Source: Bacteroidales bacterium (GTDB lineage: Bacteria; Bacteroidota; Bacteroidia; Bacteroidales; PXBB01). Taken from it: a stretch of DNA of 64,000 nucleotides. The notes under the pieces are model-generated. The model worked only from the letters and a program-made list of their open reading frames with translations. It searched no databases and had not been told where the DNA came from. The translations under genes were made by a program, and so were the position numbers. The DNA lies in contig JAQVVM010000010.1 of NCBI GenBank assembly GCA_028698995.1, forward strand, positions 19,857 through 83,856, given 5' to 3'. How positions within the stretch are numbered: the first letter of the stretch is position 1; every line of letters begins with the position of its first letter. Positions 1 through 64,000 of the stretch are shown piece by piece.

Positions 1-33
1 AAAAATAATTTAAGCTTTAATAGCGTGAAATCT

Positions 34-1725
34 TTAATAAGTTTTAACAAGTTTCCGAGTTTCGGACATTTTTAATGAGGATACTTTCAAAAAGTAGATA
101 CCCTGTGATAAATTGTCAAGTTCGGAAATAAGCAGAGAGTTATAGCCTAAATAACATTTGAAATTCTCCATGACATATACTCTTTTTCCACTGAAATCGA
201 AAAGTTCAATGTTGATTGTATGGGTATCGACTGCATAATAAATAAGGTTAATAAAATCATCAAAGGGATTTGGGAAAGTATGTAAAGAATGGCTGGTGTG
301 TTCAGTATCAATTTTTACACCTGATAGCAGCATATGAGCTACTGCGAAATTAGGAATTCCATAACCGAGTAAACTATCCGGATTATTGTATTGGTGAGCA
401 CTTTGCCTTATAGCTTGCATAACCTGCCAGTTTGTGGCAAGAGGGTTTGCCCCCCATAAACAAGCAACAGCACCAGTAATTAATGGGGCTGAAAAGGAAG
501 TCACGTTACCTGACATAATACCATTCTGAGTATCAGCAACAAGAGTACCTTCTCCCTGGGAAGCAACATCCGGCTTACCCCGGCCATCAGAACTCGGACC
601 GACAGAACTGAAGGAAGAATAGTTCTGATCAAAATCCACTGAACCTGCCGTTAATGCACCGGGAGCATCGGCAGGGGCTATAATTCTTTGCCATGATGTT
701 TGGCCTGCATTACCTGCACTGTTCACAACTAAAATGCCTTTACTTGCAGCAAAATTAGCTCCCCTAGAAACAATGGCCGTCTGCCCATTCAGGTCTGAAT
801 AAGAATAATTCTGAAGGGTATCATCAAACTCATAGTAGCCTAATGATGAATTAATTATATCTGCGCCTAAACTATCAGCATATTCTGCTGCACATACCCA
901 ATTGTATTCTTCAATTACATATTCAGTAGGAGCGTTTTCAGATCGAAGTAACCAATAGCTGGCATGAGGTGCAGTTCCTATCAGTTGTCCCGGCATATTA
1001 CCACCCATCAGTGATAACACCATCATACCATGAGTATGAGAATCATAAACATTTTGTCCCGGTTCAACAAAATCGCGTGTGCCTAAAATTTGGCCATTAT
1101 CCCTGATGCTGTCAAAAACATCTAATGAATCAACCCTATAGAATCCGGCATCAAGAACAGCTATTATCATTCCGGAACCAGTAAATCCCTGATTGTGCAT
1201 AAAATCTACACCAATCATTTCTATTTGGTTCAATGATAATCCATAGTTAAATGAATTTATACTTTGTGCCTGTGTAGATATTTGACCAATAGGTGTTGAT
1301 TTTGTTTCAATCACAATTGGTTGGTCTAATTTTGAAACCGAATTTCCTGTGTAAGAAATTCTTGCTAAGGGCCTAACTTGTTGAACAAATCCAAAGTTGT
1401 TTATGATATCAAATACAAGTGTATCAGTTGTCTGTACGATAATACCATTGAGCCACCTACTAACATTCAATAAATTAATATTACCTAAATTAAGAATACT
1501 GTCTATGTAAACAGTATTTACAGGCAAATCACTTGAATCCAGTTGCAGACTTTGATTAATCCTTCTGTCAATTGCTCTTTGTGAAAGAAAGCTGATGGGA
1601 TTTGATAAAGAATAGATAGTTCCTTGTTTATCAGTAAAACCAATAAAATATTTTGTAGGCGCTAACTGAGACCATAACTGAATACTTAAGAAAAATAAAA
1701 TAAAGAGAATGTTGAACTTTTTCAT
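34..1725 (-). CDS. Secreted subtilisin-like (S8) serine peptidase with T9SS type A C-terminal sorting domain
   Basis: The track start at 1734 is TTG. The ATG at 1725 gives signal peptide MKKFNILFILFFLSIQLWSQ. Catalytic motifs IIAVLDAGF (Asp), DSHTHGMMV (His), GNVTSFSAPLITG (Ser). C-terminus FPNPFDDFINL...GIYFLKV...KLVK is Por/T9SS CTD-like. Confidence 0.85.
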   Translation of the reverse strand: MKKFNILFILFFLSIQLWSQLAPTKYFIGFTDKQGTIYSLSNPISFLSQRAIDRRINQSLQLDSSDLPVNTVYIDSILNLGNINLLNVSRWLNGIIVQTTDTLVFDIINNFGFVQQVRPLARISYTGNSVSKLDQPIVIETKSTPIGQISTQAQSINSFNYGLSLNQIEMIGVDFMHNQGFTGSGMIIAVLDAGFYRVDSLDVFDSIRDNGQILGTRDFVEPGQNVYDSHTHGMMVLSLMGGNMPGQLIGTAPHASYWLLRSENAPTEYVIEEYNWVCAAEYADSLGADIINSSLGYYEFDDTLQNYSYSDLNGQTAIVSRGANFAASKGILVVNSAGNAGQTSWQRIIAPADAPGALTAGSVDFDQNYSSFSSVGPSSDGRGKPDVASQGEGTLVADTQNGIMSGNVTSFSAPLITGAVACLWGANPLATNWQVMQAIRQSAHQYNNPDSLLGYGIPNFAVAHMLLSGVKIDTEHTSHSLHTFPNPFDDFINLIYYAVDTHTINIELFDFSGKRVYVMENFKCYLGYNSLLISELDNLSQGIYFLKVSSLKMSETRKLVKTY

Positions 1726-1741
1726 TTTAATCAATTAATAA

Positions 1742-2410
1742 TTAATGCCCCCATTGAAATGCTTCGTAGGTGTATTTATAACCGCTTACTATTTCTCCAT
1801 TAGCCAATTTGGATATATTATTATGTTGTTTATAAATACAACCAATATGTTTTGCATAAACTTCAAAAGAAATTTTCTCAGTAAAAAGTGTTTGTTCATC
1901 CTCTTGAGTAATAATCAAAGTTGAATCAAGATTTATATTGCTTACAGAATAATTTTCATGAACATTTTTATAAGCGTATTCTAATGGTGGTAGATTATTA
2001 TAAGCATTGCCATTCCATTTTTTATTATTGGCGATGGGAAAAATCATTTTCAAGTATCTGACATTATCTTCTACTCTTTCAACTCTCTGAGGAAGTTTGC
2101 AACTATACCATGCGCTATTTATCAACCAATTTCCGTTTAAGGAGTCTTTGTAATATCTTTCAATTCTTTGGTTTAATCTCCCTTCGTTGTCGTCAAATTC
2201 CGATTCAACAATTTCCTTTACATAAAATAAAAATGTATCAACTGTTTGAGTAAAATCATTGTAGGCAATAGAATCTACTTTATAGGCTATCCAAGTGCCC
2301 TTCTCAACAGGGAAATACTCATAGTGTAAATCAACAACAAGGGTATCTTCCTTTTTACACATTGTAAGGAATAAGGCAAGCAATAAAATAAGAATACAAT
2401 TTTTAAACAT
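1742..2410 (-). CDS. Hypothetical lipoprotein
   Basis: The track start is TTG. The ATG at 2410 gives MFKNCILILLLALFLTMCKKED with a lipobox-like LTMC. No recognisable catalytic motif. Confidence 0.5.
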   Translation of the reverse strand: MFKNCILILLLALFLTMCKKEDTLVVDLHYEYFPVEKGTWIAYKVDSIAYNDFTQTVDTFLFYVKEIVESEFDDNEGRLNQRIERYYKDSLNGNWLINSAWYSCKLPQRVERVEDNVRYLKMIFPIANNKKWNGNAYNNLPPLEYAYKNVHENYSVSNINLDSTLIITQEDEQTLFTEKISFEVYAKHIGCIYKQHNNISKLANGEIVSGYKYTYEAFQWGH

Positions 2411-2485
2411 ATTTTTTTTCAAAATTACGTAAAATTTGTTATCCTTGCATTAAAGAATGTAAAAAAAAGCATACATGCAGATGAG

Positions 2486-3595
2486 TTAAGTATTATTAAT
2501 CTTTTTAATAATACCACCGCCAATAATATCATCTCCATCCATAAAAACTGCTGACTGTCCTGGAGTAATAGCAGAGACATTCTGATAAAAAAGTATTTTT
2601 ATCATTTCATTTTTATCATAAATCAGATTCGCCATTGTTCCTGCATCTTTATATCTGATTTTTACCAGAGCCTCAATACCCTCAGAAGGAATATGTTCAT
2701 ATTTTATCAGATTGAGATTGTCAACATACATTTCACACTGTTCTAATTCATTTTTCTGACAAAGAACAATAATATTATTCGTGACATCAATTTCTTTTAC
2801 ATACAAAGGGTAACCAACAGCTACTTCTAGTCCCTTTCGCTGACCTATGGTATAATTTGGGAATCCTTTATGTTGTCCTAAAACATTTCCTTGAACATCA
2901 ACAAAATTACCGGGTTTAATAAATTTGTCAAAATCAGGCACATTGAGTTTAATAAAACTCCTATAATCATCATCGGGGATGAAACAAATCTCATAGCTTT
3001 CCCTTTTAACAGCGAGCTTTTCATGTCCCATTTCAATGGCCAATTTTCTAACATATTCTTTTTTGTACTCACCCAAAGGGAATATTGTTCTTTTTAAATT
3101 CTCCTGAGTTAATCCCCAAAGCACATATGATTGATCTTTGGATGCATCAATACCCCTAGATAAGATATATCTTCCATTTTCAAGTCTGATTCTGGCATAA
3201 TGTCCTGTAGCAATATAATCACAATTAAGTGCATCAGCCTTTTTAAGCAAAAGATCCCATTTAATCAGTGTATTACACAAAACACAAGGGTTTGGTGTAA
3301 AACCAGACATATATTCAGAAATAAAATTTTTTACAATTTTATCGTAAAACACTTCCTTGACATCGAAAACATAATGAGGAAAACCGTATTTCACAGCAAC
3401 AGCTCTGGCATCATTAATTGTATCCAGATTGCAGCACCCTGTTTCTTTTTTTGAGTTTCCGGTAAGTTCATAATCCCAAGTTTTCATGGTCAGACCAATC
3501 ACTTCATAACCTTCATTATGAAGTAAAACAGCAGCGACAGAGCTGTCAATACCGCCACTCATAGCCATTAAAACACGTCCTTTAGTTGTCTTCAT
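2486..3595 (-). CDS. mnmA: tRNA 2-thiouridine(34) synthase MnmA
   Basis: PP-loop SGGIDSSVAA, CCNLDTINDARAVA, PNPCVLCN, and C-terminal GQSAVF..GGG. The long ORF-track N-terminus overlaps the upstream gene. ATG at 3595 (MKTTKGRVLMAMSGGIDSS) gives a normal-length protein. Confidence 0.9.
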   Translation of the reverse strand: MKTTKGRVLMAMSGGIDSSVAAVLLHNEGYEVIGLTMKTWDYELTGNSKKETGCCNLDTINDARAVAVKYGFPHYVFDVKEVFYDKIVKNFISEYMSGFTPNPCVLCNTLIKWDLLLKKADALNCDYIATGHYARIRLENGRYILSRGIDASKDQSYVLWGLTQENLKRTIFPLGEYKKEYVRKLAIEMGHEKLAVKRESYEICFIPDDDYRSFIKLNVPDFDKFIKPGNFVDVQGNVLGQHKGFPNYTIGQRKGLEVAVGYPLYVKEIDVTNNIIVLCQKNELEQCEMYVDNLNLIKYEHIPSEGIEALVKIRYKDAGTMANLIYDKNEMIKILFYQNVSAITPGQSAVFMDGDDIIGGGIIKKINNT

Positions 3596-4298
3596 ATTCT
3601 TCAACAACTTGTAAAGAGCCATTATTCCAGATTTCTTTTCTTTTTGTTCGCCCACTTTCGTAGAAATGCATCCAGATGCCATCTTTTCTGTCCATTTTAT
3701 AAATACCTGACATATAGACTCTGAGCCCTCCCGGATAGTAGAATTTAAAAAGTCCATTCAGCTTGTCATCCAAATAAATCATTTCATTTTTTATGGTGCC
3801 GTCAGAATAAAAAGTTTTCAAAGAGCCGTTCTTTTTACCTTCACTCCAGTTTGATTCTTCGCTCACAACACCATCAGCATAATAGGAACGGGCAATACCA
3901 TCCTTTTGAAAATTTCTGTAATTTTCTTCAGAAATCAACATGCCTTCATCGTGATAATATTTCCACAAACTGTCTTTTTTCTGATCTAAATATTTACCTT
4001 CTGACATCTTTACCCCAGACTCAAAGAAATGAACCGTATAAGCACTTCTACCATCGGTGCTGTAGGTCATTATTGATTTTTTATTGCCCTCAGGATAAAA
4101 ATACTCAAATACTCCAACAGGTAAATTGTTAATAAAATTTCCTTTATATCTTATATTGCCATTAGGGTAATATGCCTGCCACAAACCTTGTTTTCGGTTC
4201 ATTTCATCAAGCCTGTTAACCACAGTATCCTGAGCATTGGATTTTAATGAAATTGCAGAAAAACAAATAATCAAAAATAAACATGCAAATTTATTCAT
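3582..4298 (-). CDS. Secreted MORN-variant (YwqK-like) repeat protein
   Basis: Signal peptide MNKFACLFLIICFSAISLKSNAQ. Repeated G-x-W-x-x-Y-Y-x-N/D-G units (GLWQAYYPNGN, GVFEYFYPEGN, SLWKYYHDEG, GSLKTFYSDG, GLFKFYYPGG). Confidence 0.6.
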   Translation of the reverse strand: MNKFACLFLIICFSAISLKSNAQDTVVNRLDEMNRKQGLWQAYYPNGNIRYKGNFINNLPVGVFEYFYPEGNKKSIMTYSTDGRSAYTVHFFESGVKMSEGKYLDQKKDSLWKYYHDEGMLISEENYRNFQKDGIARSYYADGVVSEESNWSEGKKNGSLKTFYSDGTIKNEMIYLDDKLNGLFKFYYPGGLRVYMSGIYKMDRKDGIWMHFYESGRTKRKEIWNNGSLQVVEEYEDN

Positions 4299-4353
4299 AA
4301 TAAGTTAGTCCTGATTTTTAATAAAAACTTATTTAAGCAAATTTTATTATTCC

Positions 4354-4920
4354 TTAAACTTTTAAACATGATGCAAAAGCATTAAGATTTATAAAACTGT
4401 AATCAATTAGTTTGCAGTTTTTTCTTACTTCATTTAAATTATTTGAGATAAAGACCGTAGTCATCCCTAGACGTTTACCAAACTGCATATCTGAAATCGC
4501 ATCACCAACCATTACAGATTTTTTAAAAATGATATCGGGGTATTTTTTCTTAGCTGTTAAAGCCATACCCACATTAGGCTTGCGAAAAAAGCTGAAAGCA
4601 TTTGCCAAATCAGGGCAAAAGAATACCTCATCAATTTTTGCTGAAAAAATTTCCAGTTCATCAGTCATCTTCTTATGAATTAAGTTCAGATCATTAACTG
4701 ATAAAATACCCTTGCCTATTCCTTGTTGGTTTGTAACAACAAAAGTGTATTTAAAGATGCTGTTCAAGAGATGAATGGCTCGAGGAGTCTCTTCGATAAA
4801 AACGAATTCATCAGCATTTTTTACATAATCATTATATGGTCGATCATTGATAACACCATCTCTGTCAAGGAACAAGGTCCATTCTTTATCAAAAACACTT
4901 AAACCCTTTTTTATTCCCAT
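4354..4920 (-). CDS. gmhB: HAD-IIIA phosphatase, D-glycero-D-manno-heptose 1,7-bisphosphate phosphatase-like
   Basis: HAD motif I LFLDRDGVIN, motif II VVTNQQGIGKG, motif IV MVGDAISD. Overlaps and follows gmhA. Confidence 0.7.
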   Translation of the reverse strand: MGIKKGLSVFDKEWTLFLDRDGVINDRPYNDYVKNADEFVFIEETPRAIHLLNSIFKYTFVVTNQQGIGKGILSVNDLNLIHKKMTDELEIFSAKIDEVFFCPDLANAFSFFRKPNVGMALTAKKKYPDIIFKKSVMVGDAISDMQFGKRLGMTTVFISNNLNEVRKNCKLIDYSFINLNAFASCLKV

Positions 4921-5489
4921 GAATCAAAAAGTTTTTTTTCAACGATCTCACAAATAATATGTCCTACTAATATATGACACTCCTGAATGCGTGCTGTATT
5001 ATCAGATGGAATTTTAATCATTAAATCACACAAATCGTTCATTTTTCCTCCATGCTTGCCTGTAAATCCAATAACCGTCAAGCTCTTATTTTTTGCAACC
5101 TTGCAAGCCTCCAGAATATTTGGAGAATTGCCTGAAGTTGAAAAGGCTAACAAAACATCACCATTTATACTATTTGATTCTAGAATGCGGGCATAAATTT
5201 TATCAAAGCCATAATCATTAGCAACAGCAGTTATGTAAGAGGTATTTGTATGCAAAGCTTCTGCATACAAGGGCTTTCTTTCCATTGTAAAACGACCTGT
5301 AAGCTCAGCAGCAATATGCTGGGCATCAGCAGCACTACCTCCATTGCCACACAGCAATACTTTACCATTATAGTTGTAACATGCAACAATAGTATCAATT
5401 GTTTTCTGAATATTATAAAGTAAGACTTCATCCTTAAGCATCTGTTCCTTGAGTGCAATTGCTTCTTTGATAAAACCTTTAATTTTCAT
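4911..5489 (-). CDS. gmhA: Phosphoheptose isomerase (SIS domain)
   Basis: CGNGGSAADAQHIAAEL and FSTSGNSPNI SIS motifs. The track start is TTG, and an ATG lies at 5489. Confidence 0.85.
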   Translation of the reverse strand: MKIKGFIKEAIALKEQMLKDEVLLYNIQKTIDTIVACYNYNGKVLLCGNGGSAADAQHIAAELTGRFTMERKPLYAEALHTNTSYITAVANDYGFDKIYARILESNSINGDVLLAFSTSGNSPNILEACKVAKNKSLTVIGFTGKHGGKMNDLCDLMIKIPSDNTARIQECHILVGHIICEIVEKKLFDSWE

Positions 5490-5578
5490 ATACAAGCTTG
5501 ATTTACATTAATTATTCTTAACTGATTTTCCTGATTTAACCTCTTTTAAGCATATTTTGGAATAAATTTCAAATACTT

Positions 5579-7006
5579 TTAGCGCTTATTTATAATAATT
5601 TTTTCTTTAATAACAAGGTCTGTTCCTGAATAAAATTCAATAAAATAAACACCAGAATTAAGGCCAGAGACGTCAATTTTTAAGTTTTTATTATTAGAAT
5701 CAATTTCATTATTAATAATTTTCCTTCCAAATAAATCAAAAACAGAAAGTTCTGAGAAAATAATATCATTGTTGAAATCAATATTAAGGATGTCATTTGC
5801 CGGATTAGGATAAATAGTTATATTCTGATTACTTAAATTATCAAAGATACTAACCGGGAAATAGTCAATATTTAGATTATCAATAAAAAGGGCACTTCCA
5901 ACACCGATATAAGCAAGTGAGTCCATAAGATTTGAGCTTGCAAAGCTGATATTTACAGTATCAGCATAAGGCCAGTTGTTATAGTTAAGGTTAACAATAA
6001 ATTGCGTATAGGTACTTGTTGGAGGTAACTTAAGAAGAGCCATATCTAACATTATAGTAGAATCAAGAACAGGATCGTATCTTGAAGAAAAAACCATTAC
6101 CAGTGCAGTATCCAGTCCACTTGGGAGATATTTATAATAACCTGTTATTGTAAACGGGTTTAGAGCTACAGGAACACCTCCTTCGGGTCCATTAGCACCT
6201 AACTGGCCATTGGTAATATATCCCATTGGGTCTCCCCATATGGTGTTTATTGTTTCAATTCTGATGGCATAAGAACCACTGTAAAAATCAGTTGATTTTG
6301 TTGCTGAAGGCACTGTTGATTTTGCATAATTTAGTGTATTCCAATTATCTGGTTCTTCGGAAGTAATAGGTGTCCAATTTTCAAAATCCCCGTTTGGAAA
6401 AGGAACTGAAGTTCCAATAAAACCAATACCATCTACAAATAAGGTACTTCCAGGAATTACGGAATAATCGAGGTTTGAAGAAGTTATTAAGGCAGCAATT
6501 GTATCTGCATTACCAGGCATCGCCCAATATACAGGCAGCTTAAACTCAGCGTAACTCAATTGAGTTCCTGTCAGATTGATACCTGCAGAACCAATAATTG
6601 CAGAGTTGTTTTTAAAAAACACAATAAAATGGCCTGTATCATTAGGAAGTATATTGTATTTTAAATGTACAATAACAGTATCGGGGCAGGCAGCAAAAGG
6701 CAAACCGCCATCAATGGTCTGATTTCCTGGCATGCCAATTAACAAAATACCATTTACACTATCTTGGCCATTGCTTGTAGTTTCGAGTTTCGCAGCAAAG
6801 CTACCTGAAAAATTATCTGTAGATTTTGTACAATTCGGCAACATTCCCATCATCGTTAATTGCGCATTAGAAGAATTCCACAAGTCGGGATTTTCATAAA
6901 GAGTATTCAAAGTCCAGTACTCAAAATCATCATTAGGGATTGTTTGAGAATAGGCATTAGAAAATAGTAAGACTGTGGTTGCTAAAAGTAAAAATAGTTT
7001 TTTCAT
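5579..7006 (-). CDS. Secreted protein with two N-DFE-x-W beta-sandwich-like modules and T9SS type A CTD
   Basis: The ATG at 7006 gives MKKLFLLLATTVLLFSNAYSQ. Duplicated NDDFEYWT / NGDFENWTP modules, also seen at the N-terminus of the 32565 gene. C-terminus IYPNPANDILNIDF...GVYFIEF...IIINKR. Confidence 0.6.
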   Translation of the reverse strand: MKKLFLLLATTVLLFSNAYSQTIPNDDFEYWTLNTLYENPDLWNSSNAQLTMMGMLPNCTKSTDNFSGSFAAKLETTSNGQDSVNGILLIGMPGNQTIDGGLPFAACPDTVIVHLKYNILPNDTGHFIVFFKNNSAIIGSAGINLTGTQLSYAEFKLPVYWAMPGNADTIAALITSSNLDYSVIPGSTLFVDGIGFIGTSVPFPNGDFENWTPITSEEPDNWNTLNYAKSTVPSATKSTDFYSGSYAIRIETINTIWGDPMGYITNGQLGANGPEGGVPVALNPFTITGYYKYLPSGLDTALVMVFSSRYDPVLDSTIMLDMALLKLPPTSTYTQFIVNLNYNNWPYADTVNISFASSNLMDSLAYIGVGSALFIDNLNIDYFPVSIFDNLSNQNITIYPNPANDILNIDFNNDIIFSELSVFDLFGRKIINNEIDSNNKNLKIDVSGLNSGVYFIEFYSGTDLVIKEKIIINKR

Positions 7007-7110
7007 TTCTTTGTGTTTCATTAAAAATTTTGATCTTTGATTATAAAACCGAAATTTACGCAATTTTAAGGACTCCTATAATAGGAATAAAGTTTTTAAC
7101 AAAAAAAACA

Positions 7111-7587
7111 TTACAAGTCATAGGTAACTCCTGCCCTTACGATGGGATTTTTAGTGTGGGATTCTGAAGTTTGGAGCACATTGTAAAGAATGGTAACGTA
7201 AGCATTTACGCCGTTTCCAATATGTTGCCTGTAACCGGCCCCCAAGGGCAATGCCATAACCCATTTACGGGTTTTAATACCATCAAGTAGAACTTCTGAA
7301 TTTGCAACTTCAAATTCTGCCTGAGCATAAACACCTTCATATATCGTTACGGCTGAATGAATGCGTCCCCCAAAAGCGTATTTTTGATTACTCTCAATAT
7401 ATGAAAAAAACGGAGCAAAGCCGGCTTCAATTATTTTATATCTATAGCCAAAAACGGGAGCCAATTCAATTACATAACCATCATTGAAACTTACACCCAA
7501 GCCACCACCAGTAAAAATCTGAGCAGAAACTTCTGAAGTCATGACAAATAGGACTATAATCAAAAAAAATGATTTAACAGATTTCAT
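7111..7587 (-). CDS. Small putative outer-membrane beta-barrel protein
   Basis: Signal peptide MKSVKSFFLIIVLFVMTSEVSAQ. Alternating hydrophobic/Gly-rich strands. Ends VRAGVTYDL. Confidence 0.4.
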   Translation of the reverse strand: MKSVKSFFLIIVLFVMTSEVSAQIFTGGGLGVSFNDGYVIELAPVFGYRYKIIEAGFAPFFSYIESNQKYAFGGRIHSAVTIYEGVYAQAEFEVANSEVLLDGIKTRKWVMALPLGAGYRQHIGNGVNAYVTILYNVLQTSESHTKNPIVRAGVTYDL

Positions 7588-7668
7588 AACTAAAAGTATT
7601 AATGATAAAATTTACTGCAAAGTTAAATAAATATGCCATTATTAAATAGAGAAAAATGAATCTACACT

Positions 7669-8760
7669 TTATATCAATCCTTTTCTTTTCTTAAAATGCA
7701 AGGAGTCTCCCCATTCCCCATATCCTATTGTATGACCTGCAATTTTTATTCGTGCTTCAAGGCAATTTTTGCATTCATCTGCTTCTTCGTCCATGCAGGG
7801 CTTGTCTTCGTAGAGCTGATAATTCTCTCTATACTTGATTGGTGTGAGATTGGGCATGATGACGTTTGCACCAACTTTTATAGCTTTTTCTCTGCCCATG
7901 GGGTCTATGGCCTGCATAGCAGTAGTTGCTGCAATATTGATATCTTTCATCATAATACGTAATAGCGCAATCATCTTTAAACTGAGATTGAAGCGTTCTG
8001 TTTTGCTGATGAGTCTGTCTTTTTCAATATAGAGAGGTGTCTGATGATGCTCAATATAGGGCCCGAGGCCAGCCATATCAATATCAAGTTCCTTGAAAAA
8101 AATCAAATCATCAGCCAAATCACTAATAGTTTGAAATGGCAAACCCACCATTACACCGGTTCCAACTTGAAAACCGGCTTTTTTTAAATTTTTCAGAGCC
8201 TCCAATCTTACGTTATAATCGTGCATGGCATCATCAGGGTGGATTTTTTTATACAGCTCCCTATTTGATGTTTCTATACGAAGCAAGTACCTGTGAGCAC
8301 CGGCCTTAAACCATTTTTGGTAAGTTTCTAAATCTTGTTCTCCAAGGGATAAGGTTACACCCATGGTTCCTTTAGAAATCTGTTTGATTTCTTTAAGAAG
8401 AGCTGAAATTTTTTCTGTAAAGCCCACATTTACCCTTTCACCAGACTGAATAACAATTGAGGCAAAATTATTTTCATAAGCATAACGCACTGCATCAAAG
8501 ACCTCTTCATCTGTCAAATTGTATCGGGTTGAAAATTTATTACCAGCTCTTATTCCACAATAGTAACAATTTTTTACACAGGAGTTAGAGTACTCAATCA
8601 AACCCCTGAAATAAACTATATTACCCACATAATCTTCTTTTATTTGAGCTGCTTTCTTAAAAATTTTATTACGTCCTTCCACATCAGAAGCCAATAATAT
8701 CATAAGCTCTTCATGTGTAAAATTGTCTTTTAATAAAATATCATCAATAATATTAATCAT
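7669..8760 (-). CDS. hydE: [FeFe]-hydrogenase maturase HydE (radical SAM)
   Basis: Radical-SAM CVKNCYYCGIR (CX3CX2C). C-terminal CX7CX2C (CMDEEADECKNC). About 363 aa. Directly downstream of hydF. The ATG at 8760 is preferred over the TTG at 8799. Confidence 0.8.
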   Translation of the reverse strand: MINIIDDILLKDNFTHEELMILLASDVEGRNKIFKKAAQIKEDYVGNIVYFRGLIEYSNSCVKNCYYCGIRAGNKFSTRYNLTDEEVFDAVRYAYENNFASIVIQSGERVNVGFTEKISALLKEIKQISKGTMGVTLSLGEQDLETYQKWFKAGAHRYLLRIETSNRELYKKIHPDDAMHDYNVRLEALKNLKKAGFQVGTGVMVGLPFQTISDLADDLIFFKELDIDMAGLGPYIEHHQTPLYIEKDRLISKTERFNLSLKMIALLRIMMKDINIAATTAMQAIDPMGREKAIKVGANVIMPNLTPIKYRENYQLYEDKPCMDEEADECKNCLEARIKIAGHTIGYGEWGDSLHFKKRKGLI

Positions 8761-8770
8761 CTGAAAGAAA

Positions 8771-10000
8771 TTATAAATAATCAAGCGTGTTTTTATCAAT
8801 TTTCATAAAAGGAGCAACAGCTCTTTCGTAAATTCCATGTACATAAGCGATGGTCATGCCATAATTGGAAACAGGAACACCGGCATCTACGGCTGCTTTA
8901 AGTCTCCCAACAACTTGTTTACGTGTTAAAACACATCCACCACACTGAATAACCATTGCATAATCATTTATCTTACCGGGTATTGCGGCGAGACCTGAAA
9001 CGACTTCAAAAGTCAGCTTTTTGCCGGTATAATTGCTTATCCATCGAGGGATTTTCATACGACCGATATCATCACAAGTAACATGATGGGTGCATGATTC
9101 AAGAATAAGTACTTTATCTCCGTTCTTAAGCTTAGAAATGTGTGGGGTGCCTTTCAGATAGTTTTCAAAATCGCCCCTCTGACGTGCCAGAACAATACTG
9201 AAACTTGTTAACATAATATCCTTTGGAATAACGGCATCGGCTTTAAGAAAGACCTGACTGTCACAAACAACAAGGCGGGGTTTGGGGTTCATTTTTTGAA
9301 AATATGCATCCACTTCCTTTTCTTTCAGCACCACACAAATACAATCATTGTCCAGTACATCCCTGATAGTTTGAACCTGTGGCAAAATAAGCCTTCCCTG
9401 TGGTGCTTCAATATCTATAGGGGTAATCAGCAAAACAACATCACCATAAGAAAGCAAATCACCAATCATAGGTTTGGAGGAATACGCTGTTTCGGGCATG
9501 TATTTATTAATAAGAGTAATTACCCGTCCAATCTGATTTTTTTCAGTAGTGCTAAAATCAAGCACATCAGTTTTAAATACCTTCGTGATATTTTCACTCA
9601 AATCAGTTTTTAGCTTTTCTAAATCAGATTTGTTGTGAATGATGAAAAATGGTACATTATAGTCATTAAAAGCATCTATCATTGATTTTTCAGTATCATT
9701 AAAATCATTGCCGGCAATAATAAGAATGGCCAGGTCAACAGTTTTAAGGACTTCCAAGGTTTTATCGACTCTCTTTTTCCCAAGTTCTCCAACATCGTCA
9801 ATACCTGCAGTATCAATAAGAATAACAGGTCCAATCCCTGAAATTTCCATAGATTTTTTCACAGGGTCAGTCGTTGTGCCAGGGATATCTGAAACAATCG
9901 CGATATCCTGATTTGCCAGTGCATTTATAAAAGAACTTTTCCCGTTATTACGTCTGCCAAAAATACCTATATGCGGCTTACTGTCTTTTCCTTTACTCAT
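8771..10000 (-). CDS. hydF: [FeFe]-hydrogenase maturation GTPase HydF
   Basis: G1 GRRNNGKSSFINAL, G3 DTAG, G4 NKSD. C-terminal cluster ligands ESCTHH...QCGGC. Confidence 0.85.
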   Translation of the reverse strand: MSKGKDSKPHIGIFGRRNNGKSSFINALANQDIAIVSDIPGTTTDPVKKSMEISGIGPVILIDTAGIDDVGELGKKRVDKTLEVLKTVDLAILIIAGNDFNDTEKSMIDAFNDYNVPFFIIHNKSDLEKLKTDLSENITKVFKTDVLDFSTTEKNQIGRVITLINKYMPETAYSSKPMIGDLLSYGDVVLLITPIDIEAPQGRLILPQVQTIRDVLDNDCICVVLKEKEVDAYFQKMNPKPRLVVCDSQVFLKADAVIPKDIMLTSFSIVLARQRGDFENYLKGTPHISKLKNGDKVLILESCTHHVTCDDIGRMKIPRWISNYTGKKLTFEVVSGLAAIPGKINDYAMVIQCGGCVLTRKQVVGRLKAAVDAGVPVSNYGMTIAYVHGIYERAVAPFMKIDKNTLDYL

Positions 10001-10011
10001 TGTTACCTTTA

Positions 10012-11454
10012 TTAGTTCTGTATGTCTTTAACTGCATAACCCATTTTTAACAGATTTTGTGGTTCAAGAATTGTCTTAAGCTTATTTTCATCTATCAAAC
10101 TGAGCATTTTGTTAGCTTCAAAAATATCACAATTCCTTTCTTTCATAAGAACAGCAATTTCTGAAGCCTTTCTATACCCAATATAGGGGTTAAGAGCTGT
10201 TGTAACCGAAGGGTTTTTAATTAAGTTATGATAAGATTTTACACCATCAATTTTAACTTCCGCAAACAAATTATCTGATAAAGTCTGGTCGGCCGCCATA
10301 AGAAATTTCACAGATTGAATAAGATGATGACCAATAAGCGGAAGATATGCATTTAAATCGAGGCAGGATTTGGCACATAAAGAACTGATAAGCATATCAT
10401 TGGCAAAAACAATCTGACTAACAGAAACAACAAACTCAGAGATGACGGGATTAACTTTGCCCGGCATAATAGAGCTTCCCAATTGTTTTTGAGGTATGGT
10501 TAATTCCCTGTTGATATTTATATCTGAGGCCAATAACCTTAAATCTGATGCCATCTTCTCCAGATTAACGGCATGGGTTTTTAAAATGGCATGAACCTCA
10601 ACAAAATCATCTTTATTAGCAGTGGCATCAGGTAAATTTTCACTTCTTGTCAAAGGCAGACCACTTAGGCGTTGTAATTGGGTATTGACTTCATAAATAA
10701 AGAAACGTGGTATGCTTATACCGGTACCAATAGCGCCACCACCAAGATTCACTGTTTTTATTCTCTCAAAGCATTTTGATACACGCCACCAGTCTCGGGA
10801 TAATGCCTCATTATAAGTTGAGAAGAGCATGCCATAGGAAGAAGGTACAGCTTCCATCATTTGGGTATATGCAGTTCTCATTGTGTTTCTGTGTGAGCTT
10901 TCAATCTTTTCCACTTGCGATCTCATCTCATTGATCTTTTGTTCCAGAGTACTGAGCAATTGCATCACACAAAGCTTTAGAGCAGTAGGGATAACATCAT
11001 TGGTTGATTGAAATACATTGGCATGTTGGATGGGGTCAATAATATCGTATCTACCAGGGTTTTTACCCAATTTAAGCAATGAAGCATTAGAGATGATTTC
11101 ATTGATATTCATATTAATACTTGTACCTGCCCCACCCTGAACTGAAGGAACAATAAAATGTTCAAAATAACATCCGTTTGATACCTCAAGAGCCGTTGAT
11201 ATAAGGGATTCAATGATATCATCTTCAATAAGAGGAAAATTAAAATCATTTTTACTGTATTTTTCAGTAAGTGCTTTCTTAAACTCCTTATACGCTAAAT
11301 AACAAGCCATTTTAACAAGACCCACTGCCTTATACCATTCAATATGGAAGGGTTCAGAAACCGGAAAATTATTTTTAGCACGAAGGGCATTGATGCCATA
11401 CAAAGCATCATCAGGGACTTTAAGAGAACCGATAAAATCACTTTCCGTTCGCAT
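10012..11454 (-). CDS. Aspartate ammonia-lyase/fumarase superfamily (lyase 1) protein
   Basis: Signature GSSIMPGKVNP. TNDVIPTA and GGAGTSINMN conserved regions. 480 aa. Confidence 0.8.
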   Translation of the reverse strand: MRTESDFIGSLKVPDDALYGINALRAKNNFPVSEPFHIEWYKAVGLVKMACYLAYKEFKKALTEKYSKNDFNFPLIEDDIIESLISTALEVSNGCYFEHFIVPSVQGGAGTSINMNINEIISNASLLKLGKNPGRYDIIDPIQHANVFQSTNDVIPTALKLCVMQLLSTLEQKINEMRSQVEKIESSHRNTMRTAYTQMMEAVPSSYGMLFSTYNEALSRDWWRVSKCFERIKTVNLGGGAIGTGISIPRFFIYEVNTQLQRLSGLPLTRSENLPDATANKDDFVEVHAILKTHAVNLEKMASDLRLLASDININRELTIPQKQLGSSIMPGKVNPVISEFVVSVSQIVFANDMLISSLCAKSCLDLNAYLPLIGHHLIQSVKFLMAADQTLSDNLFAEVKIDGVKSYHNLIKNPSVTTALNPYIGYRKASEIAVLMKERNCDIFEANKMLSLIDENKLKTILEPQNLLKMGYAVKDIQN

Positions 11455-11543
11455 ATTGTATTTTTATACAAAATTACGAAAAAATGAGCAAATCAAGCGT
11501 TCTTGGAACTGATGACATAATAAAAAACTTATTTTTTACCTAC

Positions 11544-12737
11544 TTATTCAACCTTAGAAATGCAGCTAAAAATTTTATCTAAAGTATTTTGAATATCATC
11601 ATCCAATCCCACAGAAAAACGAACAAGACCGGGAGACATGCCTATTTTCTTTTGAATTTCATCCGGTACTTCTGAAGATGTACTTTTGCCTGAATTACTG
11701 AAAAGTGTTTTAAAATAACCTAAACTTACAGCGAGATAGCCAACACCCTCATTTTGCATGAGTTCCATAAACTTATTGGCTTTTTCAACTGTTTTCATGT
11801 CTATGCTAATGATACCACCAAATCCGTAGTTTTTGTTCATCATTTCTTTAAGAAGTTCATGTCTAGGATGTTCGGGCAAGCCGGCATAGGTAACTGGCAG
11901 ATTGGCTTCCTTAAGCTTATTTGCAATAAATAAAGCATTAGCACTGTGCTGTTTCATCCTGATATGTAATGTGTGCATGTTTTTAAGAATTGAAGCAGAA
12001 CGCATTGGATCGAGTACAGGCCCCAGAAGCATAGATGTACCACTATTCACATCACTCAATGCATTTATAAATGAGGCGTCAGAACAAATTGCACCGGCCA
12101 CACAATCATTTGTACCATTTACGAATTTAGTGAGACTGTAAACAACTATGTCGGCTCCCAAAAGATAAGGAGATACAATCATAGGAGTAAAGGTGTTGTC
12201 CACAACAAGTTTAATATTATTTTTTTTACAAAGCTCAGATAATGATGGGATATCTGAAATCTGCAACATAGGGTTTGTCATTGTTTCAGTGTAAATAAGC
12301 TTGGTATTGGGACGTATGGCTTTTTCAACAGAATACAAATCTTCAATATCCACAAATGTTACATCAATATTAAATTTAGGCAGATAATTCTTAAGAAAAG
12401 CAAAAGTTCCACCATAGGTAATTATACTTGTAATGATATGGTCACCGCTGTTACATAATTGCATAATAGTATTTGTTATTGCCGACATGCCGGATGCAGT
12501 AACCCATGCACTTTCTGTTCCTTCCATAGCGGCCAGTGCATCTGCCAAATATTTATTACTGGGGTTCCAGTGTCGGGAATATAGAAAACACCCTTGGGAT
12601 TCTCCATTAAATGTGTCTGTCATGGTTTTAGCTGCCAAAAAAGTATAAGTTGCTGAATCTGTAATTGAAGGATTTACATCCCCATATTCACCAAATTGCT
12701 TTAACTCTTGAATACGTGTTGCCGGATTATTTTTCAT
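11544..12737 (-). CDS. PLP-dependent Cys/Met-metabolism enzyme (methionine gamma-lyase / O-acetylhomoserine sulfhydrylase-like)
   Basis: PLP-lysine motif YSLTKFVNGTND. Family-typical YSRHWNPS and VDNTF regions. Confidence 0.75.
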   Translation of the reverse strand: MKNNPATRIQELKQFGEYGDVNPSITDSATYTFLAAKTMTDTFNGESQGCFLYSRHWNPSNKYLADALAAMEGTESAWVTASGMSAITNTIMQLCNSGDHIITSIITYGGTFAFLKNYLPKFNIDVTFVDIEDLYSVEKAIRPNTKLIYTETMTNPMLQISDIPSLSELCKKNNIKLVVDNTFTPMIVSPYLLGADIVVYSLTKFVNGTNDCVAGAICSDASFINALSDVNSGTSMLLGPVLDPMRSASILKNMHTLHIRMKQHSANALFIANKLKEANLPVTYAGLPEHPRHELLKEMMNKNYGFGGIISIDMKTVEKANKFMELMQNEGVGYLAVSLGYFKTLFSNSGKSTSSEVPDEIQKKIGMSPGLVRFSVGLDDDIQNTLDKIFSCISKVE

Positions 12738-12865
12738 AATAAATTTATTTTAATTAATTCAATGCAAAATTAACAGTTTATTATATATTTAGTCCAATAT
12801 ATATCATTCATTATAAAATTTAATATTAAATATGACTATTTTTAATTTTTTTAATGTTTTTTATA

Positions 12866-12873
12866 TATTTTTG
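12866..12873 (+). promoter_or_regulatory. Bacteroidota -7 box (TAnnTTTG) upstream of the Lrp gene
   Basis: TATTTTTG lies 22 nt upstream of the ATG at 12896. Confidence 0.35.
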
Positions 12874-12895
12874 TTAGAAATATAAATTCAATTTT

Positions 12896-13360
12896 ATGAA
12901 AAAATATCAAATTGATAGCCTGGACAGAAAAATTTTAAAATTTCTTATAAAAAATGCTCGTATGCCATATCTTGAAATAGCAAGGTTGTGTGAAGTGTCC
13001 GGGGCTTTGATTCACCTGAGAATAAACAGAATGGAAAAGGAAGGTATCATTCAGGGGACTCATTTATCGCTCAGTCCACAGGGCATTGGCTTGCTCACAT
13101 GTGCATTTATAGGCATTCAGGTCAATCTAACATCCACACGAACACATGACGAGGTTTTTAAAAAGATTCAAGAAATTGAAGAAATTGTAGAGTGTCACCA
13201 CATTTCAGGAAAATACTCGTTGCTTGCAAAGATTTACACAGCTGACAATGAACATCTTAAAAATGTTATCATTGAAAAAATTCAATCCATACCTGAAATT
13301 GTAAGTACAGAAACACTTGTTTCATTACAAGAAGGGTTTATAAGAACAATAGCTGTATAG
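12896..13360 (+). CDS. Lrp/AsnC family transcriptional regulator
   Basis: N-terminal HTH LDRKILKFLIKNARMPYLEIARLCEVSGALIHLRINRMEKEGII plus a C-terminal RAM-like domain. Divergent from the PLP-enzyme gene. Confidence 0.85.
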   Translation: MKKYQIDSLDRKILKFLIKNARMPYLEIARLCEVSGALIHLRINRMEKEGIIQGTHLSLSPQGIGLLTCAFIGIQVNLTSTRTHDEVFKKIQEIEEIVECHHISGKYSLLAKIYTADNEHLKNVIIEKIQSIPEIVSTETLVSLQEGFIRTIAV

Positions 13361-13764
13361 TTGGCCATCCAGACAGTTGAGCCGGTTACTGAAGATAAAA
13401 GGAGAGGCATTCTTTATGAAAGCAATTTCTTTTGCATCATTGGTAGAGATAATTTTTTATTATCAATAAAGTATAGAGGATTGCTTTAAGGTTTTGGTGT
13501 CGTGTCTACCTTACAAACTATCTACAAAAATATAAAACTTTGCTTTCAACTACCAAATTTGTCAATGAAAAACTATCCCAGCCACTAAAACCTACAGCGT
13601 GTTAAGCACTGGCCGTTAGTTTTACCACTTGCTTTTCAAACCGTGATTGGGATATTAAATTTGCTAAACTTTCAAATAACATTTTCCATTGTTTAGAGTA
13701 TCGCCTGCGTGATGGCGTGTTTATTTTTCCTTATTAGGGTGAAAGAATTTAATTTTCAGTTCTT

Positions 13765-15471
13765 CTATTCGACTAACATTCTTTTAGTCTGTTTACGCTC
13801 ATTGTCAATAACTATACTATAAAAATAAACCCCCGCTTTATAGCTCGCCATTGAGATTTCCAAGCTGTTATGTCCTTGTTGCAGTTCGTATTCGTTTATG
13901 AGTTCCCCATTGGTATTATGGATTTGCAATAAACCGATACTTCCATAAGGCACATAATATGGAATACTTGTGCTGTTACTAAACGGATTAGGTATATTCT
14001 GTCCCAGATATTCAATGGTATCATTACCACTTTCTTCTACTGCCGTATTATCAATAATGGTAATGGTTTTACTTACACTAATCGTACAGACCTGAGAGGA
14101 CAGGTTGTGTGGGTGTATGACCTCCAGCGTAACATTATAAGTACCCGGCGCGGCGTAGGTATGGCCAGGCTCACGTGTATTAGCTGTACCGCCATCCCCG
14201 AAATCCCAGCTCCAACTGCTTGCATATTTGTTGTTGGTGTAAAACTGTATATGGTAAGGTGCTGTGGTGTAAATAGTATCTGCCGCTTCCTTGGTGCCAA
14301 AGGGCATGGCGTGGATAAGGGGTTGGATAAAAAGACAGCTTATTGTATCAGGCGGGGCATAGTAGCGGGCAGCACCCCAGGCTGTATCGCCGGAGGTGGT
14401 TAATATATACCCCCCTCCTGCGTATAACTCCCCATTATAAACTTCTAAACAAAGCATAGTTGCTATTGGCCCTTCAACCCTATGCCACAATAATCCATCA
14501 AAACGTGTTAAATTAGTATCAACATAATTCCCAGTTGAACTAAAGTTTCCCGAATATAATTGGTTATTGTAAAATATGAGTGAAGTTGCTCCTTTATTCA
14601 TTGCTGGTGAATTTATCCCTACTGAGTCCCATTTAAAACCATCCCATTTTACAACACCATCAGGTGCCTGAAAACCATTGTAGCCCCCAACGTGGCTAAT
14701 AGAACCGCCAACATACAAAAGATTATTAATACTGTCCACCTGTAAAGCATAAACATCACCCAGCACCCCTGTATCCAGATCAAAATACTGTGTACCATCC
14801 CATCCGGCTATATTATAGGCGGGTATGCCACCTGCTTTGATAAAGCAACCTGCAATATAAAGGTTTTCGTTGTAAACAGCCATAGCGCGCACTTGTTTAA
14901 AATCGCCGTATATACCCGTGCCTACATTGTGCCACTGATTGCCATCCCAACGCGCCATACAGTTTAAATTGTTAAGATTTTGTGTGGCTCCGAATCCCCC
15001 ACCTACATACAAACTATTTTTAAATTCTAAAGCATACACCTTCCCACTTACTAACCCTCCCCCGACCGAAGACCATTCCATCCCATCCCATGCCGCAATT
15101 GCATTGGTATTTGGGATAATTGAAGTATCATTACCGGAATATGTGTTTGCTATACGTAAAAAATCGCCACCAATAATTATTTTATTTCCGAATTTTTCAA
15201 TAGAATTTGGAAAGCCCCATCGTGTTCCTTTAGATGTAATAATGGTGTCAATATTATAACCATTCCATGTTGCCAAACCTTTATCTATCAATTCTCCCCA
15301 CACGTTGAAAGCCCCTCCAATAAATAAAACACTATCTATTGTCTTCAAACAATTAATTGTTGGGATATTTCCTCTTTCAAGACCATCGCCTAATTTATTC
15401 CAAACCTGTGCACTAATTATATTGAAAAACGCCAAACAAAGAACTGTTATAAATACTCTAAAATTTTTCAT
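13765..15471 (-). CDS. Secreted beta-propeller-like repeat protein with PKD domain and T9SS type A CTD
   Basis: The ATG at 15471 gives MKNFRVFITVLCLAFFNIISAQ. Repeated W-D/N-G...GG-F units. PKD WDFGDGGTANTREPGHTYAAPGTYNVTLEV. CTD NIPNPFSNSTSIPY...GVYFYSIV...RMLVE. Confidence 0.65.
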   Translation of the reverse strand: MKNFRVFITVLCLAFFNIISAQVWNKLGDGLERGNIPTINCLKTIDSVLFIGGAFNVWGELIDKGLATWNGYNIDTIITSKGTRWGFPNSIEKFGNKIIIGGDFLRIANTYSGNDTSIIPNTNAIAAWDGMEWSSVGGGLVSGKVYALEFKNSLYVGGGFGATQNLNNLNCMARWDGNQWHNVGTGIYGDFKQVRAMAVYNENLYIAGCFIKAGGIPAYNIAGWDGTQYFDLDTGVLGDVYALQVDSINNLLYVGGSISHVGGYNGFQAPDGVVKWDGFKWDSVGINSPAMNKGATSLIFYNNQLYSGNFSSTGNYVDTNLTRFDGLLWHRVEGPIATMLCLEVYNGELYAGGGYILTTSGDTAWGAARYYAPPDTISCLFIQPLIHAMPFGTKEAADTIYTTAPYHIQFYTNNKYASSWSWDFGDGGTANTREPGHTYAAPGTYNVTLEVIHPHNLSSQVCTISVSKTITIIDNTAVEESGNDTIEYLGQNIPNPFSNSTSIPYYVPYGSIGLLQIHNTNGELINEYELQQGHNSLEISMASYKAGVYFYSIVIDNERKQTKRMLVE

Positions 15472-15501
15472 CTTGATTTCATTTATTGGATGTTTCAAAT
15501 A

Positions 15502-18500
15502 TTATTTCTTAAGAATAACCAATTTCTTAGTACCCATATATTTATCATCCACCACAAGCTTAACGAGATACACACCGGCACTGAATTTTTGTGTAAAGAT
15601 ACGCACATTATTTTTCCCTGATGGTATCTCTGCATGTTCTAACTTTTCGCCAATTAATGAATACATTTCCACAACCCCATTTGATTCAGCGGGGATTTGG
15701 TATTGCACATCCACATAATTCCGTGCAGGATTGGGATATAAGTCCCAATTTTCACTTTTTTGCTCTATAGCTTTTTCTGTATTTTCCTGTGTTTGTTTTC
15801 TGGGCTCTGGTTCGCTTAAATCAAGTTCAAAAGTTTCTCCGTAAAGCAGTCGCAATATGGCTTGTGCGCTTACCGCCGCCAGATTGATATCTTCTCCGTA
15901 AGCCAGTTCCCTTATAAAATCTTCTTGTGCTTCCGAAATGTCAAATACCGTACTGTCGCCGGCTTCAAGTCCTATCAATATAACCATCAGTTCTTTCCAT
16001 GCACTGTCAGCCGATGTTTGCGGCTCAAAGTCATTCAGCTTATACAGAGCGGTATCAGCAATACCATCGTATAAATACTGTGCTATGATAGTTTGTTGAG
16101 CATCGCTGGTGTTTTCATTTTCGAGAAATTTTACAGCATCATCAAAATAGCCGCTGTCGGCTAATTGGGTTATATATTCAATAAGGAACATTTGCTTTTC
16201 GCTTTTCAGTTGTTCGATGTAGCGTTCAATAAGGGCAGGTGTGCGGTAAACATTGAACTGTGCCTGCGCTTCTGTAATGAGTTGTACGGTGTCTTCATGA
16301 AGCAGCGATAAAAGGTCGGGCATATAATACACCCATATTGAATCTGATACAGGAGCATTGTGCAAGAAAACATCAAGGAATGAAGCGGCAATAACGCTGT
16401 CGTCTCTCACTATAAAAGCTTTTAATAGGGTGTCCGATAGGGGTGAGTTGTGTAAAAGCGAATCGGCAAGTTCTTCATACGTAAGGGCACTGCTGATGGC
16501 TTCGAGTAAAGCTGATGTATGGCTGCTGTCGAGGTAGGATTTAACAGTATCAAGTTCATTTTCAAACAGAGCAATGGTATCGCTGTTCTGCATAATGCGG
16601 GTTGATATATTACAATTGGGCAAAAGGCATGTAGCGCAGGAAACACCGTCAACATAATTAGCCGAAGATGTATTAATAAGAATCGGGCTTGCTATATTAT
16701 ATTTAACAGGTATGCGTGCATACACATTGGGGTGCGCATTATAGGTATAAGGCCAGCCGGCATTTTCAATTTGCTTTTTATCATTTTGAGGGTATTGGTC
16801 ATTTGCAGGTGTAAATTTGTTGCCTGCCTGCCTTGTATTGTCAAGCATATCTGCATAACCCTGATTTCCTAAATAACTAAAAGGGAAGCTTGCATTATAC
16901 CAATTCATTTCACTGTATTCACCCGAGATTACTTCCGGATTATCTGCTGTATTGCATTTGATATTCAGCCGTGCATTATTCCTGTATGTTTTAAGGTTAT
17001 ATTGGCAGCGGTTAAAGAAATTTCCTGTGTTATCTACATTAAGTATTCTGTCCTTGGCTTTTATATTGCCCCCGCCTTTGGAGGAGTTGTAGCAGATAAT
17101 GCCTGTATTTAATTTATTGAAATCATTATCAGAAATTTCAAAATTAGAAGAATTGTTTAATAAAATTCCGCATTTAGAACCTTGTGCTTGGGTAGTTAAA
17201 CCAAATATATTTGACTTTATTTTATCATATTTACAACCATTTAAATTAATATAATTATAGTTAATTTCTTTAAATTGATTATTAAAAATTGTATTTCCTT
17301 GTACAGCTGAATTATAATTATAAATTTTTATTCCATAGGTTAAGTTATCAAAATTTGACCCTGTAACATTATACCTTGAAGTATAAGACAGCATACCTGT
17401 TTCCATATTTGTAAAATCATTTTGTTTAAATGGATAGTGGGGTATAGTTGTAATATACTCCGGTGCAAAGCGTATGCCCCACATGTAAATGCCCACATCG
17501 CTGCGTCCGCTGACATTGGCATTGCCAAAAAGCGGGTTGTGTGAAGTAGAAATATTATTATTTTGATATACGTAGGCATTATTGGTATTGTAACCCGGGT
17601 CTAAAAGAGAGCCACCTTGGAAATCGCAGCCTTCTATGGTGCTGGCATTGACATGCTTATAACTGGCAAAATGTACAGCAACGGCGTCTGTTTTAAATTT
17701 TGAACTGCAACAGGCATCAATAATACCTCCACTGTAATTTAATAAATACGGTGTTGTTCGGCAAACAGACACATCATCACAGGTGTTAGTAAAGCAAATA
17801 TTTCTTCGTCCAAGCAAAACACCAATATGTGCATGGTTAATTTCTGCTCTAATACCCATTGTAATTTTCCCCTGATAAGGTACGTAAGTGGTGTTGTGCG
17901 ATAAAGATGCATTGCCCCACACTTCAACGCCCTGCCACATCACAAGACATTCATCTCCAACAGTATTAAAAATAGATGTAAAAACAGCACCTGTTTCCAT
18001 CACAAGTTGTGCTCCTTCAATATCTTGGGTATAATTACCATTTTCAACAATTAATTTTCCGAAAGGTCCAAATTCAATAGTGTTTTGAGCAGCAATAGTG
18101 AGCGTATTACCAGCTTTTATAATCAGCGTTTTATTAAAGCGAAGGGGTGTATTCCATATAATCTGGTGCGATGGATTCCATATTTCACCAGACAAAAATT
18201 CGGCATCATTATCATTGTAATGAATTATTGTATCAAATGCACAACAATGTTGTGCAATTTGTATTATATGTGAAGTACAGCCGACACAGCCATTTTCATC
18301 TGTTACTGTTAACGTTACCTGAAATGTGCCGGGCATTGAAAAACTGTGTGTGGGATTTTGAGCTGTGGAGTAGTTGCTTGTGCCTGAGTTGGGGTCGCCG
18401 AAGTTCCAGGAATAAGAGATAAATGTATTGGAATGGAACGTCAAATCATTGCTGTTATAACAAGGTAAACCAGTAACAGTGATTTCAGGCTCGGGTAAGG

Positions 18501-19017
18501 GCAAAACGGTAACTACAACTTCATCTGTATTTGAACAGCCTGTAACAGTATTAGTAACAGTAAGTGTATATGTTGTAGCAACTGAAGGAGAAGCAATTGG
18601 ATTACAGATATTTGAACTGGTTAAACTATTAGAATTATTCCATAAATAGGAAAAATGACCATAACATACAGAAGGGCCTATTCCGACTCCTTCAAGTAAA
18701 CAGACATCCTTATCTGGCCCGGCATTAGCATTTGGTAATGGATTTACTGTAAGCACAACAGCATCGGTGGTGTCATTAGTGGTTTCGAATAAATAAAATG
18801 TCTTTGACACCAATGCTTTGTTGTTAATTTTAAAAGTATCCTCAATGAAAACAGAATCATTGAGTGAAGTTGACAACGTAGTCATAATTACAGATGAAAC
18901 GGATAAATCCAATATTTGATCAGGATTTAAAGCTTGAATACTTCCTTGAGATTGGGGGTAAGTATAAAAACTAAGCAGTGTGAACGTTAAAACAAAAAAA
19001 AATAGTTTTGTTTTTAT
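15502..19017 (-). CDS. Large secreted protein: PKD domain, beta-helix-like region, T9SS type A CTD. The true start lies upstream of the track start.
   Basis: PKD WNFGDPNSGTSNYSTAQNPTHSFSMPGTFQVTLTVTDENGC. CTD LYPNPARNYVDVQY...GVYLVKLVV...LVILKK. The track start (18912) is an internal TTG. The same frame stays open to 19035 and encodes (I)KTKLFFFVLTFTLLSFYTYPQSQG, an obvious signal peptide, with no ATG/GTG/TTG. The start is placed provisionally at the ATA at 19017. Confidence 0.6.
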   Translation of the reverse strand: MKTKLFFFVLTFTLLSFYTYPQSQGSIQALNPDQILDLSVSSVIMTTLSTSLNDSVFIEDTFKINNKALVSKTFYLFETTNDTTDAVVLTVNPLPNANAGPDKDVCLLEGVGIGPSVCYGHFSYLWNNSNSLTSSNICNPIASPSVATTYTLTVTNTVTGCSNTDEVVVTVLPLPEPEITVTGLPCYNSNDLTFHSNTFISYSWNFGDPNSGTSNYSTAQNPTHSFSMPGTFQVTLTVTDENGCVGCTSHIIQIAQHCCAFDTIIHYNDNDAEFLSGEIWNPSHQIIWNTPLRFNKTLIIKAGNTLTIAAQNTIEFGPFGKLIVENGNYTQDIEGAQLVMETGAVFTSIFNTVGDECLVMWQGVEVWGNASLSHNTTYVPYQGKITMGIRAEINHAHIGVLLGRRNICFTNTCDDVSVCRTTPYLLNYSGGIIDACCSSKFKTDAVAVHFASYKHVNASTIEGCDFQGGSLLDPGYNTNNAYVYQNNNISTSHNPLFGNANVSGRSDVGIYMWGIRFAPEYITTIPHYPFKQNDFTNMETGMLSYTSRYNVTGSNFDNLTYGIKIYNYNSAVQGNTIFNNQFKEINYNYINLNGCKYDKIKSNIFGLTTQAQGSKCGILLNNSSNFEISDNDFNKLNTGIICYNSSKGGGNIKAKDRILNVDNTGNFFNRCQYNLKTYRNNARLNIKCNTADNPEVISGEYSEMNWYNASFPFSYLGNQGYADMLDNTRQAGNKFTPANDQYPQNDKKQIENAGWPYTYNAHPNVYARIPVKYNIASPILINTSSANYVDGVSCATCLLPNCNISTRIMQNSDTIALFENELDTVKSYLDSSHTSALLEAISSALTYEELADSLLHNSPLSDTLLKAFIVRDDSVIAASFLDVFLHNAPVSDSIWVYYMPDLLSLLHEDTVQLITEAQAQFNVYRTPALIERYIEQLKSEKQMFLIEYITQLADSGYFDDAVKFLENENTSDAQQTIIAQYLYDGIADTALYKLNDFEPQTSADSAWKELMVILIGLEAGDSTVFDISEAQEDFIRELAYGEDINLAAVSAQAILRLLYGETFELDLSEPEPRKQTQENTEKAIEQKSENWDLYPNPARNYVDVQYQIPAESNGVVEMYSLIGEKLEHAEIPSGKNNVRIFTQKFSAGVYLVKLVVDDKYMGTKKLVILKK

Positions 19018-19335
19018 GTTACAATAATTTTTATATTAATGGATTTGACAAATATATACATTAAGTATTTATAAGTCAAGAAAATAATTAAAAAACACCA
19101 ATAAAAGTTAATAAATAATTGCCTGAATAGATATTTTGTGTGTTAATGTGATATTCGGTCTCTATGATTTATGTGTGATGATAAGAAAAAGTTTTAAGTT
19201 TCAATTTATAGCTTAAGTCATGTAAACGATTTACGGCTTTTGCTTAAATTAAAATCATTACAATTAAGAAAAATGACATTAATAATCCCGATTTTTATAT
19301 CAAGTTTACACAATATTATAATAGGATTAAAAAAA

Positions 19336-22300
19336 TCAGGGGTTTGATACCAAAGTCACAATTCCCGAAATCTGTTTTTCCTCACCGTTTAATCCAATAA
19401 TGCGGATTATATAGAAATAGGTACCCGGAGACACGTCCTGTCCTTTGTATTTCCCGTCCCAGCCATCTGTGCCCCTATACAATTCCTGCCCCCATCTGTT
19501 AATTACTGTCAGGTCAACATCGGGCATAAATATACTGTTTTGTGATTCATTTGAAGCAGGGATAAAAGCATTAGGAATAGGTTTTGCTTTAATTTCAAGG
19601 GAATCATAACAAGCTGAATCCAGTGTTACATAAACGACATCACCACCTGTAAGGGTATTTGTTGCAAAAAGATTTGAATTACCTGTTTGTTCCATATTGG
19701 TATTTATAAAAAATGCATAAATACCCGAATAAGGGAATGAAGCCTCAGCCGTAAAATTAATAAGTGCACCAAGATTGACATAAATGGTGTTTTGCTGATA
19801 CGCATCGCTTGTCAGAGTAACATCTGAAACTACTGAAATGTTTGAAGTGTCAGAGTTAATGCAGCCATTACTATCCGTAAATGTATAAACAATAGGATAA
19901 ATGCCGGCAGTACCGGGGTCAAAAATATTATTAGACACAAAATTACCTGAATAACTTCCACCAGAGGGTGTACCTGCATCTAATAAAAGAGGTAAAATGC
20001 TTGTGTCAGAAATACAAATATTGCTGAAATGAGGCAAACTCACTAAAGGCAAGGGGTAAACTTGTATGGTGTTTGATTCGGTATTATTGCACCCATATAA
20101 ATCTGTATAAGAATAATTTAAAATATGATTACCAACTCCTGCAGACTGGGGGTTAAACACGCCATTAGTCACTCCAGCTCCGGAATAAGACCCACCGGAA
20201 GGGGTGGCGGTATTCAGGACAATAGGAACTGCATTTATGCAAACACCTGCAATAGAATCCGAAAAATCAATAACCGGCAAAGGAAGAATAGTAAGTGTAA
20301 TATTCTCAGTTACATCACGACATGTATTATTTCCGGATGCTGTAATTGAAAGGGTAACTTCTCCGGAGATGATATCATTATTACTTGGTGTATAAACAGG
20401 ATTTAGTATATTTATGTTGTTAAACTGACCGGTTCCTGATGTACTCCAACTGACAAGAGCGTAATTTGCAGCACTTACAGAAGTCTGATAGGAATTACCG
20501 GTGCAAATACTATCGGGAGAAAAAGTGATTACAGGCAGAAGTTCAACAGTTACCACAACATTATCGGTGGTTGTGCCGCAATTATTTTCATCAGTTACAG
20601 AGACTGTATAGGTTGTTGAAGCAGTTGGCATAACTGAAACAGTTGAAGAATTTCCAAGGCCATGACTCCAGACAAAAGTAGAATTTGTAAGACCTGTTGC
20701 TGAAAGAACAGCAGTATCACCTTCACAAATTGTTTGATCAACTCCTGCATTGGCAGTTGGCAAAGGGAACACATTGATGGTTTCTGTGGATGAGTTTATG
20801 CAATTATGATTATCAGAAATGGTGTATGTAATGATATGACTACCGACTCCTGCAGTAGCAGGATTAAATTGATTTGAAGAAACCCCCTGCCCTGAAAATG
20901 TGCCTCCGGTTGGCAAACCTGTTAATGTAAAGAGGGATCCATTAAGGCACAAGGAAGTATCTGAATTGGTCATCACAGGTGGTGCAGGTTCAATCAATGC
21001 CAGTGCAATCTGCCCTGTGGAAATTCCGCAGGGTGTATTCCCTGTTGCGGTTACAGTAAGGACAACATTCCCTGATACATTATCTGAAGTGCTTGGAGAG
21101 TAAATAGGATTAATTATAGCAGCATCACTGAAACTGCCTGTACCTGAGGTTGTCCAAAGAACAGATGCATAATTACTGATATTACCTGAAATCTGATAGG
21201 TACTACCTTTACATATAGTATCGGGGTTGGTGTTTATAACTGGAGCCAATATCACATTTACAACCACACTTGCAGTTGCAGTACCACAGTTATTGGCATC
21301 AGTAACAGAAACGGTATAAGTAGTAGAAGTTGAAGGGCTTACAGAAACGGTAGCCGTATTTCCGGCTCCATAATTCCACAAATATGTTGACCCTGGCAGT
21401 CCTGATGCAGTAAGAGTAGATGAAGTTCCCTGACAGATGGGGCTTGTAGCTACTGCTGATGCAGTTGGTTGTTGGTTAATAGTTATTACGACATTATCCG
21501 TTTTTGCTGTACATGGACCGGACGGATCGTTTGTAGTGAGAGTCAAAGTAGCAGTTCCTGCAGAAACTTCTGCAGCAGAGGGGGTATAAGTAGCATTCAT
21601 ACTAGATGTAGAAGAAAATGAACCTGTACCACCACTCCAAGTAGCACTTGTTGCTGTACTACCAAAACTGCCTGACAAAACGGCTGAGGTTCCGGCGCAG
21701 ATTGATTGGTCAGTACCTGCATCTACTGTAGGCTGGGCATTAATTGTAATAACCACATTGTCATTAACAGCCGGACAAGGACCACTTGGGTTATTGGTAG
21801 TAAGAGTAAGAGTTGCCGTACCTGCTGTTATTTGAGCTGTTGTAGGAGTATAAACGGCATTGAGAGTGGTTGCATTAGGACTGAAAGAAGTTCCACCACT
21901 CCATGTAGCACTTGTTGCTCCTCCACCAATTGTACCGGCCAATGACACTGTTGAACCGGCACAAATTGTTTGATCAAAACCAGCACTAACAGTAGGTATG
22001 GCGTTTATTGTAATAGTCATTGTGCTGCTAACAGCAGGACAAGGACCGCTTGGGTCATTGGTAGTTAGAGTAAGAGTTGCTGTACCGGCAGTTACCTGAG
22101 CTGCTGAGGGTGTATAAACGGCATTGAGAGTGGTAGTATTAGGACTGAATAAAGTTCCACCGCTCCATGTTGCGCTTGTTGCGCCACCTCCAATTGTACC
22201 GGCCAATGTTACTGTTGAACCAGCACAGATTGTTTGATCCAATCCTGCACTAACAGTGGCTGGTGTATTAACAGTTACAGTTACGGGGGTTCTTGTGGTG

Positions 22301-24033
22301 CTTACACAGCTTGGATCGCTGTTTGAAACTGTTTCCACATAATAAGTTGTTGTCGAAGTTGGACTTACAGAAAGAGGTGTACTCCCTAAGTTAGTTCCTC
22401 CTGTAGTTGCTGTATATACATTATAATAAACACTTGTTGAAGGACCACTGGCTGTAATTGATGTAGATTGCCCTGAACATATTGGATTTGGTGTGGCAGT
22501 AACAGTTGTTGCAGCTGCGGGAGGTACACATATAGTTTTAGTACATATATAAGAAGGTGTCAGTGTAATTGCTATTCTTGAAATTGAAATTACATTCGAG
22601 CCGGGTGTTCCTGACCAAGAATTATATAAAGGATCGGCAAACGTTGTTGGTCCAGCAGCAGCAGTAGGTGTAAAAGAAGTTGCAGGACAACCGATTAGGG
22701 GGGAATCTCCACTCGGATCTGTTTTGATAACATGATAATCGTAGTTTGTTCCACCAGCTGTCATGGACATTGTTATAAACCCATTGTCTGAAGTTTTGCC
22801 TCCTCTGGGTAATATTGAAACAAGGTCAAAATCATAACGTTTAGCCCAAACATTTGAAGTAGCTGTCGAATTTACCTTGTGTATAGCATTAGCAAAAACA
22901 AGACTGAAAGGTTTAATATACATCGACATGGTAACCAAATCAGTCCCGCCATTTACTTCATAAATTTGTGAAACATCTACAGGATCAGGTGTTCCAATAA
23001 ATGATGAATAGGTAAACAACCTGCTGAATGTGTTTGAAAAACCGCCACTGCCCGGAAATTTTTGAATCAACTCCTTACCATTATCATAACCCCCAGCAAT
23101 AATTGCTCCGGCACTTGTGACATTAACGGCTGATAAATATTTACTCGACTGAGTAGCCGAATTGCTTGGGCTATCAACTTGTTTATGATATGTAATTGAA
23201 CCTCCTGATGTTGTTTTTACAATTAAGGCATCAGTTGGTGTAGCATCATCACCATCTGAATTTGTTGCTGACAAATGTTGGTTAACATCATAACTACCCA
23301 CAGCAACATAACCATCACTTACCTCAACTACATCATAAAAACTTGCATCATTATATATTCTGTTGGCAGGAATGTTGGATGTTGCATAATATCTAAATAC
23401 TTTATGCCATAAATGATTACCACTTGCATCAAACTTCACAATCAAAGGAGAGGCAATTTTCTCAGTTTGAGAATCGCCATTACCATCAATATATGTAATA
23501 GGGTCGAATTTGATTTCTGGTCCGGCACCATCAGGGTCGTAACCTGTAACATACCCAACGGCAACATAGCCTCCATCTGAAGCTTTTATAACCCTATTGA
23601 AGGAGGCAGTATTAGCTTCGTTAATGATGAATTTTTTTTGAATTATCACAACACCTGCAGCATCTAATACCATAAAAACTGCAGCATTTGATTCACTTCC
23701 TCCGCAGGTAATGTATTGATTATTAACAACATCTTTTTTGATATCATTCAATTGAAATCCAATTGATCCATCGGAGTATCTGTACGACCATGTAACTGCA
23801 CCAGTGTCGTTTATTTGTGATACAGTGCCATATATTGGTATAAAACTCATATTTGTTCCAGCCATTACATACGTATTGGCCGTTAATCCCTCAACAATAT
23901 TACCGGGCAAATCAAACATTGCTTGATTATAGTTTTTTCTAAATGCAGTTGTTGTTTGTGCTGTCATTGTATTCAGAATCAAAAAACAAAAAACTATTGA
24001 AAGGAAATGAATAGGGGATATTCTATTTTTCAT
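19336..24033 (-). CDS. Giant (1565 aa) cell-surface adhesin-like protein with T9SS type B (gliding-motility C-terminal) sorting domain
   Basis: Signal peptide. N-terminal repeat region, then many Ig-like modules (DQTICxG...TxTYTVxVTDxNxC). C-terminus PNAFIP...IFMP...VINRWGQELY..GWDGKYKGQDVSPGTYFYII matches the type B CTD. Confidence 0.8.
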   Translation of the reverse strand: MKNRISPIHFLSIVFCFLILNTMTAQTTTAFRKNYNQAMFDLPGNIVEGLTANTYVMAGTNMSFIPIYGTVSQINDTGAVTWSYRYSDGSIGFQLNDIKKDVVNNQYITCGGSESNAAVFMVLDAAGVVIIQKKFIINEANTASFNRVIKASDGGYVAVGYVTGYDPDGAGPEIKFDPITYIDGNGDSQTEKIASPLIVKFDASGNHLWHKVFRYYATSNIPANRIYNDASFYDVVEVSDGYVAVGSYDVNQHLSATNSDGDDATPTDALIVKTTSGGSITYHKQVDSPSNSATQSSKYLSAVNVTSAGAIIAGGYDNGKELIQKFPGSGGFSNTFSRLFTYSSFIGTPDPVDVSQIYEVNGGTDLVTMSMYIKPFSLVFANAIHKVNSTATSNVWAKRYDFDLVSILPRGGKTSDNGFITMSMTAGGTNYDYHVIKTDPSGDSPLIGCPATSFTPTAAAGPTTFADPLYNSWSGTPGSNVISISRIAITLTPSYICTKTICVPPAAATTVTATPNPICSGQSTSITASGPSTSVYYNVYTATTGGTNLGSTPLSVSPTSTTTYYVETVSNSDPSCVSTTRTPVTVTVNTPATVSAGLDQTICAGSTVTLAGTIGGGATSATWSGGTLFSPNTTTLNAVYTPSAAQVTAGTATLTLTTNDPSGPCPAVSSTMTITINAIPTVSAGFDQTICAGSTVSLAGTIGGGATSATWSGGTSFSPNATTLNAVYTPTTAQITAGTATLTLTTNNPSGPCPAVNDNVVITINAQPTVDAGTDQSICAGTSAVLSGSFGSTATSATWSGGTGSFSSTSSMNATYTPSAAEVSAGTATLTLTTNDPSGPCTAKTDNVVITINQQPTASAVATSPICQGTSSTLTASGLPGSTYLWNYGAGNTATVSVSPSTSTTYTVSVTDANNCGTATASVVVNVILAPVINTNPDTICKGSTYQISGNISNYASVLWTTSGTGSFSDAAIINPIYSPSTSDNVSGNVVLTVTATGNTPCGISTGQIALALIEPAPPVMTNSDTSLCLNGSLFTLTGLPTGGTFSGQGVSSNQFNPATAGVGSHIITYTISDNHNCINSSTETINVFPLPTANAGVDQTICEGDTAVLSATGLTNSTFVWSHGLGNSSTVSVMPTASTTYTVSVTDENNCGTTTDNVVVTVELLPVITFSPDSICTGNSYQTSVSAANYALVSWSTSGTGQFNNINILNPVYTPSNNDIISGEVTLSITASGNNTCRDVTENITLTILPLPVIDFSDSIAGVCINAVPIVLNTATPSGGSYSGAGVTNGVFNPQSAGVGNHILNYSYTDLYGCNNTESNTIQVYPLPLVSLPHFSNICISDTSILPLLLDAGTPSGGSYSGNFVSNNIFDPGTAGIYPIVYTFTDSNGCINSDTSNISVVSDVTLTSDAYQQNTIYVNLGALINFTAEASFPYSGIYAFFINTNMEQTGNSNLFATNTLTGGDVVYVTLDSACYDSLEIKAKPIPNAFIPASNESQNSIFMPDVDLTVINRWGQELYRGTDGWDGKYKGQDVSPGTYFYIIRIIGLNGEEKQISGIVTLVSNP
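21471..22262 (-). repeat. Three tandem in-frame 264-nt (88-aa) coding repeats
   Basis: The TVSAG(L/F)DQTICAGSTV.LAGTIGGGATSATWSGGT...TLTLTTN(D/N)PSGPC unit occurs three times. The phase markers gcacagat/gcacaaat/gcgcagat at 22223, 21959 and 21695 are exactly 264 nt apart. Confidence 0.85.
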
Positions 24034-24140
24034 ATTAAAATTATTTACAATTAAGAATATGTTTATATCAAGTAATAGATTAAATTATATTTTGCACTGA
24101 CAAATATATAAATATTTTTAATAAACAACACAAAATAAAA

Positions 24141-24166
24141 AAAGCCTTTTCGTACGAAAAGGCTTT
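24141..24166 (-). terminator. Rho-independent terminator after the 24188 gene
   Basis: Perfect 12-bp stem aaagccttttcg/cgaaaaggcttt with a 2-nt loop, followed on the minus strand by a T-run (ttttttatttt). Confidence 0.75.
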
Positions 24167-24187
24167 CAAAAAAGATTACAGGTCTCT

Positions 24188-27100
24188 TTATTTTGAAACA
24201 AGTGTTACAGTACCGGTAAATTGCTTTTCTTCTCCGGAAAGGTCAACAATTTTTATAATGTAGAAATACGTACCCGGAGAAACATTTTGTTCTTCGAATT
24301 TGCCATTCCAGCCCTCAGTTCCATTGTACAATTCTTGTCCCCAGCGATTAATAATAGTTAAATCAACATTAGGCATAAATAAAGCATTGGCAGCATCACT
24401 ACCAAAAGGAATAAAAGCATTGGGTACTGGTTTTACATTGATCAATACCGAGTCTGTACATGCCTGATTAAGAGTAACATAAACAACATTACCTGCCATT
24501 AATGTATTTGTAGCATAAAGATTAGAAGTCCCTGACTGTTTCTCAACAGTGTTCACTTCGAACACATATGTTCCTAAATTATCAGGATCGGCTGTAAAGT
24601 TTACGATTTGCCCTAAATCCACATAAATTGAATTACCCGGGGCATCACTTGTTAAAGTAACATCAGGTACAATCGTTATAACAGAGAAGGCAGTATCAGA
24701 ACAACCGATGCTATCTGTAAAGACATAAGATATAGTATCCTGACCAACACCTGCCTGAGAGGCGCTGAATAATGAATCATTTATCACACCACTTCCAAAA
24801 TAATCACCTCCGGTCGGAGTGCCACCTGTTAATAAAAGAGGATTATCTGAAACACAGATATTGTTAAAACTATTCAGTGCAACAATTGGTAAAGGATTAA
24901 CTTTAATGGTATTGGTAGAAGAGTTTGTACAACCAAGCACTGATATGGTATAAGTTATAGTGTGTGTACCATCACCGGCTACTGTAGGGTTGAACTGGTT
25001 ATTGCTTACACCGGGGCCCGTGTATGTACCACCAACAGGGGTTCCTCCGGTGAGAGTCATAGGAGAAGCATTTTCACACAAAGGAGTGAAGACATTTGAA
25101 AAAGAAGGAGCAGGAGGAATTGGTACTATAACAAGATTAATATTAACTGTCGAATCATTACATGTGACGCTATTGGCTGTGACATAAACAGACAATGTAA
25201 CAGTCCCATTGCTGGTATCTGCAGCGCTTGGGGTATAAGTAGGATTTGGGGTAGTAGTACTATTGAAAGTACCTGTGCCGCTGGTTGTCCATGCAAGAGA
25301 AGCATAGTTTGAAAGAGAACCGGCAACCGTATAATTTTCGCCGGCACAAATAGAATCACTGGCGGGAAGATTAATCTGAGGAGCAGCAACAACAGTTACA
25401 GTGACATCAGCTGAAACGCTGTTACAAACATTTGAAGCAACTACAGTATAAGTTGTTGTCACACTTGGAGAGGCTGTAACGGTTGCACCACTTGTAGAAG
25501 ATAAACCTGTTGAAGGACTCCAAGTATAAGTTGTAACATAATCAGCATTAGCTGTTAGGGTAGAACTTGTACCCTGACAAATAACCTGTGGTGTACTTGT
25601 AATACCATGAATCAAAGGATCAGGAGAGATTGTAACGATAACACTGGCAGAGTGTGAACAAGGTGTCGGGATATCGCTGTCTGTAATTGTTAAAGTATAG
25701 GTTGTAGTAACTGTAGGACTAACAATCGGCCTGTCAATATTACTGGTAAATCCGGGAGGGTTTGAAGACCAACTGTAAGAATAACCAGGGGTTCCATTCA
25801 TGGCTGTTTCACCGTTTGGGCCGCCACCACCGAGTTGAATAGATCCTGTTAAACAGACGGTTGTATCATTTCCGGGTAAGGCTGTACATTGTCCATAGCA
25901 CAAGTATTCTTCACCAATATTAGGACTCTTAACAAGTATGTCAATTGCAGCAACAGCAGATCCGGTAGAAAGATTAGGAGGCGTTATAGGCTCAGAAGCT
26001 GGTGCATAAACAGCTTTAATTGGCTTAACAATTGACTCGCTACATCCACTTTCACCAATAGTATTGGTTTTTACAAGTTTATAACCAAGGCCGGTTCCAG
26101 AAACTGGGATACCGCATCCTCCAATCAAATAACCGCCATTGGTTAATTGCTGGCCATCATTCCAAATTGAGTAACCTTGACTTAAATTAATGGGCATACC
26201 GCTTACAGAATCTTTATATGTTTTACAGAAAACGGTATCTCCATTTAAATCTAGTTTCAACATATAATTACTAAAGGACACAATACTCGTCAGACTAAAA
26301 TTTGTTGTCACACCAAAAAGGGCATAACCAGGGTTTACAGATGTTTCCTGTGCAGAATAGCCGAAAGTAATTCCTAAAGACAAAAGACTTCCAATTTTAT
26401 AAACATTTTGAAATTCATAAACATCAGAACTGTTTAACTTCCATAAGAAAGGTTCTACACCGGTAAGAATTTCAGCATTTCCGGAAATTATATAGCCTCC
26501 GTCAGAAGTTTTACTTATTGATTGCCCTTCTTCGCTGCTGTTATCTTCACCATACGTTTCTGCCCATAAGAGATTACCACCTGAACTAAGTCTCATTAAA
26601 AGAATGTCTGTAGTAGTATCACCATTAGGAAAAATCTCAGTAGTGTAACCTGTTATAACATAATCGTTGTTAGGCAATTGCTCTACTTCTGTTGCCTGAT
26701 CGTCGTAATTAGGGCTGATACGGTAAACTCTATCCCATGATAGCGTACCATTGCTTGTGGTTTTAACAATAAAAACATTGGAAGCAGTTTTAGTACTCTC
26801 AAAATCCGTAGAATAACCTACACAAATATAACCGCCATCAGCAGTTTGTTTTACAAATTTCCCATAGGTACTTCCTGAACCATATGTTTTTGCCCATGTT
26901 ACAACACTGCCATCAGCATTAGTTTTCAGAAGAAGCATTTTGTCATTAAGGCTACCTGTCATAATAAAGCCACCGTCACTGGTCTGTTGGACACAACCTC
27001 CAATAGTAGAAGCGGTAAAATCTTCAAGAATGCAATTTCCAAGCAGTACCTGAGCACATCTTGTATATGACCTCTGCCACATGATATTGCTGTACTGATT

Positions 27101-27340
27101 AATTTTTATCAAAGTCATTTTCGGGAAAAGCAAATCTGCTAAATTCCAACCCTGAAAAACAAAATTCCCATCGGATGTTTGCTCTACACTTTCAGTAAAG
27201 TGGTGGGCTCCAGCCGGTAAAAGACCTTGTACTGTATAATTTTTCTGAAAAACCTGAGCATTGAGCTTTGTTGTTACCAACAGCACACACATGACAAAGA
27301 GGATTTTTGAAAAAACATTAAACGTAAAATACTGCTTCAT
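24188..27340 (-). CDS. Large (1050 aa) adhesin-like protein with T9SS type B sorting domain, paralogous to the 19336 gene
   Basis: The C-terminal ~450 aa are collinear with the 1565-aa neighbour. CTD PNAFIPFGSDAANALFMP..IINRWGQELYNGTEGWNGKFEEQNVSPGTYFYII. Confidence 0.8.
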   Translation of the reverse strand: MKQYFTFNVFSKILFVMCVLLVTTKLNAQVFQKNYTVQGLLPAGAHHFTESVEQTSDGNFVFQGWNLADLLFPKMTLIKINQYSNIMWQRSYTRCAQVLLGNCILEDFTASTIGGCVQQTSDGGFIMTGSLNDKMLLLKTNADGSVVTWAKTYGSGSTYGKFVKQTADGGYICVGYSTDFESTKTASNVFIVKTTSNGTLSWDRVYRISPNYDDQATEVEQLPNNDYVITGYTTEIFPNGDTTTDILLMRLSSGGNLLWAETYGEDNSSEEGQSISKTSDGGYIISGNAEILTGVEPFLWKLNSSDVYEFQNVYKIGSLLSLGITFGYSAQETSVNPGYALFGVTTNFSLTSIVSFSNYMLKLDLNGDTVFCKTYKDSVSGMPINLSQGYSIWNDGQQLTNGGYLIGGCGIPVSGTGLGYKLVKTNTIGESGCSESIVKPIKAVYAPASEPITPPNLSTGSAVAAIDILVKSPNIGEEYLCYGQCTALPGNDTTVCLTGSIQLGGGGPNGETAMNGTPGYSYSWSSNPPGFTSNIDRPIVSPTVTTTYTLTITDSDIPTPCSHSASVIVTISPDPLIHGITSTPQVICQGTSSTLTANADYVTTYTWSPSTGLSSTSGATVTASPSVTTTYTVVASNVCNSVSADVTVTVVAAPQINLPASDSICAGENYTVAGSLSNYASLAWTTSGTGTFNSTTTPNPTYTPSAADTSNGTVTLSVYVTANSVTCNDSTVNINLVIVPIPPAPSFSNVFTPLCENASPMTLTGGTPVGGTYTGPGVSNNQFNPTVAGDGTHTITYTISVLGCTNSSTNTIKVNPLPIVALNSFNNICVSDNPLLLTGGTPTGGDYFGSGVINDSLFSASQAGVGQDTISYVFTDSIGCSDTAFSVITIVPDVTLTSDAPGNSIYVDLGQIVNFTADPDNLGTYVFEVNTVEKQSGTSNLYATNTLMAGNVVYVTLNQACTDSVLINVKPVPNAFIPFGSDAANALFMPNVDLTIINRWGQELYNGTEGWNGKFEEQNVSPGTYFYIIKIVDLSGEEKQFTGTVTLVSK

Positions 27341-27518
27341 AATCAGATGTTATTTGTAAATAATATTAATATATTAATTTGATGATAATACGATTAGCAA
27401 AATAAAAAGACTGACAAATTTAAAATTAAATTTAATATTCTACAATTTATTTAAAAATATTTTTCTTATTTTTTTTTTTGCTAAAAACTTCAATATACAG
27501 GTAAAATTTATATTCCTT

Positions 27519-30500
27519 TTATCTGAAAAGAGTTACAGTACCAAAATACCTTCTTTTCTCGGCATTAAAATCCTCAACAATCACCATCCATGTATACACT
27601 CCTTCAGGCAATAAATTTTCAGTATTTGCAGAGAATCCATTCCAACCTTTATTTAAGTCATCTGATTTAAAATGTAGTTTTCCCCATCTGTCGAAAATGT
27701 AAAGGACAAATTCATCATTATTAAAACCAGTACCATAAACAGAAAAAATTTCGTTTAATCCGTCACCGTCCGGAGAAAATGCACTGGGTGCATAAAACAT
27801 GAGGTTGTGTCTGATATTCACTTCTTTACAGACAGTATCTATACAATTAAAGGAACTTTCAACGTCAAGACACACTGTATAAGTTCCTGCAGACATATAT
27901 GAATGCAAAGGAGAAGGTAGAGTAGAGAAGTTTTCATTAGCTGAATTTTGGTCTCCAAAATCCCAAAGCCATGATACAGCATTTAAGGATTGGTCAGTAA
28001 ATTGAATAGGTGTATTTTCGTAATTATTATCTGCAACAACAAAACTGAAGTTTGCAACAGGGTCAGGATAAACTGTGATCATCTGGTTTTGCGTGAGATT
28101 GTTAGAACAACCATCTGTTGAAGTAAGGGTGAGAGATATACTAAAAGTACCGGATGTATTGAATGTATGGGTTGGATTTTGAATAGTTGAAGTATTCGAA
28201 GCCCCCGAAGAGGGGTCATTAAAATTCCAGAGATAAGAAGCAATATTATCATTTATGAGGGACGAAAAAACAACAGAAAGAGGACGGCAACCATTGTTGA
28301 TATTGGCAGAAAAGTCCACATCCGGAATTGGAGAAACTGTAATGACAACCTCATCCTGGGCAGAACATCCGTAATTATCACTTACAATTACTGAGTATGT
28401 CGTTTCTGAAGTTGGATTAACTGTAATTGAACTCGTTTGATCACCTGTATTCCATTCATAATTACTACCTCCGGATGCGGTAAGAGTAGCACTCTGACCA
28501 ATACATATATTCTGATCCTGACCGGCATCTGCATTTGGAGGACTGTGCACATTAACTGTAACAGAGGCAGTTTGTGTACAAGCATTATTATCAACAACAG
28601 TAACAATATAGGTTTGGGTTGCGGAAGGCGAAACCGTAATAGTTGCAGCTACTCCCCCATTACTCCATTCGTATTGATTACCTCCTGTTGCAGTTAAATC
28701 TGTTGTAGCACCAGAACAGATGTCCTGGTCAAGGCCGGCATCTGCATTGGGCAAAGGATAAACAGTAATTGTTGCCATTCCTGAATCGGGTGTACAACCC
28801 GGTTCAGTAACAACGACAGAGATTGTATAGGTGCCTGCTGATGTCCAGCTTACGCTATGCGGGCCCTGTCCATTTCCAGGAATAGCAGTACCACCATCAA
28901 AATTCCACACATAATTACTTGTAGGAGTGCCTGTTACACTAACTGAAATATTTTGGCCCATACAAACAGGCGAATTTGTTGTAAATATAGGTGTTGGTGT
29001 TACACATGTTGAGCAGTTCGGGTTGGTTGCATCGAGTACAACAACCGGTTGAGAGGAAGAAGCAGAACAACCACTTTCGGTGACATCTAATGTTATGGTC
29101 ATGGAGCCGGAATTTGCCCAGCTAACCTGATATGGGCCCTGTCCACTTCCAGAGATTACAGACCCACCAGAAAAATTCCAGTTGTAAGTAGCATTAGCTG
29201 TAGCACTACCGGTATATGTAATTGTGGAAGGCTGATTCGGACAAACGGGTGTAACAACAGTAAATGTTGCCGTGGGACCCGGGTTAACAATCACAGAAAT
29301 AGTTGCTTGTGCTCCTACACAGCCGGGTTCTGTAGCAGTTAAGGTAACATTATATGTTCCGGGAGTATTCCATGAAACATCATGAGGACCTGCTCCTGTA
29401 CCTGGAGTTGCGGCACCACCATCAAAATTCCACGAAAAAGTAGTTCCTGTGGCAAAAGTGGAAGCATTTGAAATGGTAATTGTTGCACTATTGCCAAGGC
29501 AGATGGGAGAAGTAGAAGTAAGCACAGGTGTCGGGGTGACACAAGTGGCTCCGCAATTGATGACATTTACAGGGATTGTTACAGCATGTGCACAGGCATT
29601 GAGTACATCCAAAGCAGTCAATGTAACTTGCTGAACACCAACAGTGTTATAAGTATATGTTGGATTGGTACTCGTTGATTCGGGCAAGCCACCCGCTACA
29701 AAAACCCAAGAAAAAATTGTCGGGTTATCGGTGCATATACATAATGGTCCATTAGGACATCCAATACCAACACAAGTCTGTAATATAGTTGTTGTACTTG
29801 TAAATTGAATGGGCTGCCCTACACACGCAGGATTAGGAGCATACGTAAAATTAGCTGTAGGGGCAGGTTTAAGATTAACCGGAAATGTAACCACTTTAAT
29901 ACAAGCGCCACCTGTTACAGTAACTTTATATTGGGTATTTCCTGTTGGAGTAACTGTAATTGATTGGGTTGTTGCACCATTACTCCAAGTATAACCTGTA
30001 CCTGTAGGAGCATTCAGAGTCAAGTCCGAGCCATTACAATGATTAATAGTTGGTTTGGTTTCAAAAATAGTATCTGTAATATTAATAGTTACACTTGCAG
30101 TAGCAGTACAACCGCTATTATCAGTAAGTGTAGCCGTATAAGTTGTAGTAGTGGTCGGGTGAACGGTAGGGGGAAAATACCCACTGGCACCGTTTGACCA
30201 TGTAACTGTAGCATTGGGAGGAGGTACTGAAATAACAACATTATCCAAACCCCAGTGGTCGTATTCATTACCACTGCTTGAAGTTTGTGCCCATCTAAAT
30301 CGGGTGCTTACAGACCATGCAGCTTGAGGAATATTAAAACAATATTCCTGCCATTGGGTTAAAAATGGGTCATTACCCCCATTAGGATGAAAGTAATTAA
30401 TATCTGTCCAAGGTCCGTTATTCACAGAATATTGCAAGTATATGCCTTCATCAGGCAGGTCTGGTCCTTCACAAGGAGAAGCAGCTCCCTGGGTGGCATA

Positions 30501-30875
30501 TTTCATTTCAAAACATATGGTGCCTCCGTTAGAAACATCAAAGGGGATGGTTGTTACATTACGGGGCGCAGGGGATGTACTACCCAACCATAAATGCGTT
30601 GTACCATCCAAGCCAGGACCGCATGGATTTGAAAACATGGCCTGATTTGTGGATTGCCAGCCGGAACCAATAGTGCCACTGTTGAAATTGTTGTTCATCA
30701 ACAACTGATTGCAGGAAGTAACGGCAGAGAGATTAACTGCTTCTCCTGCACAAATAGTAACAGGTGATCCGGAAGCCGTTATAGTACAATTGGATGGGCA
30801 TTGTGCTTTCAGATTCTGGGAAAGAGAAAGAAATGCAAACAAAACCAGAAATATGCACCTATTTTTAATATTCAT
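27519..30875 (-). CDS. Large (1118 aa) multi-PKD/Ig-like protein with T9SS type B sorting domain
   Basis: Several PKD-like units (WNFDGGAATPGTGAGPHDVSWNTPGTYNVTLT, WNFNDPSSGASNTSTIQNPTHTFNTSGTFSISLT, WDFGDQNS...). CTD PSAFSPDGDGLNEIFSVYG...IFDRWGKLHF..GWNG...EGVYTWMV. Confidence 0.8.
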   Translation of the reverse strand: MNIKNRCIFLVLFAFLSLSQNLKAQCPSNCTITASGSPVTICAGEAVNLSAVTSCNQLLMNNNFNSGTIGSGWQSTNQAMFSNPCGPGLDGTTHLWLGSTSPAPRNVTTIPFDVSNGGTICFEMKYATQGAASPCEGPDLPDEGIYLQYSVNNGPWTDINYFHPNGGNDPFLTQWQEYCFNIPQAAWSVSTRFRWAQTSSSGNEYDHWGLDNVVISVPPPNATVTWSNGASGYFPPTVHPTTTTTYTATLTDNSGCTATASVTINITDTIFETKPTINHCNGSDLTLNAPTGTGYTWSNGATTQSITVTPTGNTQYKVTVTGGACIKVVTFPVNLKPAPTANFTYAPNPACVGQPIQFTSTTTILQTCVGIGCPNGPLCICTDNPTIFSWVFVAGGLPESTSTNPTYTYNTVGVQQVTLTALDVLNACAHAVTIPVNVINCGATCVTPTPVLTSTSPICLGNSATITISNASTFATGTTFSWNFDGGAATPGTGAGPHDVSWNTPGTYNVTLTATEPGCVGAQATISVIVNPGPTATFTVVTPVCPNQPSTITYTGSATANATYNWNFSGGSVISGSGQGPYQVSWANSGSMTITLDVTESGCSASSSQPVVVLDATNPNCSTCVTPTPIFTTNSPVCMGQNISVSVTGTPTSNYVWNFDGGTAIPGNGQGPHSVSWTSAGTYTISVVVTEPGCTPDSGMATITVYPLPNADAGLDQDICSGATTDLTATGGNQYEWSNGGVAATITVSPSATQTYIVTVVDNNACTQTASVTVNVHSPPNADAGQDQNICIGQSATLTASGGSNYEWNTGDQTSSITVNPTSETTYSVIVSDNYGCSAQDEVVITVSPIPDVDFSANINNGCRPLSVVFSSLINDNIASYLWNFNDPSSGASNTSTIQNPTHTFNTSGTFSISLTLTSTDGCSNNLTQNQMITVYPDPVANFSFVVADNNYENTPIQFTDQSLNAVSWLWDFGDQNSANENFSTLPSPLHSYMSAGTYTVCLDVESSFNCIDTVCKEVNIRHNLMFYAPSAFSPDGDGLNEIFSVYGTGFNNDEFVLYIFDRWGKLHFKSDDLNKGWNGFSANTENLLPEGVYTWMVIVEDFNAEKRRYFGTVTLFR

Positions 30876-31107
30876 AATTTTTGTATTGCTTATATTTATT
30901 CTTCGATAAGTATTTTTCTTAAACCAAAAAACTGATAAAAATATTTAACAATTTACTTTCAATCAATTATTTATTATTTCAAAATACAATATTAGGGAAC
31001 TTAATTCATATTAAAAAAACAAATATATGATTTTTTTTAAAAATCAACAATTTTTGTTTCAAAAAAACAAAAACACAATTTTAAAGAAAATCAAATCCAA
31101 AAAAATG

Positions 31108-31115
31108 TAATTTTG
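31108..31115 (+). promoter_or_regulatory. -7 box TAATTTTG upstream of the sigma-54 activator gene
   Basis: Matches TAnnTTTG, 28 nt upstream of the ATG at 31144. Confidence 0.35.
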
Positions 31116-31143
31116 TCTTGATTGAAAATAAAAAAATGCGTTT

Positions 31144-32313
31144 ATGACAAATATTTTAATAATTGATGATGAAAGAAGTATCCGCAGTACCCTTCAGGAA
31201 ATACTGGAATATGAAAAATTCAAGGTTGACACAGCAGCAGACGGACTGGAAGGTTTGGAGAAAGTTAAACTGAACAATTACGATGTAATTTTATGTGACA
31301 TAAAAATGCCAAAGATGGATGGCATTGAAGTATTAGAAAATATATTTTCAATTAGGCCAGATGCAACAGTCGTAATGATTACCGGGCATGGCACCATAGA
31401 AACAGCAGTAGAAGCAATTAAAAAGGGTGCTTTCGATTTTATTTCAAAGCCCCTTGATTTAAATCGTTTACTAATTACAATAAAAAATGCGACTGACAAA
31501 ACCGAACTTGTTCAGGAAACAAAGGTGCTCAAGAAGAAGATAAGTAAAACCTATGACATGATTGGAGAATCAGAATCCATTAATAAAATAAAACAACTGA
31601 TTGAACGTGTAGCACCAACCGACGCAAGGGTTTTTATTACAGGAGATAACGGCACAGGAAAAGAACTTGTTGCCAGATGGCTGCACGAAAAGAGTAAAAG
31701 AGCTTCAGCACCATTTATTGAAGTAAACTGTGCAGCAATTCCATCTGAACTTATTGAAAGTGAACTTTTCGGGCATGAAAAGGGCTCTTTCACATCGGCC
31801 ATCAAACAAAAGAAAGGCAATTTTGAACTTGCAAACAATGGCACTTTGTTTTTAGATGAGATAGGCGATATGAGTCTTTCAGCGCAAGCTAAAGTATTGC
31901 GGGTTTTGCAGGAAAATAAAATTACCCGTGTGGGAGGAGAAAAAGAAATACCTGTTGACGTGAGGGTAGTTGCCGCTACTAATAAAAATATCTTTCAGGA
32001 AATAGAAAAGGGGAACTTTAGGGAAGATTTGTATCACAGATTAAGCGTCATTTTAATCCATGTCCCCCCTTTGTTTGAAAGAGCAGAAGATATTCCCATT
32101 TTATCAAGATATTTTCTCGAACTTGTTTGCAATGAACATGGTATGCTACAAAAAACTTTAACGGATGATGCTCTGGAGGCATTAAAAAATATTAGATGGA
32201 CTGGTAACATCCGTGAACTTAGAAATGTTATTGAAAGGTTAGCCATTATGTGCGATAAAGAAATAACGCAAGACGATGTGCAGACTTTTGCTCAACCTAA
32301 CATCAAAAAGTAA
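31144..32313 (+). CDS. Sigma-54-dependent response regulator (receiver + AAA+ domain) lacking a C-terminal HTH
   Basis: Receiver ILIIDDE...DVILCDIKMPKMDG...ISKP. AAA+ Walker A GDNGTGKE, ESELFGHEKGSFTSA (GAFTGA variant), Walker B LFLDEIGD, RVVAATN, REDLYHRL. The ORF ends about 25 aa after IRELRNVIERL, so there is no room for a Fis-type HTH. Confidence 0.85.
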   Translation: MTNILIIDDERSIRSTLQEILEYEKFKVDTAADGLEGLEKVKLNNYDVILCDIKMPKMDGIEVLENIFSIRPDATVVMITGHGTIETAVEAIKKGAFDFISKPLDLNRLLITIKNATDKTELVQETKVLKKKISKTYDMIGESESINKIKQLIERVAPTDARVFITGDNGTGKELVARWLHEKSKRASAPFIEVNCAAIPSELIESELFGHEKGSFTSAIKQKKGNFELANNGTLFLDEIGDMSLSAQAKVLRVLQENKITRVGGEKEIPVDVRVVAATNKNIFQEIEKGNFREDLYHRLSVILIHVPPLFERAEDIPILSRYFLELVCNEHGMLQKTLTDDALEALKNIRWTGNIRELRNVIERLAIMCDKEITQDDVQTFAQPNIKK

Positions 32314-32564
32314 AAAAATACAATTGTTTCTACTACTCTCCAAAGTTTACAATGTTTATTTATTATTTTCCAAATATAATATAATTCTCATTTATTAAAC
32401 TTTTGTAAAACGGGTTCATAAAATCTATATCGTTTAAAAAATACAAACGAAATCGTAATCAATTATTTAGATTTTATATAAATTAAATCCATATTTACAA
32501 TATATATTAATTAAAAGGAGAAAAACCTCATATTTGTATTTTGATAGTTAGTAATAATAACATT

Positions 32565-35500
32565 ATGAAAAAGACAGTACTTCTTTTAGTGTTGCTTTTT
32601 GCAACAAGCATTTCATTCAGTCAGTTGATAAACAACGGAGATTTCAGCAACTGGCAGGTGAGCAATTATTATGAGTATCCTGATGAATGGTTTATATTCA
32701 ATGACGATAATGCTGCAAATCTTATTGTTGAAAAATCAAGCCTTGCCCAACAGGGTAATTATTCAGTGAAACTGAACACCATCACATTGGGTAGTGAAAT
32801 ATTAACCGGGGCAGCAGTTTACGGTATAATAGACGAAGATGAATTTAAGGGTTTACCTTTCAACCTGACCGGCAATATTTTTCATTTCTGGTATCAATCA
32901 AATATTCAACCCGGAGATATGGGATTGATGATATTGATTCTTTATAGTAACGGAAGCCAGATAGATTCTTTAGCTTACCCAATTATGTCATCACAAAGCA
33001 ACTGGACTCATGCGATGGTACCTGTTAATTCATCATTGATTCAACCTGATTCAATGTTTTTGGGGTTTTTAAGTAGTGTCCCTGATTTTTTTGGAGGCAA
33101 CCCATCCCCAGGTTCCTGGCTAAGACTTGATAATCTTTATTTTACTATGGGAATGGATCCAACTCCCCTACCTGTCCCAAATTTCAGTTTTGAAAACTGG
33201 TCGGTTGCTGCTGCAGAGGATCCTGACGGTTGGCAGACATCCAACTCCGAACATTATTTAATTTTGAATGACACAAGCAATGTCAATAAATCAACAGATT
33301 ACCACTCTTCTCCTTTTGCAAGCAGGTTGGAAGTTCTTGATATCGAAGGTATTAAAATGGGTGCATCATTAAAATATACAAATTCCAATTTCCCCTATCA
33401 GCCATCCAAATTCTATTTTTATTACAAATACCTTCCGGTAGGATTAGACACCGGCTATATAAACATCAGCTTCACAAATAATGGGAGTTATGTCGGTGGA
33501 GTGGGTTTACCAACAAATGGACAACAACTAAGCTGGGAAGAAGTTGAATTAGACATCTTGTACAATGGTATTCCTGATAAAGTTGAGGTAGAATTTCAAG
33601 CCGGAAGCAACTCAGGTTCAGTCCTTTACATTGATGATGCCAGATTCGGATGTATCAACCCGCAAAATTTATATGGTGAATTTACAAATTCAACTTCAAT
33701 TCAGACTTCATGGAGTGCCGGTGGTGTTGAAACACAATGGCAGTTACAATGGGGACTTCAGGGCTTTCCTCTTGGCACAGGAACAAATGTTATTGTAAAC
33801 ACAAATCCATCTCATATCATAGATGGTCTAAACTACTTAAACAATTATGATTTCTATGTCAGAAGTATCTGTAATGCAGGGGACAGTAGCGAATGGGTTG
33901 GTCCTTACGGGATTTGTATAGGACAGGACGTAGTCATTGTTCAAGACTTTGAAAGTGTTCCCAATAATGGTTATCCTGATTGCTGGCACAAATACACAAC
34001 AGGGTGGTCTCAGATTGAAGCTCTTGATTGCTGCGAACCGCATACAGGTAACAAATTTCTAAAAATGAGCCTTGAAGGGTTGAAAACCTCCTTAATTGCT
34101 TCACCTCTCATAAATGATGATATGGACACCTTATTTATTTCATTTTATGCAAAAAAGAACTCACCACAAAATGCGACTTTATATTTGGGAACCATGTCTA
34201 ATCCATCAAATCCGGCTACGTTTGATACCTTAAATGCTTTCAGTTTAAGCAATGTTTACGAAAATTACACCCATTATTTTGACAACTATAGTGGCAATGA
34301 TAAATACATAAGCATTTTACTTTCAACGGATAATGGAGCAAATACTGAAATTTTTATGGATGATATTGTCATTGATTTTCTTCCTTCCTGTATCCCCCCC
34401 CTAAATATTAACGCAAACAACATCACGCTGAATAGTGCAGATATTACGTGGGATACAGGCGGACAGGGTTTATGGGATATTGTGTATGGCGAACTTGGAT
34501 TTGATCCCTATACAAGTGGGTATTCGGATTACAGTATTACTAATAACAGTTATAATCTGACTTTGCTTAACAGTGGGGCAACTTATGACGTTTATTTAAG
34601 AAGCGACTGCGGTATTTATGGTTTAAGTGATTGGCATAAAATAAATTTTACAACCTTATGTTCTGATGCCCATGTTCCCATTGTTGAAGGATTTGATAAT
34701 AACTACGTAACAGACTTACCCAATTGCTGGCTTAGTCTTATTGAAGGATGGGGAGAGGTATTCGCAACACAGTATGGGGGCAATCTTTCTCAAAGAGCTG
34801 CAAATATGAGAATGAACCATAATAACGACAGCATCTATTTTATCTCTCCATATATCATTGAAAACATTGAAGACTTATATGTTTCATTTGATGCCCGTGA
34901 GCAAACTTACGATCCTATTCTGCAGCAGGGAACTGCCCTTTTAACTCTCGGAACCATAACTGATCCGAATGATGCCTCGACTTTTACACCACTTCAAAAT
35001 TTTCCACTAACAAATAATTACGATACTTTCCAGTATTCTTTTGATAATTATTCAGGCTCTGATAAAAGAATAGCTTTCAGGTTAAAAACAACAAACCAAA
35101 TCTACACAGAAATATTTATTGATAATATTTTAGTGGATGAAGTCCCTATTTGCCTTACACCCGACGGACTTAACACACTAAATACCACCATCAATTCAGC
35201 AGTAATAGAATGGACTAGTACAGCGGGAGAATTTGAAATTGAATACGGAATGGCTCCCTATACTTTTACAGGAATACCTGATTCTTCAGGAATAACCGTA
35301 GATACATTTGCTTTGAGCTCATTGAATCACGGTACAACTTATGAATACAGAGTAAAAGCTGTTTGTGGACCTGGACTTGAAAGTGGGTGGAGTATAACTG
35401 GCAGTTTCACAACAGATTGTGACACATACCAGTACCTTCATGAAAATTTCGACAACGTTTCAACTTCTCAAATGCCAAATTGCTGGACTGCTATTAATAC

Positions 35501-38500
35501 CGGGAATTCTAATGCTTTCATTGGTGCACATGGCTCGGTGTATTTTACCTTTCCGCATGCTTTGTTACTGAATAACGGAAATCTTGTTTCCTCAGGTGCC
35601 CAACTCATGGCTGTCACACCTCATCTTGATAGCATCAACCAACATCAGATAAGATTTTTTGCAAGCACAAATCTGAGCAGTTCAGTTCTTCAAGTAGGGA
35701 CTATGTCCGATCCCAATGATCCATTAACATTTGCCCATTTACAAGACATCACCATAGGAAATAATTTCCAAGAGTATTATGTATCTCTCTCAAATGTAAC
35801 AGCTACCGATGGATATTTCGCTTTTAGGCACACCAATCCGGATGGTGGAAATGAAGAGATTCTTGCTGTAGATGAATTTTTCTATGAACCTGCAGAAAGC
35901 TGCCCACGTCCAACCGCACTTAACTCAAATCCTGTAAACACAAGCTCTGTGATGTTGAAATGGACAGAAAACGGTAATGCATCTCTATGGCAAATGGAAT
36001 GGGGAATCCAGGGATTTCAATTAGGCAACGGCAACAGTTTAAATGTCACTCAGCCCGCTAAGATGTTATTCGGTTTAACACCTAATACCCCCTATGAATT
36101 TTATGTCAGGGCAATTTGTGACACTGTTGGTGGAGATACAAGTCTTTGGGCAGGACCTTTCGCATTTATCACAGATTATATGTGTATTAATAATACTATT
36201 TACGGCCAGACTCCTTCTCCAATCAGCAATTTCCTTTGGTCGGCTGAGGACATGAATTACACTGTTTTTCAACAATTTACAGGTATTGGTTCTGTATTTG
36301 ACGGATTGCATTTATGGGGCATACAGGCTTTTTGGGATGGAAGTGCTTCTTCTGAATGTTATCAGGAACCCATGGATTTTGAAGTCAAAGTTTTTCAGGA
36401 CAATAATGGCCAAATCGGGACAGAGCTTGCAAGTTTTATAAGGTCTGTCACCCCTGATTCAACGAAATCTACAATGGGACTGGGTTATCAAATATATGAA
36501 TTTACTTTACAATTTCCCCAATATTTCAATGTAGCTGATGGCTGGTTTTCAATACGCTCCATTAATTCACCGACCTGCTTTTCGTTATTTGCAAACACCA
36601 CCAATCCTGTAGCACAAGGAACCCTTCTGCGTGTTAACAGCATTACCAATGACACATTATCTTATGACCCGCTGGCTTTTTGTCTTGTAAATAACACCCA
36701 TGTTGTAAATTACTTATCCGGTTCAAACGGACATTTAACAGGACAAACTTCTCAGATTGTCCTCCGTGCAGGTACAACATCTTCTGTGCTGGCTGTTGCA
36801 GACACATGCTATGAATTTGTAGAGTGGAGTGATGGCCGAACAGATAACCCCAGATTTGACGGCCCTGTTTTTCATAACATAACGGTAACTGCTCTTTTTG
36901 ACTTGAAAAATACCATGTTTTATGATACTGTCTATATCTGCCCCGGCGACACCTTCTTTTTCGGGGATATCCAGCAACAGGTACTGACTGAAGAAGGAAA
37001 TTACTCAGGCTCATTTATTACCTCAATGGGCTGCGATTCTATTATTAATCTCAATTTGATTCATCATCCGGTCTATGAATTTGAACAAATTGAAACTATC
37101 TGTGATGGAGACACATTCTCTTGGCGAGGCAATAACTACACAACGGAGAATACTTATTTCGACAGCCTGACAAGTGTTTATGGATGCGACAGCGTATTTA
37201 TATTACAACTCATTGTTTTCCCCTCTTATGAATATGTACATCATGTAGAAATCTGCGATGGAGATTCTTTGACATGGAGAGGTAACTCATATACTGTTCA
37301 AGGCACATATTATGACAGCTTATTCACAGTAAACGGTTGTGACAGTGTGTTTACACTCCATCTCAGCATCAATCCTGTTTATGAATTTACACATATTGAA
37401 CAGATTTGTAATAACGATACATTTACATGGCATGGTAATGACTACACTGCTCAAGGTTTGTACTATGACAGCCTTACAACTGTTAATGGCTGTGATAGTG
37501 TGTATAAATTACATCTTATAATCCTCCCAACCTATGAAACAACTGAAATTGAACACATCTGCAACGGGGACACATTTATCTGGCGCGGCAATAGCTATAC
37601 AGATCAAGGCATGTATTTCGACAGTCTTTTGACAGTGCAAGGCTGTGACAGTGTTTTCAAACTACATCTGATTGTTCATCCTACCTTTGAATTCTTACAT
37701 ACAGAACATATCTGTACAGGTGATACATTCAACTGGCATGGAAATACCTACAATTCGCAGGGGCATTATTATGACAGCCTGCAAACAACTTATGGCTGCG
37801 ATAGTGTGTACATTTTACATTTGATAATAAATCAGCCCTTTGAATTTACACATCAAGAGGAAATCTGTGATGGCGATACATTCTCTTGGCACGGAAGCAA
37901 CTTCACAACTCAAGGCCTCTATTACGACAGTCTTCAAACAGTGTTTGGCTGTGACAGTGTTTACATTTTAAATCTGAGTGTAAATCCTGCTTTTGAATTC
38001 TTACAAACTGATACTATTTGTAACGGCGATACCATCACATGGCGAGGCAATAATTATTCAAGTCAGGGCATGTATTACGACAGTCTTCTTTCCATTCACG
38101 GTTGTGACAGTATTTACAAACTACATCTGATTGTTAATCCTTCATTTGAAATCATTCATACAGAACACCTCTGCCATGGAGATACTTTTACATGGAGGGG
38201 GAATGATTACACTTTAGCAGGAACCTACCACGACAGCCTTTTAACAGTTCATGGGTGCGACAGTGTTTTCACGCTTGTTCTTAACATTTCAACAGTTGAT
38301 GTTTCAGTATCCCAAAATGGTGTAAACCTTACTTCAAATGCCATAAACTCAACTTACCAATGGGTTGATTGTGACAATAATTACAACCTAATAAACGGTG
38401 AAACAAATGCTCTCTTCACAGCCACTGCTAATGGTAATTATGCGGTCATTATAACTCATAACAACTGTGTGGATACCTCGGCATGTTACAATGTTACCGG

Positions 38501-38756
38501 TGTTTTCACAATAAGTGGCAGGTCTGCATTCCCAATTAACATATTCCCTAACCCGAACAATGGTATTTTTACACTTAACTTATCAGAAGCAACTTATATA
38601 TCTGTTTTCAATACACTTGGTACTGTTGTTTACAGTGGTATTTATGCAGAAGGCACCCATCTTTTCAATCTGAAACATCTATCAGATGGCGTTTACATTG
38701 TCAGGAGTGAAAGTGTACACACATCTGAAAGAATAAAAGTGGTAATTCAAAAATAG
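32565..38756 (+). CDS. Giant (~2063 aa) modular surface protein: N-DFE-x-W modules, four (adhesin-like module + Fn3) pairs, InlB-B/Listeria-Bacteroides-type repeat, 9 two-Cys 51-aa repeats, T9SS type A CTD
   Basis: The track start is TTG. The ATG at 32565 gives MKKTVLLLVLLFATSISFSQ. Recurrent ..P(N/D)CW...LGTMS(D/N)P(N/S)(D/N)..TF..L..F.L.N.Y..F.Y.FDNYSG.DK.I.F modules are each followed by an Fn3-like unit (A.ITW....G.W.I.YG..GF). CYEFVEWSDGRTDNPRFDGPVFHNITVTALF. CTD IFPNPNNGIFTLN...GVYIVRSES...VVIQK. Confidence 0.75.
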   Translation: MKKTVLLLVLLFATSISFSQLINNGDFSNWQVSNYYEYPDEWFIFNDDNAANLIVEKSSLAQQGNYSVKLNTITLGSEILTGAAVYGIIDEDEFKGLPFNLTGNIFHFWYQSNIQPGDMGLMILILYSNGSQIDSLAYPIMSSQSNWTHAMVPVNSSLIQPDSMFLGFLSSVPDFFGGNPSPGSWLRLDNLYFTMGMDPTPLPVPNFSFENWSVAAAEDPDGWQTSNSEHYLILNDTSNVNKSTDYHSSPFASRLEVLDIEGIKMGASLKYTNSNFPYQPSKFYFYYKYLPVGLDTGYINISFTNNGSYVGGVGLPTNGQQLSWEEVELDILYNGIPDKVEVEFQAGSNSGSVLYIDDARFGCINPQNLYGEFTNSTSIQTSWSAGGVETQWQLQWGLQGFPLGTGTNVIVNTNPSHIIDGLNYLNNYDFYVRSICNAGDSSEWVGPYGICIGQDVVIVQDFESVPNNGYPDCWHKYTTGWSQIEALDCCEPHTGNKFLKMSLEGLKTSLIASPLINDDMDTLFISFYAKKNSPQNATLYLGTMSNPSNPATFDTLNAFSLSNVYENYTHYFDNYSGNDKYISILLSTDNGANTEIFMDDIVIDFLPSCIPPLNINANNITLNSADITWDTGGQGLWDIVYGELGFDPYTSGYSDYSITNNSYNLTLLNSGATYDVYLRSDCGIYGLSDWHKINFTTLCSDAHVPIVEGFDNNYVTDLPNCWLSLIEGWGEVFATQYGGNLSQRAANMRMNHNNDSIYFISPYIIENIEDLYVSFDAREQTYDPILQQGTALLTLGTITDPNDASTFTPLQNFPLTNNYDTFQYSFDNYSGSDKRIAFRLKTTNQIYTEIFIDNILVDEVPICLTPDGLNTLNTTINSAVIEWTSTAGEFEIEYGMAPYTFTGIPDSSGITVDTFALSSLNHGTTYEYRVKAVCGPGLESGWSITGSFTTDCDTYQYLHENFDNVSTSQMPNCWTAINTGNSNAFIGAHGSVYFTFPHALLLNNGNLVSSGAQLMAVTPHLDSINQHQIRFFASTNLSSSVLQVGTMSDPNDPLTFAHLQDITIGNNFQEYYVSLSNVTATDGYFAFRHTNPDGGNEEILAVDEFFYEPAESCPRPTALNSNPVNTSSVMLKWTENGNASLWQMEWGIQGFQLGNGNSLNVTQPAKMLFGLTPNTPYEFYVRAICDTVGGDTSLWAGPFAFITDYMCINNTIYGQTPSPISNFLWSAEDMNYTVFQQFTGIGSVFDGLHLWGIQAFWDGSASSECYQEPMDFEVKVFQDNNGQIGTELASFIRSVTPDSTKSTMGLGYQIYEFTLQFPQYFNVADGWFSIRSINSPTCFSLFANTTNPVAQGTLLRVNSITNDTLSYDPLAFCLVNNTHVVNYLSGSNGHLTGQTSQIVLRAGTTSSVLAVADTCYEFVEWSDGRTDNPRFDGPVFHNITVTALFDLKNTMFYDTVYICPGDTFFFGDIQQQVLTEEGNYSGSFITSMGCDSIINLNLIHHPVYEFEQIETICDGDTFSWRGNNYTTENTYFDSLTSVYGCDSVFILQLIVFPSYEYVHHVEICDGDSLTWRGNSYTVQGTYYDSLFTVNGCDSVFTLHLSINPVYEFTHIEQICNNDTFTWHGNDYTAQGLYYDSLTTVNGCDSVYKLHLIILPTYETTEIEHICNGDTFIWRGNSYTDQGMYFDSLLTVQGCDSVFKLHLIVHPTFEFLHTEHICTGDTFNWHGNTYNSQGHYYDSLQTTYGCDSVYILHLIINQPFEFTHQEEICDGDTFSWHGSNFTTQGLYYDSLQTVFGCDSVYILNLSVNPAFEFLQTDTICNGDTITWRGNNYSSQGMYYDSLLSIHGCDSIYKLHLIVNPSFEIIHTEHLCHGDTFTWRGNDYTLAGTYHDSLLTVHGCDSVFTLVLNISTVDVSVSQNGVNLTSNAINSTYQWVDCDNNYNLINGETNALFTATANGNYAVIITHNNCVDTSACYNVTGVFTISGRSAFPINIFPNPNNGIFTLNLSEATYISVFNTLGTVVYSGIYAEGTHLFNLKHLSDGVYIVRSESVHTSERIKVVIQK
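36936..38321 (+). repeat. Nine tandem coding repeats (51 aa / 153 nt), two conserved Cys each
   Basis: Consensus ICxGDTFxW(R/H)GNxYTxQGxYYDSLxTVxGCDSV(F/Y)xLxLxVxPx(F/Y)E. The ATC-TGY anchors of units 2-9 (37098, 37251 ... 38169) are in perfect 153-nt register. The first unit (36936) is degenerate and 54 aa long. Confidence 0.9.
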
Positions 38757-38862
38757 TTCATTTAATACAGGGTTTCAGATTAGGCTAAGCCTTGATTAAA
38801 TACTCGTTTTTTAAAAGCTGAAATTTTTTCAAAGAAACAGCTTATAAAACAAATAAAAGCAG

Positions 38863-38870
38863 TATCTTTG
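38863..38870 (+). promoter_or_regulatory. ssrA promoter -7 box (TATCTTTG)
   Basis: Matches TAnnTTTG, 12 nt upstream of the tmRNA 5' end GGGGCTGA. Confidence 0.55.
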
Positions 38871-38882
38871 CATTCCCAAAAA

Positions 38883-39251
38883 GGGGCTGACCGGATTTGA
38901 CAGCAGGGATTGTGGGGAAGTAAGCATGCCGAGCGTTGTGAATATGGCTCGTAAATCCTAATTCTCACGCCTATTAAATGGCAACGATTACAATTACGCT
39001 ATAGCTGCTTAGTTTTAGAAATTAAGCGCAAGCCGTTTCCGGAGAAACATTTCTCGACTGTGTCTCCTGCGAAGCGTCGCAAATGTTGAGATAGCACATG
39101 CAGAGTCTTGATGCAGGTGTGAAATTAAAAAGACTAAGGTTAAGTCAGGTTTGCTTTTGACACGGCTTAACTCGAAAACCAAGAAAAGCTAAGCGTGTAG
39201 AAAGCTTTTTTGCAACTTGTTTGGACCGGGGTTCGACTCCCCGCAGCTCCA
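38883..39251 (+). ncRNA. ssrA: tmRNA (transfer-messenger RNA)
   Basis: The 5' GGGGCUG pairs with the 3' CAGCUCC, including the G3:U Ala identity pair. T-arm GGGGTTCGACTCCCC. Discriminator A, with no encoded CCA. Tag reading frame 38980..39012 GGC AAC GAT TAC AAT TAC GCT ATA GCT GCT TAG encodes GNDYNYAIAA. Length 369 nt. Confidence 0.92.
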
Positions 39252-39255
39252 CAAA
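39240..39255 (+). repeat. attL core (tmRNA 3' end)
   Basis: CCCGCAGCTCCACAAA, identical to 46445..46460. Confidence 0.85.
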
Positions 39256-39263
39256 TTATAAAT

Positions 39264-39300
39264 ACAAAGCCTTGTAAATAAATTACTTACAAGGCTTTGT
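39264..39300 (+). terminator. Rho-independent terminator currently serving ssrA, supplied by the inserted element
   Basis: 14-bp stem acaaagccttgtaa / ttacaaggctttgt with a 9-nt loop, followed by tttatttt. Lies just inside attL. Confidence 0.8.
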
Positions 39301-39345
39301 TTTATTTTACACTCTATTATTACACTCCAAAAGGTTAAACTACTA

Positions 39346-39540
39346 TCATTTTTCTTTATTATTTTTCTCAGCTTCAAACTTATCTATATTACAAACCATT
39401 CTTATTATTTCAAGTGGTTTATTTGTCAGATGTTCCGGCACTGGTATATTAGTACCTAAAAAACATAATTTCGGTTTTGTATCATTGTAGGTGCCGTCAA
39501 TCAATGATTTTATTTCTGATATTTTTCTTTTCTTAATCAT
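39346..39540 (-). CDS. Hypothetical small protein (64 aa), last gene of the element
   Basis: ATG start. ATGA overlap with the upstream 59-aa ORF. No recognisable motif. Confidence 0.4.
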   Translation of the reverse strand: MIKKRKISEIKSLIDGTYNDTKPKLCFLGTNIPVPEHLTNKPLEIIRMVCNIDKFEAEKNNKEK

Positions 39541-39716
39541 TTTATATTTTCATTATCAATAAGATTAATAACTATGTCCTGTGGTCGCACTATGTCCGGG
39601 CTGTAGTTAGGATTGTTGCACTTACCATTAAACAATATAAATATTTTAACTTCTTCATCACTAAGCCCTGCAAGGATTGATTTTATTGTTTTTATCTTTT
39701 GTACTCTATTTTTCAT
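39537..39716 (-). CDS. Hypothetical small protein (59 aa), absent from the ORF track (below 60 aa)
   Basis: Hand translation: MKNRVQKIKTIKSILAGLSDEEVKIFILFNGKCNNPNYSPDIVRPQDIVINLIDNENIK*. The start overlaps the stop of the 91-aa ORF (ATGAAAAATAG) and the stop overlaps the next ATG (ATGA). This pattern suggests translational coupling. Confidence 0.45.
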   Translation of the reverse strand: MKNRVQKIKTIKSILAGLSDEEVKIFILFNGKCNNPNYSPDIVRPQDIVINLIDNENIK

Positions 39717-39981
39717 TTTTAAGTCTTTTTATAAGTTCGTCAAGTTGTTCATCAGTCAGTAACTCTAATTCATTAACAGGTGGTGGCACTATGAATGAAG
39801 CAAGTTTAGTGATGAAGTTTAACCTGTCTTTAGGCTCTAATAAATCAAAATCACTTTGCAGTCGCTCCAGATTATCATTAATAAACTGTTCAAACTTTTC
39901 TTTGAGTGCTTTGGTTGCTTTGTTTGGTGTACCCTTCTTCCTTCCTTCAGGGTTGTTTGTTTGTCCTTTTTTCAGTCCCAT
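39706..39981 (-). CDS. Hypothetical small basic protein (91 aa) with N-terminal KGQTNNPEGRKKGTPNK motif
   Basis: The G-x-x-N-P-x-G-R-x-K-G motif recalls DUF5681-type phage/mobile-element proteins. This is from memory and unverified. Confidence 0.45.
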   Translation of the reverse strand: MGLKKGQTNNPEGRKKGTPNKATKALKEKFEQFINDNLERLQSDFDLLEPKDRLNFITKLASFIVPPPVNELELLTDEQLDELIKRLKNEK

Positions 39982-40050
39982 TTTTATACATTTTTGTTGT
40001 TTACAAAAAGCAAAGGCAGACGGTAAAGCCTGCCCATGCTGAAATTATTA

Positions 40051-40665
40051 TTAAAAATTTGTTCTCATAAAATTACAAAAAGCCTGTTCATCAATTATAA
40101 TATTGAATTTTGGGTAATTTTCAATTTTTATAAAAAAAGAATTAGGATTTATAAGCCTGTCAAATTTCGGGTTCTTTACATATAACTCTTTTGATAATTT
40201 TACAATTTTTTGAAGTTTAACCAAATATTCATTTTCATCATCAGAAATATAAATATTATTTGCTGTAATGGTATTTTTTGCACTTTCTGTTAATGATACA
40301 TTTTCACCATCATAAGTTAAAAATGTAGGGGTGCAAAGTTGCGTGTCATAATTACTTTGTTTAATAGATACATTCAGCAAAGAGAATAATTCTGTAGTGT
40401 CCGGTAATTCCATTAACTCCAAATACTTTTGGCGGTTGTAACCTTCCGGCACTTTGATTTTACTTTGAATTGCAGTTTTTACCAATTCATAAGGATTTTT
40501 AAAAAACTGTGCCCATTGATCCGGCTTAAGTGCTTCACCTGTCAGTTGCTCATACAGTTGTAAAGCCTTTTCAGTGTTCTGTTTTGCGGTTTCAAACGCT
40601 GTACTCATTTTAGTTTCATGTTCTTTGTCTTGCTTAATGCAGACGTTTTTTAAATCGTTTTTCAT
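40051..40665 (-). CDS. Hypothetical protein (204 aa)
   Basis: ATG-initiated ORF in the element operon with no recognisable motif. Confidence 0.45.
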   Translation of the reverse strand: MKNDLKNVCIKQDKEHETKMSTAFETAKQNTEKALQLYEQLTGEALKPDQWAQFFKNPYELVKTAIQSKIKVPEGYNRQKYLELMELPDTTELFSLLNVSIKQSNYDTQLCTPTFLTYDGENVSLTESAKNTITANNIYISDDENEYLVKLQKIVKLSKELYVKNPKFDRLINPNSFFIKIENYPKFNIIIDEQAFCNFMRTNF

Positions 40666-40682
40666 TTGTTTTTGATTTTTGA

Positions 40683-41015
40683 TTAATAATTAATTTGATT
40701 TTGAAAAATTGGCTCCGGTAAAGGTTGCCCGGGTATCAGTTGCCCTGCAAATTCGCAGACGTTACCCTTGTTTGATGAATATTTGATATAATAAAAAATT
40801 GTGTCCTGTGATACGTTTTCTATTTTATCAATTTCTTTTAAAGTGATAATGTTTTTTTTAGTAACCTGATTCGTTTTATTCTGATTTATCACTGAATTAA
40901 TTTTTAATCTCATAAAGAATAAAGCTTTTTTCTTTTCAGCTTTTGCCTCTCTTTTGGCTTTTTTCTTAAGATTATTGATAACTTGCTGTTTAATTTTATT
41001 AGTGTTTTTTCTCAT
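40683..41015 (-). CDS. Hypothetical protein (110 aa) with Lys-rich N-terminus
   Basis: KKKAKREAKAEKKK basic stretch. Its start lies 2 nt after the stop of the PolA-like ORF. Confidence 0.4.
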   Translation of the reverse strand: MRKNTNKIKQQVINNLKKKAKREAKAEKKKALFFMRLKINSVINQNKTNQVTKKNIITLKEIDKIENVSQDTIFYYIKYSSNKGNVCEFAGQLIPGQPLPEPIFQNQINY

Positions 41016-41016
41016 A

Positions 41017-42324
41017 TTAGTTAAGGTTTATTTTTTCAAGTAACTTTTTCAAATCCTGTAATCGTTCTAAATAGGGTAAAAACGTTTTTTTACCGTTATT
41101 AAATTTTATTGTAGCAAGATGACAATCAATAAATACAGATACGTTTTTTATAATACTGTATTCATTAAATTTTATGGGTTCTGTAGGTAGTTTGATATTT
41201 GAAAAGAAAAATTCAAGTTCCTGAATATTCCAAACAGATTGTGCCTGAATATCAGTTATTTTATTTATAATAGTGTCCTGCATTATTGGTTCGGGGGGTG
41301 CTTCCGGCACCTCTTTACAATTCAGTTTATAATACTGAAAATTTGCTTTCAAAACCTCATCAAACAAAGCCTTTGCCCTGTGTTCATCATTCTTTTTTAT
41401 TACAATCTCATCATGTATTGATAAGAAAGGTATATTGTTTTTAATTAGCAGTTCCCAAACGCTTCGCATTATACTAACTTCTGTATTTTGTAGTAACCAT
41501 GCTAAATTAGAATGTACTTTGTGTTTGTTATGTGGGTTTTTAGGTATCTCAGCACCTTTAAACTCATTTATCCAGTTTATCCAGTCAGCACTGCCAAACA
41601 TTTTTGAAAGTTCATCACTGGGCTTGCTAAAGAGTATTTCAAAAAATCTTTTCTTTGCTTTATCTCTTGTTTGCAAATTCGCTTTTTGTTGTAACATTAC
41701 ATAAATGTCGGCACCTGAATTAATCCATTCAGAATATTCATTTATACCTATTTTAGAATATAAAATTTTACCTAATAGAAGCGGTTGCATAGTGGCAACA
41801 TCTAAACTGGTGGTTTGTTCATTATCAATTAATAAATTATGTCTTAAGTGCCTGTGAAAATTACTTACAGGGGTGTATACCCTTCCAGCAAATTTATCTA
41901 CAGTGAAAAAAATCCGGGTGTAAACATCTTTGAATTTAAGGAAGGTATCAAAATAAAATGTACTTTCTGAATTAGCCTTTAATCCTGTTCTTTTTAAGTA
42001 ATTCATCATTTGTGCTGTGATATTATCTAACTCCCTTCCCTTTTGCGTGATAAGATTTAAATTAACTGTGCCGGGCTCAGTTGCTTCATAAGAGTAGTAT
42101 GTATATTCATTTTCAGAATGTGAATGAATTATGATTTTCTTTTCTGTGATAAGTTCCTGAAGCAACAAATTATTAAAACAGTCCCGGGCTTTAAAAAAAT
42201 CCACTACATCAGATTTACCAATATTAACAGATGTCTGATTTTCTGCACCTCTTAATCTGAATTGCAAAAACTGTTTAGTTCTTACAAATATTACAAATTC
42301 GTTTTTTATTGCCTCTTTGTTCAT
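41017..42324 (-). CDS. Compact family-A (Pol I-like) nucleic-acid polymerase candidate (435 aa from ATG; 450 aa from the track GTG)
   Basis: Collinear motifs: GRVYTPV; motif A SLDVATMQPLLLG; GADIY; motif B RDKAKKRFFEILFS (R/K/F/F spacing +4/+8/+12); QNTEVSIMR; motif C SIHDEIVI. No exonuclease motifs seen. Numbering follows the 450-aa track ORF. Confidence 0.6.
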   Translation of the reverse strand: MNKEAIKNEFVIFVRTKQFLQFRLRGAENQTSVNIGKSDVVDFFKARDCFNNLLLQELITEKKIIIHSHSENEYTYYSYEATEPGTVNLNLITQKGRELDNITAQMMNYLKRTGLKANSESTFYFDTFLKFKDVYTRIFFTVDKFAGRVYTPVSNFHRHLRHNLLIDNEQTTSLDVATMQPLLLGKILYSKIGINEYSEWINSGADIYVMLQQKANLQTRDKAKKRFFEILFSKPSDELSKMFGSADWINWINEFKGAEIPKNPHNKHKVHSNLAWLLQNTEVSIMRSVWELLIKNNIPFLSIHDEIVIKKNDEHRAKALFDEVLKANFQYYKLNCKEVPEAPPEPIMQDTIINKITDIQAQSVWNIQELEFFFSNIKLPTEPIKFNEYSIIKNVSVFIDCHLATIKFNNGKKTFLPYLERLQDLKKLLEKINLN

Positions 42325-42342
42325 CTTATTGGTTTTCAATGT

Positions 42343-42529
42343 TTTGACTGTGTTAACTGCACTTAACACAGTTCTGTGTTAATACCTGTGTTAACATAGT
42401 ATAATATAAATTTTGTACTCATTTGATTTTCAATTAATTGACTGTGTTAGGTACTGTGTTAACTTACTAATTTTTAATACTGTGTTAATTAACTTGTGCC
42501 TATATATAGGCACAGTTAACACAGTACAG
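42343..42529. promoter_or_regulatory. Iteron-rich putative replication origin of the element
   Basis: The 9-mer CTGTGTTAA occurs direct at 42348, 42374, 42386, 42454 and 42480 (variant CTGTGTTAG at 42442) and inverted at 42363 and 42516. There is an 18-bp perfect palindrome GTGCCTATATATAGGCAC at 42496..42513 and an AT-rich spacer at 42395..42440. Confidence 0.65.
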
Positions 42530-43624
42530 TTAAAATATTTCTTGTTGTTTATCATTTTTATTTAAAGTATAATAAGCATCTCGGGACTTGTCAGCACCCT
42601 GTTTTTTAATAAATCCTTCATTATTATAATACTGTATGAAAGTTCTACACTTGCTTTTCCCAAACTCAAAACCATTTTTGCCAAACTTTAAAATGATATT
42701 TTCCATTAAATCATTATACTTTTGATTTTTTTCAATTTCAAAAACTTCATTAAGTATAATTTTATGTACATTGTCTTGAATGGTATTTACTGTTATTGCT
42801 TTTGTGGCACCTTCTTTTTTTGAAACAAAATTTTCTACAGTTCGGGGCAATCCTTCATTATCAATAACAAATGCAAACTTTTTAAATTCTTTATCTCGGC
42901 AATACTCAGCTTCTACAATTGAAAAATCTGTATTATTACTGTCTTTCGTTATTGATAAGGTAGTTTCTGCTTTATTAATTAGCTCAGTGCCCAAATGTCC
43001 CCGGGCGTTATTATCTGATTTATTTTGATGAAGCACGCAAATAATATGTATCTGTTTTTCTTCACTCCATTTTAAAAGCTTGCTTGCTATGGTGGTGGCT
43101 TGCTCTTCATCATTTATTGAGGTTGCCAAATCTTTAATACCGTCAATGATAACAAAGCCTACATTTGCAGTATTATTAATAGCATATTCGATTAATTCCA
43201 GTCGCTCTGAAGGTGTAAACTTTCTTAAATGATAAATTATAAGGTTATTCGGGTGCGATCTTGTTAATGAACAAATACGTTTAGCGACTATTAAAACATG
43301 ATATTCGCCTTGCTCAGTATCGAAGTATAATATTACACTCTTTTCAGGTGGCAAAAAGCCTGTGATTATTTCTGAATTATCTTTTATTATTGCAGTGATA
43401 ACCATTGTAATAAAAAAGGTTTTTCGGCTTTTAGCTTTTCCAATAACTAAACTGAAATTGCCTAAAGTTGAAATAATACTATCAGAAATTTTCAGGCACC
43501 ATGCCGGCGGTTGTAATTCCTTTGTAAAATCAATTTTAACGCTCTGTAACGTGCTTTCGTTATCTGATTGGGGCTTTTGTTCTTCGCAGACAATATCTGT
43601 AAAGAATTCATCTGGTTTTGTCAT
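42530..43624 (-). CDS. RecA-fold replicative ATPase (RepA/DnaB C-terminal-like, AAA_25-type)
   Basis: Walker A VIGKAKSRKTFF, Walker B GFVIIDGIKDL, HIICVLHQNKSDNNARGHLGTEL. 4-nt overlap with the upstream HTH gene. Confidence 0.65.
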   Translation of the reverse strand: MTKPDEFFTDIVCEEQKPQSDNESTLQSVKIDFTKELQPPAWCLKISDSIISTLGNFSLVIGKAKSRKTFFITMVITAIIKDNSEIITGFLPPEKSVILYFDTEQGEYHVLIVAKRICSLTRSHPNNLIIYHLRKFTPSERLELIEYAINNTANVGFVIIDGIKDLATSINDEEQATTIASKLLKWSEEKQIHIICVLHQNKSDNNARGHLGTELINKAETTLSITKDSNNTDFSIVEAEYCRDKEFKKFAFVIDNEGLPRTVENFVSKKEGATKAITVNTIQDNVHKIILNEVFEIEKNQKYNDLMENIILKFGKNGFEFGKSKCRTFIQYYNNEGFIKKQGADKSRDAYYTLNKNDKQQEIF

Positions 43625-43914
43625 TTTGCACCTGCTCTTCCTTTTTTATATGCCAGTGCTTCTAATACATCAGTTTTGCGAAAAATAATAGTTCTTTGTG
43701 CCTGTGAATAGGGCACTTTACCACTATTCTTAATTTTCTGTGCAGTAGGTACACTTACTTTAAGATACTGAGCAAGCCCATTAATTCCATAAATAAGGGG
43801 TTCGGGTTCGGGCTCGGTGGTGGTGGTGTTTGTGATTGGTTGGTGCTTAATGTCAAGTAATAAACTTTCGATATTACTTAACCGGGCTTCTAATAAATCA
43901 AATGGATTTGTCAT
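43621..43914 (-). CDS. Excisionase/AlpA-like helix-turn-helix DNA-binding protein
   Basis: INGLAQYLKVSVPTAQKIKNSGKVPYSQAQRTIIFRKTDVLEAL resembles an excisionase-family HTH. The ATG at 43914 is preferred over the TTG at 43941. Confidence 0.55.
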   Translation of the reverse strand: MTNPFDLLEARLSNIESLLLDIKHQPITNTTTTEPEPEPLIYGINGLAQYLKVSVPTAQKIKNSGKVPYSQAQRTIIFRKTDVLEALAYKKGRAGAK

Positions 43915-43989
43915 ATTACATTGTTTAAAATTACAATGCAATATTAAAACAGACTAAAAACGGTAACTTGTTACAACGTGTTACAAAGT

Positions 43990-44937
43990 TTATTTAAATT
44001 CATTATTATAATGATATTCTAATATTTTTAATTCATCACTTGCCTTTTGTTTACAAGCTTCCGGCAATATTTCAATAACACTTTTAAATAATTTGATTTT
44101 ATTTTTAAATATTTTTTGGGTATAATTAAATGGTGGTTCTTTTCTGTTAATAGGGCTCGAATAATAATTATATTGATTAAGCAATCTTTGCCCTTTTAAT
44201 CCAAAATCTTTTGCAATTTCATTGCAGTTATCATTTGTAATTGATATACTTTCATAAACATATTTTAATGCAATTTGATTAATAGTTAATCCGGGCTTTT
44301 CTTTTGGTGGCTGTGGCTCAGATTTATTGCATTTCATTTCATATTCAGAACGTGCCAGTTCTGCTTTTATCCATTCAATTAAACCAATAGAATTATAATA
44401 ATCATTTGTGATTTCATCAAATCCAGTACTTTTTGAATAGATGTCAAACAATAAGTTCATTAAATATTTGTGCTTCTCTGAAGGCTCTTTAATGCTTAAT
44501 AACTTTACTTCAATTTCTTCAAATTTAAATTCAAAATTATCAGTCTCTTTCATTATTTCATTAATAAACAAATCAGGATTTAAATCAAACCTATAATCTA
44601 AAATCTGAATATATACCATGCTAATTTTATCAGTTTCAGGATAATGATGTAAAATGCCTAAAATTCTATCAATAAAAAATAGTTGTTCAACTTCATTAAA
44701 CTTATATAAAATTGATATTTGTTTAATTTTTTCAAGACAAGCAAAAGGCTTATTGCTATTATTTTGAATAAAAAAATAAATATCATGTAAAGCTTTGATG
44801 AATACACTAAAATTTTTATTTGTTTTTGGCTTATTGCTTCCTGAAAAAAGAAAATACAAACTTTGTGCATTTACGTTAAAATGTCCATCAGGAGTGCTTA
44901 AGTATTTATCATAATTAATTTTTTCTTCTTTTTTCAT
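43990..44937 (-). CDS. Hypothetical protein (315 aa)
   Basis: ATG-initiated with a 4-nt overlap with the integrase stop. No recognisable motif. Confidence 0.45.
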   Translation of the reverse strand: MKKEEKINYDKYLSTPDGHFNVNAQSLYFLFSGSNKPKTNKNFSVFIKALHDIYFFIQNNSNKPFACLEKIKQISILYKFNEVEQLFFIDRILGILHHYPETDKISMVYIQILDYRFDLNPDLFINEIMKETDNFEFKFEEIEVKLLSIKEPSEKHKYLMNLLFDIYSKSTGFDEITNDYYNSIGLIEWIKAELARSEYEMKCNKSEPQPPKEKPGLTINQIALKYVYESISITNDNCNEIAKDFGLKGQRLLNQYNYYSSPINRKEPPFNYTQKIFKNKIKLFKSVIEILPEACKQKASDELKILEYHYNNEFK

Positions 44938-46274
44938 GCTTCATTAAACTTATTCATTGATACTGCTTTCTGTTTATCGGTAATCTTAATATATGCCTCG
45001 AGTGTGCGGTGGTCTTTATGGCCAGTCCATGCCCTTATAATATCGGGTTGTATTCCTAAATATAAAGCATTGATAATAAAAGTTTTTCGGGCGGTGTGGG
45101 TTGTTAACAGTTCCCATTTTTCAAAAGTCGTATCAATACGCTTGTTACCCCTAAATTCTGTTATACTCTCTTTGCTGTCAAATCCTGCCAAACGTGCAGC
45201 TTCTTTTAGATACTCATTATACTTTTGGTTGCTAATTACAGGAAACGCCCTGTTATCTCTTAAATCAATATTCATGTACTTATTCCAAATGGCAACTGCA
45301 TATTTGTTTAACTGAATTGTAAGTTTGTCATCAGTCTTTACAGTCATAATTTCAATATACAAATTACCTTCAGCATCTTGTTTGAAGTCGTTCTTTTTCA
45401 GGTTTGCAATATCTGAGTATCGAAGCGACGTAAAGCAACAAAAGCAATATACATCTCTAATTTGTGCCAGTTTGGTATTACTCAGAAAATCAAAGTTATT
45501 AAAATGCTGTAATTCATTCCACGATAAAAAAACAATATTATTTTGATAGTCGCCTGTTGAAGTGCCTTTAAATTTAAACTCAAAATTCTTAAAAGTAAAA
45601 TTAGTATTATATCCCTTCTTTACACCCCAATTTAAAAACCACTTAAAAAGCTTCATATACTTTAAATTAGTGGTGTTATTCAGCTTCAAAACAGTTCTTT
45701 GATAGTTTATATAGCTTTGCAGTAATTCGCTTGTAATGTCGTTAAAATGCAAATCTTTATTATATGCTGATAAGTGGGTTTTTAAGGTTTTAATTTTTTT
45801 AATAGTGCTTTCGCTCCAGTCTTTTGCTGTGCCTTCACTGTCGATAAATTCCTGTACATATTCAATCAGATTTTTAGGGCGTTCGGTAACTGGTGTTTGT
45901 TCTTCTTCAAAACTTTCTAACTTTTCAATAATTTCAGTTAATTCCTTCCAAATATATTTTTTATTTACAGACAAATTTAAGTCTATAGCATTTTTATAAA
46001 TATTTGGTAATTGCTCTTTAATTAGTGCAATACGCTTGTTTATAGTGCCTGCTGTAACTCCCTGTTTATTGATATTATTACGCTTTACAATCTGTTCATC
46101 ATTGTTCCATTTATCAATGTCAATCCGATAACCTATAGGATAAATTGCCCTTTGCCCATCAAATTCAAAATCAATAAGTATAGGTACATTTTCAGTAATT
46201 AATTGCCCTGTGGTCTTGTCTTTTCTCTTTTCTAACTTAAAGCCTGTGATTGCCAGTGTTTTTCTACTTTTCAT
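44934..46274 (-). CDS. int: Tyrosine recombinase/integrase (Bacteroidota-type, long N-terminal arm/SAM-like domains)
   Basis: Catalytic-domain motifs FTSLRYSDI (Arg), HTARKTF (H-x-x-R), WTGHKDHRTLEAYIK (His...Tyr). Adjacent to attR. Confidence 0.85.
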   Translation of the reverse strand: MKSRKTLAITGFKLEKRKDKTTGQLITENVPILIDFEFDGQRAIYPIGYRIDIDKWNNDEQIVKRNNINKQGVTAGTINKRIALIKEQLPNIYKNAIDLNLSVNKKYIWKELTEIIEKLESFEEEQTPVTERPKNLIEYVQEFIDSEGTAKDWSESTIKKIKTLKTHLSAYNKDLHFNDITSELLQSYINYQRTVLKLNNTTNLKYMKLFKWFLNWGVKKGYNTNFTFKNFEFKFKGTSTGDYQNNIVFLSWNELQHFNNFDFLSNTKLAQIRDVYCFCCFTSLRYSDIANLKKNDFKQDAEGNLYIEIMTVKTDDKLTIQLNKYAVAIWNKYMNIDLRDNRAFPVISNQKYNEYLKEAARLAGFDSKESITEFRGNKRIDTTFEKWELLTTHTARKTFIINALYLGIQPDIIRAWTGHKDHRTLEAYIKITDKQKAVSMNKFNEA

Positions 46275-46444
46275 ATTTGAGTGTATTTATATTTACACTC
46301 CAAATTTACACTCTATTTTTGATTAATGCAAATTTATTTTAATTTATTTTGTTTAAAAGATAAATTTATTATACCTTTGAACAGTGGCTTATAAGACTTC
46401 TTTAATATTTTTAGTTTAATATTAATTAAAATAAAATTATAGAG

Positions 46445-46460
46445 CCCGCAGCTCCACAAA
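46445..46460 (+). repeat. attR core (duplicated tmRNA 3' end)
   Basis: CCCGCAGCTCCACAAA, identical to 39240..39255. Confidence 0.85.
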
Positions 46461-46667
46461 ACAGTATTGAGTGTGAGTAGAGAGCAAGAGGATTACTAGT
46501 ATTAAGTTTTACGAACGCTCAATACTGTTTTGTCCCTCAAGACTCAAACTCAAACTCCAACTGTGCAAAAAATCAGTTTTGAGTGTGAGTTCCGAGCAAG
46601 AGCGAGGAAAGAACATTTAAAACTGTTTTGTCCCTCAAAACTCAAACTCTAACTCAAACTGCATTTA

Positions 46668-47012
46668 ATGTTCGATTTCGAAAAACTTGACGTTTATAAC
46701 AAAGCAAAAAATTACAACCTAAAAGTTACATCATTTCTTAACACTACAAAAGTTGATAAAAACACTCTCGACCAGCTCAGAAGAGCTTCATTCAGCATTA
46801 TGCTTAATATAGCAGAGGGTTCCGGAAGGTTTACTAAACCTGACAAACGAAACTTTTATATTATTGCAAGAGGTTCAGCATTTGAATGTGTAGCTATTTT
46901 TGATTATATGAAAGATATAAGCATCATTAATGAGATAGAATATGAAGAATTTTACTCTTTACTTGAAGAAATTTCTAAAATGCTTTATTCCTTGATTAAA
47001 GGATTGCAATAA
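46668..47012 (+). CDS. Four-helix-bundle protein (23S rRNA intervening-sequence protein / Avd-like family), copy 1
   Basis: 114 aa. FEKLDVY..A......V......K......DQLRRASFSI.LNIAEGSGRF...D...FY.IARGS..E is typical of this family. Confidence 0.8.
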   Translation: MFDFEKLDVYNKAKNYNLKVTSFLNTTKVDKNTLDQLRRASFSIMLNIAEGSGRFTKPDKRNFYIIARGSAFECVAIFDYMKDISIINEIEYEEFYSLLEEISKMLYSLIKGLQ

Positions 47013-47206
47013 ATCAGTTTTGAGTGTGAGTTCCGAGCAAGAGCGAGGAAAGAACATTTAAAACTGTTTTGTCCCTCAAGACTCAAACTCAAACTCCAAC
47101 TGTGCAAAAAATCAGTTTTGAGTGTGAGTTCCGAGCAAGAGCGAGGAAAGAACATTTAAAACTGTTTTGTTCCTCAAAACTCAAACTCTAACTCTAACTT
47201 CATTTA

Positions 47207-47551
47207 ATGTTCAATTTCGAAAAACTTGACGTTTATAACAAAGCAAAAAATTACAACCTAAAAGTTACATCATTTCTTAACACTACAAAAGTTGATAAAA
47301 ACACTCTCGACCAGCTCAGAAGAGCTTCATTCAGCATTATGCTTAATATAGCAGAGGGTTCCGGAAGGTTTACTAAACCTGACAAACGAAACTTTTATAT
47401 TATTGCAAGAGGTTCAGCATTTGAATGTGTAGCTATTTTTGATTATATGAAAGATATAAGCATCATTAATGAGATAGAATATGAAGAATTTTACTCTTTA
47501 CTTGAAGAAATTTCTAAAATGCTTTATTCCTTGATTAAAGGATTGCAATAA
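47207..47551 (+). CDS. Four-helix-bundle protein, copy 2
   Basis: Identical to copy 1 except codon 3 (GAT to AAT, D3N), 539 nt downstream. Confidence 0.8.
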   Translation: MFNFEKLDVYNKAKNYNLKVTSFLNTTKVDKNTLDQLRRASFSIMLNIAEGSGRFTKPDKRNFYIIARGSAFECVAIFDYMKDISIINEIEYEEFYSLLEEISKMLYSLIKGLQ

Positions 47552-47743
47552 AACAGTATTGAGTGTGAGTAGAGAGCAAGAGGATTACTAGTATTAAGTT
47601 TTACGAACGCTCAATACTGTTTTGTCCCTCAAGACTCAAACTCAAACTCTAACTCAAACTGTTAAAACCTTAATATTCAAATCCCTGAAGAGTAAAATAT
47701 CAAAGATGCTTAAAATTTTACTAAAACTAAACCAGTAAATACT

Positions 47744-47751
47744 TAACTTTG
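47744..47751 (+). promoter_or_regulatory. -7 box TAACTTTG upstream of the HKD nuclease gene
   Basis: Matches TAnnTTTG, 20 nt upstream of the ATG at 47771. Confidence 0.35.
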
Positions 47752-47770
47752 GTATTTAATAAACTCTAGC

Positions 47771-48289
47771 ATGACTCAACTGCTATTCAATAAAGATATA
47801 TACACTAAGGTCATTCAGGAAAGTATCCCCAAAGCTAAAGAGTTTGTGTGGATTGCCACAGCCGATATTAAAGATATGTATGTATTACAAAATGGCTCCA
47901 TGAGACCTTTTCTGGCAATACTGGCAGATCTTATTTCACGCAGGGTTGAAGTGCGATTGATGCATGCCAAAGAACCCGGACCAAACTTTAGGAAGGATTT
48001 TGATGCATATCCGGTTTTGTTTGGTGGGTTGGAACGTATGCTTTGCCCACGAATACATTTTAAAATTGTTATTGTGGATGGTATAACAGCTTATACAGGC
48101 AGCGCCAACCTTACAGGTGCCGGCATGGGTGCCAAAGGCGACAATAACCGTAATTTTGAAAATGGCATACTGACTAAAGATCCTGCTTTGCTGTCTCAAC
48201 TGTTGGAACAATTTGACAGTGTGTGGCGGGGAGATTTTTGCAGTAAATGCAAAAGGAAAGCGTATTGTGGGGATTGTCCGGTGAAGTAA
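47771..48289 (+). CDS. Single-HKD phospholipase D-superfamily protein (Nuc-like endonuclease) with C-terminal Cys4 cluster
   Basis: HKD motif HFKIVIVDGITAYTGSANLT (H-x-K-x4-D-x6-G-S-x-N). 172 aa with a single HKD copy, as in dimeric Nuc/BfiI-type nucleases. C-terminal CSKCKRKAYCGDC. Confidence 0.75.
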   Translation: MTQLLFNKDIYTKVIQESIPKAKEFVWIATADIKDMYVLQNGSMRPFLAILADLISRRVEVRLMHAKEPGPNFRKDFDAYPVLFGGLERMLCPRIHFKIVIVDGITAYTGSANLTGAGMGAKGDNNRNFENGILTKDPALLSQLLEQFDSVWRGDFCSKCKRKAYCGDCPVK

Positions 48290-48520
48290 TTTCCTAACTT
48301 GTCCGATTTAGTGCGGCAGATTTCAACAATATTTTCTTTAATAAACTGATTTTTCAAGCCTAATTAAAAAATAAATCACCGGACAAGTCAAAGGATTATT
48401 ATGGCAGCAAAGGCTATTGCCGGATATAATAAAAAATAAATGAAGCATTATTAAAAAATTATTGTAAGCTCACAAAATTTATTTTTTTCCCGAATAAAGT
48501 CCTTTTTGTGAATTATCAAA

Positions 48521-50881
48521 CTATTCTACCACAGGAACAATACTATCTGTTGGGATTGGGTTGGTAATGATTAGTTGGGATGAATCCACTAAAGTTGTGT
48601 CGGGTGGTACATAGGTATGGCACTTATAATTCAGTAAAATCGTTTCTTTAGGTTTGGTTGGAAACTTCCCTCGGTAATGTTTGAGTGTTTTGTCGGCCAG
48701 CACTTTCTCCATAAATAAACCGAAAATCGGTAAAGCAGTTCTACTGCCTTGCCCTAATTGTCCGCTTCTGAAATGGATACTTCTGTGTTCACCACCAACC
48801 CATGCACCACCAACAAGTTTTGGCGTAACACCTACAAACCATGCATCGGAATAATTGGATGAAGTTCCTGTTTTACCGCCAAAATTGGTATTATACCTAA
48901 ATAAATCCCAGCCCCACAAAGCTTTTGTTGTGGCTCCCGGTTCAGTCATTCCGCCCTTAAGCATTTCGGTCATTAACCAAGCTGCCTGATAAGGAATAAC
49001 ACGTTTTTGTTCTGATTCGTGTTCATAAATAATGTTCCCTTCTTTATCTTCAATACGTGTAACAATCACCGGATCATGATAAATACCTTCGTTTACAACC
49101 GTACTGTAAGAGTTGACCAATTCCAATAAAGTCACATCAGATGAGCCCAGGCACAGGGAAGGATTATACTCCAAATCAGATTTGATTCCTAATAAATGAG
49201 CATATTTGATAATTTCAGAGATACCTACTTCATATGCTATTTGAACTGCAATTGTATTTATGGAACGTGCAAAAGCATTTTTCAAAGTAACAGGATAACG
49301 CAAAAATTCTCTGTTTGCATTCTGGGGAGTCCATACTCTTGGTTTTCCCCCAATCATGAACCTCCATGCAATAGGTTTATCAATCCGCGTAGCACAGGGA
49401 GAAATACCATTCATAACAGCAGCGGTGTAAACAAAAAGTTTAAAAGTTGAACCTGCCTGTCGTTTAGCCTGTGCTACTTTATCGTATTGCCAGAACTTAA
49501 AACTGATGTCTCCAACCCAAGCACGTATATTACCTGTTTCGGGTTCCAAAGCAACAAAACTCCCATGCAAGAAGCGGTTCATATAACGAATAGAATCCAT
49601 TATGCTTAAAGTAGTATCCTTTTCACCTCTTCTGTAATCAAAAACTTTTATCTTTCGTGGCAAATTGAGATACTTATTTATGGAATCGGTATTATTATCA
49701 AAACTGTCTTTCAGTGCTATGTAAGCATCTGTTTTCTTAGCTAAATCCTCAATAAAATTTGGAATATCCCTATGTTTTTCATCCTGCCAGGGATTTCTAC
49801 CACGCCAATGTTCAAAAAACCTGCTTTGCAATCTTCGCATTTGTTTATTAACGGCTTGTTCAGCATAGATTTGCATGCGGGAGTCAATAGTCACATAGAT
49901 TTTTAATCCATCCGAATAAATATCATAATCATTTTCTTCCTGCCATTTTTCAAGGAATTTGGCTAAATAGGCTTTAAAATATAAAGCATTTCCATCATTT
50001 GATTGTTCAATACGGAAATCTAATTTGAGTGGCAACTCTTTTAGTGAATCACATTCCTGTCTTGTAATAACATGGTGTGTAAAAAGGTTTTCGAGTACCA
50101 CATTACGACGGGATTTCGACTTTTCGGGATTTAATACAGGACTGTAGGTAGTGGTTGCTTTTAACAAGCCTACCAAAGTCGCTGATTGTTCGTAATTAAG
50201 TTCTGCCGGAGTTGTTTGGAAAAAAGTCTTGGCAGCGGTTTTAATCCCGTATGAATTACTCCCGAAATTCACGGTGTTTAAGTACATTGTCAGGATTTCT
50301 TCTTTGCTGTAGAAAATTTCCAGTTTAACAGCAGAGATCCATTCCTTCGTTTTCATTATCAACAGTCTCAAACCTGGTATATAGCCGAATAAGCCTGTAT
50401 AATCATGATTCCGTGTCTCAAACATATTTTTTACCAACTGTTGGGTAATAGTACTTGCACCCCGAGGTTTGCCTTTAGTCATGTCTTTGAAAGCTGCAAG
50501 AACCCCATGAAAATCAATGCCAAAGTGAGAATAAAAGCGTGCATCTTCAGTGCAGATAAGAGTATTAATCAGTTTCGGAGATATTTCTTCATACGAAACC
50601 GGTGTACGGTTCTCGCGGAAATATTTTCCCAACAATTTCCCATCGGCAGTGATAATTTCAGAAGCCACACTCTGTTCAGGCCTATTGATACTGTATAGAC
50701 CGGGTGATCTCCCAAATAGCCATAAAAAATTAATATCAACCAAAAATATGTAAATAAATAAAAGAACTACTCCTGTCAGAAATAAATTGGCAATTTTGCG
50801 ATACCATATCAGTCTACGATATCTTTCAAGACGATACCTCCTCCATATTAAGAACTTCCGCCACCAGAGGTTAATGAGCAT
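48521..50881 (-). CDS. mrcA: Bifunctional penicillin-binding protein 1A (glycosyltransferase 51 + transpeptidase)
   Basis: GT51 motifs EDARFYSHFGID, GASTITQQLVKN, RKxxE-like KTKE. TPase motifs STFK, SIN (SxN), KTGTS. The start is uncertain: ATG at 50881, or a TTG at 51052 adding 57 aa. Confidence 0.88.
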   Translation of the reverse strand: MLINLWWRKFLIWRRYRLERYRRLIWYRKIANLFLTGVVLLFIYIFLVDINFLWLFGRSPGLYSINRPEQSVASEIITADGKLLGKYFRENRTPVSYEEISPKLINTLICTEDARFYSHFGIDFHGVLAAFKDMTKGKPRGASTITQQLVKNMFETRNHDYTGLFGYIPGLRLLIMKTKEWISAVKLEIFYSKEEILTMYLNTVNFGSNSYGIKTAAKTFFQTTPAELNYEQSATLVGLLKATTTYSPVLNPEKSKSRRNVVLENLFTHHVITRQECDSLKELPLKLDFRIEQSNDGNALYFKAYLAKFLEKWQEENDYDIYSDGLKIYVTIDSRMQIYAEQAVNKQMRRLQSRFFEHWRGRNPWQDEKHRDIPNFIEDLAKKTDAYIALKDSFDNNTDSINKYLNLPRKIKVFDYRRGEKDTTLSIMDSIRYMNRFLHGSFVALEPETGNIRAWVGDISFKFWQYDKVAQAKRQAGSTFKLFVYTAAVMNGISPCATRIDKPIAWRFMIGGKPRVWTPQNANREFLRYPVTLKNAFARSINTIAVQIAYEVGISEIIKYAHLLGIKSDLEYNPSLCLGSSDVTLLELVNSYSTVVNEGIYHDPVIVTRIEDKEGNIIYEHESEQKRVIPYQAAWLMTEMLKGGMTEPGATTKALWGWDLFRYNTNFGGKTGTSSNYSDAWFVGVTPKLVGGAWVGGEHRSIHFRSGQLGQGSRTALPIFGLFMEKVLADKTLKHYRGKFPTKPKETILLNYKCHTYVPPDTTLVDSSQLIITNPIPTDSIVPVVE

Positions 50882-51112
50882 CAGTGCAAAAGGCAGGTCT
50901 CTTTTAACAATTTCCTCTAAGTATTTTAACCAAAAAATAAACTTTGACCACCAGAAAACTAAAAATTTTCTAAAAATGGAAATATTTTCTTTTATTTTTT
51001 CCACACTTAATTTTATTTCTTTTGGTAAAACCACTTTTAAAATTTCAGACAAGAAATGAAAAGAAATCTTTACTGCAAAAGTATTCTAAATTATTTTAAA
51101 TTTGTATAAATA

Positions 51113-51694
51113 ATGAAGTTTAAGTTTATGAGGTTTCTCCGATTTCTGCTTGTAATATTAATTGCTCGAACGAATGTTGCAATAAACGCACAGAGCTTTG
51201 ATTCCATTATTGATTTACGAAACAACAAAACATACAAAACTGTTGAAATTGGGCAACAAGTGTGGATGGCAGAGAATCTTAACTTCAGAACAGCAGTAGG
51301 GTCATGGTGTTATGATAACCAAGAAGAGAACTGCACTAAGTACGGTAGGATGTACAACTGGCATGCAGCAAAGATAGCCTGTCCAGAAGGATGGCGACTG
51401 CCAACAAAAAGTGAGATTGAAATTTTGTTCAGTCAAACAGGAGGTAACAGTACCCTAACCTTTAATGCACTAACAGAAGGCGGTAACAGCGGTTTTTCAG
51501 CTTTAAGTGGTGGATGGAGAGGCACATTTGGCAGCTACAACCACAAAGAGATTATTGGATACTGGTGGACATCTTCAACACATACGGAAGAAAATGCATG
51601 GTTTATGGGCATGAGTATTTTTGGACCTGAAGCTTTTAATACCTATGGAAACAGAAAATGGAGTTTATCCGTGCGTTGCATCAAGGAAAGCTGA
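51113..51694 (+). CDS. Secreted stand-alone Fibrobacter succinogenes major paralogous (FISUMP) domain protein
   Basis: Signal peptide. D.RN.KTYKTVEIGQQVWMAENLNF....GSWCYDN.EENCTKYGRMYNWHAA...CPEGWRLPT..E...L...GGNSGFSAL.GG.R....Y...IGYWWTSS...SVRCIK. Confidence 0.75.
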   Translation: MKFKFMRFLRFLLVILIARTNVAINAQSFDSIIDLRNNKTYKTVEIGQQVWMAENLNFRTAVGSWCYDNQEENCTKYGRMYNWHAAKIACPEGWRLPTKSEIEILFSQTGGNSTLTFNALTEGGNSGFSALSGGWRGTFGSYNHKEIIGYWWTSSTHTEENAWFMGMSIFGPEAFNTYGNRKWSLSVRCIKES

Positions 51695-51704
51695 CGCTCA
51701 GCTT
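51688..51704 (+). terminator. Hairpin overlapping the stop codon of the 51113 gene (weak terminator candidate)
   Basis: aagctga-cgc-tcagctt forms a 7-bp stem with a 3-nt loop. The downstream U-run is poor (cattatattt). Confidence 0.35.
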
Positions 51705-51775
51705 CATTATATTTATCAATTAATTACTTACATATTATTTACACAAAAAAATATGTTGCTTATTTTTTACACTGT

Positions 51776-52051
51776 TGTCCGATAAAAATTAATATCAAGA
51801 AAGAAAACCCTGATTAATACTGTTATGTAAAATATGACGCTCCTCTGGAGCTTGCTTTTGTCTTGTTATATTTTTTACAAATATTTTGCTCCTCTGGAGC
51901 AACTTTAATAATTATGTTCTTTTTAAAAATAATGTATGACTTATTGGGAAAGCGTCCCATAATATTTGTAAAAAAATACAATGAGTGATAATTTAGGTGC
52001 AGAGCACCGTAATATTAAACTTAAGTTATGGCTTGTAATTTTTATCGGACA
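51776..52051. repeat. 276-bp non-coding element bounded by 16-bp terminal inverted repeats and packed with short GC-rich hairpins (MITE-like or structured RNA)
   Basis: TIRs TGTCCGATAAAAATTA (51776..51791) and TAATTTTTATCGGACA (52036..52051). An inner imperfect inverted repeat, TATATTTTTTACAAATATT / AATATTTGTAAAAAAATA. Hairpins: GCTCC-TCT-GGAGC twice (51838, 51888), TGGGA-AAGCG-TCCCA (51945), GGTGC-AGA-GCACC (51997). Confidence 0.5.
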
Positions 52052-52213
52052 CGACTTATTTTTTATTAAAATTTAAGTCTTACGGACTATATAAAATTTG
52101 AGATTTGTGTAAATAGTTAACGTGCTCAAAATAATACAAAAGCATAAACAAAAAACACAAACAGAATAAAGTATTTATTATTTGATAAACCAATAACTGG
52201 ATTTTTGAGCATA

Positions 52214-53431
52214 CTAATGGAAAGCAGCCATCAGCAACTCCAGATCCTGATGAGGCATTTTAAAATACTGACCTACAAATCTATTTGTAAGAATGCCAGC
52301 ATACATATATACACCCTGTCTCAGACCGTAATCATATTTAAGGAGGTTTTCAATACCACCATGATCGCTGATACAGAGTAATGTTGGAGCGAAGAAATTA
52401 CTAAGCGCATAGGAAGCAGTTTGGGGTACTCTTGAAGGGATATTCGGGACACAATAATGAGTGATACCATGTTTAACAAAGACCGGATTGCTATGTGTTG
52501 TAATTCTTGAAGTCTCAAAACACCCGCCCCTATCGATACTGACATCTACGATGATAGCACCCGGTTTCATTTCTTTGACAAGGGCCTCAGAAACAACGCA
52601 AGGGGTAATGCCTTCCGGTGCATGTATGGCACCAATAACAACATGAGCTCGTTTCAGTGATTTTGATAGTACTTTGGGCTGGATAATAGATGTAAAAATT
52701 CTTGTATTCAGGTTATTCTGAAGGCGGCGTAAACGGTAAATAGAATTATCGAAGACCTTTACCAGTGCACCAAAACCTAAAGCAACCCTGGCAGCATATT
52801 CACCTACAGTACCCGCCCCAAGTATAACAACCTCGGTAGGCGTTATCCCTGAAAGACCACCCAGCAATAAGCCTTTGCCAAATTTTGTATCTCCCAAATA
52901 CTCAGCAGCAATAAGGACAGAAGCATTACCGGCAATTTCACTCATGGAACGAACTAAAGGCAGAGTTCCTGCTCTGTCTTTGATAAATTCATAAGCCAAA
53001 GCCGTAATTTTTTTACTTGCCAGTTTCTTAAAATATTCTTCATTCTGAACTTGATAATTCAAAACAGAAATGATTGTTTGTCTAGGTTTTAAAAGCTCAA
53101 ACTCCTCAGTTGTTAATGGGGCAACTTTAAGAATAATATCAGCCTTAAAGACATCGGATTTTACGTATTTTATATCTGCTCCGGCTTCAGCATATTCGCT
53201 GTCAGAAAACCTTGCATTATTTCCAGCCTGTGATTCTACCAAGACAATATGACCATTCTGAGTTAACAAGCTTACTGCTTCGGGAGCCAGTGCAATGCGG
53301 TTTTCTTCAAAGGAAGTTTCCTTAGGTACGCCTATACTTAAATTCTTTCTGCCTTCAGCTACTCTCAACATTTCTTCCTGAGGCATCAGATGATTCATAT
53401 GTGATTCACCAAACAGGTTTGAATTTTCCAT
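52214..53431 (-). CDS. ald: Alanine dehydrogenase / NAD(P) transhydrogenase-alpha family (AlaDH/PNT) protein
   Basis: N-terminal IGVPKETSFEENRIALAPEAV. Rossmann VVILGAGTVGEYAA. The ~25-aa N-terminal extension may reflect a later true start (for example M21 at 53371). Confidence 0.75.
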   Translation of the reverse strand: MENSNLFGESHMNHLMPQEEMLRVAEGRKNLSIGVPKETSFEENRIALAPEAVSLLTQNGHIVLVESQAGNNARFSDSEYAEAGADIKYVKSDVFKADIILKVAPLTTEEFELLKPRQTIISVLNYQVQNEEYFKKLASKKITALAYEFIKDRAGTLPLVRSMSEIAGNASVLIAAEYLGDTKFGKGLLLGGLSGITPTEVVILGAGTVGEYAARVALGFGALVKVFDNSIYRLRRLQNNLNTRIFTSIIQPKVLSKSLKRAHVVIGAIHAPEGITPCVVSEALVKEMKPGAIIVDVSIDRGGCFETSRITTHSNPVFVKHGITHYCVPNIPSRVPQTASYALSNFFAPTLLCISDHGGIENLLKYDYGLRQGVYMYAGILTNRFVGQYFKMPHQDLELLMAAFH

Positions 53432-53603
53432 AATTCAATAATTTATGAGGTTTTTACTTACACAAAATTACGATTTTTTTTGCATAAATCGGGGTGATTA
53501 TTTTTTTAATCATAAAAATCATATAATTCAGTTAAAAAACGTATTAACTTGTATAAGGTTTGTTAATTAATAATTCATATTAAAATGAAGATATAAAATT
53601 GCT

Positions 53604-54284
53604 TTACGGGGTTTTATGCTTCCATGTTATTGCTGATCTCGAATAATCTCCGCCCCTGAATCTCCACGCAACTATTTGAGTGGAATCAGTGTTATTAAAG
53701 ACAGCATCTGCTGTGCCATTACTTTTTGTCACATGGTAATTATCCTCAAAATTGTCCCAAATATGCCATTTTTCTTCCCATGATAAATTGAGTTTAAATA
53801 TTCCCGATACATCTTCAAAACTCATCAAATTCTGAGGATTAAATGACTTTTTAATCAGTTCGGTGGTTTTAGATGGGTTATTTTCAAACATTTGAGATAA
53901 CAATTTCTGGCCTTCAGGCCAAAGGTTTAAATCATTCCAATCGTACCAGTAAATCATTGATATTCTGTAATTCATGTCTTCTTCCGGAGTTCTGTCATTT
54001 TTTACAGGGAAACGTGAATATGTAACCCATTCATGAGAACACATGGAAGACTCATCTAAATATGCTGAAAGAAAAATATTATGAGATCCTAGTTTTCCAG
54101 TAATTTTACCCTTTGGGTTGAGTATAGATTTCTCAGATTCAAACGTCTCAGTGAGTCCACATTTATAACAATATCTTTCGGTAGATTGATAATCCCACTT
54201 ATAACTGGTAATTAGAACGCCAATAAAAACTCCGAGAATTAATATCAACAAATTGAAAATAGATTTTTTAACTAATGTGTTCAT
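53604..54284 (-). CDS. Hypothetical membrane-anchored protein
   Basis: N-terminal TM helix IFNLLILILGVFIGVLITSY. No recognisable motif. Confidence 0.45.
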   Translation of the reverse strand: MNTLVKKSIFNLLILILGVFIGVLITSYKWDYQSTERYCYKCGLTETFESEKSILNPKGKITGKLGSHNIFLSAYLDESSMCSHEWVTYSRFPVKNDRTPEEDMNYRISMIYWYDWNDLNLWPEGQKLLSQMFENNPSKTTELIKKSFNPQNLMSFEDVSGIFKLNLSWEEKWHIWDNFEDNYHVTKSNGTADAVFNNTDSTQIVAWRFRGGDYSRSAITWKHKTP

Positions 54285-54361
54285 TGTATAATTATTAAAT
54301 TAAAACTATGCTATTTCTGCTATTTAACTTTTTTTTGAGGGACAGCAGATTCATTATTTCA

Positions 54362-55615
54362 CTAATTTATGTAATATTTTGTATCTACACGAAGCATCCT
54401 GTAATATAAAAAAACAAAGCCAATATTTGCCAAACTTTTAAGAATAACAGTTGAATAAATCAAGCCCCACATACCCCAGTAGTTGATTGAGAAATAATCC
54501 AGAATGAGGTTAAACACACCTACTACAACGATAAAATACATACCCAATCTTGCATGACCTGTTGCAATAGCAACAAGGGGGATTATACTATTAAAAAGCC
54601 CTGAGAAAATCAAAATCAACATAATTGTACTCATGTAAATAAAAGATTCAGTATAGTATTTCTGAAAAAAAGTCTCAAAAATAAAGGGCATAAAAAAATA
54701 TATGCCAACGGAAATCAGGGCACTACTCAGAAAAGAAAACAGGATGATGACTTTCATTCTTTTCCTGACCCAAATATAATTACCATTTTCGTATTGTCTC
54801 GTAAAATCTGGTGAAATGACATGACCAATAACTAAATATGGTATTAACAGTAGGGCAAGAAGCTTACTAATAATTTCATAATAGGCCACTTCGGTAAAAA
54901 AATTATAATGACCCAAAAAAAGGATGTCCACTCGGGTGCTAAAAAACATAAAAACACCAATCAAACCCAATACAAGTGTATATTTGGCTGTATATATCAG
55001 CAAGGCTCTGTTAATGGAAAAATCAATTTTATTAAATCGTATAAGAAAACCACACAGCATCGAAAGATAAAAAATATCCTGAGAAAGAAACGCCCCTTTT
55101 AGACCATAATAGCGGATTAAAAAGTAGAAAAAAACCATTGAAATCAAACCACTAATAAAAGTGATAAGCGATAGTTCTTTAAAACGTTTAGCACCTCTGA
55201 ATAAACCATCAAAGAGAGAAGTCAGTGGAAAAAACAAGATAAATGGATAAAGCCACACAAGATTTGAGAAGTTCTCTTTCGTTAAAAAGCTTCTCCCAAG
55301 AAAAACCGCTGTTCCAACAAGAAGTGCCATTCCAGATATCAAAAGAACAGCGAGACCCGCAAGATTATTAACAGAGAACTTTGAATTAACAGAAAACTCT
55401 GCAGTGAACTTGCTCACAGCCGTTGAAATGCCAAAATCTACAAAAAGACATATTAAAAAAGCAAAAGACAAAACATAATTGTAAATCCCGAAGTCGTCCT
55501 TAAGCAAAAAATAACTGGCAAAATAAAAAATGCTGAAGGTAAAAATATTCCTTGTAATCACTTGTGAAGCGCGCCAGAATAAATTAAGCAAAAAAACTTT
55601 TTCAGGAATTCTCAT
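54362..55615 (-). CDS. Polysaccharide/oligosaccharide flippase (Wzx/MOP superfamily)
   Basis: About 12 predicted TM helices throughout. Downstream of and overlapping a glycosyltransferase gene. The ATG at 55615 lies one codon inside the track TTG. Confidence 0.65.
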   Translation of the reverse strand: MRIPEKVFLLNLFWRASQVITRNIFTFSIFYFASYFLLKDDFGIYNYVLSFAFLICLFVDFGISTAVSKFTAEFSVNSKFSVNNLAGLAVLLISGMALLVGTAVFLGRSFLTKENFSNLVWLYPFILFFPLTSLFDGLFRGAKRFKELSLITFISGLISMVFFYFLIRYYGLKGAFLSQDIFYLSMLCGFLIRFNKIDFSINRALLIYTAKYTLVLGLIGVFMFFSTRVDILFLGHYNFFTEVAYYEIISKLLALLLIPYLVIGHVISPDFTRQYENGNYIWVRKRMKVIILFSFLSSALISVGIYFFMPFIFETFFQKYYTESFIYMSTIMLILIFSGLFNSIIPLVAIATGHARLGMYFIVVVGVFNLILDYFSINYWGMWGLIYSTVILKSLANIGFVFLYYRMLRVDTKYYIN

Positions 55616-56720
55616 CAATAATAGTATTCACGATTTTTAAAAATTTTTGAGTAATCACCTGATAATTATATACTTCTGTAACTTTTTCAAAGCCAATTTT
55701 TGCTAAAACTTCCTTTCGGTTGGGATTGTTTTTTAAAAAAATCAGGTGCTTTACAAAAGCTTCTTTTGATTCAGCAAAAAGCACACACTCCTCCCCTATA
55801 AAAAATACCTCTTTTGTTGGTGTTGCAATAACGGCTTTTCCGGCTGCCCAATAGTCGAACAATTTCACAGGACATGTTGAATCGTTAAGCTTGTTAAGTT
55901 TCAGAGGGATAATTCCACAGAATGAAGACTTAAGGATTTCAGGAATCTTTTCATAAGGAAGATTTCCTTTTACTTCAATGTTATCATATTGCTGTGCTTT
56001 TGATTCAAGTGCTTTATACATCGGGCCTAAACCAAAAATTTGAAGTCTGAGTTCAGGCAGTTCCTTAAAGACTTCAAACATAAGGTCAAAATCATACCAG
56101 TCTCTCAAATTACCTATAAAGATCACTGTATCTTCATTCATGCAGGGTTTAATTTCATTCATAGTTTCAAGAAAACCAACTTCCTTGCCATTGGGAAGAA
56201 GGTGAGTTTTTTTACTTTTTTTTGAAAAAATCTCTAACTGCTGATTGCTGATACTTAAAATTGCCGTTGACATTTTAGTAATGAGGGGTTTGGAAATATA
56301 CTTCCAATAAAAACGACTTAAAGCATTTTGTGGAACATTGTCCCAGTCGTCGCTGACATTAAAAATAAAAGGTTTCCCTATGATATAACAAAACAGACAG
56401 GGCAAAATGCTCATCAGATGATCATAAGAAACAACCACATCGGGTTTATGCCGTACAATCTGCCAGACATTGTTAAAATTTTCGTAAAATAATACTATAA
56501 CAGACTTGGGAAACCATACACGCCGCTCAACAATAGTCAGCTTTTCGGGTTTAAGGTTATTGCTTACATCGGCAAAACGAATATTCTTTTTCCATCTGGT
56601 ATATTTTACAGGATTCAGATAAACTGTTTCATAATTAAGCAGGGACAAAGCTTCAGGAAGGGCTTGATTCTGGAGTTTGTAGAAATTCCAAACAACCGGC
56701 GAAATAAAAAGAAACTTCAT
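55602..56720 (-). CDS. Glycosyltransferase, GT-B fold (family 4/1-like)
   Basis: C-terminal region with an E-x7-E-like motif (STCPVKLFDYWAAGKAVIATP), typical of retaining GT4 enzymes. Confidence 0.65.
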   Translation of the reverse strand: MKFLFISPVVWNFYKLQNQALPEALSLLNYETVYLNPVKYTRWKKNIRFADVSNNLKPEKLTIVERRVWFPKSVIVLFYENFNNVWQIVRHKPDVVVSYDHLMSILPCLFCYIIGKPFIFNVSDDWDNVPQNALSRFYWKYISKPLITKMSTAILSISNQQLEIFSKKSKKTHLLPNGKEVGFLETMNEIKPCMNEDTVIFIGNLRDWYDFDLMFEVFKELPELRLQIFGLGPMYKALESKAQQYDNIEVKGNLPYEKIPEILKSSFCGIIPLKLNKLNDSTCPVKLFDYWAAGKAVIATPTKEVFFIGEECVLFAESKEAFVKHLIFLKNNPNRKEVLAKIGFEKVTEVYNYQVITQKFLKIVNTIIDENS

Positions 56721-56733
56721 CGGAAATTATTAG

Positions 56734-56805
56734 TAGCCCCACCAAGAATCGAACTTGGATCTAAAGTTTAGGAAACTTCCATTCTATCCGTTGAACTATG
56801 GGGCC
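56734..56805 (-). tRNA. tRNA-Arg (anticodon CCU)
   Basis: Hand fold of GGCCCCATAGTTCAACGGATAGAATGGAAGTTTCCTAAACTTTAGATCCAAGTTCGATTCTTGGTGGGGCTA. 7-bp acceptor stem, D arm GTTC/GAAT, anticodon stem GAAGT/ACTTT with loop TTCCTAA, T arm CCAAG-TTCGATT-CTTGG, discriminator A. 72 nt with no encoded CCA. Confidence 0.85.
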
Positions 56806-56814
56806 ATTATTTTG

Positions 56815-56822
56815 CAAATATA
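56815..56822 (-). promoter_or_regulatory. tRNA-Arg promoter -7 box (TATATTTG on the minus strand); identical duplicate at 57176..57183
   Basis: Matches TAnnTTTG, 9 nt upstream of tRNA position +1. It is part of the 52-nt duplicated block. Confidence 0.5.
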
Positions 56823-56833
56823 TTTATAAAATT

Positions 56834-57079
56834 TCAGATGGGAGGCAATTTTTCTTTCAAAAATTCCTTACAGCATCCCGATTTTAAATAAATTTCCCTT
56901 TTTCGTGCATCCTGCAACGTATTAAAGTCTTCAGTGTAAAAAAGAGTCCAAGGCCTGTATCCTTTGGTTGATTTGGTTGTACCTTGGTTATGTTCTTTAA
57001 CTCTTTTTTCAATATTTTTAGTAAGACCTACATAAATTCGTTTATCTACTGAGCTCAAAATAGCATAAACTTTATACAT
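56834..57079 (-). CDS. Small stand-alone GIY-YIG nuclease-domain protein (81 aa)
   Basis: MYKVYAILSSVDKRIYVGLTKNIEKRVKEHNQG...GYRPWTLFYTEDFNTLQDARKREIYLKS carries the GIY-YIG beta-strands (VYAI / IYVG), conserved R and E (KRVKEHN), and a helix with R.E..LK. The track ORF (to 57178) reads through the tRNA fragment, so the ATG at 57079 is preferred. Confidence 0.75.
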   Translation of the reverse strand: MYKVYAILSSVDKRIYVGLTKNIEKRVKEHNQGTTKSTKGYRPWTLFYTEDFNTLQDARKREIYLKSGCCKEFLKEKLPPI

Positions 57080-57105
57080 TGAAAATAATTTAAGATTGTT
57101 TGTGT

Positions 57106-57166
57106 GTTTCAGGAAAATTCCATTCCCTGCTTGCCGGCAGGCAGGTATCCGTTGAACTATGGGGCC
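57106..57166 (-). pseudogene. Displaced 5' fragment of tRNA-Arg(CCU) (positions 1 to ~40), interrupted by a 20-nt GC-rich palindrome, with a duplicated promoter
   Basis: GGCCCCATAGTTCAACGGATA is identical to tRNA positions 1-21. Then comes the insert CCTGCCTGCCGGCAAGCAGG (57126..57145). Then GAATGGAATTTTCCTGAAAC against the tRNA GAATGGAAGTTTCCTAAAC. No T arm or 3' acceptor is present. The 31 nt upstream are also identical to the real tRNA upstream region. Confidence 0.8.
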
Positions 57167-57516
57167 ATTATTTTGCAAATATATTTATAAAATTTCAAGT
57201 GTGCTGTAAATAATCTTAAAAATCACTTGGATTTATTTTGAGAAAAACGGGCAAATGATTCCTGCTTACCGTTAATAATCGTTTATGTATTAAATATAAT
57301 AATTGTTTTGGTGTGCAGTGCTTCTGATAAAGAAAAAATTAATTTAACGAAATGGTGGGACAGCTGATGTAAAATGGTATTTTTCATTTAAAATATTTAA
57401 TTAAATTTGTTTAATGTTTAAGGATTTTGAAGTGTTTTTCTCTTATGTGGGATTAATTTCATCAACTTCATGGCCTAATTCTTGACCTTTCCATGAGCAG
57501 CTAAAAAACAAATCTA

Positions 57517-58278
57517 ATGAAAACAATCTCCATCATACTTATTTCTTTGCTTACACTGTCGCTTTGTGCACAGGATACCACAAATCTTTTTGTAAATTAC
57601 GACGGGTCCGAATCGTTTACCATTACCACTCAAAATGACACAATGCTCGTATGGGTGTATCCCAATGGAAAAAAGGAATCGGTGTTTGCCTTTATTGGTG
57701 GTGAAAGCAGCGGTGTTTATACCCGTTGGTACGACAATGGTAGGCCGATGTGGGTAAAAAATATCGAAAATTCAAAAGAAAACGGCCTTTCAACCTATTA
57801 CAGCAGCAATGGTGAAAGGGTGGCTTCATTCAATTACAACAATGGCTTAATTGTAGATACAGTTTATGTAAAAAGGGGGACACATATCGTTTTGGGTAAA
57901 ATTTTAAGCACTTCGAAAGTTTATGGTGGTGCCGTGCGTGAGGACGGCAGCTCTAATATTTCTGAATACTCAGGTCCTTATGCTCATTGCGCCATGTATG
58001 CAGCAATAGTCGATTCTGTTAAAACGCCAGAGTTCATTTCTCGGTTTAAAACAGACTATAATGGGGATTTTTTTCTGATTGTACCCGAAGGTTCAATCAG
58101 TTTTTTCCCTGAAGAAATTAATATTGAAATGGTACCTCCTGGAGAATTTTATATACCACCAAGTATTTCCGGCAGTACTTCTATTGCATGGAAAGAAATG
58201 AGTCCTCTGAATGTTGGTATAGGCACATCTGTACACCATGTTGAATTGCAGCATTCTTCGGTAGGTTATGCACCCTGA
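57517..58278 (+). CDS. Secreted hypothetical protein (MORN-variant-like N-terminal half, CarboxypepD_reg-like C-terminal half)
   Basis: Signal peptide MKTISIILISLLTLSLCAQ. GVYTRWYDNGRPMW / GLSTYYSSNGE repeats. The domain calls are weak. Confidence 0.45.
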   Translation: MKTISIILISLLTLSLCAQDTTNLFVNYDGSESFTITTQNDTMLVWVYPNGKKESVFAFIGGESSGVYTRWYDNGRPMWVKNIENSKENGLSTYYSSNGERVASFNYNNGLIVDTVYVKRGTHIVLGKILSTSKVYGGAVREDGSSNISEYSGPYAHCAMYAAIVDSVKTPEFISRFKTDYNGDFFLIVPEGSISFFPEEINIEMVPPGEFYIPPSISGSTSIAWKEMSPLNVGIGTSVHHVELQHSSVGYAP

Positions 58279-58603
58279 AGAAATGCATCTATAGATTTAA
58301 CCAGTAAATAAGCAGTATTATTTCACAGAATAATGAAGCATCAGAAACAACAAATTTGGTGTGTTATAAAATAACTTTATAATATTTTTGTAAATAGCAT
58401 TAAATTTATGTAACCAATTAAAAAAAAATAATTGGAAACAAAAGATAAAGTATTAGCTGCAATGAAAAAAGCAGGAAAACTATTAAACTCAGGTAAAAAT
58501 ATTTAACTTACTGGGCTCAACCAGTAATATGGAGATAAGTTGTGGCTGCTTTAAAAAATCGACCGCTACGGCAGTATTTAAAGTATCAAAATAAATCAAA
58601 GTG

Positions 58604-60757
58604 TTAATTATCCCTAACACAACGGACAGAAAACCCAATAGTCTTATAGTTGTCATCTCTGCCTGCATGGGTGCCATTATAGTGCAAGTACCGATTCCTG
58701 GCATCTGAGGAGGAATACTCGGTAGAACTCCACCAGTAGCCGCTGCGTCCAACGTTGAGGAACGTACCATTGTAATAACGGTTGCCTCCCGGAAGGGCTG
58801 AAAAGCCGGTTTCGTTGGTTGCATCAGCGTTCGGTCTAAACCAATGTGTTGAGCCAATTTCTTTTAGTTTGCCACCGGCAACACTTTCGCCACCCAAATA
58901 TGTAGTTAGTTGTGTCCACTCAGCATCACTTGGCAAGTGCCACCCACTTGGGCATGCAGTTAGTGCTGTATTCCAGTCGTATAATCTGCCATATTTAGTG
59001 CAGTTAGAAGTATTGTTGTCGTAGCACCAACTGCCACTGCTTGTGGTATAATTAAGGTTTTCGGCCATCCATGTTTGTGTGCTTATTCTAACTGTTTTGT
59101 AGGTTTTGCCATCGCGGGTATCTGTAAAGGTGCCTGAAGAAGCGGGCACTGAGCCTGTAGAAGTGCCCGAAGTTGTGGCAAAACTCCTCTCATCCCCATA
59201 AGCCGTACCCTTCTCATTAATGGCATAAGCTCTTACATAGTAAGTCGTATTTTCTCTTAAACCTGTAAGATTTGCCGTAAAACTACCCGTGCCACTGCCT
59301 GCACTTGCTTTGCTGCTGCTTGTGGTGGGGTTGCTGCCTATGCTGTAGCAAATACCGCGTTCGGTGACACTAGAACCCCCATCGCTTGTTACGTTTCCTG
59401 TAACTGTTGCTGTAGTCTGCTGTATATTGCTTGCTGTGCCGGTAACAACGGTGGCTTTGATTGCAGTAGTGGCTGGGCTTGTTGCTTGGTATCTACCTCT
59501 TCTAGGAGCACTAGCTTGAGCAATTGAGTCAGCAGCAATAGAATCTAATCTGGCGTGTTCTAATTCAGCCACAGCAATAGAATCTAATCTGGCGTGTTCA
59601 GATTCTACAGCAGCAATAGAATCTAATCTGGCTTGCTCAATGGCGGCTGATTCTTCTGCACCCGGGCCGCTCCATGGGCGCCATATAAACAATACAACCA
59701 AAAGCAGTAAGGCAATTCCGGGAATCCAGAAAATTTTTCTTTTTGAGGGTTTGGGCTGAGGTTGTGGCAAAAGTTGAGGTTGAGGCTGAGGATCAGGCTG
59801 AGGCGGAAGAATGGGATGGTCTATGATGGTGTTTTCATCTCGGCCAGTAATATTAACATCTTCATTTTTGTTATCAGTATCATCGTCTTTTACTGGTGTT
59901 ATTTTTCGGGTATTTAAGATAATCTCCTGCAGTTCGCCAGCCGATTTTATACGTTTGGAGGGGTCGCGTTCAAGGCAAAGTGCAATAGCCTTAGCCCAGT
60001 TTGCAGGCAATAAAGAGAGTGCCATACTGAGATCCTTATTCAGTATCTGCTCATAAATCTCTTTCTCGGTTTCGGCTGAGCCGGAGCTTTGGGTTTGGGT
60101 AAAAAATAAATCCTTTCCCGTAAAAACCTGATGTACAATGACGCCATAGCTCCAGAGGTCGGTATTGAAACGCAATTCTTCGCCACGCAACTGCTCGGGG
60201 CTGCTGTATTTTAAGGTGCCTCCGCCAAAGGAATTGGAAAACCGGCTTTCACCTTCTTCCCAAACCTGCTTGCTTAAACCGAAATCTGTAATAACTGGCA
60301 CAATATTATCGCCACGCCTTACTACCAATATGTTCCCCGGCTTTAAATCGCGGTGCACTAATTTGTGTGTATGCAGGTGGATGATGCCTTGCAATAAATC
60401 TGCTGCAACTTGCTCTTTTTGGGTGGCCGTAATACCTTGCTTAATGGCTGCGCCTAGGTTGCCGCCTTCGTAAAACTGCATGACTGCATAATCGAAAATA
60501 CCATTTGGCATTTCAAAAGTATAAAGAACTTCATAATTAGCTATGTTTTTATGAGCGGGGATGTCCTTTATTGCCTCAAACTCATCCTTTAATGAAAATT
60601 CTTTGTTCCCAATTAGTCTCACTTCTGAAACCTTTACTGCAACATACTTATTGTATTTTTCATCAAAAGCTTTATAAACCGTACCAAAAGTACCACCTCC
60701 TATTTTATCGGTGCGGACATTGTAACTGTAACGTTTGAAAAATTCTTGTTGGTTCAT
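58604..60757 (-). CDS. Transmembrane Ser/Thr protein kinase with Pro/Gln-rich linker, one TM helix, Fn3-like and FISUMP ectodomains
   Basis: Kinase motifs GGGTFGTVYKA, AVK, HRDLKPGNIL, DFGLS, SPEQ. PILPPQPDPQPQPQLLPQPQPKP. TM IPGIALLLLVVLFIW. The ectodomain ends ..GKTYKTVRISTQTWMAENLNY...GSWCYDN..NCTKYGRLYDW...CPSGWHLPS...YWWSS...SVRCVRD. Confidence 0.85.
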   Translation of the reverse strand: MNQQEFFKRYSYNVRTDKIGGGTFGTVYKAFDEKYNKYVAVKVSEVRLIGNKEFSLKDEFEAIKDIPAHKNIANYEVLYTFEMPNGIFDYAVMQFYEGGNLGAAIKQGITATQKEQVAADLLQGIIHLHTHKLVHRDLKPGNILVVRRGDNIVPVITDFGLSKQVWEEGESRFSNSFGGGTLKYSSPEQLRGEELRFNTDLWSYGVIVHQVFTGKDLFFTQTQSSGSAETEKEIYEQILNKDLSMALSLLPANWAKAIALCLERDPSKRIKSAGELQEIILNTRKITPVKDDDTDNKNEDVNITGRDENTIIDHPILPPQPDPQPQPQLLPQPQPKPSKRKIFWIPGIALLLLVVLFIWRPWSGPGAEESAAIEQARLDSIAAVESEHARLDSIAVAELEHARLDSIAADSIAQASAPRRGRYQATSPATTAIKATVVTGTASNIQQTTATVTGNVTSDGGSSVTERGICYSIGSNPTTSSSKASAGSGTGSFTANLTGLRENTTYYVRAYAINEKGTAYGDERSFATTSGTSTGSVPASSGTFTDTRDGKTYKTVRISTQTWMAENLNYTTSSGSWCYDNNTSNCTKYGRLYDWNTALTACPSGWHLPSDAEWTQLTTYLGGESVAGGKLKEIGSTHWFRPNADATNETGFSALPGGNRYYNGTFLNVGRSGYWWSSTEYSSSDARNRYLHYNGTHAGRDDNYKTIGFSVRCVRDN
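59535..59651 (-). repeat. Three tandem 39-nt (13-aa) coding repeats in the extracytoplasmic juxtamembrane segment
   Basis: gcaatagaatctaatctggc(g/t)tg... recurs at 59535, 59574 and 59613. It encodes (E)(Q/H)ARLDSIA(A/V)(V/A)E(S/L). The paralog has a single copy. Confidence 0.8.
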
Positions 60758-60843
60758 AGTATATTTTTTTGGCGTTTATAAATTTTCGACCCCGAAAGCG
60801 GGGTATTTTACAAATAGTCAAATAAATCAAATAGTCAAATAAA

Positions 60844-62766
60844 TTAAAAATCCCTAACACAACGAACTGAAAACCCCTTAAGGTTGCTCCAGAGAAAACT
60901 CATGTAGGCATCCCGATCTCGCTTGTACAGCTGCAAGTAGCATGGAGCTGCCTCTAAGTCAAATTCTTGATCCTTCGAAGACGACCACCAATACCCTATT
61001 TCTCCAATTTCAGAGAAAATTGATAAATGGACATCATACGAACCGCCCAGAAGAGCGGAAAAACCGCTGTTGCCGCCAACTTTTAACGCATGATAGGCAT
61101 TGTATTCTCTAATTTCGCTTCCACCGCTGCCTCCAACACTGATTAAAAGTGTTTCATAATCGCTTTTTGAGGGCAAATGCCACCCGCTTGGGCATGCACT
61201 TTTAGCTGTATTCCAATCGTATAATCTGCCGTATTTAGAGCAGTTAGAAGTATTGTTTTCGTAGCACCATGAGGTGCCTGTGCTGAAATTTAAATTTTCG
61301 GCCATCCATGTTTGTGTCCCTATTTTAACCCATTTATATGTTTTACCATCTCTGGAATCTGTAAATGCGCCCCCTCTTGTTGTAAAACTCCTTTCTTCAC
61401 CATAAGCCGTTCCCTTCTCATTAATGGCATAAGCATGCATGTAATAGGTGGTATAAATGTTTAAACCCGTGAGGTTTGCCGTAAAACTGCCCGTGCCACT
61501 GTCTGCACTTGCTTTACTGTTGTTTGTGCTGGGATTGCGGCTTGTGCTGTAGCAAATACCGCGTTCGAAAACACGAGCCCCCCCATCGCTTGTAACGTTT
61601 CCTGTAACTACGGCAGTGGTTTGTTGTATGTTGCTTGCTGTGCCGGTAATAACTGTGGCTTTGCTTGCCGTGGTGGCTGGGCTTGTTGCTTGGCTAGTAG
61701 CAGCAAAAACTCGAGCAATTGAGTCAGCAGCAATAGAATCTAATCTGGTTTGCTCAATGGCGGCTAATTCTTCTGCACCCGGGCCACTCCATGGGCGCCA
61801 TATAAACAATACAACCAAAAGCAGTAAGGCAATTCCGGGAATCAAGAAAATTTTTCTTTTTGAGGGTTTGGGCTGATGTTGTGGCGAAGGTTGAGGTTGA
61901 GGCTGAGGCTGAGGCGGAAGAATGGGGTGGTCTATGATGGTGTTTTCAGTCGCATCGGTTTTGGTTTCAATTCCCGGCTCTTTTATTCTAAAATGACTTA
62001 AGGAAGGGCGATATTCAGGGTTTTTGGACACATAGGGTTCTATAAATTCCTGCCAGATTTGAGGTATTTCAGATATATGAATGGGGTCTTCAACTATCTT
62101 TTTCTGTATCTCATAAAAAGAGCTGTTGGTATTATCATAAGGGGCTTTGCCAGTGAGCAAATGATAAAATGTAACAGCCAGTGAGTAAATATCGGTTTTG
62201 TAAGTCAGGTGTTTGCTGTCTTTTACCTGCTCGGGACTCATATACATAAGTGTGCCCATGTGGGTTCCCGTTTGAGTCATGGTAATACTGTCGCGGATCT
62301 TGGCTATACCGAAGTCCAAAAGTTTGAGTTGCCCCTTTGCCGTAATAAAAATATTTGATGGTTTTATATCCCTGTGAATGATATTTTCGCTATGTGTATA
62401 GTTTAAGGCATCAGCCATCTGGTTCCACCACTGCTGCAATTGGGCATCGGAAAATTGTGCGCCCTCTTTAAGCATGTGCTTCAGGTCTTTGCCTTCGAGG
62501 TATTCCATTATTATACAAGGCCTGTTCTCAATGGTGGCAAAGTCATACACTTGCCGTATGTTGGTGTGGTTGAGCTTAACCATTATTCTGGCTTCGTTTC
62601 TGAAGCGCGCAACAATTTCATCGTTTAACGAAAGGTCTTTATGAAGTATTTTTACGGCTGCCGGTTTTTCAATATTATTTTCGGCATACCACACTTCGGC
62701 CATGCCGCCCTCGCCGAGTTTGCGGAGGAGGGTGAAACCGTTTATTGTTTTATTTGTTAAATCCAT
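60844..62766 (-). CDS. Transmembrane Ser/Thr protein kinase, paralog with the same linker/TM/Fn3-like/FISUMP architecture
   Basis: Kinase motifs GEGGMAEVWYA, AVK, HRDIKPSNIF, DFGIA, SPEQ. PILPPQPQPQPQPSPQHQPKP. TM IPGIALLLLVVLFIW. FISUMP GKTYKWVKIGTQTWMAENLNF...WCYEN..NCSKYGRLYDW...CPSGWHLPS...YWWSSS...SVRCVRDF. Confidence 0.85.
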   Translation of the reverse strand: MDLTNKTINGFTLLRKLGEGGMAEVWYAENNIEKPAAVKILHKDLSLNDEIVARFRNEARIMVKLNHTNIRQVYDFATIENRPCIIMEYLEGKDLKHMLKEGAQFSDAQLQQWWNQMADALNYTHSENIIHRDIKPSNIFITAKGQLKLLDFGIAKIRDSITMTQTGTHMGTLMYMSPEQVKDSKHLTYKTDIYSLAVTFYHLLTGKAPYDNTNSSFYEIQKKIVEDPIHISEIPQIWQEFIEPYVSKNPEYRPSLSHFRIKEPGIETKTDATENTIIDHPILPPQPQPQPQPSPQHQPKPSKRKIFLIPGIALLLLVVLFIWRPWSGPGAEELAAIEQTRLDSIAADSIARVFAATSQATSPATTASKATVITGTASNIQQTTAVVTGNVTSDGGARVFERGICYSTSRNPSTNNSKASADSGTGSFTANLTGLNIYTTYYMHAYAINEKGTAYGEERSFTTRGGAFTDSRDGKTYKWVKIGTQTWMAENLNFSTGTSWCYENNTSNCSKYGRLYDWNTAKSACPSGWHLPSKSDYETLLISVGGSGGSEIREYNAYHALKVGGNSGFSALLGGSYDVHLSIFSEIGEIGYWWSSSKDQEFDLEAAPCYLQLYKRDRDAYMSFLWSNLKGFSVRCVRDF

Positions 62767-62904
62767 AAATTAAATATTAAGGAAAACTTAAATAAAATGC
62801 ATAAAATCACTATTTTGTTGAAAATCTCTGAATTGAAAAAAACAGGGGTGTTTTCAATCTTTGATAGGTTGAATAAACAAACGAATAAGTTTAATAGTTT
62901 TATT

Positions 62905-63939
62905 TTAACTGGTACTTACGATTCTAAAACCAATAAAATTTTTCTTGCCGTCAGGTTTTTGATAATTTCTCATGGCACATCTGCAAAATCGTGCACTATT
63001 GCCCCAGCTGCCACCTCTGACGACACGATTTTCACCATCATCAGGACCTCTTGGGTTATTGACTGTTGAGTTATGGTAATAGTCAGAGTTGTAATAATCT
63101 GAACACCATTCGGCTACATTTCCATGTATATCATACAAGCCCCACTCACTTGGATTAAAACTGCCGACAGTTGCAGTTCTTTTTCTATCCAAGCCAGACT
63201 CACAACCACTATAAGGGTTATTGCCATTAAAATTTGCTTGTGAAGTGCTCAGGCAATTACCCGTATTGAAAGGCGTTGTTGTTCCGGCTCTGCATGCAAA
63301 CTCCCATTCTGCTTCAGTGGGCAGGCGGTAAGTTTTGCCTGTTTCTCTGCTTAACCATTCACAAAAAGCTGTAGCATCATGCCAGCTTACATTGATTACT
63401 GGCTTTTTGCCTCTTCCACCATTCGAATCATCAGGTTTTTGACGTTCAGTAGCTTCACAAAAGATATCATACTGCTCGAAAGAAATTTCATGTTTACTAA
63501 TGTGAAAGCTATTTACAACCACATTGTGCTGGTATTCATCGCTTTCCCTGTCCGGCTCGGATGCAGGGCTTCCCATATTAAACCGGGCTCCTTGTATATA
63601 AATCATGTCAATATTCAACCGGTTATTTGTAATGGTAAACTGCTGCCTTGTTATGGGCGTAGTAACACGGGAGGGTGCAGGAGTATCGGTTTCTCCTATA
63701 TTTCTGAATTTTGCAACCACAAGAATAAACATATTTCTGCCTTCGATTCGTGGATATATCCACAAAGTATCTATTTCTCTTGTAAGTGTAACTACTTTTT
63801 GCTCCAAAAAAGCAGAAACGGCACCATCAGTTACCTCTGTAATTGATTTAAAATTATCCTCAGAAGCAAAAGAAGTTTTTAGTAAATCATACATTCCTAT
63901 AACATTATTGGCAATCTCTACAGCAGGGAAATCAGTCAA
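62905..63939 (-). CDS. Protein with C-terminal formylglycine-generating-enzyme-like (SUMF1/FGE-sulfatase) domain
   Basis: F.MGSPASEPDRESDEYQHNVVV.SF.ISKHE.SF.QY..F.......P........PV..VSW.DA..FC.WLS...GK.YRLPTEAEWEFACRAGT..PF.....L...ANF...........V..F.P...GLYD.HGNV.EWC.D......RV.RGGSW. The track start is TTG and the real start is uncertain (M16 at 63894 is possible). Confidence 0.75.
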   Translation of the reverse strand: MTDFPAVEIANNVIGMYDLLKTSFASEDNFKSITEVTDGAVSAFLEQKVVTLTREIDTLWIYPRIEGRNMFILVVAKFRNIGETDTPAPSRVTTPITRQQFTITNNRLNIDMIYIQGARFNMGSPASEPDRESDEYQHNVVVNSFHISKHEISFEQYDIFCEATERQKPDDSNGGRGKKPVINVSWHDATAFCEWLSRETGKTYRLPTEAEWEFACRAGTTTPFNTGNCLSTSQANFNGNNPYSGCESGLDRKRTATVGSFNPSEWGLYDIHGNVAEWCSDYYNSDYYHNSTVNNPRGPDDGENRVVRGGSWGNSARFCRCAMRNYQKPDGKKNFIGFRIVSTS

Positions 63940-64000
63940 AGGGATGTCTGATTTAGAATTTGTTTTTAAATCGTTTTGTTTTATGTTTTTTCTTTGATTG

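Follow-up and report, generated by a model that had tools for sequence, protein, structure and literature searches.

Proteins of the PF05635 family first became known in the early 1990s, as the products of open reading frames (ORFs) in 23S rRNA intervening sequences (IVSs), and later as the accessory protein Avd of DGRs. We know of no established role for these proteins outside DGRs. A paper on rRNA insertions in CPR bacteria describes the PF05635 domain as functionally uncharacterized. In Coxiella, the IVS is excised by RNase III, and the ORF within it is reportedly in decay and probably not translated (PMC4990558). Avd is a positively charged pentamer that binds a defined stem of DGR RNA (10.1101/2023.10.23.563531).

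Here we describe a tandem pair of PF05635 genes embedded in hairpin repeats in a 64,000-nt stretch of a Bacteroidales genome (the window), together with related loci from other Bacteroidota. Loci of the relatives are given by number (for example, L002).

Anatomy of the array and its relation to ssrA

All elements of the tandem duplication set out in a preliminary description of this DNA, made from the sequence alone, were found at the positions listed in Table 1. The two genes (345 nt / 114 aa each) start 539 bp apart and differ solely at nt 7 (G/A, D3N), and five copies of a composite repeat, here called R, are arranged around them in the order A1-B1-gene-B2-B3-gene-A2. Each R begins with a 60–75-nt hairpin, composed of an A-tract, a stem of 20–25 bp, the loop GAGCAAGAGCGA, the return stem and a T-tract, and continues into a tail that carries the motif GTCCCTCAA followed by G-poor ACTCNA hexamers, finishing 3–9 nt ahead of the ATG. 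The core motif TTGAGTGTGAGT occurs five times on the + strand, with its near-complement three times in the tails (chance expectation, 0.27). When applied to the 64-kb window, a covariance model of R made from the relatives' sequences (CM R1) matched exactly five sites (three B and two A copies) and found no R behind the window's own tRNA-Arg.

Table 1 Features of the array and of the adjoining integrative element (positions within the window)
Feature	Position	Strand	Basis
ssrA (tmRNA gene, tag GNDYNYAIAA)	38883..39254	+	ARAGORN; Rfam RF00023, 159 bits
attL core CCCGCAGCTCCACAAA, at tmRNA 3' end	39240..39255	+	exact 16-nt direct repeat
Integrative element, ~7.2 kb, within ssrA 3' end	39256..46444	-	Pfam: Phage_integrase, SAM_5, Arm-DNA-bind_5, AAA_25, HTH_17/DUF3853, DUF6965, DUF5681
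Tyrosine integrase of the 7.2-kb element	44934-46274		
attR core CCCGCAGCTCCACAAA	46445..46460	+	final 3 nt = first 3 nt of A-tract in repeat A1
R hairpin A1 (type A, enlarged loop)	46458..46531	+	CM R1 57.2 bits, E 4e-12; fold -29.3 kcal/mol, z -3.8
A1 tail: GTCCCTCAA then ACTCNA hexamers	46532..46563	+	sequence; alignment with relatives
R hairpin B1	46570..46629	+	CM R1 73.3 bits, E 2e-16
B1 tail = gene 1 leader, stops 6 nt short of ATG	46630..46661	+	sequence; alignment with relatives
Four-helix-bundle gene copy 1 (D3)	46668..47012	+	PF05635 E 3e-26, TIGR02436; dN/dS 0.11 vs L002
R hairpin B2, starting within gene 1 stop codon	47011..47070	+	CM R1 73.3 bits
B2 tail, of A1-tail type	47071..47102	+	sequence
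R hairpin B3	47109..47168	+	CM R1 73.3 bits
B3 tail = gene 2 leader	47169..47200	+	sequence
Four-helix-bundle gene copy 2 (N3)	47207..47551	+	ORF, PF05635
R hairpin A2 (terminal)	47550..47623	+	CM R1 57.2 bits
A2 tail	47624..47661	+	sequence

As had been noted, the array starts at the tmRNA attachment core, its first nucleotides lying within attR. Both copies of this core in the window belong to the 7.2-kb island; no third copy of CCCGCAGCTCCACAAA was found in the window, including to the right of the array, and no repeat of the tDNA 3' end bounds the array. At two related loci (L002 and L003, 83% aa identity), ssrA, R, gene and R follow one another without interruption. Because ssrA stands directly before R and the gene at these loci, sequence comparison indicates that the native neighbour of the array is the ssrA 3' end and that the island does not account for the contact with attR. 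The array appears to begin at attR because the 7.2-kb element later entered the 3' end of ssrA, displacing the array by 7 kb. Downstream of the array, the window and L002 share no synteny.

Linkage to tRNA and tmRNA genes

We compared the window with 82 protein-anchored Bacteroidota loci carrying close homologues (56–86% aa identity; best 80 genome hits) and with a second sample of metagenome loci anchored by one repeat motif. As the relatives were drawn via the protein and this motif, the following frequencies are not genome-wide. At ~70 of the 82 loci, the gene lies just 3' of a tRNA or tmRNA gene, or of a 3'-end remnant of one, on the same strand. These include 55 loci with a tRNA or tmRNA gene on the same strand ending <1600 nt upstream (median gap ~130 nt) and ~15 further loci where R is immediately preceded by what remains of a tDNA 3' end, or where Rfam alone detects a tmRNA; an Rfam search for stable-RNA genes in 20 loci without a tRNA call returned one tmRNA only. 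Upstream RNA genes were mainly those for tRNA-Leu (n = 18), tmRNA (n = 14) and tRNA-Arg (n = 14), with Met, Lys, Val, Ala, Glu and Phe also represented, and at least nine tRNA species precede the module in other Bacteroidota. Cultured carriers include Crocinitomix catalasitica ATCC 23190 (L010, tmRNA-R-gene-R), Labilibacter sediminis CG51 (L019, behind tRNA-Arg) and Saccharicrinis sp. FJH54 (L011). The register is fixed: the hairpin starts 0–3 nt past the end of the RNA gene (n = 30), and ATG positions cluster 32–41 nt beyond the end of the hairpin.

The association between repeats and gene family, which the preliminary description had proposed to count, held in the window and in the related loci, where complete hairpins are tied to the four-helix-bundle (4HB) family rather than scattered: within 468 kb of related loci, 79 of 82 sense-strand R matches adjoin a 4HB gene. 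The raw scan of metagenomes with a 16-base motif yielded mostly chance matches (GC-rich or eukaryotic contigs) and was therefore filtered by the covariance model. After filtering, ~20 of ~25 loci with a complete hairpin (model E <= 0.01) lay behind a tRNA or tmRNA gene (~9 with the 4HB gene, 7 without it and 4 cut by contig ends), while three or four had no adjacent tDNA. Solo R copies, with the gene absent, stand directly behind tRNAs at some loci, and in two tRNA clusters (L078 and L136) R follows the last gene. Judged from these sequences, the module is a conserved one in Bacteroidota and not a local oddity.

Near-identical arrays of two to four units also occur in other genomes (L013, L015, L061, L102 and L010, from independent assemblies), making the suggested recent duplication of the cassette plausible; L013 carries four tandem units that are 96–99.8% identical, plus a terminal R. 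The two-copy arrangement in the window could still be an artefact of short-read MAG assembly that expanded a repeat-rich locus, given that copies differing by 1 nt and bounded by repeats are where assemblers err and that the source is apparently a MAG. We consider this quite improbable. The repeats flanking the two units (A1/B2 and B1/B3) show differences at several positions, a hybrid repeat stands at the junction, the two 300-nt stretches reach only 97% identity and arrays of this size recur independently.

In its location the module resembles tDNA islands and CIMEs. It sits at a tDNA 3' end (in the window ancestrally, via attR), it shares the ssrA site with a true integrase island, and a displaced second copy of the tDNA 3' end, of 17–62 nt (mostly 22–35 nt), was found at 14 of 55 loci. 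Duplications of 22–35 nt would fit crossover by a tDNA integrase in the T loop. The window and L001 both have an integrase-bearing island in the same att region, and GIY-YIG mini-cassettes with the same boundaries (a tDNA 3' copy plus R) were found at L016, L040 and L047. The unit differs from islands and CIMEs in being only ~450–540 bp long, with one gene and no integrase, in lacking a flanking tDNA repeat at most loci, the window included, and in having the R hairpin itself as its repeated boundary.

The R hairpin and the four-helix-bundle protein

Structure in the repeats, proposed from the letters of the window, is borne out by folding, with five of five units 2.8–4.0 sd better than shuffles, and by comparison with relatives. 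The type A hairpin has arms of 22–24 nt with 86–88% complementarity. The type B hairpin also stood; its supposed inner stem GTTC/GAAC did not, and comparison instead supports an apical TTCC/GGAA around the loop GAGCAAGAGCGA. The covariance test gave a score of 0.241 for the hairpin, compared to 0.111 in shuffles and <=0.113 with slid partners. Paired cells amounted to 79.2% in the hairpin alignment versus 68.5% in shuffles (0/500 as high), and each of three apical pairs showed 8–12 double changes. G·T pairs outnumber A·C pairs 29:4 (p 1e-5), a bias that implies selection on the sense strand, and folding is better for that strand than for the antisense (p 2e-5). Between the window and L002, identity is 93% for the R hairpin, 89% for tmRNA, 82% for the gene and 66% for third codon positions; the hairpin is under purifying selection and, in this comparison, is more conserved than tmRNA itself. 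Conservation of the primary sequence of R extends across Bacteroidota orders, and its loop and tail motifs are kept beyond pairing needs. Both halves of R have a hexamer periodicity, the tail varying from 3 to 8 or more units, and certain loci have a 37-nt tail unit in many copies. The Rfam 15 search that had been suggested returned no family for the repeats at the gathering score, and at E up to 10 it gave chance-level matches only (<=23 bits).

Several of these features recall intrinsic terminators. At least four T end 50 of 60 R hairpins, the stem is preceded by an A-tract, like that of bidirectional terminators, and the 40 nt after the hairpin are G-poor and C-rich (G 8.5% and C 33%, versus a background of ~19.5% each), which may offer a backup for Rho loading. 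R also comes after the last gene in the tRNA clusters L078 and L136. However, its AU-rich stems of 20–25 bp and conserved 12-nt loops (>=12 nt) are unlike the short GC-rich terminator stem with a small loop, and its sequence is conserved across orders, as that of ordinary terminators is not. A consensus terminator scan called 0/5 R hairpins, although such a scan is uninformative for this phylum and hairpin type.

Alternative pairing of the hairpin 5' arm with the hexamer tail, also raised in the preliminary description, fared less evenly: it is thermodynamically competitive and supported by one pair of complementary insertions, whereas compensation across loci is inconsistent. The insertions, in R2 of L002, pair the tail with the arm of its own unit (one informative case). 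The energy of the arm–tail duplex relative to shuffles corresponds to z -3.1, the comparison of cognate with non-cognate pairings gave p 0.002, and strand asymmetry favours the antisense (p 0.003). Because the three tests disagree, we do not claim this helix. The ORF is bracketed by complementary segments, the tail on its upstream side and, downstream, the 5' arm of the R that follows.

The gene product had been assigned to the Avd/23S-IVS-like four-helix-bundle proteins, and both profile and structure searches agree. Both copies match PF05635 (92.1 bits versus a cut-off of 33.8; profile positions 1–105 of 106), and TIGR02436 is matched with 86.2 bits (cut-off 24). The AlphaFold2 model consists of four long helices (pLDDT 94.1) and resembles 2GSC and 2RLD (Foldseek TM 0.78–0.90), solved homologues each deposited with five chains, as well as bAvd (4DWL and 8UB7; TM ~0.7). 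The protein is neutral (pI 6.3, K+R = D+E = 16). With dN/dS values of 0.06–0.11 (0.11 versus L002), the gene is under strong purifying selection. No PADLOC defence-system model matches the protein, and viral contigs contained one distant relative only, indicating that the module is not phage-borne.

Compared with the 23S rRNA IVSs of Leptospira and Coxiella burnetii, the module has an ORF of the same family (PF05635/S23p), which likewise lies between complementary sequences and is probably transcribed together with a stable RNA of high expression, and it behaves similarly as a selfish or hitchhiking element. It does not lie in an rRNA helix (a search of the window turned up no rRNA gene, in line with the preliminary description) but behind a tRNA or tmRNA 3' end, so there is nothing to excise from the mature RNA. 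Its flanks, a conserved T-tract hairpin and a hexamer tail, are unreported for IVSs, and its gene is strongly purified (dN/dS ~0.1), in contrast to the decaying Coxiella ORF. With Avd it shares the fold and the arrangement of a small gene adjoining a structured RNA element, yet sequence identity is ~10% and the 4HB protein is not basic. There is no template/variable repeat (TR/VR) pair, the only repeats being the R units and the duplicated gene with its one G/A site. A reverse transcriptase, whose absence had been remarked on before, was not found among eleven ORFs scanned against Pfam (39.7–51 kb, covering most of the island and its immediate neighbours), three of which had no Pfam match. Lacking a reverse transcriptase among these ORFs and a TR/VR pair, and encoding a neutral protein, the locus was rejected as a DGR. 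Type III toxin-antitoxin (ToxIN) systems also combine short tandem RNA repeats and a hairpin upstream of a small protein gene; here the order is reversed, with the hairpin ahead of the repeats, and the protein has no relationship to the ToxN/AbiQ endoribonucleases and is not known to be toxic.

Interpretation and significance

We interpret the module as a non-autonomous cassette in stable-RNA trailers, in which R is a terminator or processing hairpin, read-through transcription expresses the gene and R–R recombination generates the arrays, and we assign this reading a probability of roughly 60%. R would fold in the primary transcript just after the stable RNA, acting as a terminator and/or a 3'-processing hairpin. 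On read-through transcripts, the unstructured G-poor tail would be the leader of the 4HB gene, which would therefore use the strong promoter of the stable RNA, and the following R would end the transcript of the unit. Copies of R, and in some genomes duplicated tDNA 3' ends as well, may provide the homology for recombination that expands the cassette into arrays or deletes it to leave a solo R, and that probably shifts it between tDNAs. Some observations count against this reading. In the window, the island separates the array from the ssrA promoter, yet both genes are intact; our promoter scan found none for the array, although it covered a sigma-70-type consensus only and is uninformative for this phylum. 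The conserved loop GAGCAAGAGCGA and motif GTCCCTCAA are more than a plain terminator would need, the fixed register of R behind many different tRNAs is not accounted for, and att-type duplications are found in only a quarter of loci.

An alternative is that R is chiefly a DNA recombination site. The R–gene unit would then be a non-autonomous integrative cassette resembling CIMEs or integron cassettes. It would be captured at the 3' ends of tDNAs, and a recombinase acting in trans, such as an integrase from a co-resident tDNA island, would multiply it. The cassette-like R–gene–R layout, the solo copies and the tandem arrays favour this model, as do the duplicated tDNA 3' ends, the integrase islands in the same att region and the mini-cassettes sharing its boundaries. 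We regard it as unlikely, however: the G·T excess, together with the strand asymmetry, points to selection on one sense strand, most simply as RNA, and the array units are near-identical copies of one gene rather than diverse cargo. Moreover, no tmRNA fragment lies at the right edge of the array in the window, no dedicated recombinase co-occurs with the module and the module is essentially absent from viral contigs. Far less probable still is that the repeats are generic intergenic sequences of the REP or MITE kind, functionally unconnected with either the gene or tDNAs. Sequences resembling the 5' arm (CAGTATTGAGTGTGAGTAGTGAGCAAGAGG) do occur in other intergenic repeat families with no tRNA or 4HB gene nearby (L085, L134, L143, L100, L093 and L186), but the covariance model finds no complete hairpin at these sites, whereas nearly all complete hairpins have a tDNA before them, a 4HB gene next to them, or both, and keep a fixed register. 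The window holds no other copies, even behind tRNA-Arg, and we rejected this reading because model matches are confined to the array in the window and lie almost always in tDNA or 4HB neighbourhoods in the sampled loci.

A further model, which we also regard as unlikely, is that R and its tail are the RNA partner of the 4HB protein, a possibility raised as well in the preliminary description. A ring, possibly pentameric, would bind either the 5' half, in which GAG recurs every 6 nt, or the tail, in which CUC does. By analogy with Avd on the DGR RNA stem, or with TRAP or type III antitoxin repeats, such binding might serve autoregulation, or might assemble an RNP that processes or protects the trailers of stable RNAs. 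This would agree with loop and tail motifs conserved past the requirements of pairing, with the hexamer period in both halves and the variable number of tail repeats, and with the five-chain depositions of 2GSC and 2RLD. Pentameric Avd likewise binds a specific RNA element beside its gene (10.1101/2023.10.23.563531). The joint inheritance of gene and R points in the same direction, but would be expected of any neighbours. Against this putative binding, the protein (pI 6.3) is not basic, unlike the positively charged Avd, and solo R copies persist without an adjacent gene.

We found no description of a link between 4HB genes and tRNA or tmRNA genes, nor of the R motif, in the literature covered, which is incomplete. 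A large, well-conserved subfamily of PF05635 systematically trails tRNA and tmRNA genes, in fixed register behind a covarying hairpin, widening the association of the family from rRNA to stable-RNA genes generally. For annotation, R is a new candidate RNA motif matching no Rfam family, and the module accounts for tRNA-gene fragments and small repeats behind Bacteroidota tDNAs; arrays of this kind beside attR should not be taken as part of the integrated island. R also offers a concrete cis element for questions of binding, processing and termination. In the broadest reading, which we regard as unlikely, the PF05635 family would be dedicated to partnering the structured trailers and insertions of rRNA, tRNA and tmRNA genes. 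A ring-shaped 4HB oligomer would then have the Bacteroidota R, with its conserved GAGCAAGAGCGA loop and GAG/CUC hexamers, as its cognate RNA, and the two would form a joint self-propagating or self-regulating RNP module targeting tRNA and tmRNA 3' ends. If true, the 'IVS protein' family, now 30 years old, would gain both a function and a defined RNA ligand.

The duplicated array and its place behind ssrA

The array in the window consists of two four-helix-bundle (4HB) genes interleaved with five units of a structured repeat, R, in which a hairpin is followed by a tail of ACTCNA hexamers (types A and B). As the preliminary description had stated, the gene copies differ by a single base (nt 7, G/A), resulting in D3N. 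Both matched PF05635 (23S_rRNA_IVP, 92 bits) and TIGR02436 (86 bits), and the AlphaFold2 model was a four-helix bundle (pLDDT 94) that superposed on the solved members 2GSC and 2RLD with a TM of 0.8-0.9 and on the diversity-generating retroelement (DGR) protein Avd with a TM of ~0.7, bearing out the proposed Avd/23S-IVS-like fold. The five repeats were likewise recovered, and the fold of each was 2.8-4 sd better than that of shuffled sequences. Counting its near-complement in the tails, the core TTGAGTGTGAGT occurred eight times in the 64-kb window, all in the array (0.27 expected), and R1, a covariance model of the hairpin built from relatives, had sites in the window at the five units only. 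The array does begin at the tmRNA attachment core, since a second copy of the 16-nt CCCGCAGCTCCACAAA from the tmRNA 3' end overlaps the first repeat. A 2,071-aa ORF ends ~130 nt upstream of the tmRNA gene, and the array and the PBP1a gene are separated by a gene for a small PLD-family protein (PLDc_2, weak DrmC-like matches).

Features of the window and GIY-YIG mini-genes at related loci
Feature	Position	Strand	Basis or remark
2,071-aa ORF	32541-38756	+	
16-nt core, tmRNA 3' end	39240-39255		
Integrative element (island), ~7.2 kb, in ssrA 3' end	39256-46444	all genes -	16-nt att core at each end
16-nt core, second copy	46445-46460		
Five R units	starts 46458, 46570, 47011, 47109, 47550 (within 46458-47661)		repeat analysis
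4HB gene copy 1, 345 nt	46668-47012	+	ORF call, PF05635
4HB gene copy 2, 345 nt	47207-47551	+	ORF call, PF05635
PLD-family protein gene	47771-48289	+	
PBP1a gene	48521-51052	-	
GIY-YIG mini-genes	L016 2485-2926; L040 2504-2924; L047 2521-2866		PF01541, E 1e-17 to 1e-19

The island encodes DUF5681, DUF6965 (450 aa), AAA_25 and DUF3853/HTH_17 proteins, a 315-aa protein without a Pfam match and a tyrosine integrase. We retrieved the closest homologues of the 4HB gene together with their flanking DNA. In two of these loci, L002 and L003 (83% amino acid identity), a B-type repeat directly adjoins the tmRNA gene and is followed by the 4HB gene and a second repeat, with no island between tmRNA gene and module. 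Because these loci are uninterrupted, the window represents an ssrA-R-gene-R arrangement that was later split by an element at the ssrA 3' end, and the array belongs to ssrA and not to the island. The same later insertion in front of the module was found in loci L001 and L015. In L001, the element preceding the R-gene module is similar to the window island, and the opposite strand after the module carries a YgjP-like gene and a type I restriction hsdR gene (4587-7800).

Downstream genes showed no synteny between the window and L002, which has an unrelated gene where the window has the PLD-family gene; the conserved block is ssrA plus the module. Window and L002 were 93% identical in the R hairpin, 89% in the tmRNA, 82% in the gene and 66% at third codon positions. 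The dN/dS of the 4HB gene was 0.11 in the comparison with L002 and 0.06-0.07 when more distant copies were compared, and conservation of R extended to the loop and GTCCCTCAA, for which base pairing alone is an insufficient explanation. Judged from these comparisons, both gene and R are evidently under selection.

Anatomy and strand of the R hairpin

An alignment of single-unit intergenic regions revealed the order of elements in R. The tRNA end (discriminator and C74) is followed by an A-tract, CAGTTTGGAGTGTGAGT, a variable triplet or quadruplet and the loop GAGCAAGAGCGA; next, bases complementary to the variable ones precede ACTCACAC..CAAACTG, after which come a T-tract, GTCCCTCAA, the tail ACTCACACTCCAACTCAAACTG and, 3-9 nt further on, the ATG. 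The gene's stop codon overlaps or abuts the next R. Across variant classes, arm and partner change jointly (GAGCAAGAG with CTCTTGCTC, GAGTGAGAGCGAGAGCGA with TCGCTCTC...ACTCAC).

Pairing statistics, based on a 25-sequence alignment and a 24-pair helix, supported the proposed hairpin: 79.2% of cells were paired compared to 68.5% in shuffles (0/500), and the covariation score of 0.241 exceeded both that of shuffles (0.111, 0/500) and that obtained after sliding the partners (0.113 or less). At the three loop-adjacent pairs there were 9, 8 and 12 double changes, with variants including TTCC/GGAA, TAAA/TTTA, TTTC/GAAA, TATA/TATA and GGGGA/TCCCC. Non-Watson-Crick cells contained more G·T than A·C (29 to 4, p 1e-5), and the sense strand formed a more stable helix than the antisense strand (p 2e-5). 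This bias and asymmetry point to R acting as RNA or, at any rate, as the top strand. A search of Rfam matched no family to the hairpin.

The preliminary description had also proposed alternative pairing between hairpin arm and hexamers. The tail is a near-copy of the hairpin 3' arm and therefore complementary to the 5' arm, and energetic evidence favored pairing: the arm-tail fold is the minimum-free-energy structure of B-type units, arm-tail duplexes surpassed shuffles (z -3.1), and cognate pairs were better than non-cognate ones (p 0.002). In the second R of L002, a 23-nt arm insertion is complementary to a 48-nt tail insertion, lengthening the helix (-63 kcal/mol, z -6.5). Counting against it, however, it was the antisense strand that gave the more stable arm-tail duplexes (p 0.003), changes in the variable triplet are compensated in the proximal arm only, with no regular compensation in the tail, the number of tail units varies among samples of one gene (L002 and L003), and at some tmRNA loci the tail is expanded to 4 to 8 or more tandem 37-nt units. 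A pseudoknot or alternative arm-tail pairing is thus unproven. The L002 and L003 tails (541-591 and 60-133) differ by one 12-nt unit, and tail copy number also varied in L020, L028 (downstream of the gene), L170, L188 and L201.

Linkage to tRNA and tmRNA genes

Searching species-representative genomes with a profile from 44 homologues yielded 79 loci (the best 80 genome matches were sampled), all but one with titles of Bacteroidota lineages (56-74% identity), namely Bacteroidales, Crocinitomicaceae/Fluviicola, Cytophagales, Chitinophagales and Saprospiraceae; one was a MAG titled Comamonadaceae and one an unclassified bacterium. The subfamily was essentially absent from viral contigs. Using ARAGORN, we found that in 55 of 82 protein-anchored loci a tRNA or tmRNA gene on the same strand ends <1,600 nt before the 4HB gene (Leu 18, tmRNA 14, Arg 14, Met 3, Lys 2, and Val, Ala, Glu and Phe), with a median gap of ~130 nt. 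By rough estimate, a random gene has a <<1% chance of lying so close behind one of ~50 tRNA genes in a 4-Mb genome. Among the other 27 loci, ~15 either start inside the RNA gene or retain a remnant of a tDNA 3' end right in front of the repeat, and one further locus has a tmRNA detected by Rfam only. In L060 and L070 (~2790-2900 and 3411-3811), a (GCAAGA)n microsatellite (~20 copies) precedes the 4HB gene and, unlike the usual arrangement, the tmRNA gene is convergent, ~70 nt downstream.

The repeats proved to be tied to the gene family and not scattered: across 468 kb of protein-anchored loci, 79 of 82 sense-strand R1 sites adjoin a 4HB gene, 30 sites begin 0-3 nt past a tRNA or tmRNA end, and hairpin-to-ATG distances cluster at 32-41 nt. 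In the reverse test, metagenome contigs scanned for GAGTGTGAGTNNNGAGCAA gave 140 matches, mostly chance occurrences in unrelated DNA, from which complete hairpins were picked by R1. Of these, ~9 loci lay behind a tDNA with a 4HB gene, 7 lay behind a tDNA (tRNA-Leu, Lys, Arg, Ser, Ala) without the gene despite room for it, 4 were cut by contig ends and ~3 had no tDNA. Because R occurs behind tDNAs with and without the gene, it is a tDNA-trailer element, with the 4HB gene as a frequent but dispensable passenger; R is specific to its context, yet not exclusive to the 4HB gene. No R follows the window's own tRNA-Arg. The 5'-arm-like segment alone also occurs inside other intergenic repeats. In L085, L134, L143 and L100, this segment (CAGTATTGAGTGTGAGTAGTGAGCAAGAGG) lacks the remaining hairpin and lies within another repeat family with the common block ...GCAAAACATAATCGGCCTGCAACGAGCCC..., with no tRNA or 4HB gene nearby.

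Expression, dynamics and known systems

At least four T were present at the hairpin end in 50 of 60 cases and 3-5 A at the start in most, and the 40 nt past the hairpin contained 8.5% G and 33% C (background ~19.5% each). In the tRNA clusters L078 and L136, R follows the last gene. Because the stems are long and AU-rich and none was called by a consensus terminator scan, we only infer that R in the transcript may be a terminator and/or processing hairpin of the upstream stable RNA. The leader is the 30-nt tail, which leaves no room for a promoter between R and ATG (the promoter scan covered sigma-70-type only), so the 4HB gene would be expressed through read-through transcription.

Locus L013 carries a tRNA-Arg, four R-tail-gene units 96-99.8% identical and a terminal R, and at least two copies were also found in L015, L061, L010 and L102. 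Recombination would give rise to such arrays and to solo R copies. The duplication in the window fits this recurrent pattern; its confirmation at the locus needs long reads. In 14 of the 55 loci the tDNA 3' end was present twice, the second copy measuring 17-62 nt (mostly 22-35 nt); such duplication is the trace left by integrase-type insertion at a tDNA. In L016, L040 and L047, tRNA-Leu-R and R-4HB are separated by a GIY-YIG mini-gene, the 3' end of which is continuous with 57-62 nt copied from the 3' part of tRNA-Leu, and therefore several kinds of small cassette have common boundaries. This suggests arrays of several mini-cassette kinds behind tDNAs. In L001 and L004, GIY-YIG remnants are found behind the 4HB gene. 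In L017, a duplicated tRNA-Arg 3' fragment with a ~80-nt GC-rich insertion in the T loop lies downstream of the 4HB gene (3340-3483), after which come another R and a second, degenerate 4HB copy.

The protein is a PF05635 member, and two known settings of this family were considered. As in 23S intervening sequences (IVSs), complementary sequence flanks a PF05635 ORF on both sides within the transcription unit of a stable RNA; in Coxiella, RNase III cuts the IVS out, and the ORF that this IVS carries is in decay (PMC4990558). We rejected an IVS, as the module lies outside any rRNA. As with Avd, which is pentameric and binds a specific stem of RNA (10.1101/2023.10.23.563531), the gene adjoins a structured RNA; a DGR was rejected given the lack of a TR/VR pair, the neutral protein and the lack of an RT among the ORFs scanned, in agreement with the earlier remark that rRNA and RT are missing here. 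The module also shares features with tDNA islands or their integrase-less derivatives, and with terminators. In the searchable literature, which is incomplete, neither the tRNA/tmRNA linkage nor the R motif was found to be described. The data establish the anatomy of the module, its linkage to tRNA and tmRNA genes, a hairpin selected on the sense strand and selective constraint; termination or processing, expression by read-through, an origin of arrays and solo R copies by recombination and a partnership of protein and RNA are putative. The array noticed at the outset is real and more general than is visible from the window alone: it is a conserved hairpin-plus-gene module trailing stable-RNA genes, here duplicated and displaced from ssrA by an island.

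Follow-up and report, generated by a model that had tools for sequence, protein, structure and literature searches.

kinA and kinB, two adjacent, co-oriented genes of an uncultured Bacteroidales bacterium, encode receptor-type Hanks Ser/Thr kinases of a family that is large in Bacteroidales. We conclude, with a probability of roughly 0.7, that the pair is a mosaic and that tandem paralogues recombined or underwent gene conversion in two or more nested events. Divergence between the two genes falls into four tiers, namely the kinase domain, a membrane-spanning core, the Fn3 domain together with the N-half of the FISUMP domain, and the FISUMP C-half. Breakpoints separate the tiers, nearest neighbors are incongruent across them, and the pattern recurs in other kinase arrays.

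Two receptor kinases with one architecture

The genes lie in a 64,000-nt stretch of contig, which is the whole of the DNA analyzed and is referred to as the window:

58604..60757 (-): kinA, 717-aa receptor-type Hanks Ser/Thr kinase (ORF, Pfam/NCBIfam)
60844..62766 (-): kinB, 640-aa receptor-type Hanks Ser/Thr kinase (ORF, Pfam/NCBIfam)
59681..59737 (-): kinA TM helix, aa 341-359 (Kyte-Doolittle 19-residue window maximum 2.37)
61798..61854 (-): kinB TM helix, aa 305-323 (Kyte-Doolittle maximum 2.62)
51113..51694 (+): stand-alone secreted FISUMP protein, 193 aa (TIGR02145 E=4e-41; N-terminal hydrophobic signal)
62905..64000 (-): FGE-sulfatase-domain protein (Pfam E=1.4e-57), immediately upstream in the same orientation

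The first-pass annotation of this DNA had proposed a shared architecture, and this was borne out: both ORFs are where it had placed them, and the domain order common to the two proteins is kinase, PQ linker, one TM helix, RLDSIA segment, Fn3 and FISUMP. Pfam/NCBIfam assigned Pkinase to the N-terminus and FISUMP (PF09603/TIGR02145) to the C-terminus of kinA (Pkinase E=4.7e-43; FISUMP TIGR02145 E=3.6e-53) and kinB (E=2.9e-55 and E=1.4e-44, respectively), and each protein has one hydrophobic segment reaching the threshold for a TM call (Kyte-Doolittle ≥ 1.6 over a 19-residue window). An AF2 model bears out the Fn3 fold. Because the host is a diderm, the sensor of kinA and kinB would be periplasmic, which is where the FISUMP "ectodomain" would be located in a Bacteroidales cell. 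The kinA product is identical to the NCBI MAG protein P0001 and the kinB product to P0056; both are encoded on the same 92,798-nt contig, as is a third kinase, P0126.

Pfam/NCBIfam also confirmed the stand-alone FISUMP protein and the FGE protein nearby. The latter had been described as carrying a domain often fused to such kinases, and the FGE-sulfatase domain is indeed present, but the neighbor is not itself a kinase fusion. Its ORF remains open through the window end and the contig end and corresponds to P0233, in whose partial sequence of 545 aa no kinase domain was found.

A near-identical core joins divergent kinase domains

59942..60712 (-): kinA kinase domain, aa 16-272, 'kinA-type' family (MTQEEFFKRY..., GGGxFGTVY; Pfam)
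61993..62733 (-): kinB kinase domain, aa 12-258, 'kinB-type' family (Pfam)
59519..59837 (-): putative recent conversion tract, kinA copy, with ENTIIDHPILPPQP linker, KPSKRK, TM helix, RPWSGPGAEE and RLDSIAADSIA (alignment)
61714..61948 (-): putative recent conversion tract, kinB copy (alignment; repeat families D5, D8, D13)
59533..59640 (-): 39-nt tandem repeat in kinA, 2.8 copies, encoding (E)HARLDSIA units (TRF score 160); kinB has one copy

The kinase domains are strongly diverged, as had been noticed by eye, with ~26% amino acid identity, third-position identity at the random level and saturated synonymous sites (pS 0.79). The kinA kinase is 62-77% identical to kinases of other organisms that carry a fused FGE-sulfatase, Sel1 or FISUMP module, and the kinB kinase is 64-69% identical to many Bacteroidales kinases; judged by these sequence comparisons, the two come from different kinase lineages.

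The core differs at 8 mismatches over 235 aligned nt (96.6% identity; dS about 0.03-0.08). Two indels also separate the copies, one of 6 nt within the PQ repeat and one of 78 nt, the latter corresponding to two additional 39-nt RLDSIA repeat units in kinA. Its 5′ edge is sharp, at 59837 in kinA and 61948 in kinB. The earlier estimate of ~5 mismatches in a ~160-nt core was accurate: positions 59611-59768 pair with 61728-61885 (offset 2117) with exactly 5 mismatches over 158 nt, the kinB start having been off by one (61728, not 61727), and the full near-identical tract extends past this stretch, interrupted by the two indels.

Could selection have kept the core identical, either as protein, for example through TM-mediated dimerization, or as an embedded nucleotide element? 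Identical TM and juxtamembrane segments could, speculatively, permit receptor heterodimerization, and the core dN/dS of ~0.76 comes from very few changes. However, third-position identity in the core is 0.97, synonymous sites being as conserved as non-synonymous ones, and constraint at the protein level therefore does not explain it. The linker/TM region is also the least conserved segment of the family: kinA and kinB share 90% amino acid identity there, while the next best of 232 homologues reaches 43% and P0126, on the same contig, has a different linker/TM (36%). A peptide-level search of metagenomes for the TM pattern found no further copy. We consider selective constraint highly improbable.

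Abrupt tiers of divergence and an older tract

58932..59518 (-): older shared tract, kinA copy, Fn3 (59162-59467) and FISUMP N-half to CPSGWHLPS (81.5% nt identity)
61172..61713 (-): older shared tract, kinB copy, Fn3 (61378-61671) and FISUMP N-half (alignment)

Read 5′ to 3′, nucleotide identity between kinA and kinB is 31% before the 5′ break, followed by 96.6%, 81.5% and 47%. In a maximum chi-square breakpoint test within the shared block, none of 2000 permutations reached the observed value, and the core differed from the remainder of the block by Fisher's test (p = 1.6e-9). The first-pass annotation had suggested a mosaic of uneven divergence arising by recent gene conversion or module shuffling; sliding-window identity and the breakpoint test show abrupt tiers and not uniform divergence, and recombination is the best explanation, given third positions that are 0.97 identical in the core against saturated kinases. 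It had also held the exchange to be confined to the membrane-spanning core, which proved incorrect, as the shared block reaches mid-FISUMP, totals ~780-900 nt and comprises two age tiers.

The older tract has 100 mismatches over 541 nt (dS ~0.56, dN/dS ~0.3). An estimate of ~85% identity for the ectodomains thus holds approximately for Fn3 and the FISUMP N-half, but not for the FISUMP C-half. At the DNA level Fn3 and FISUMP-N are 80.8% identical between kinA and kinB versus ≤ 68.8% to genes of other organisms. Family-wide, the protein sequences of both regions are conserved (75-87%), and part of this intermediate tier therefore reflects constraint. Since parts of the kinA ectodomain are nearer at the protein level to P0126 (same contig) and to P0061 and P0091 (other MAGs) than to kinB, the older tier may in fact derive from unsampled paralogues.

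A second breakpoint within the FISUMP domain

58604..58931 (-): kinA FISUMP C-half, subtype 1 (LPSDAEWTQLTTYLGG..AGGKLK; nearest-relative comparison)
60844..61171 (-): kinB FISUMP C-half, subtype 2 (LPSKSDYETLL..GGSG..AYHALK; nearest-relative comparison)

Over the C-terminal ~105 aa of FISUMP, identity falls to 20-45% of residues in sliding windows, ~31% by BLASTP and 47.2% of nucleotides (dS ~1.4). This divergence is as strong as that of the kinases, and there is therefore a second sharp breakpoint within the FISUMP domain. The break (~58932/61172) falls directly past the conserved CPSGWHLPS motif, and the junction lies within a 98-nt stretch of 90% identity (repeat D10) that encodes NCTKYGRLYDWNTA..CPSGWHLP and is nearly invariant across the family.

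The nearest relatives of the kinA C-half are P0017, P0026 and P0095 (54-57% amino acid identity) and, by nucleotides, the P0121 gene (62.7%), and those of the kinB C-half are P0126 (50%), P0061 and P0043 and, by nucleotides, L2k1 (54.6%). The N-halves of the relatives nearest to the kinA C-half are just 36-51% identical to that of kinA, and the converse is also true; DNA and protein nearest neighbors are thus incongruent on either side of the junction. By this comparison the two C-halves are different FISUMP subtypes. The stand-alone FISUMP protein at 51113 is of subtype 2, as in the kinB C-half. Separately, its gene contains a 44-nt stretch that is 80% complementary to the kinB C-half (repeat I1).

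Divergent C-halves could also be the variable regions of a diversity-generating retroelement (DGR). Fib_succ_major/DUF1566-type domains are known DGR targets, and in DGR variable proteins with DUF1566/DUF823/Fib_succ_major (CLec2), such as Legionella LdtA, variability is mostly C-terminal in the fold (PMC5758913). The kinA and kinB sensors belong to the same superfamily, their C-half is likewise the swapped or fast-evolving part, and in another array the FISUMP C-half has a dN/dS of 0.94 versus 0.11 for the N-half. However, no reverse transcriptase was found among the window ORFs examined, and neither a TR/VR repeat nor a template-repeat copy of one of the C-halves was detected in the window; array L002, described below, also has no reverse transcriptase, and the C-half divergence is saturated at all codon positions and not adenine-specific. 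We rejected a DGR for kinA and kinB and give it almost no weight; unlike DGR variable proteins, these genes would have diversified by paralogue recombination and ordinary substitution.

Similar mosaics in other kinase arrays

Among 66 metagenomic loci with a kinA-type kinase, 22 hold 2-7 co-oriented kinase genes, and in 11 of these 22 arrays some pair has a partial-length block of 80-96% nucleotide identity beside unrelated or far more diverged parts. C-terminal modules vary among the arrays (FGE-sulfatase, TonB_C, GldM). In array L002, k3 (FGE) and k4 (FISUMP) match at 96.3% over nt 1-1284, beyond which they are unrelated, and k1 and k4 have kinases that are 77% identical with Fn3+FISUMP at 92.5%.

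These arrays bear on the concern that the tandem near-identical cores were created by an assembler that merged or copied sequence at a repeat, and that no single genome contains them. The contig comes from a MAG, and the longest perfect run between the core copies, 57 nt, could confuse small-k assembly graphs. Against this, the copies have not been collapsed, since 8 substitutions and two in-frame indels separate them, and kinA and kinB are both intact ORFs with complete domains. Equivalent mosaics also occur in independent JGI and ENA assemblies, and L002 and L003 are one array assembled twice. An assembly artefact is thus very unlikely.

Proposed nested recombination between tandem paralogues

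We propose that an internal block was copied between paralogues at least twice by homologous recombination; we infer non-reciprocal gene conversion as the mechanism, along with the number and order of events. The older event (dS ~0.56) would have placed the same linker-TM-Fn3-FISUMP N-half module into both genes. Because its 3′ junction would lie mid-FISUMP, in the stretch encoding CPxGWHLPS, kinA and kinB would have kept C-halves of different subtypes, which presumably set ligand specificity. The recent event (dS ~0.03-0.08) would then have re-homogenized the 5′ 235-320 nt of the block (linker, TM helix and juxtamembrane repeat), extending as far as homology is available on the 5′ side. Upstream of the block there is no visible homology (31% identity over 33 nt), and the older event would therefore have had to join illegitimately or through microhomology at that end; a duplication or fusion, and not conversion, is the alternative.

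A related scenario is tandem duplication of a whole gene followed by replacement of flanks, one kinase and one C-half, from paralogues, with later conversion of the core. The lack of homology 5′ of the block to support classical conversion favors it, and C-terminal replacement after duplication appears common because neighbors in many arrays share the kinase region (80-96% nt identity) yet carry unrelated C-terminal modules. However, it needs approximately four events versus two for nested recombination, cannot account for the 96.6% core without a recent conversion, and would still be a recombination mosaic, differing only in which parts are ancestral. We regard it as unlikely. On the history of kinA the relatives disagree: P0026 combines a kinA-type kinase with a subtype-1 C-half, which suggests that the middle of kinA was replaced, while P0091, the closest kinA-type kinase, has a PQ linker and a subtype-2 FISUMP, which suggests that the C-half was. 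A search for a close relative of the host genome that could date the events found none.

Relation to known systems and implications

A literature search found no characterized ligand and no study of kinase-FISUMP proteins, in agreement with the first-pass annotation. kinA and kinB resemble the PASTA receptor kinases (PknB/Stk1/PrkC) in layout: the Hanks-type kinase is N-terminal, the juxtamembrane linker is of low complexity, one TM helix follows and the sensor is extracytoplasmic. As a working model, ligand binding would activate the cytoplasmic kinase as in those proteins. Unlike them, kinA and kinB lack PASTA repeats and have an Fn3+FISUMP sensor, periplasmic in a diderm; NF033483 scores 132 and 249 bits against a 450-bit cut-off and covers the kinase part alone. 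In kinase-FGE-sulfatase (SUMF1-like) fusions of Bacteroidota and other phyla, the kinase domains are 55-66% identical and belong to the two lineages of kinA and kinB; such fusions are found in the same tandem arrays, with the TM helix joining the kinase to another domain of the C-type-lectin-like superfamily. They differ in their sensor, which is FGE-sulfatase and not Fn3+FISUMP, and are also functionally uncharacterized.

For an AF2 model of the kinA FISUMP domain, the best structural match was the C-terminal domain of Legionella pneumophila Lcl (PDB 8q4e; Foldseek probability 0.99), a weak match (E=0.014, TM 0.32/0.42, 16% identity) accompanied by a weak Pfam Lcl_C match. Since Lcl-C binds sulphated glycosaminoglycans (PMC11162425), this analogy suggests a glycan-type ligand for kinase-FISUMP sensors. 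Lcl itself is a secreted adhesin, unlike the kinA and kinB sensors.

The outcome of the proposed events would be two kinases that differ in their catalytic/output domains and sensor tips but cross the membrane with a near-identical core. Bacterial multigene families such as tufA/tufB and Neisseria pil/opa are known to undergo concerted evolution and gene conversion. As in those families, short tracts appear homogenized within a genome, the genes are mosaic and synonymous divergence changes abruptly; unlike them, the tract is embedded in two receptor kinases that are otherwise very distantly related and, together with the intradomain junction, would recombine kinase, membrane-core and sensor-tip modules. 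We suggest that kinA and kinB represent ordinary recombination among gene-family members, and as such a clear case of a known process in an uncharacterized receptor family.

Two adjacent receptor kinase genes with FISUMP sensor domains

The right end of the window carries three co-oriented minus-strand genes, among them two adjacent receptor kinase genes, kinA and kinB, and a third receptor kinase is encoded at the other end of the same contig. Homologous proteins from databases are referred to below by P-numbers. The kinA and kinB proteins have identical counterparts among NCBI entries from a "Bacteroidales bacterium" MAG contig.

62905 to >64000, minus strand: FGE-sulfatase-domain ORF, running past the window and contig end (P0233, 545 aa, partial)
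60844-62766, minus strand: kinB, 640 aa
58604-60757, minus strand: kinA, 717 aa
Other end of the 92,798-nt MAG contig encoding kinA and kinB, outside the window: P0126, third receptor kinase, partial

Both kinA and kinB encode an N-terminal Hanks-type kinase domain and a C-terminal FISUMP domain (PF09603/TIGR02145), with scores far over the curated Pfam and NCBIfam cut-offs. PF00069 scored 147.9 bits in kinA and 187.9 bits in kinB (gathering cut-off 31.7 bits), and TIGR02145 scored 180.8 bits in kinA, 152.9 bits in kinB and 141.6 bits in the ORF at 51113 (cut-off 41.65 bits). The translations were read for the Gly-rich loop, the VAxK lysine, HRDxKxxN, DFG and SPE/APE, and the catalytic motifs were complete in kinA (GGGTFGTV, VAVK, HRDLKPGN, DFG, SSPEQL) and in kinB (GEGGMAEV, AAVK, HRDIKPSN, DFG, MSPEQV). 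Judged by domain score and intact motifs, both are Hanks-type (eukaryotic-like) Ser/Thr kinases. Assignment to the PASTA kinases (Stk1/PknB, NF033483) was rejected, as the proteins scored 132.5 and 249.3 bits, short of the 450-bit cut-off, and had no PASTA match. The FGE neighbor was also rejected as a third kinase fusion, because P0233 and its homologues have the FGE domain only, without a kinase domain.

Each protein has one strongly hydrophobic segment (kinA aa 341-359, kinB aa 305-323). The KPSKRK that precedes this transmembrane (TM) helix fits a kinase-in, sensor-out topology, which in a diderm Bacteroidales cell would place the sensor in the periplasm. The fn3 profile PF00041 reached 18.1 bits in kinA, under its 25-bit cut-off, and had no match in kinB. 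The segment between the TM helix and FISUMP was modeled by AlphaFold2 with a pLDDT of 93 and matched the Fn3 domains of NCAM2, titin and RsgI4 (Foldseek probability 1.00, target-normalised TM-score 0.6-0.7); according to the model, this segment has the Fn3 beta-sandwich fold. Because Fn3 matches dominated the Foldseek result for the two-domain model, FISUMP was re-modeled alone (pLDDT 92.9). Its best PDB match was Legionella Lcl-C (E=0.014), followed by C-type lectins, with TM-scores of only 0.3-0.5 that mark the resemblance as weak; the Lcl_C Pfam match in FISUMP was weak as well, and a PDB sequence search with Fn3 plus FISUMP gave no significant match.

Four tiers of divergence between kinA and kinB

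Codon-aware and direct DNA alignments of kinA with kinB resolved four tiers of divergence.

Tiers of divergence between kinA and kinB
Tier; segment; position or divergence
i; kinase domains; ~26% aa identity, third-position identity 0.04-0.5, pS 0.79 (saturated)
ii; core: ENTIIDHPILPPQP linker, TM, RPWSGPGAEE, RLDSIAADSIA; kinA 59519-59837, kinB 61714-61948
iii; Fn3 and FISUMP N-half; kinA 58932-59518, kinB 61172-61713
iv; C-terminal ~105 aa of FISUMP; 20-45% aa identity (sliding windows), 47% nt identity, dS ~1.4

The core contained 8 mismatches in 235 nt (96.6% identity; dS ~0.08) and two indels, one of 6 nt in the PQ stretch and one of 78 nt; the longer represents two RLDSIA repeat units of 39 nt that kinA has in addition. 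The first-pass annotation had counted about five mismatches by eye in the TM-encoding part, and this was exact, with 5 differences in 158 nt (59611-59768 vs 61728-61885). Tier iii was 81.5% identical (100 mismatches in 541 nt), with a dS of 0.56 and a dN/dS of ~0.3. By a maximum chi-square test, the change from tier ii to tier iii falls at alignment column 354 (0 of 2000 permutations were as extreme), and the core also differed from the remainder of the shared block by Fisher's test (p = 1.6e-9). The 5′ edge of the block, at 59837/61948, was abrupt, identity being 31% in the 33 nt upstream.

Strong conservation of the core could in principle arise from constraint or from recombination. Third-position identity in the core was 0.97, showing that synonymous sites are conserved equally, and the linker/TM region is the least conserved part of the family: kinA and kinB are 90% identical there, the next best of 232 homologues reaches 43%, and P0126 from the same contig differs (36%). 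Together these observations argue for recombination and not constraint. For the intermediate tier both appear to contribute. The kinA FISUMP N-half is 81% identical in protein sequence to that of kinB, 87% to P0091 and 83% to P0122, the latter two from other MAGs, and this conservation of Fn3 and the FISUMP N-half across the family indicates that part of the tier reflects constraint. At the DNA level, kinA and kinB are 80.8% identical over Fn3 and the FISUMP N-half and genes of other organisms with similar protein identity reach at most 68.8%, so the older tier represents a genuinely closer relationship within the genome.

Gene conversion was judged by three features. Two were observed: divergence is significantly heterogeneous with synonymous sites included (dS 0.08, 0.56 and saturated), and adjacent segments are phylogenetically incongruent at the DNA and protein levels; for the third, donor and recipient, the cues conflict (see below). 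The recombination proposed in the first-pass annotation is supported, but its confinement to the membrane core is not; a second junction lies inside FISUMP, and the tier iv divergence had been absent from that account. An assembly artefact that created the mosaic is unlikely, given that 8 substitutions and two in-frame indels separate the two cores, that kinA and kinB are both intact genes, and that equivalent mosaics are present in independent assemblies. A kinA-based scan of genome contigs, in which the conserved FISUMP peptides WMAENLNY and YWWSSTEY flooded the matches, returned no full-length close relative, and a metagenome contig scan with the TM peptide and degenerate third positions gave 0 matches.

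A second junction inside the FISUMP domain

Past the CPSGWHLPS motif, kinA and kinB carry different FISUMP subtypes, and their C-halves are 47.2% identical in DNA. The kinA C-half (LPSDAEWTQLTTYLGG..AGGKLK) is nearest to P0017, P0026 and P0095 (54-57% aa identity) and to the P0121 gene (62.7% nt identity); in their N-halves, P0017, P0026 and P0095 reach only 36-51% identity to kinA. The kinB C-half (LPSKSDYETLL..GGSG..AYHALK) is nearest to P0126, P0061 and P0043, with 54.6% nt identity to the outgroup gene L2k1, and these proteins are among the nearest to the kinB N-half too. This switch of nearest neighbors across the mid-domain junction indicates that the kinA FISUMP domain is a chimera of two subfamilies. 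The junction falls in a 98-nt stretch, 90% identical, that encodes the family's most invariant motif and plausibly served as a homology anchor for recombination. On the FISUMP model it maps to domain residue 69, where a helix begins, and the swapped half comprises the terminal beta-sheet and a long loop modeled with lower confidence.

In targets of diversity-generating retroelements (DGRs) of the related DUF1566/Fib_succ_major class, the variable part corresponds to the swapped C-half (PMC5758913). A DGR is recognized by a nearby reverse transcriptase and a TR/VR pair with adenine-specific mismatches. A window-wide search for repeats of at least 40 nt found no template-repeat copy of either C-half, and Pfam found no reverse transcriptase among the RT-sized window ORFs examined, which are housekeeping or island genes. 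With neither a TR/VR pair in the window nor an RT among these ORFs, a DGR was rejected as the source of the C-half divergence.

Two FISUMP kinases in another array had similar dS in the two halves (0.13 and 0.18), with a dN/dS of 0.11 in Fn3 plus N-half and 0.94 in the C-half, a contrast that supports the C-half as the fast-evolving part. The C-half probably determines specificity.

Probable history of the exchanges and cues to their polarity

Two events make up the simplest history. In the older one, transfer would have put the linker-to-FISUMP-N block into both kinA and kinB, and a recent conversion inside this shared block would then have reached its 5′ homology edge. Whole-gene duplication with replacement of both flanks and later conversion is an alternative, but requires more events than the two-event history.

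Cues to donor and recipient conflict. P0026 combines a kinA-type kinase (62%) with a subtype-1 C-half (57%), a composition suggesting that the middle of kinA was replaced; P0091 points the opposite way: its kinase is the closest of the kinA type (77%), it has a PQ linker and its FISUMP domain is of subtype 2, which suggests that the C-half of kinA was replaced. Polarity would follow if C-half subtype tracked kinase type, but this is contradicted by P0121 and P0122, which are kinB-type kinases with DAEW-type C-halves, and by P0091 and P0043, which are kinA-type with subtype 2. When P0126, P0061, P0091 and P0122 were compared, at the protein level only, patches of the kinA ectodomain were nearer to P0126, P0061 or P0091 than to kinB. 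One is the 11-residue Fn3-FISUMP connector of kinA, which kinB lacks and which matches that of P0126 (AGTSRGSVSASSGTFTDTRDGKTY), a protein that combines a kinase of the kinB type with several Fn3 domains and a FISUMP domain of subtype 2. Such patches mean that unsampled paralogues may have contributed.

Mosaic kinase arrays in metagenomes

Among relatives of the kinA-type and kinB-type kinases, the fused modules include FGE-sulfatase, Sel1 and FISUMP. Aligned kinA-type kinase domains were used to scan metagenomes; of the 80 loci recovered, 66 had a kinase ORF. In 22 of these 66, 2-7 kinase genes form an array with a common orientation, in which the kinA and kinB types are often intermixed, and the C-terminal modules include FGE-sulfatase, TonB_C or GldM domains, WG repeats, or none. 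Half of the arrays (11/22) contained at least one gene pair with a partial-length block of 80-96% nt identity beside unrelated or much more diverged sequence. In locus L002, kinase genes k3 (FGE) and k4 (FISUMP) share 96.3% identity over nt 1-1284 and are unrelated beyond, and k1 and k4 are 77% identical in their kinases and 92.5% in Fn3 plus FISUMP; in locus L147, identity is 71% between the kinases and 89% over the C-terminal 640 nt. The window mosaic is therefore one instance of a general evolutionary mode in these arrays, unusual mainly for its internal shared piece and one intradomain junction.

The L002 array (13947-19332, JGI Ga0116244_10001355) has four kinases, belongs to another organism and is adjoined by a DDE transposase. 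Its k3 (kinase-FGE) and k4 (kinase-FISUMP) lack a 177-nt TM-encoding segment of k1 and have no hydrophobic segment, so their "sensor" domains would be cytoplasmic or the genes decaying.

Other features of the window

Between 38883 and 46274, a tmRNA gene (38883-39252, plus strand) precedes a block with genes for a DUF6965 protein (41017-42369), an AAA_25 protein (42530-43624) and a tyrosine integrase (44934-46274); the block looks like a mobile element integrated beside ssrA. Just beyond the integrase, a 539-nt tandem direct repeat (46458-47654, 97-99% identical) duplicates a 114-aa ORF (46668-47012 and 47207-47551), whose product presumably resembles the four-helix-bundle/23S rRNA intervening-sequence protein family. 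At the minus-strand tRNA-Arg(CCT) gene (56733-56805), two 77-nt repeat copies (56785-56861 and 57146-57222, 86% identical) flank a small GIY-YIG-domain ORF (56834-57178), suggesting that an insertion duplicated the 5′ part of the tRNA and its upstream region. A 2071-aa ORF (32541-38756) contains eight 153-nt (51-aa) tandem units at 37087-38271 with conserved Cys-Asp-Ser motifs, and the neighboring giant ORFs at 15502-30875 have shorter repeats in common. Positions 7669-10000 encode a radical-SAM protein and the [FeFe]-hydrogenase maturation protein HydF, which is consistent with an anaerobic source organism.

Function and significance

In our working model, drawn by analogy with PASTA-type receptor kinases, the periplasmic Fn3-FISUMP region would bind a ligand and control the cytoplasmic kinase. 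The Lcl C-domain binds glycosaminoglycans (PMC11162425), and the weak structural link to it and the presence of four conserved cysteines hint at a periplasmic ligand of glycan type. A literature search found no publication on kinase-FISUMP proteins or on recombination in such arrays.

We considered whether Bacteroidales maintain tandem arrays of periplasm-sensing Hanks kinases as a "sensor repertoire" that is combinatorial. Kinase outputs may repeatedly be re-paired with ligand-binding half-domains through recombination at a small number of conserved junctions, which may be the boundary between kinase and linker and the CPxGWHLPS motif midway through FISUMP, a putative C-type-lectin-like fold. 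Neighboring receptors might also heterodimerise by way of the homogenised TM/juxtamembrane core. We give this proposal a probability of roughly 15%; if true, recombination in the repertoire would parallel DGR mutagenesis of the same fold.

Gene conversion between tandem paralogues is a well-known process, and the receptor family is uncharacterised: a large, apparently unstudied family of Bacteroidales kinase arrays with FISUMP, FGE-sulfatase, TonB_C, GldM or WG-repeat modules. The clear breakpoints in kinA and kinB document bacterial receptor kinases acquiring new combinations of sensor and output modules, with exchange not only at domain boundaries but also at a conserved motif within a sensor domain that is putatively lectin-like. 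For annotation and phylogenetics, such kinase genes should not be handled as single evolutionary units.
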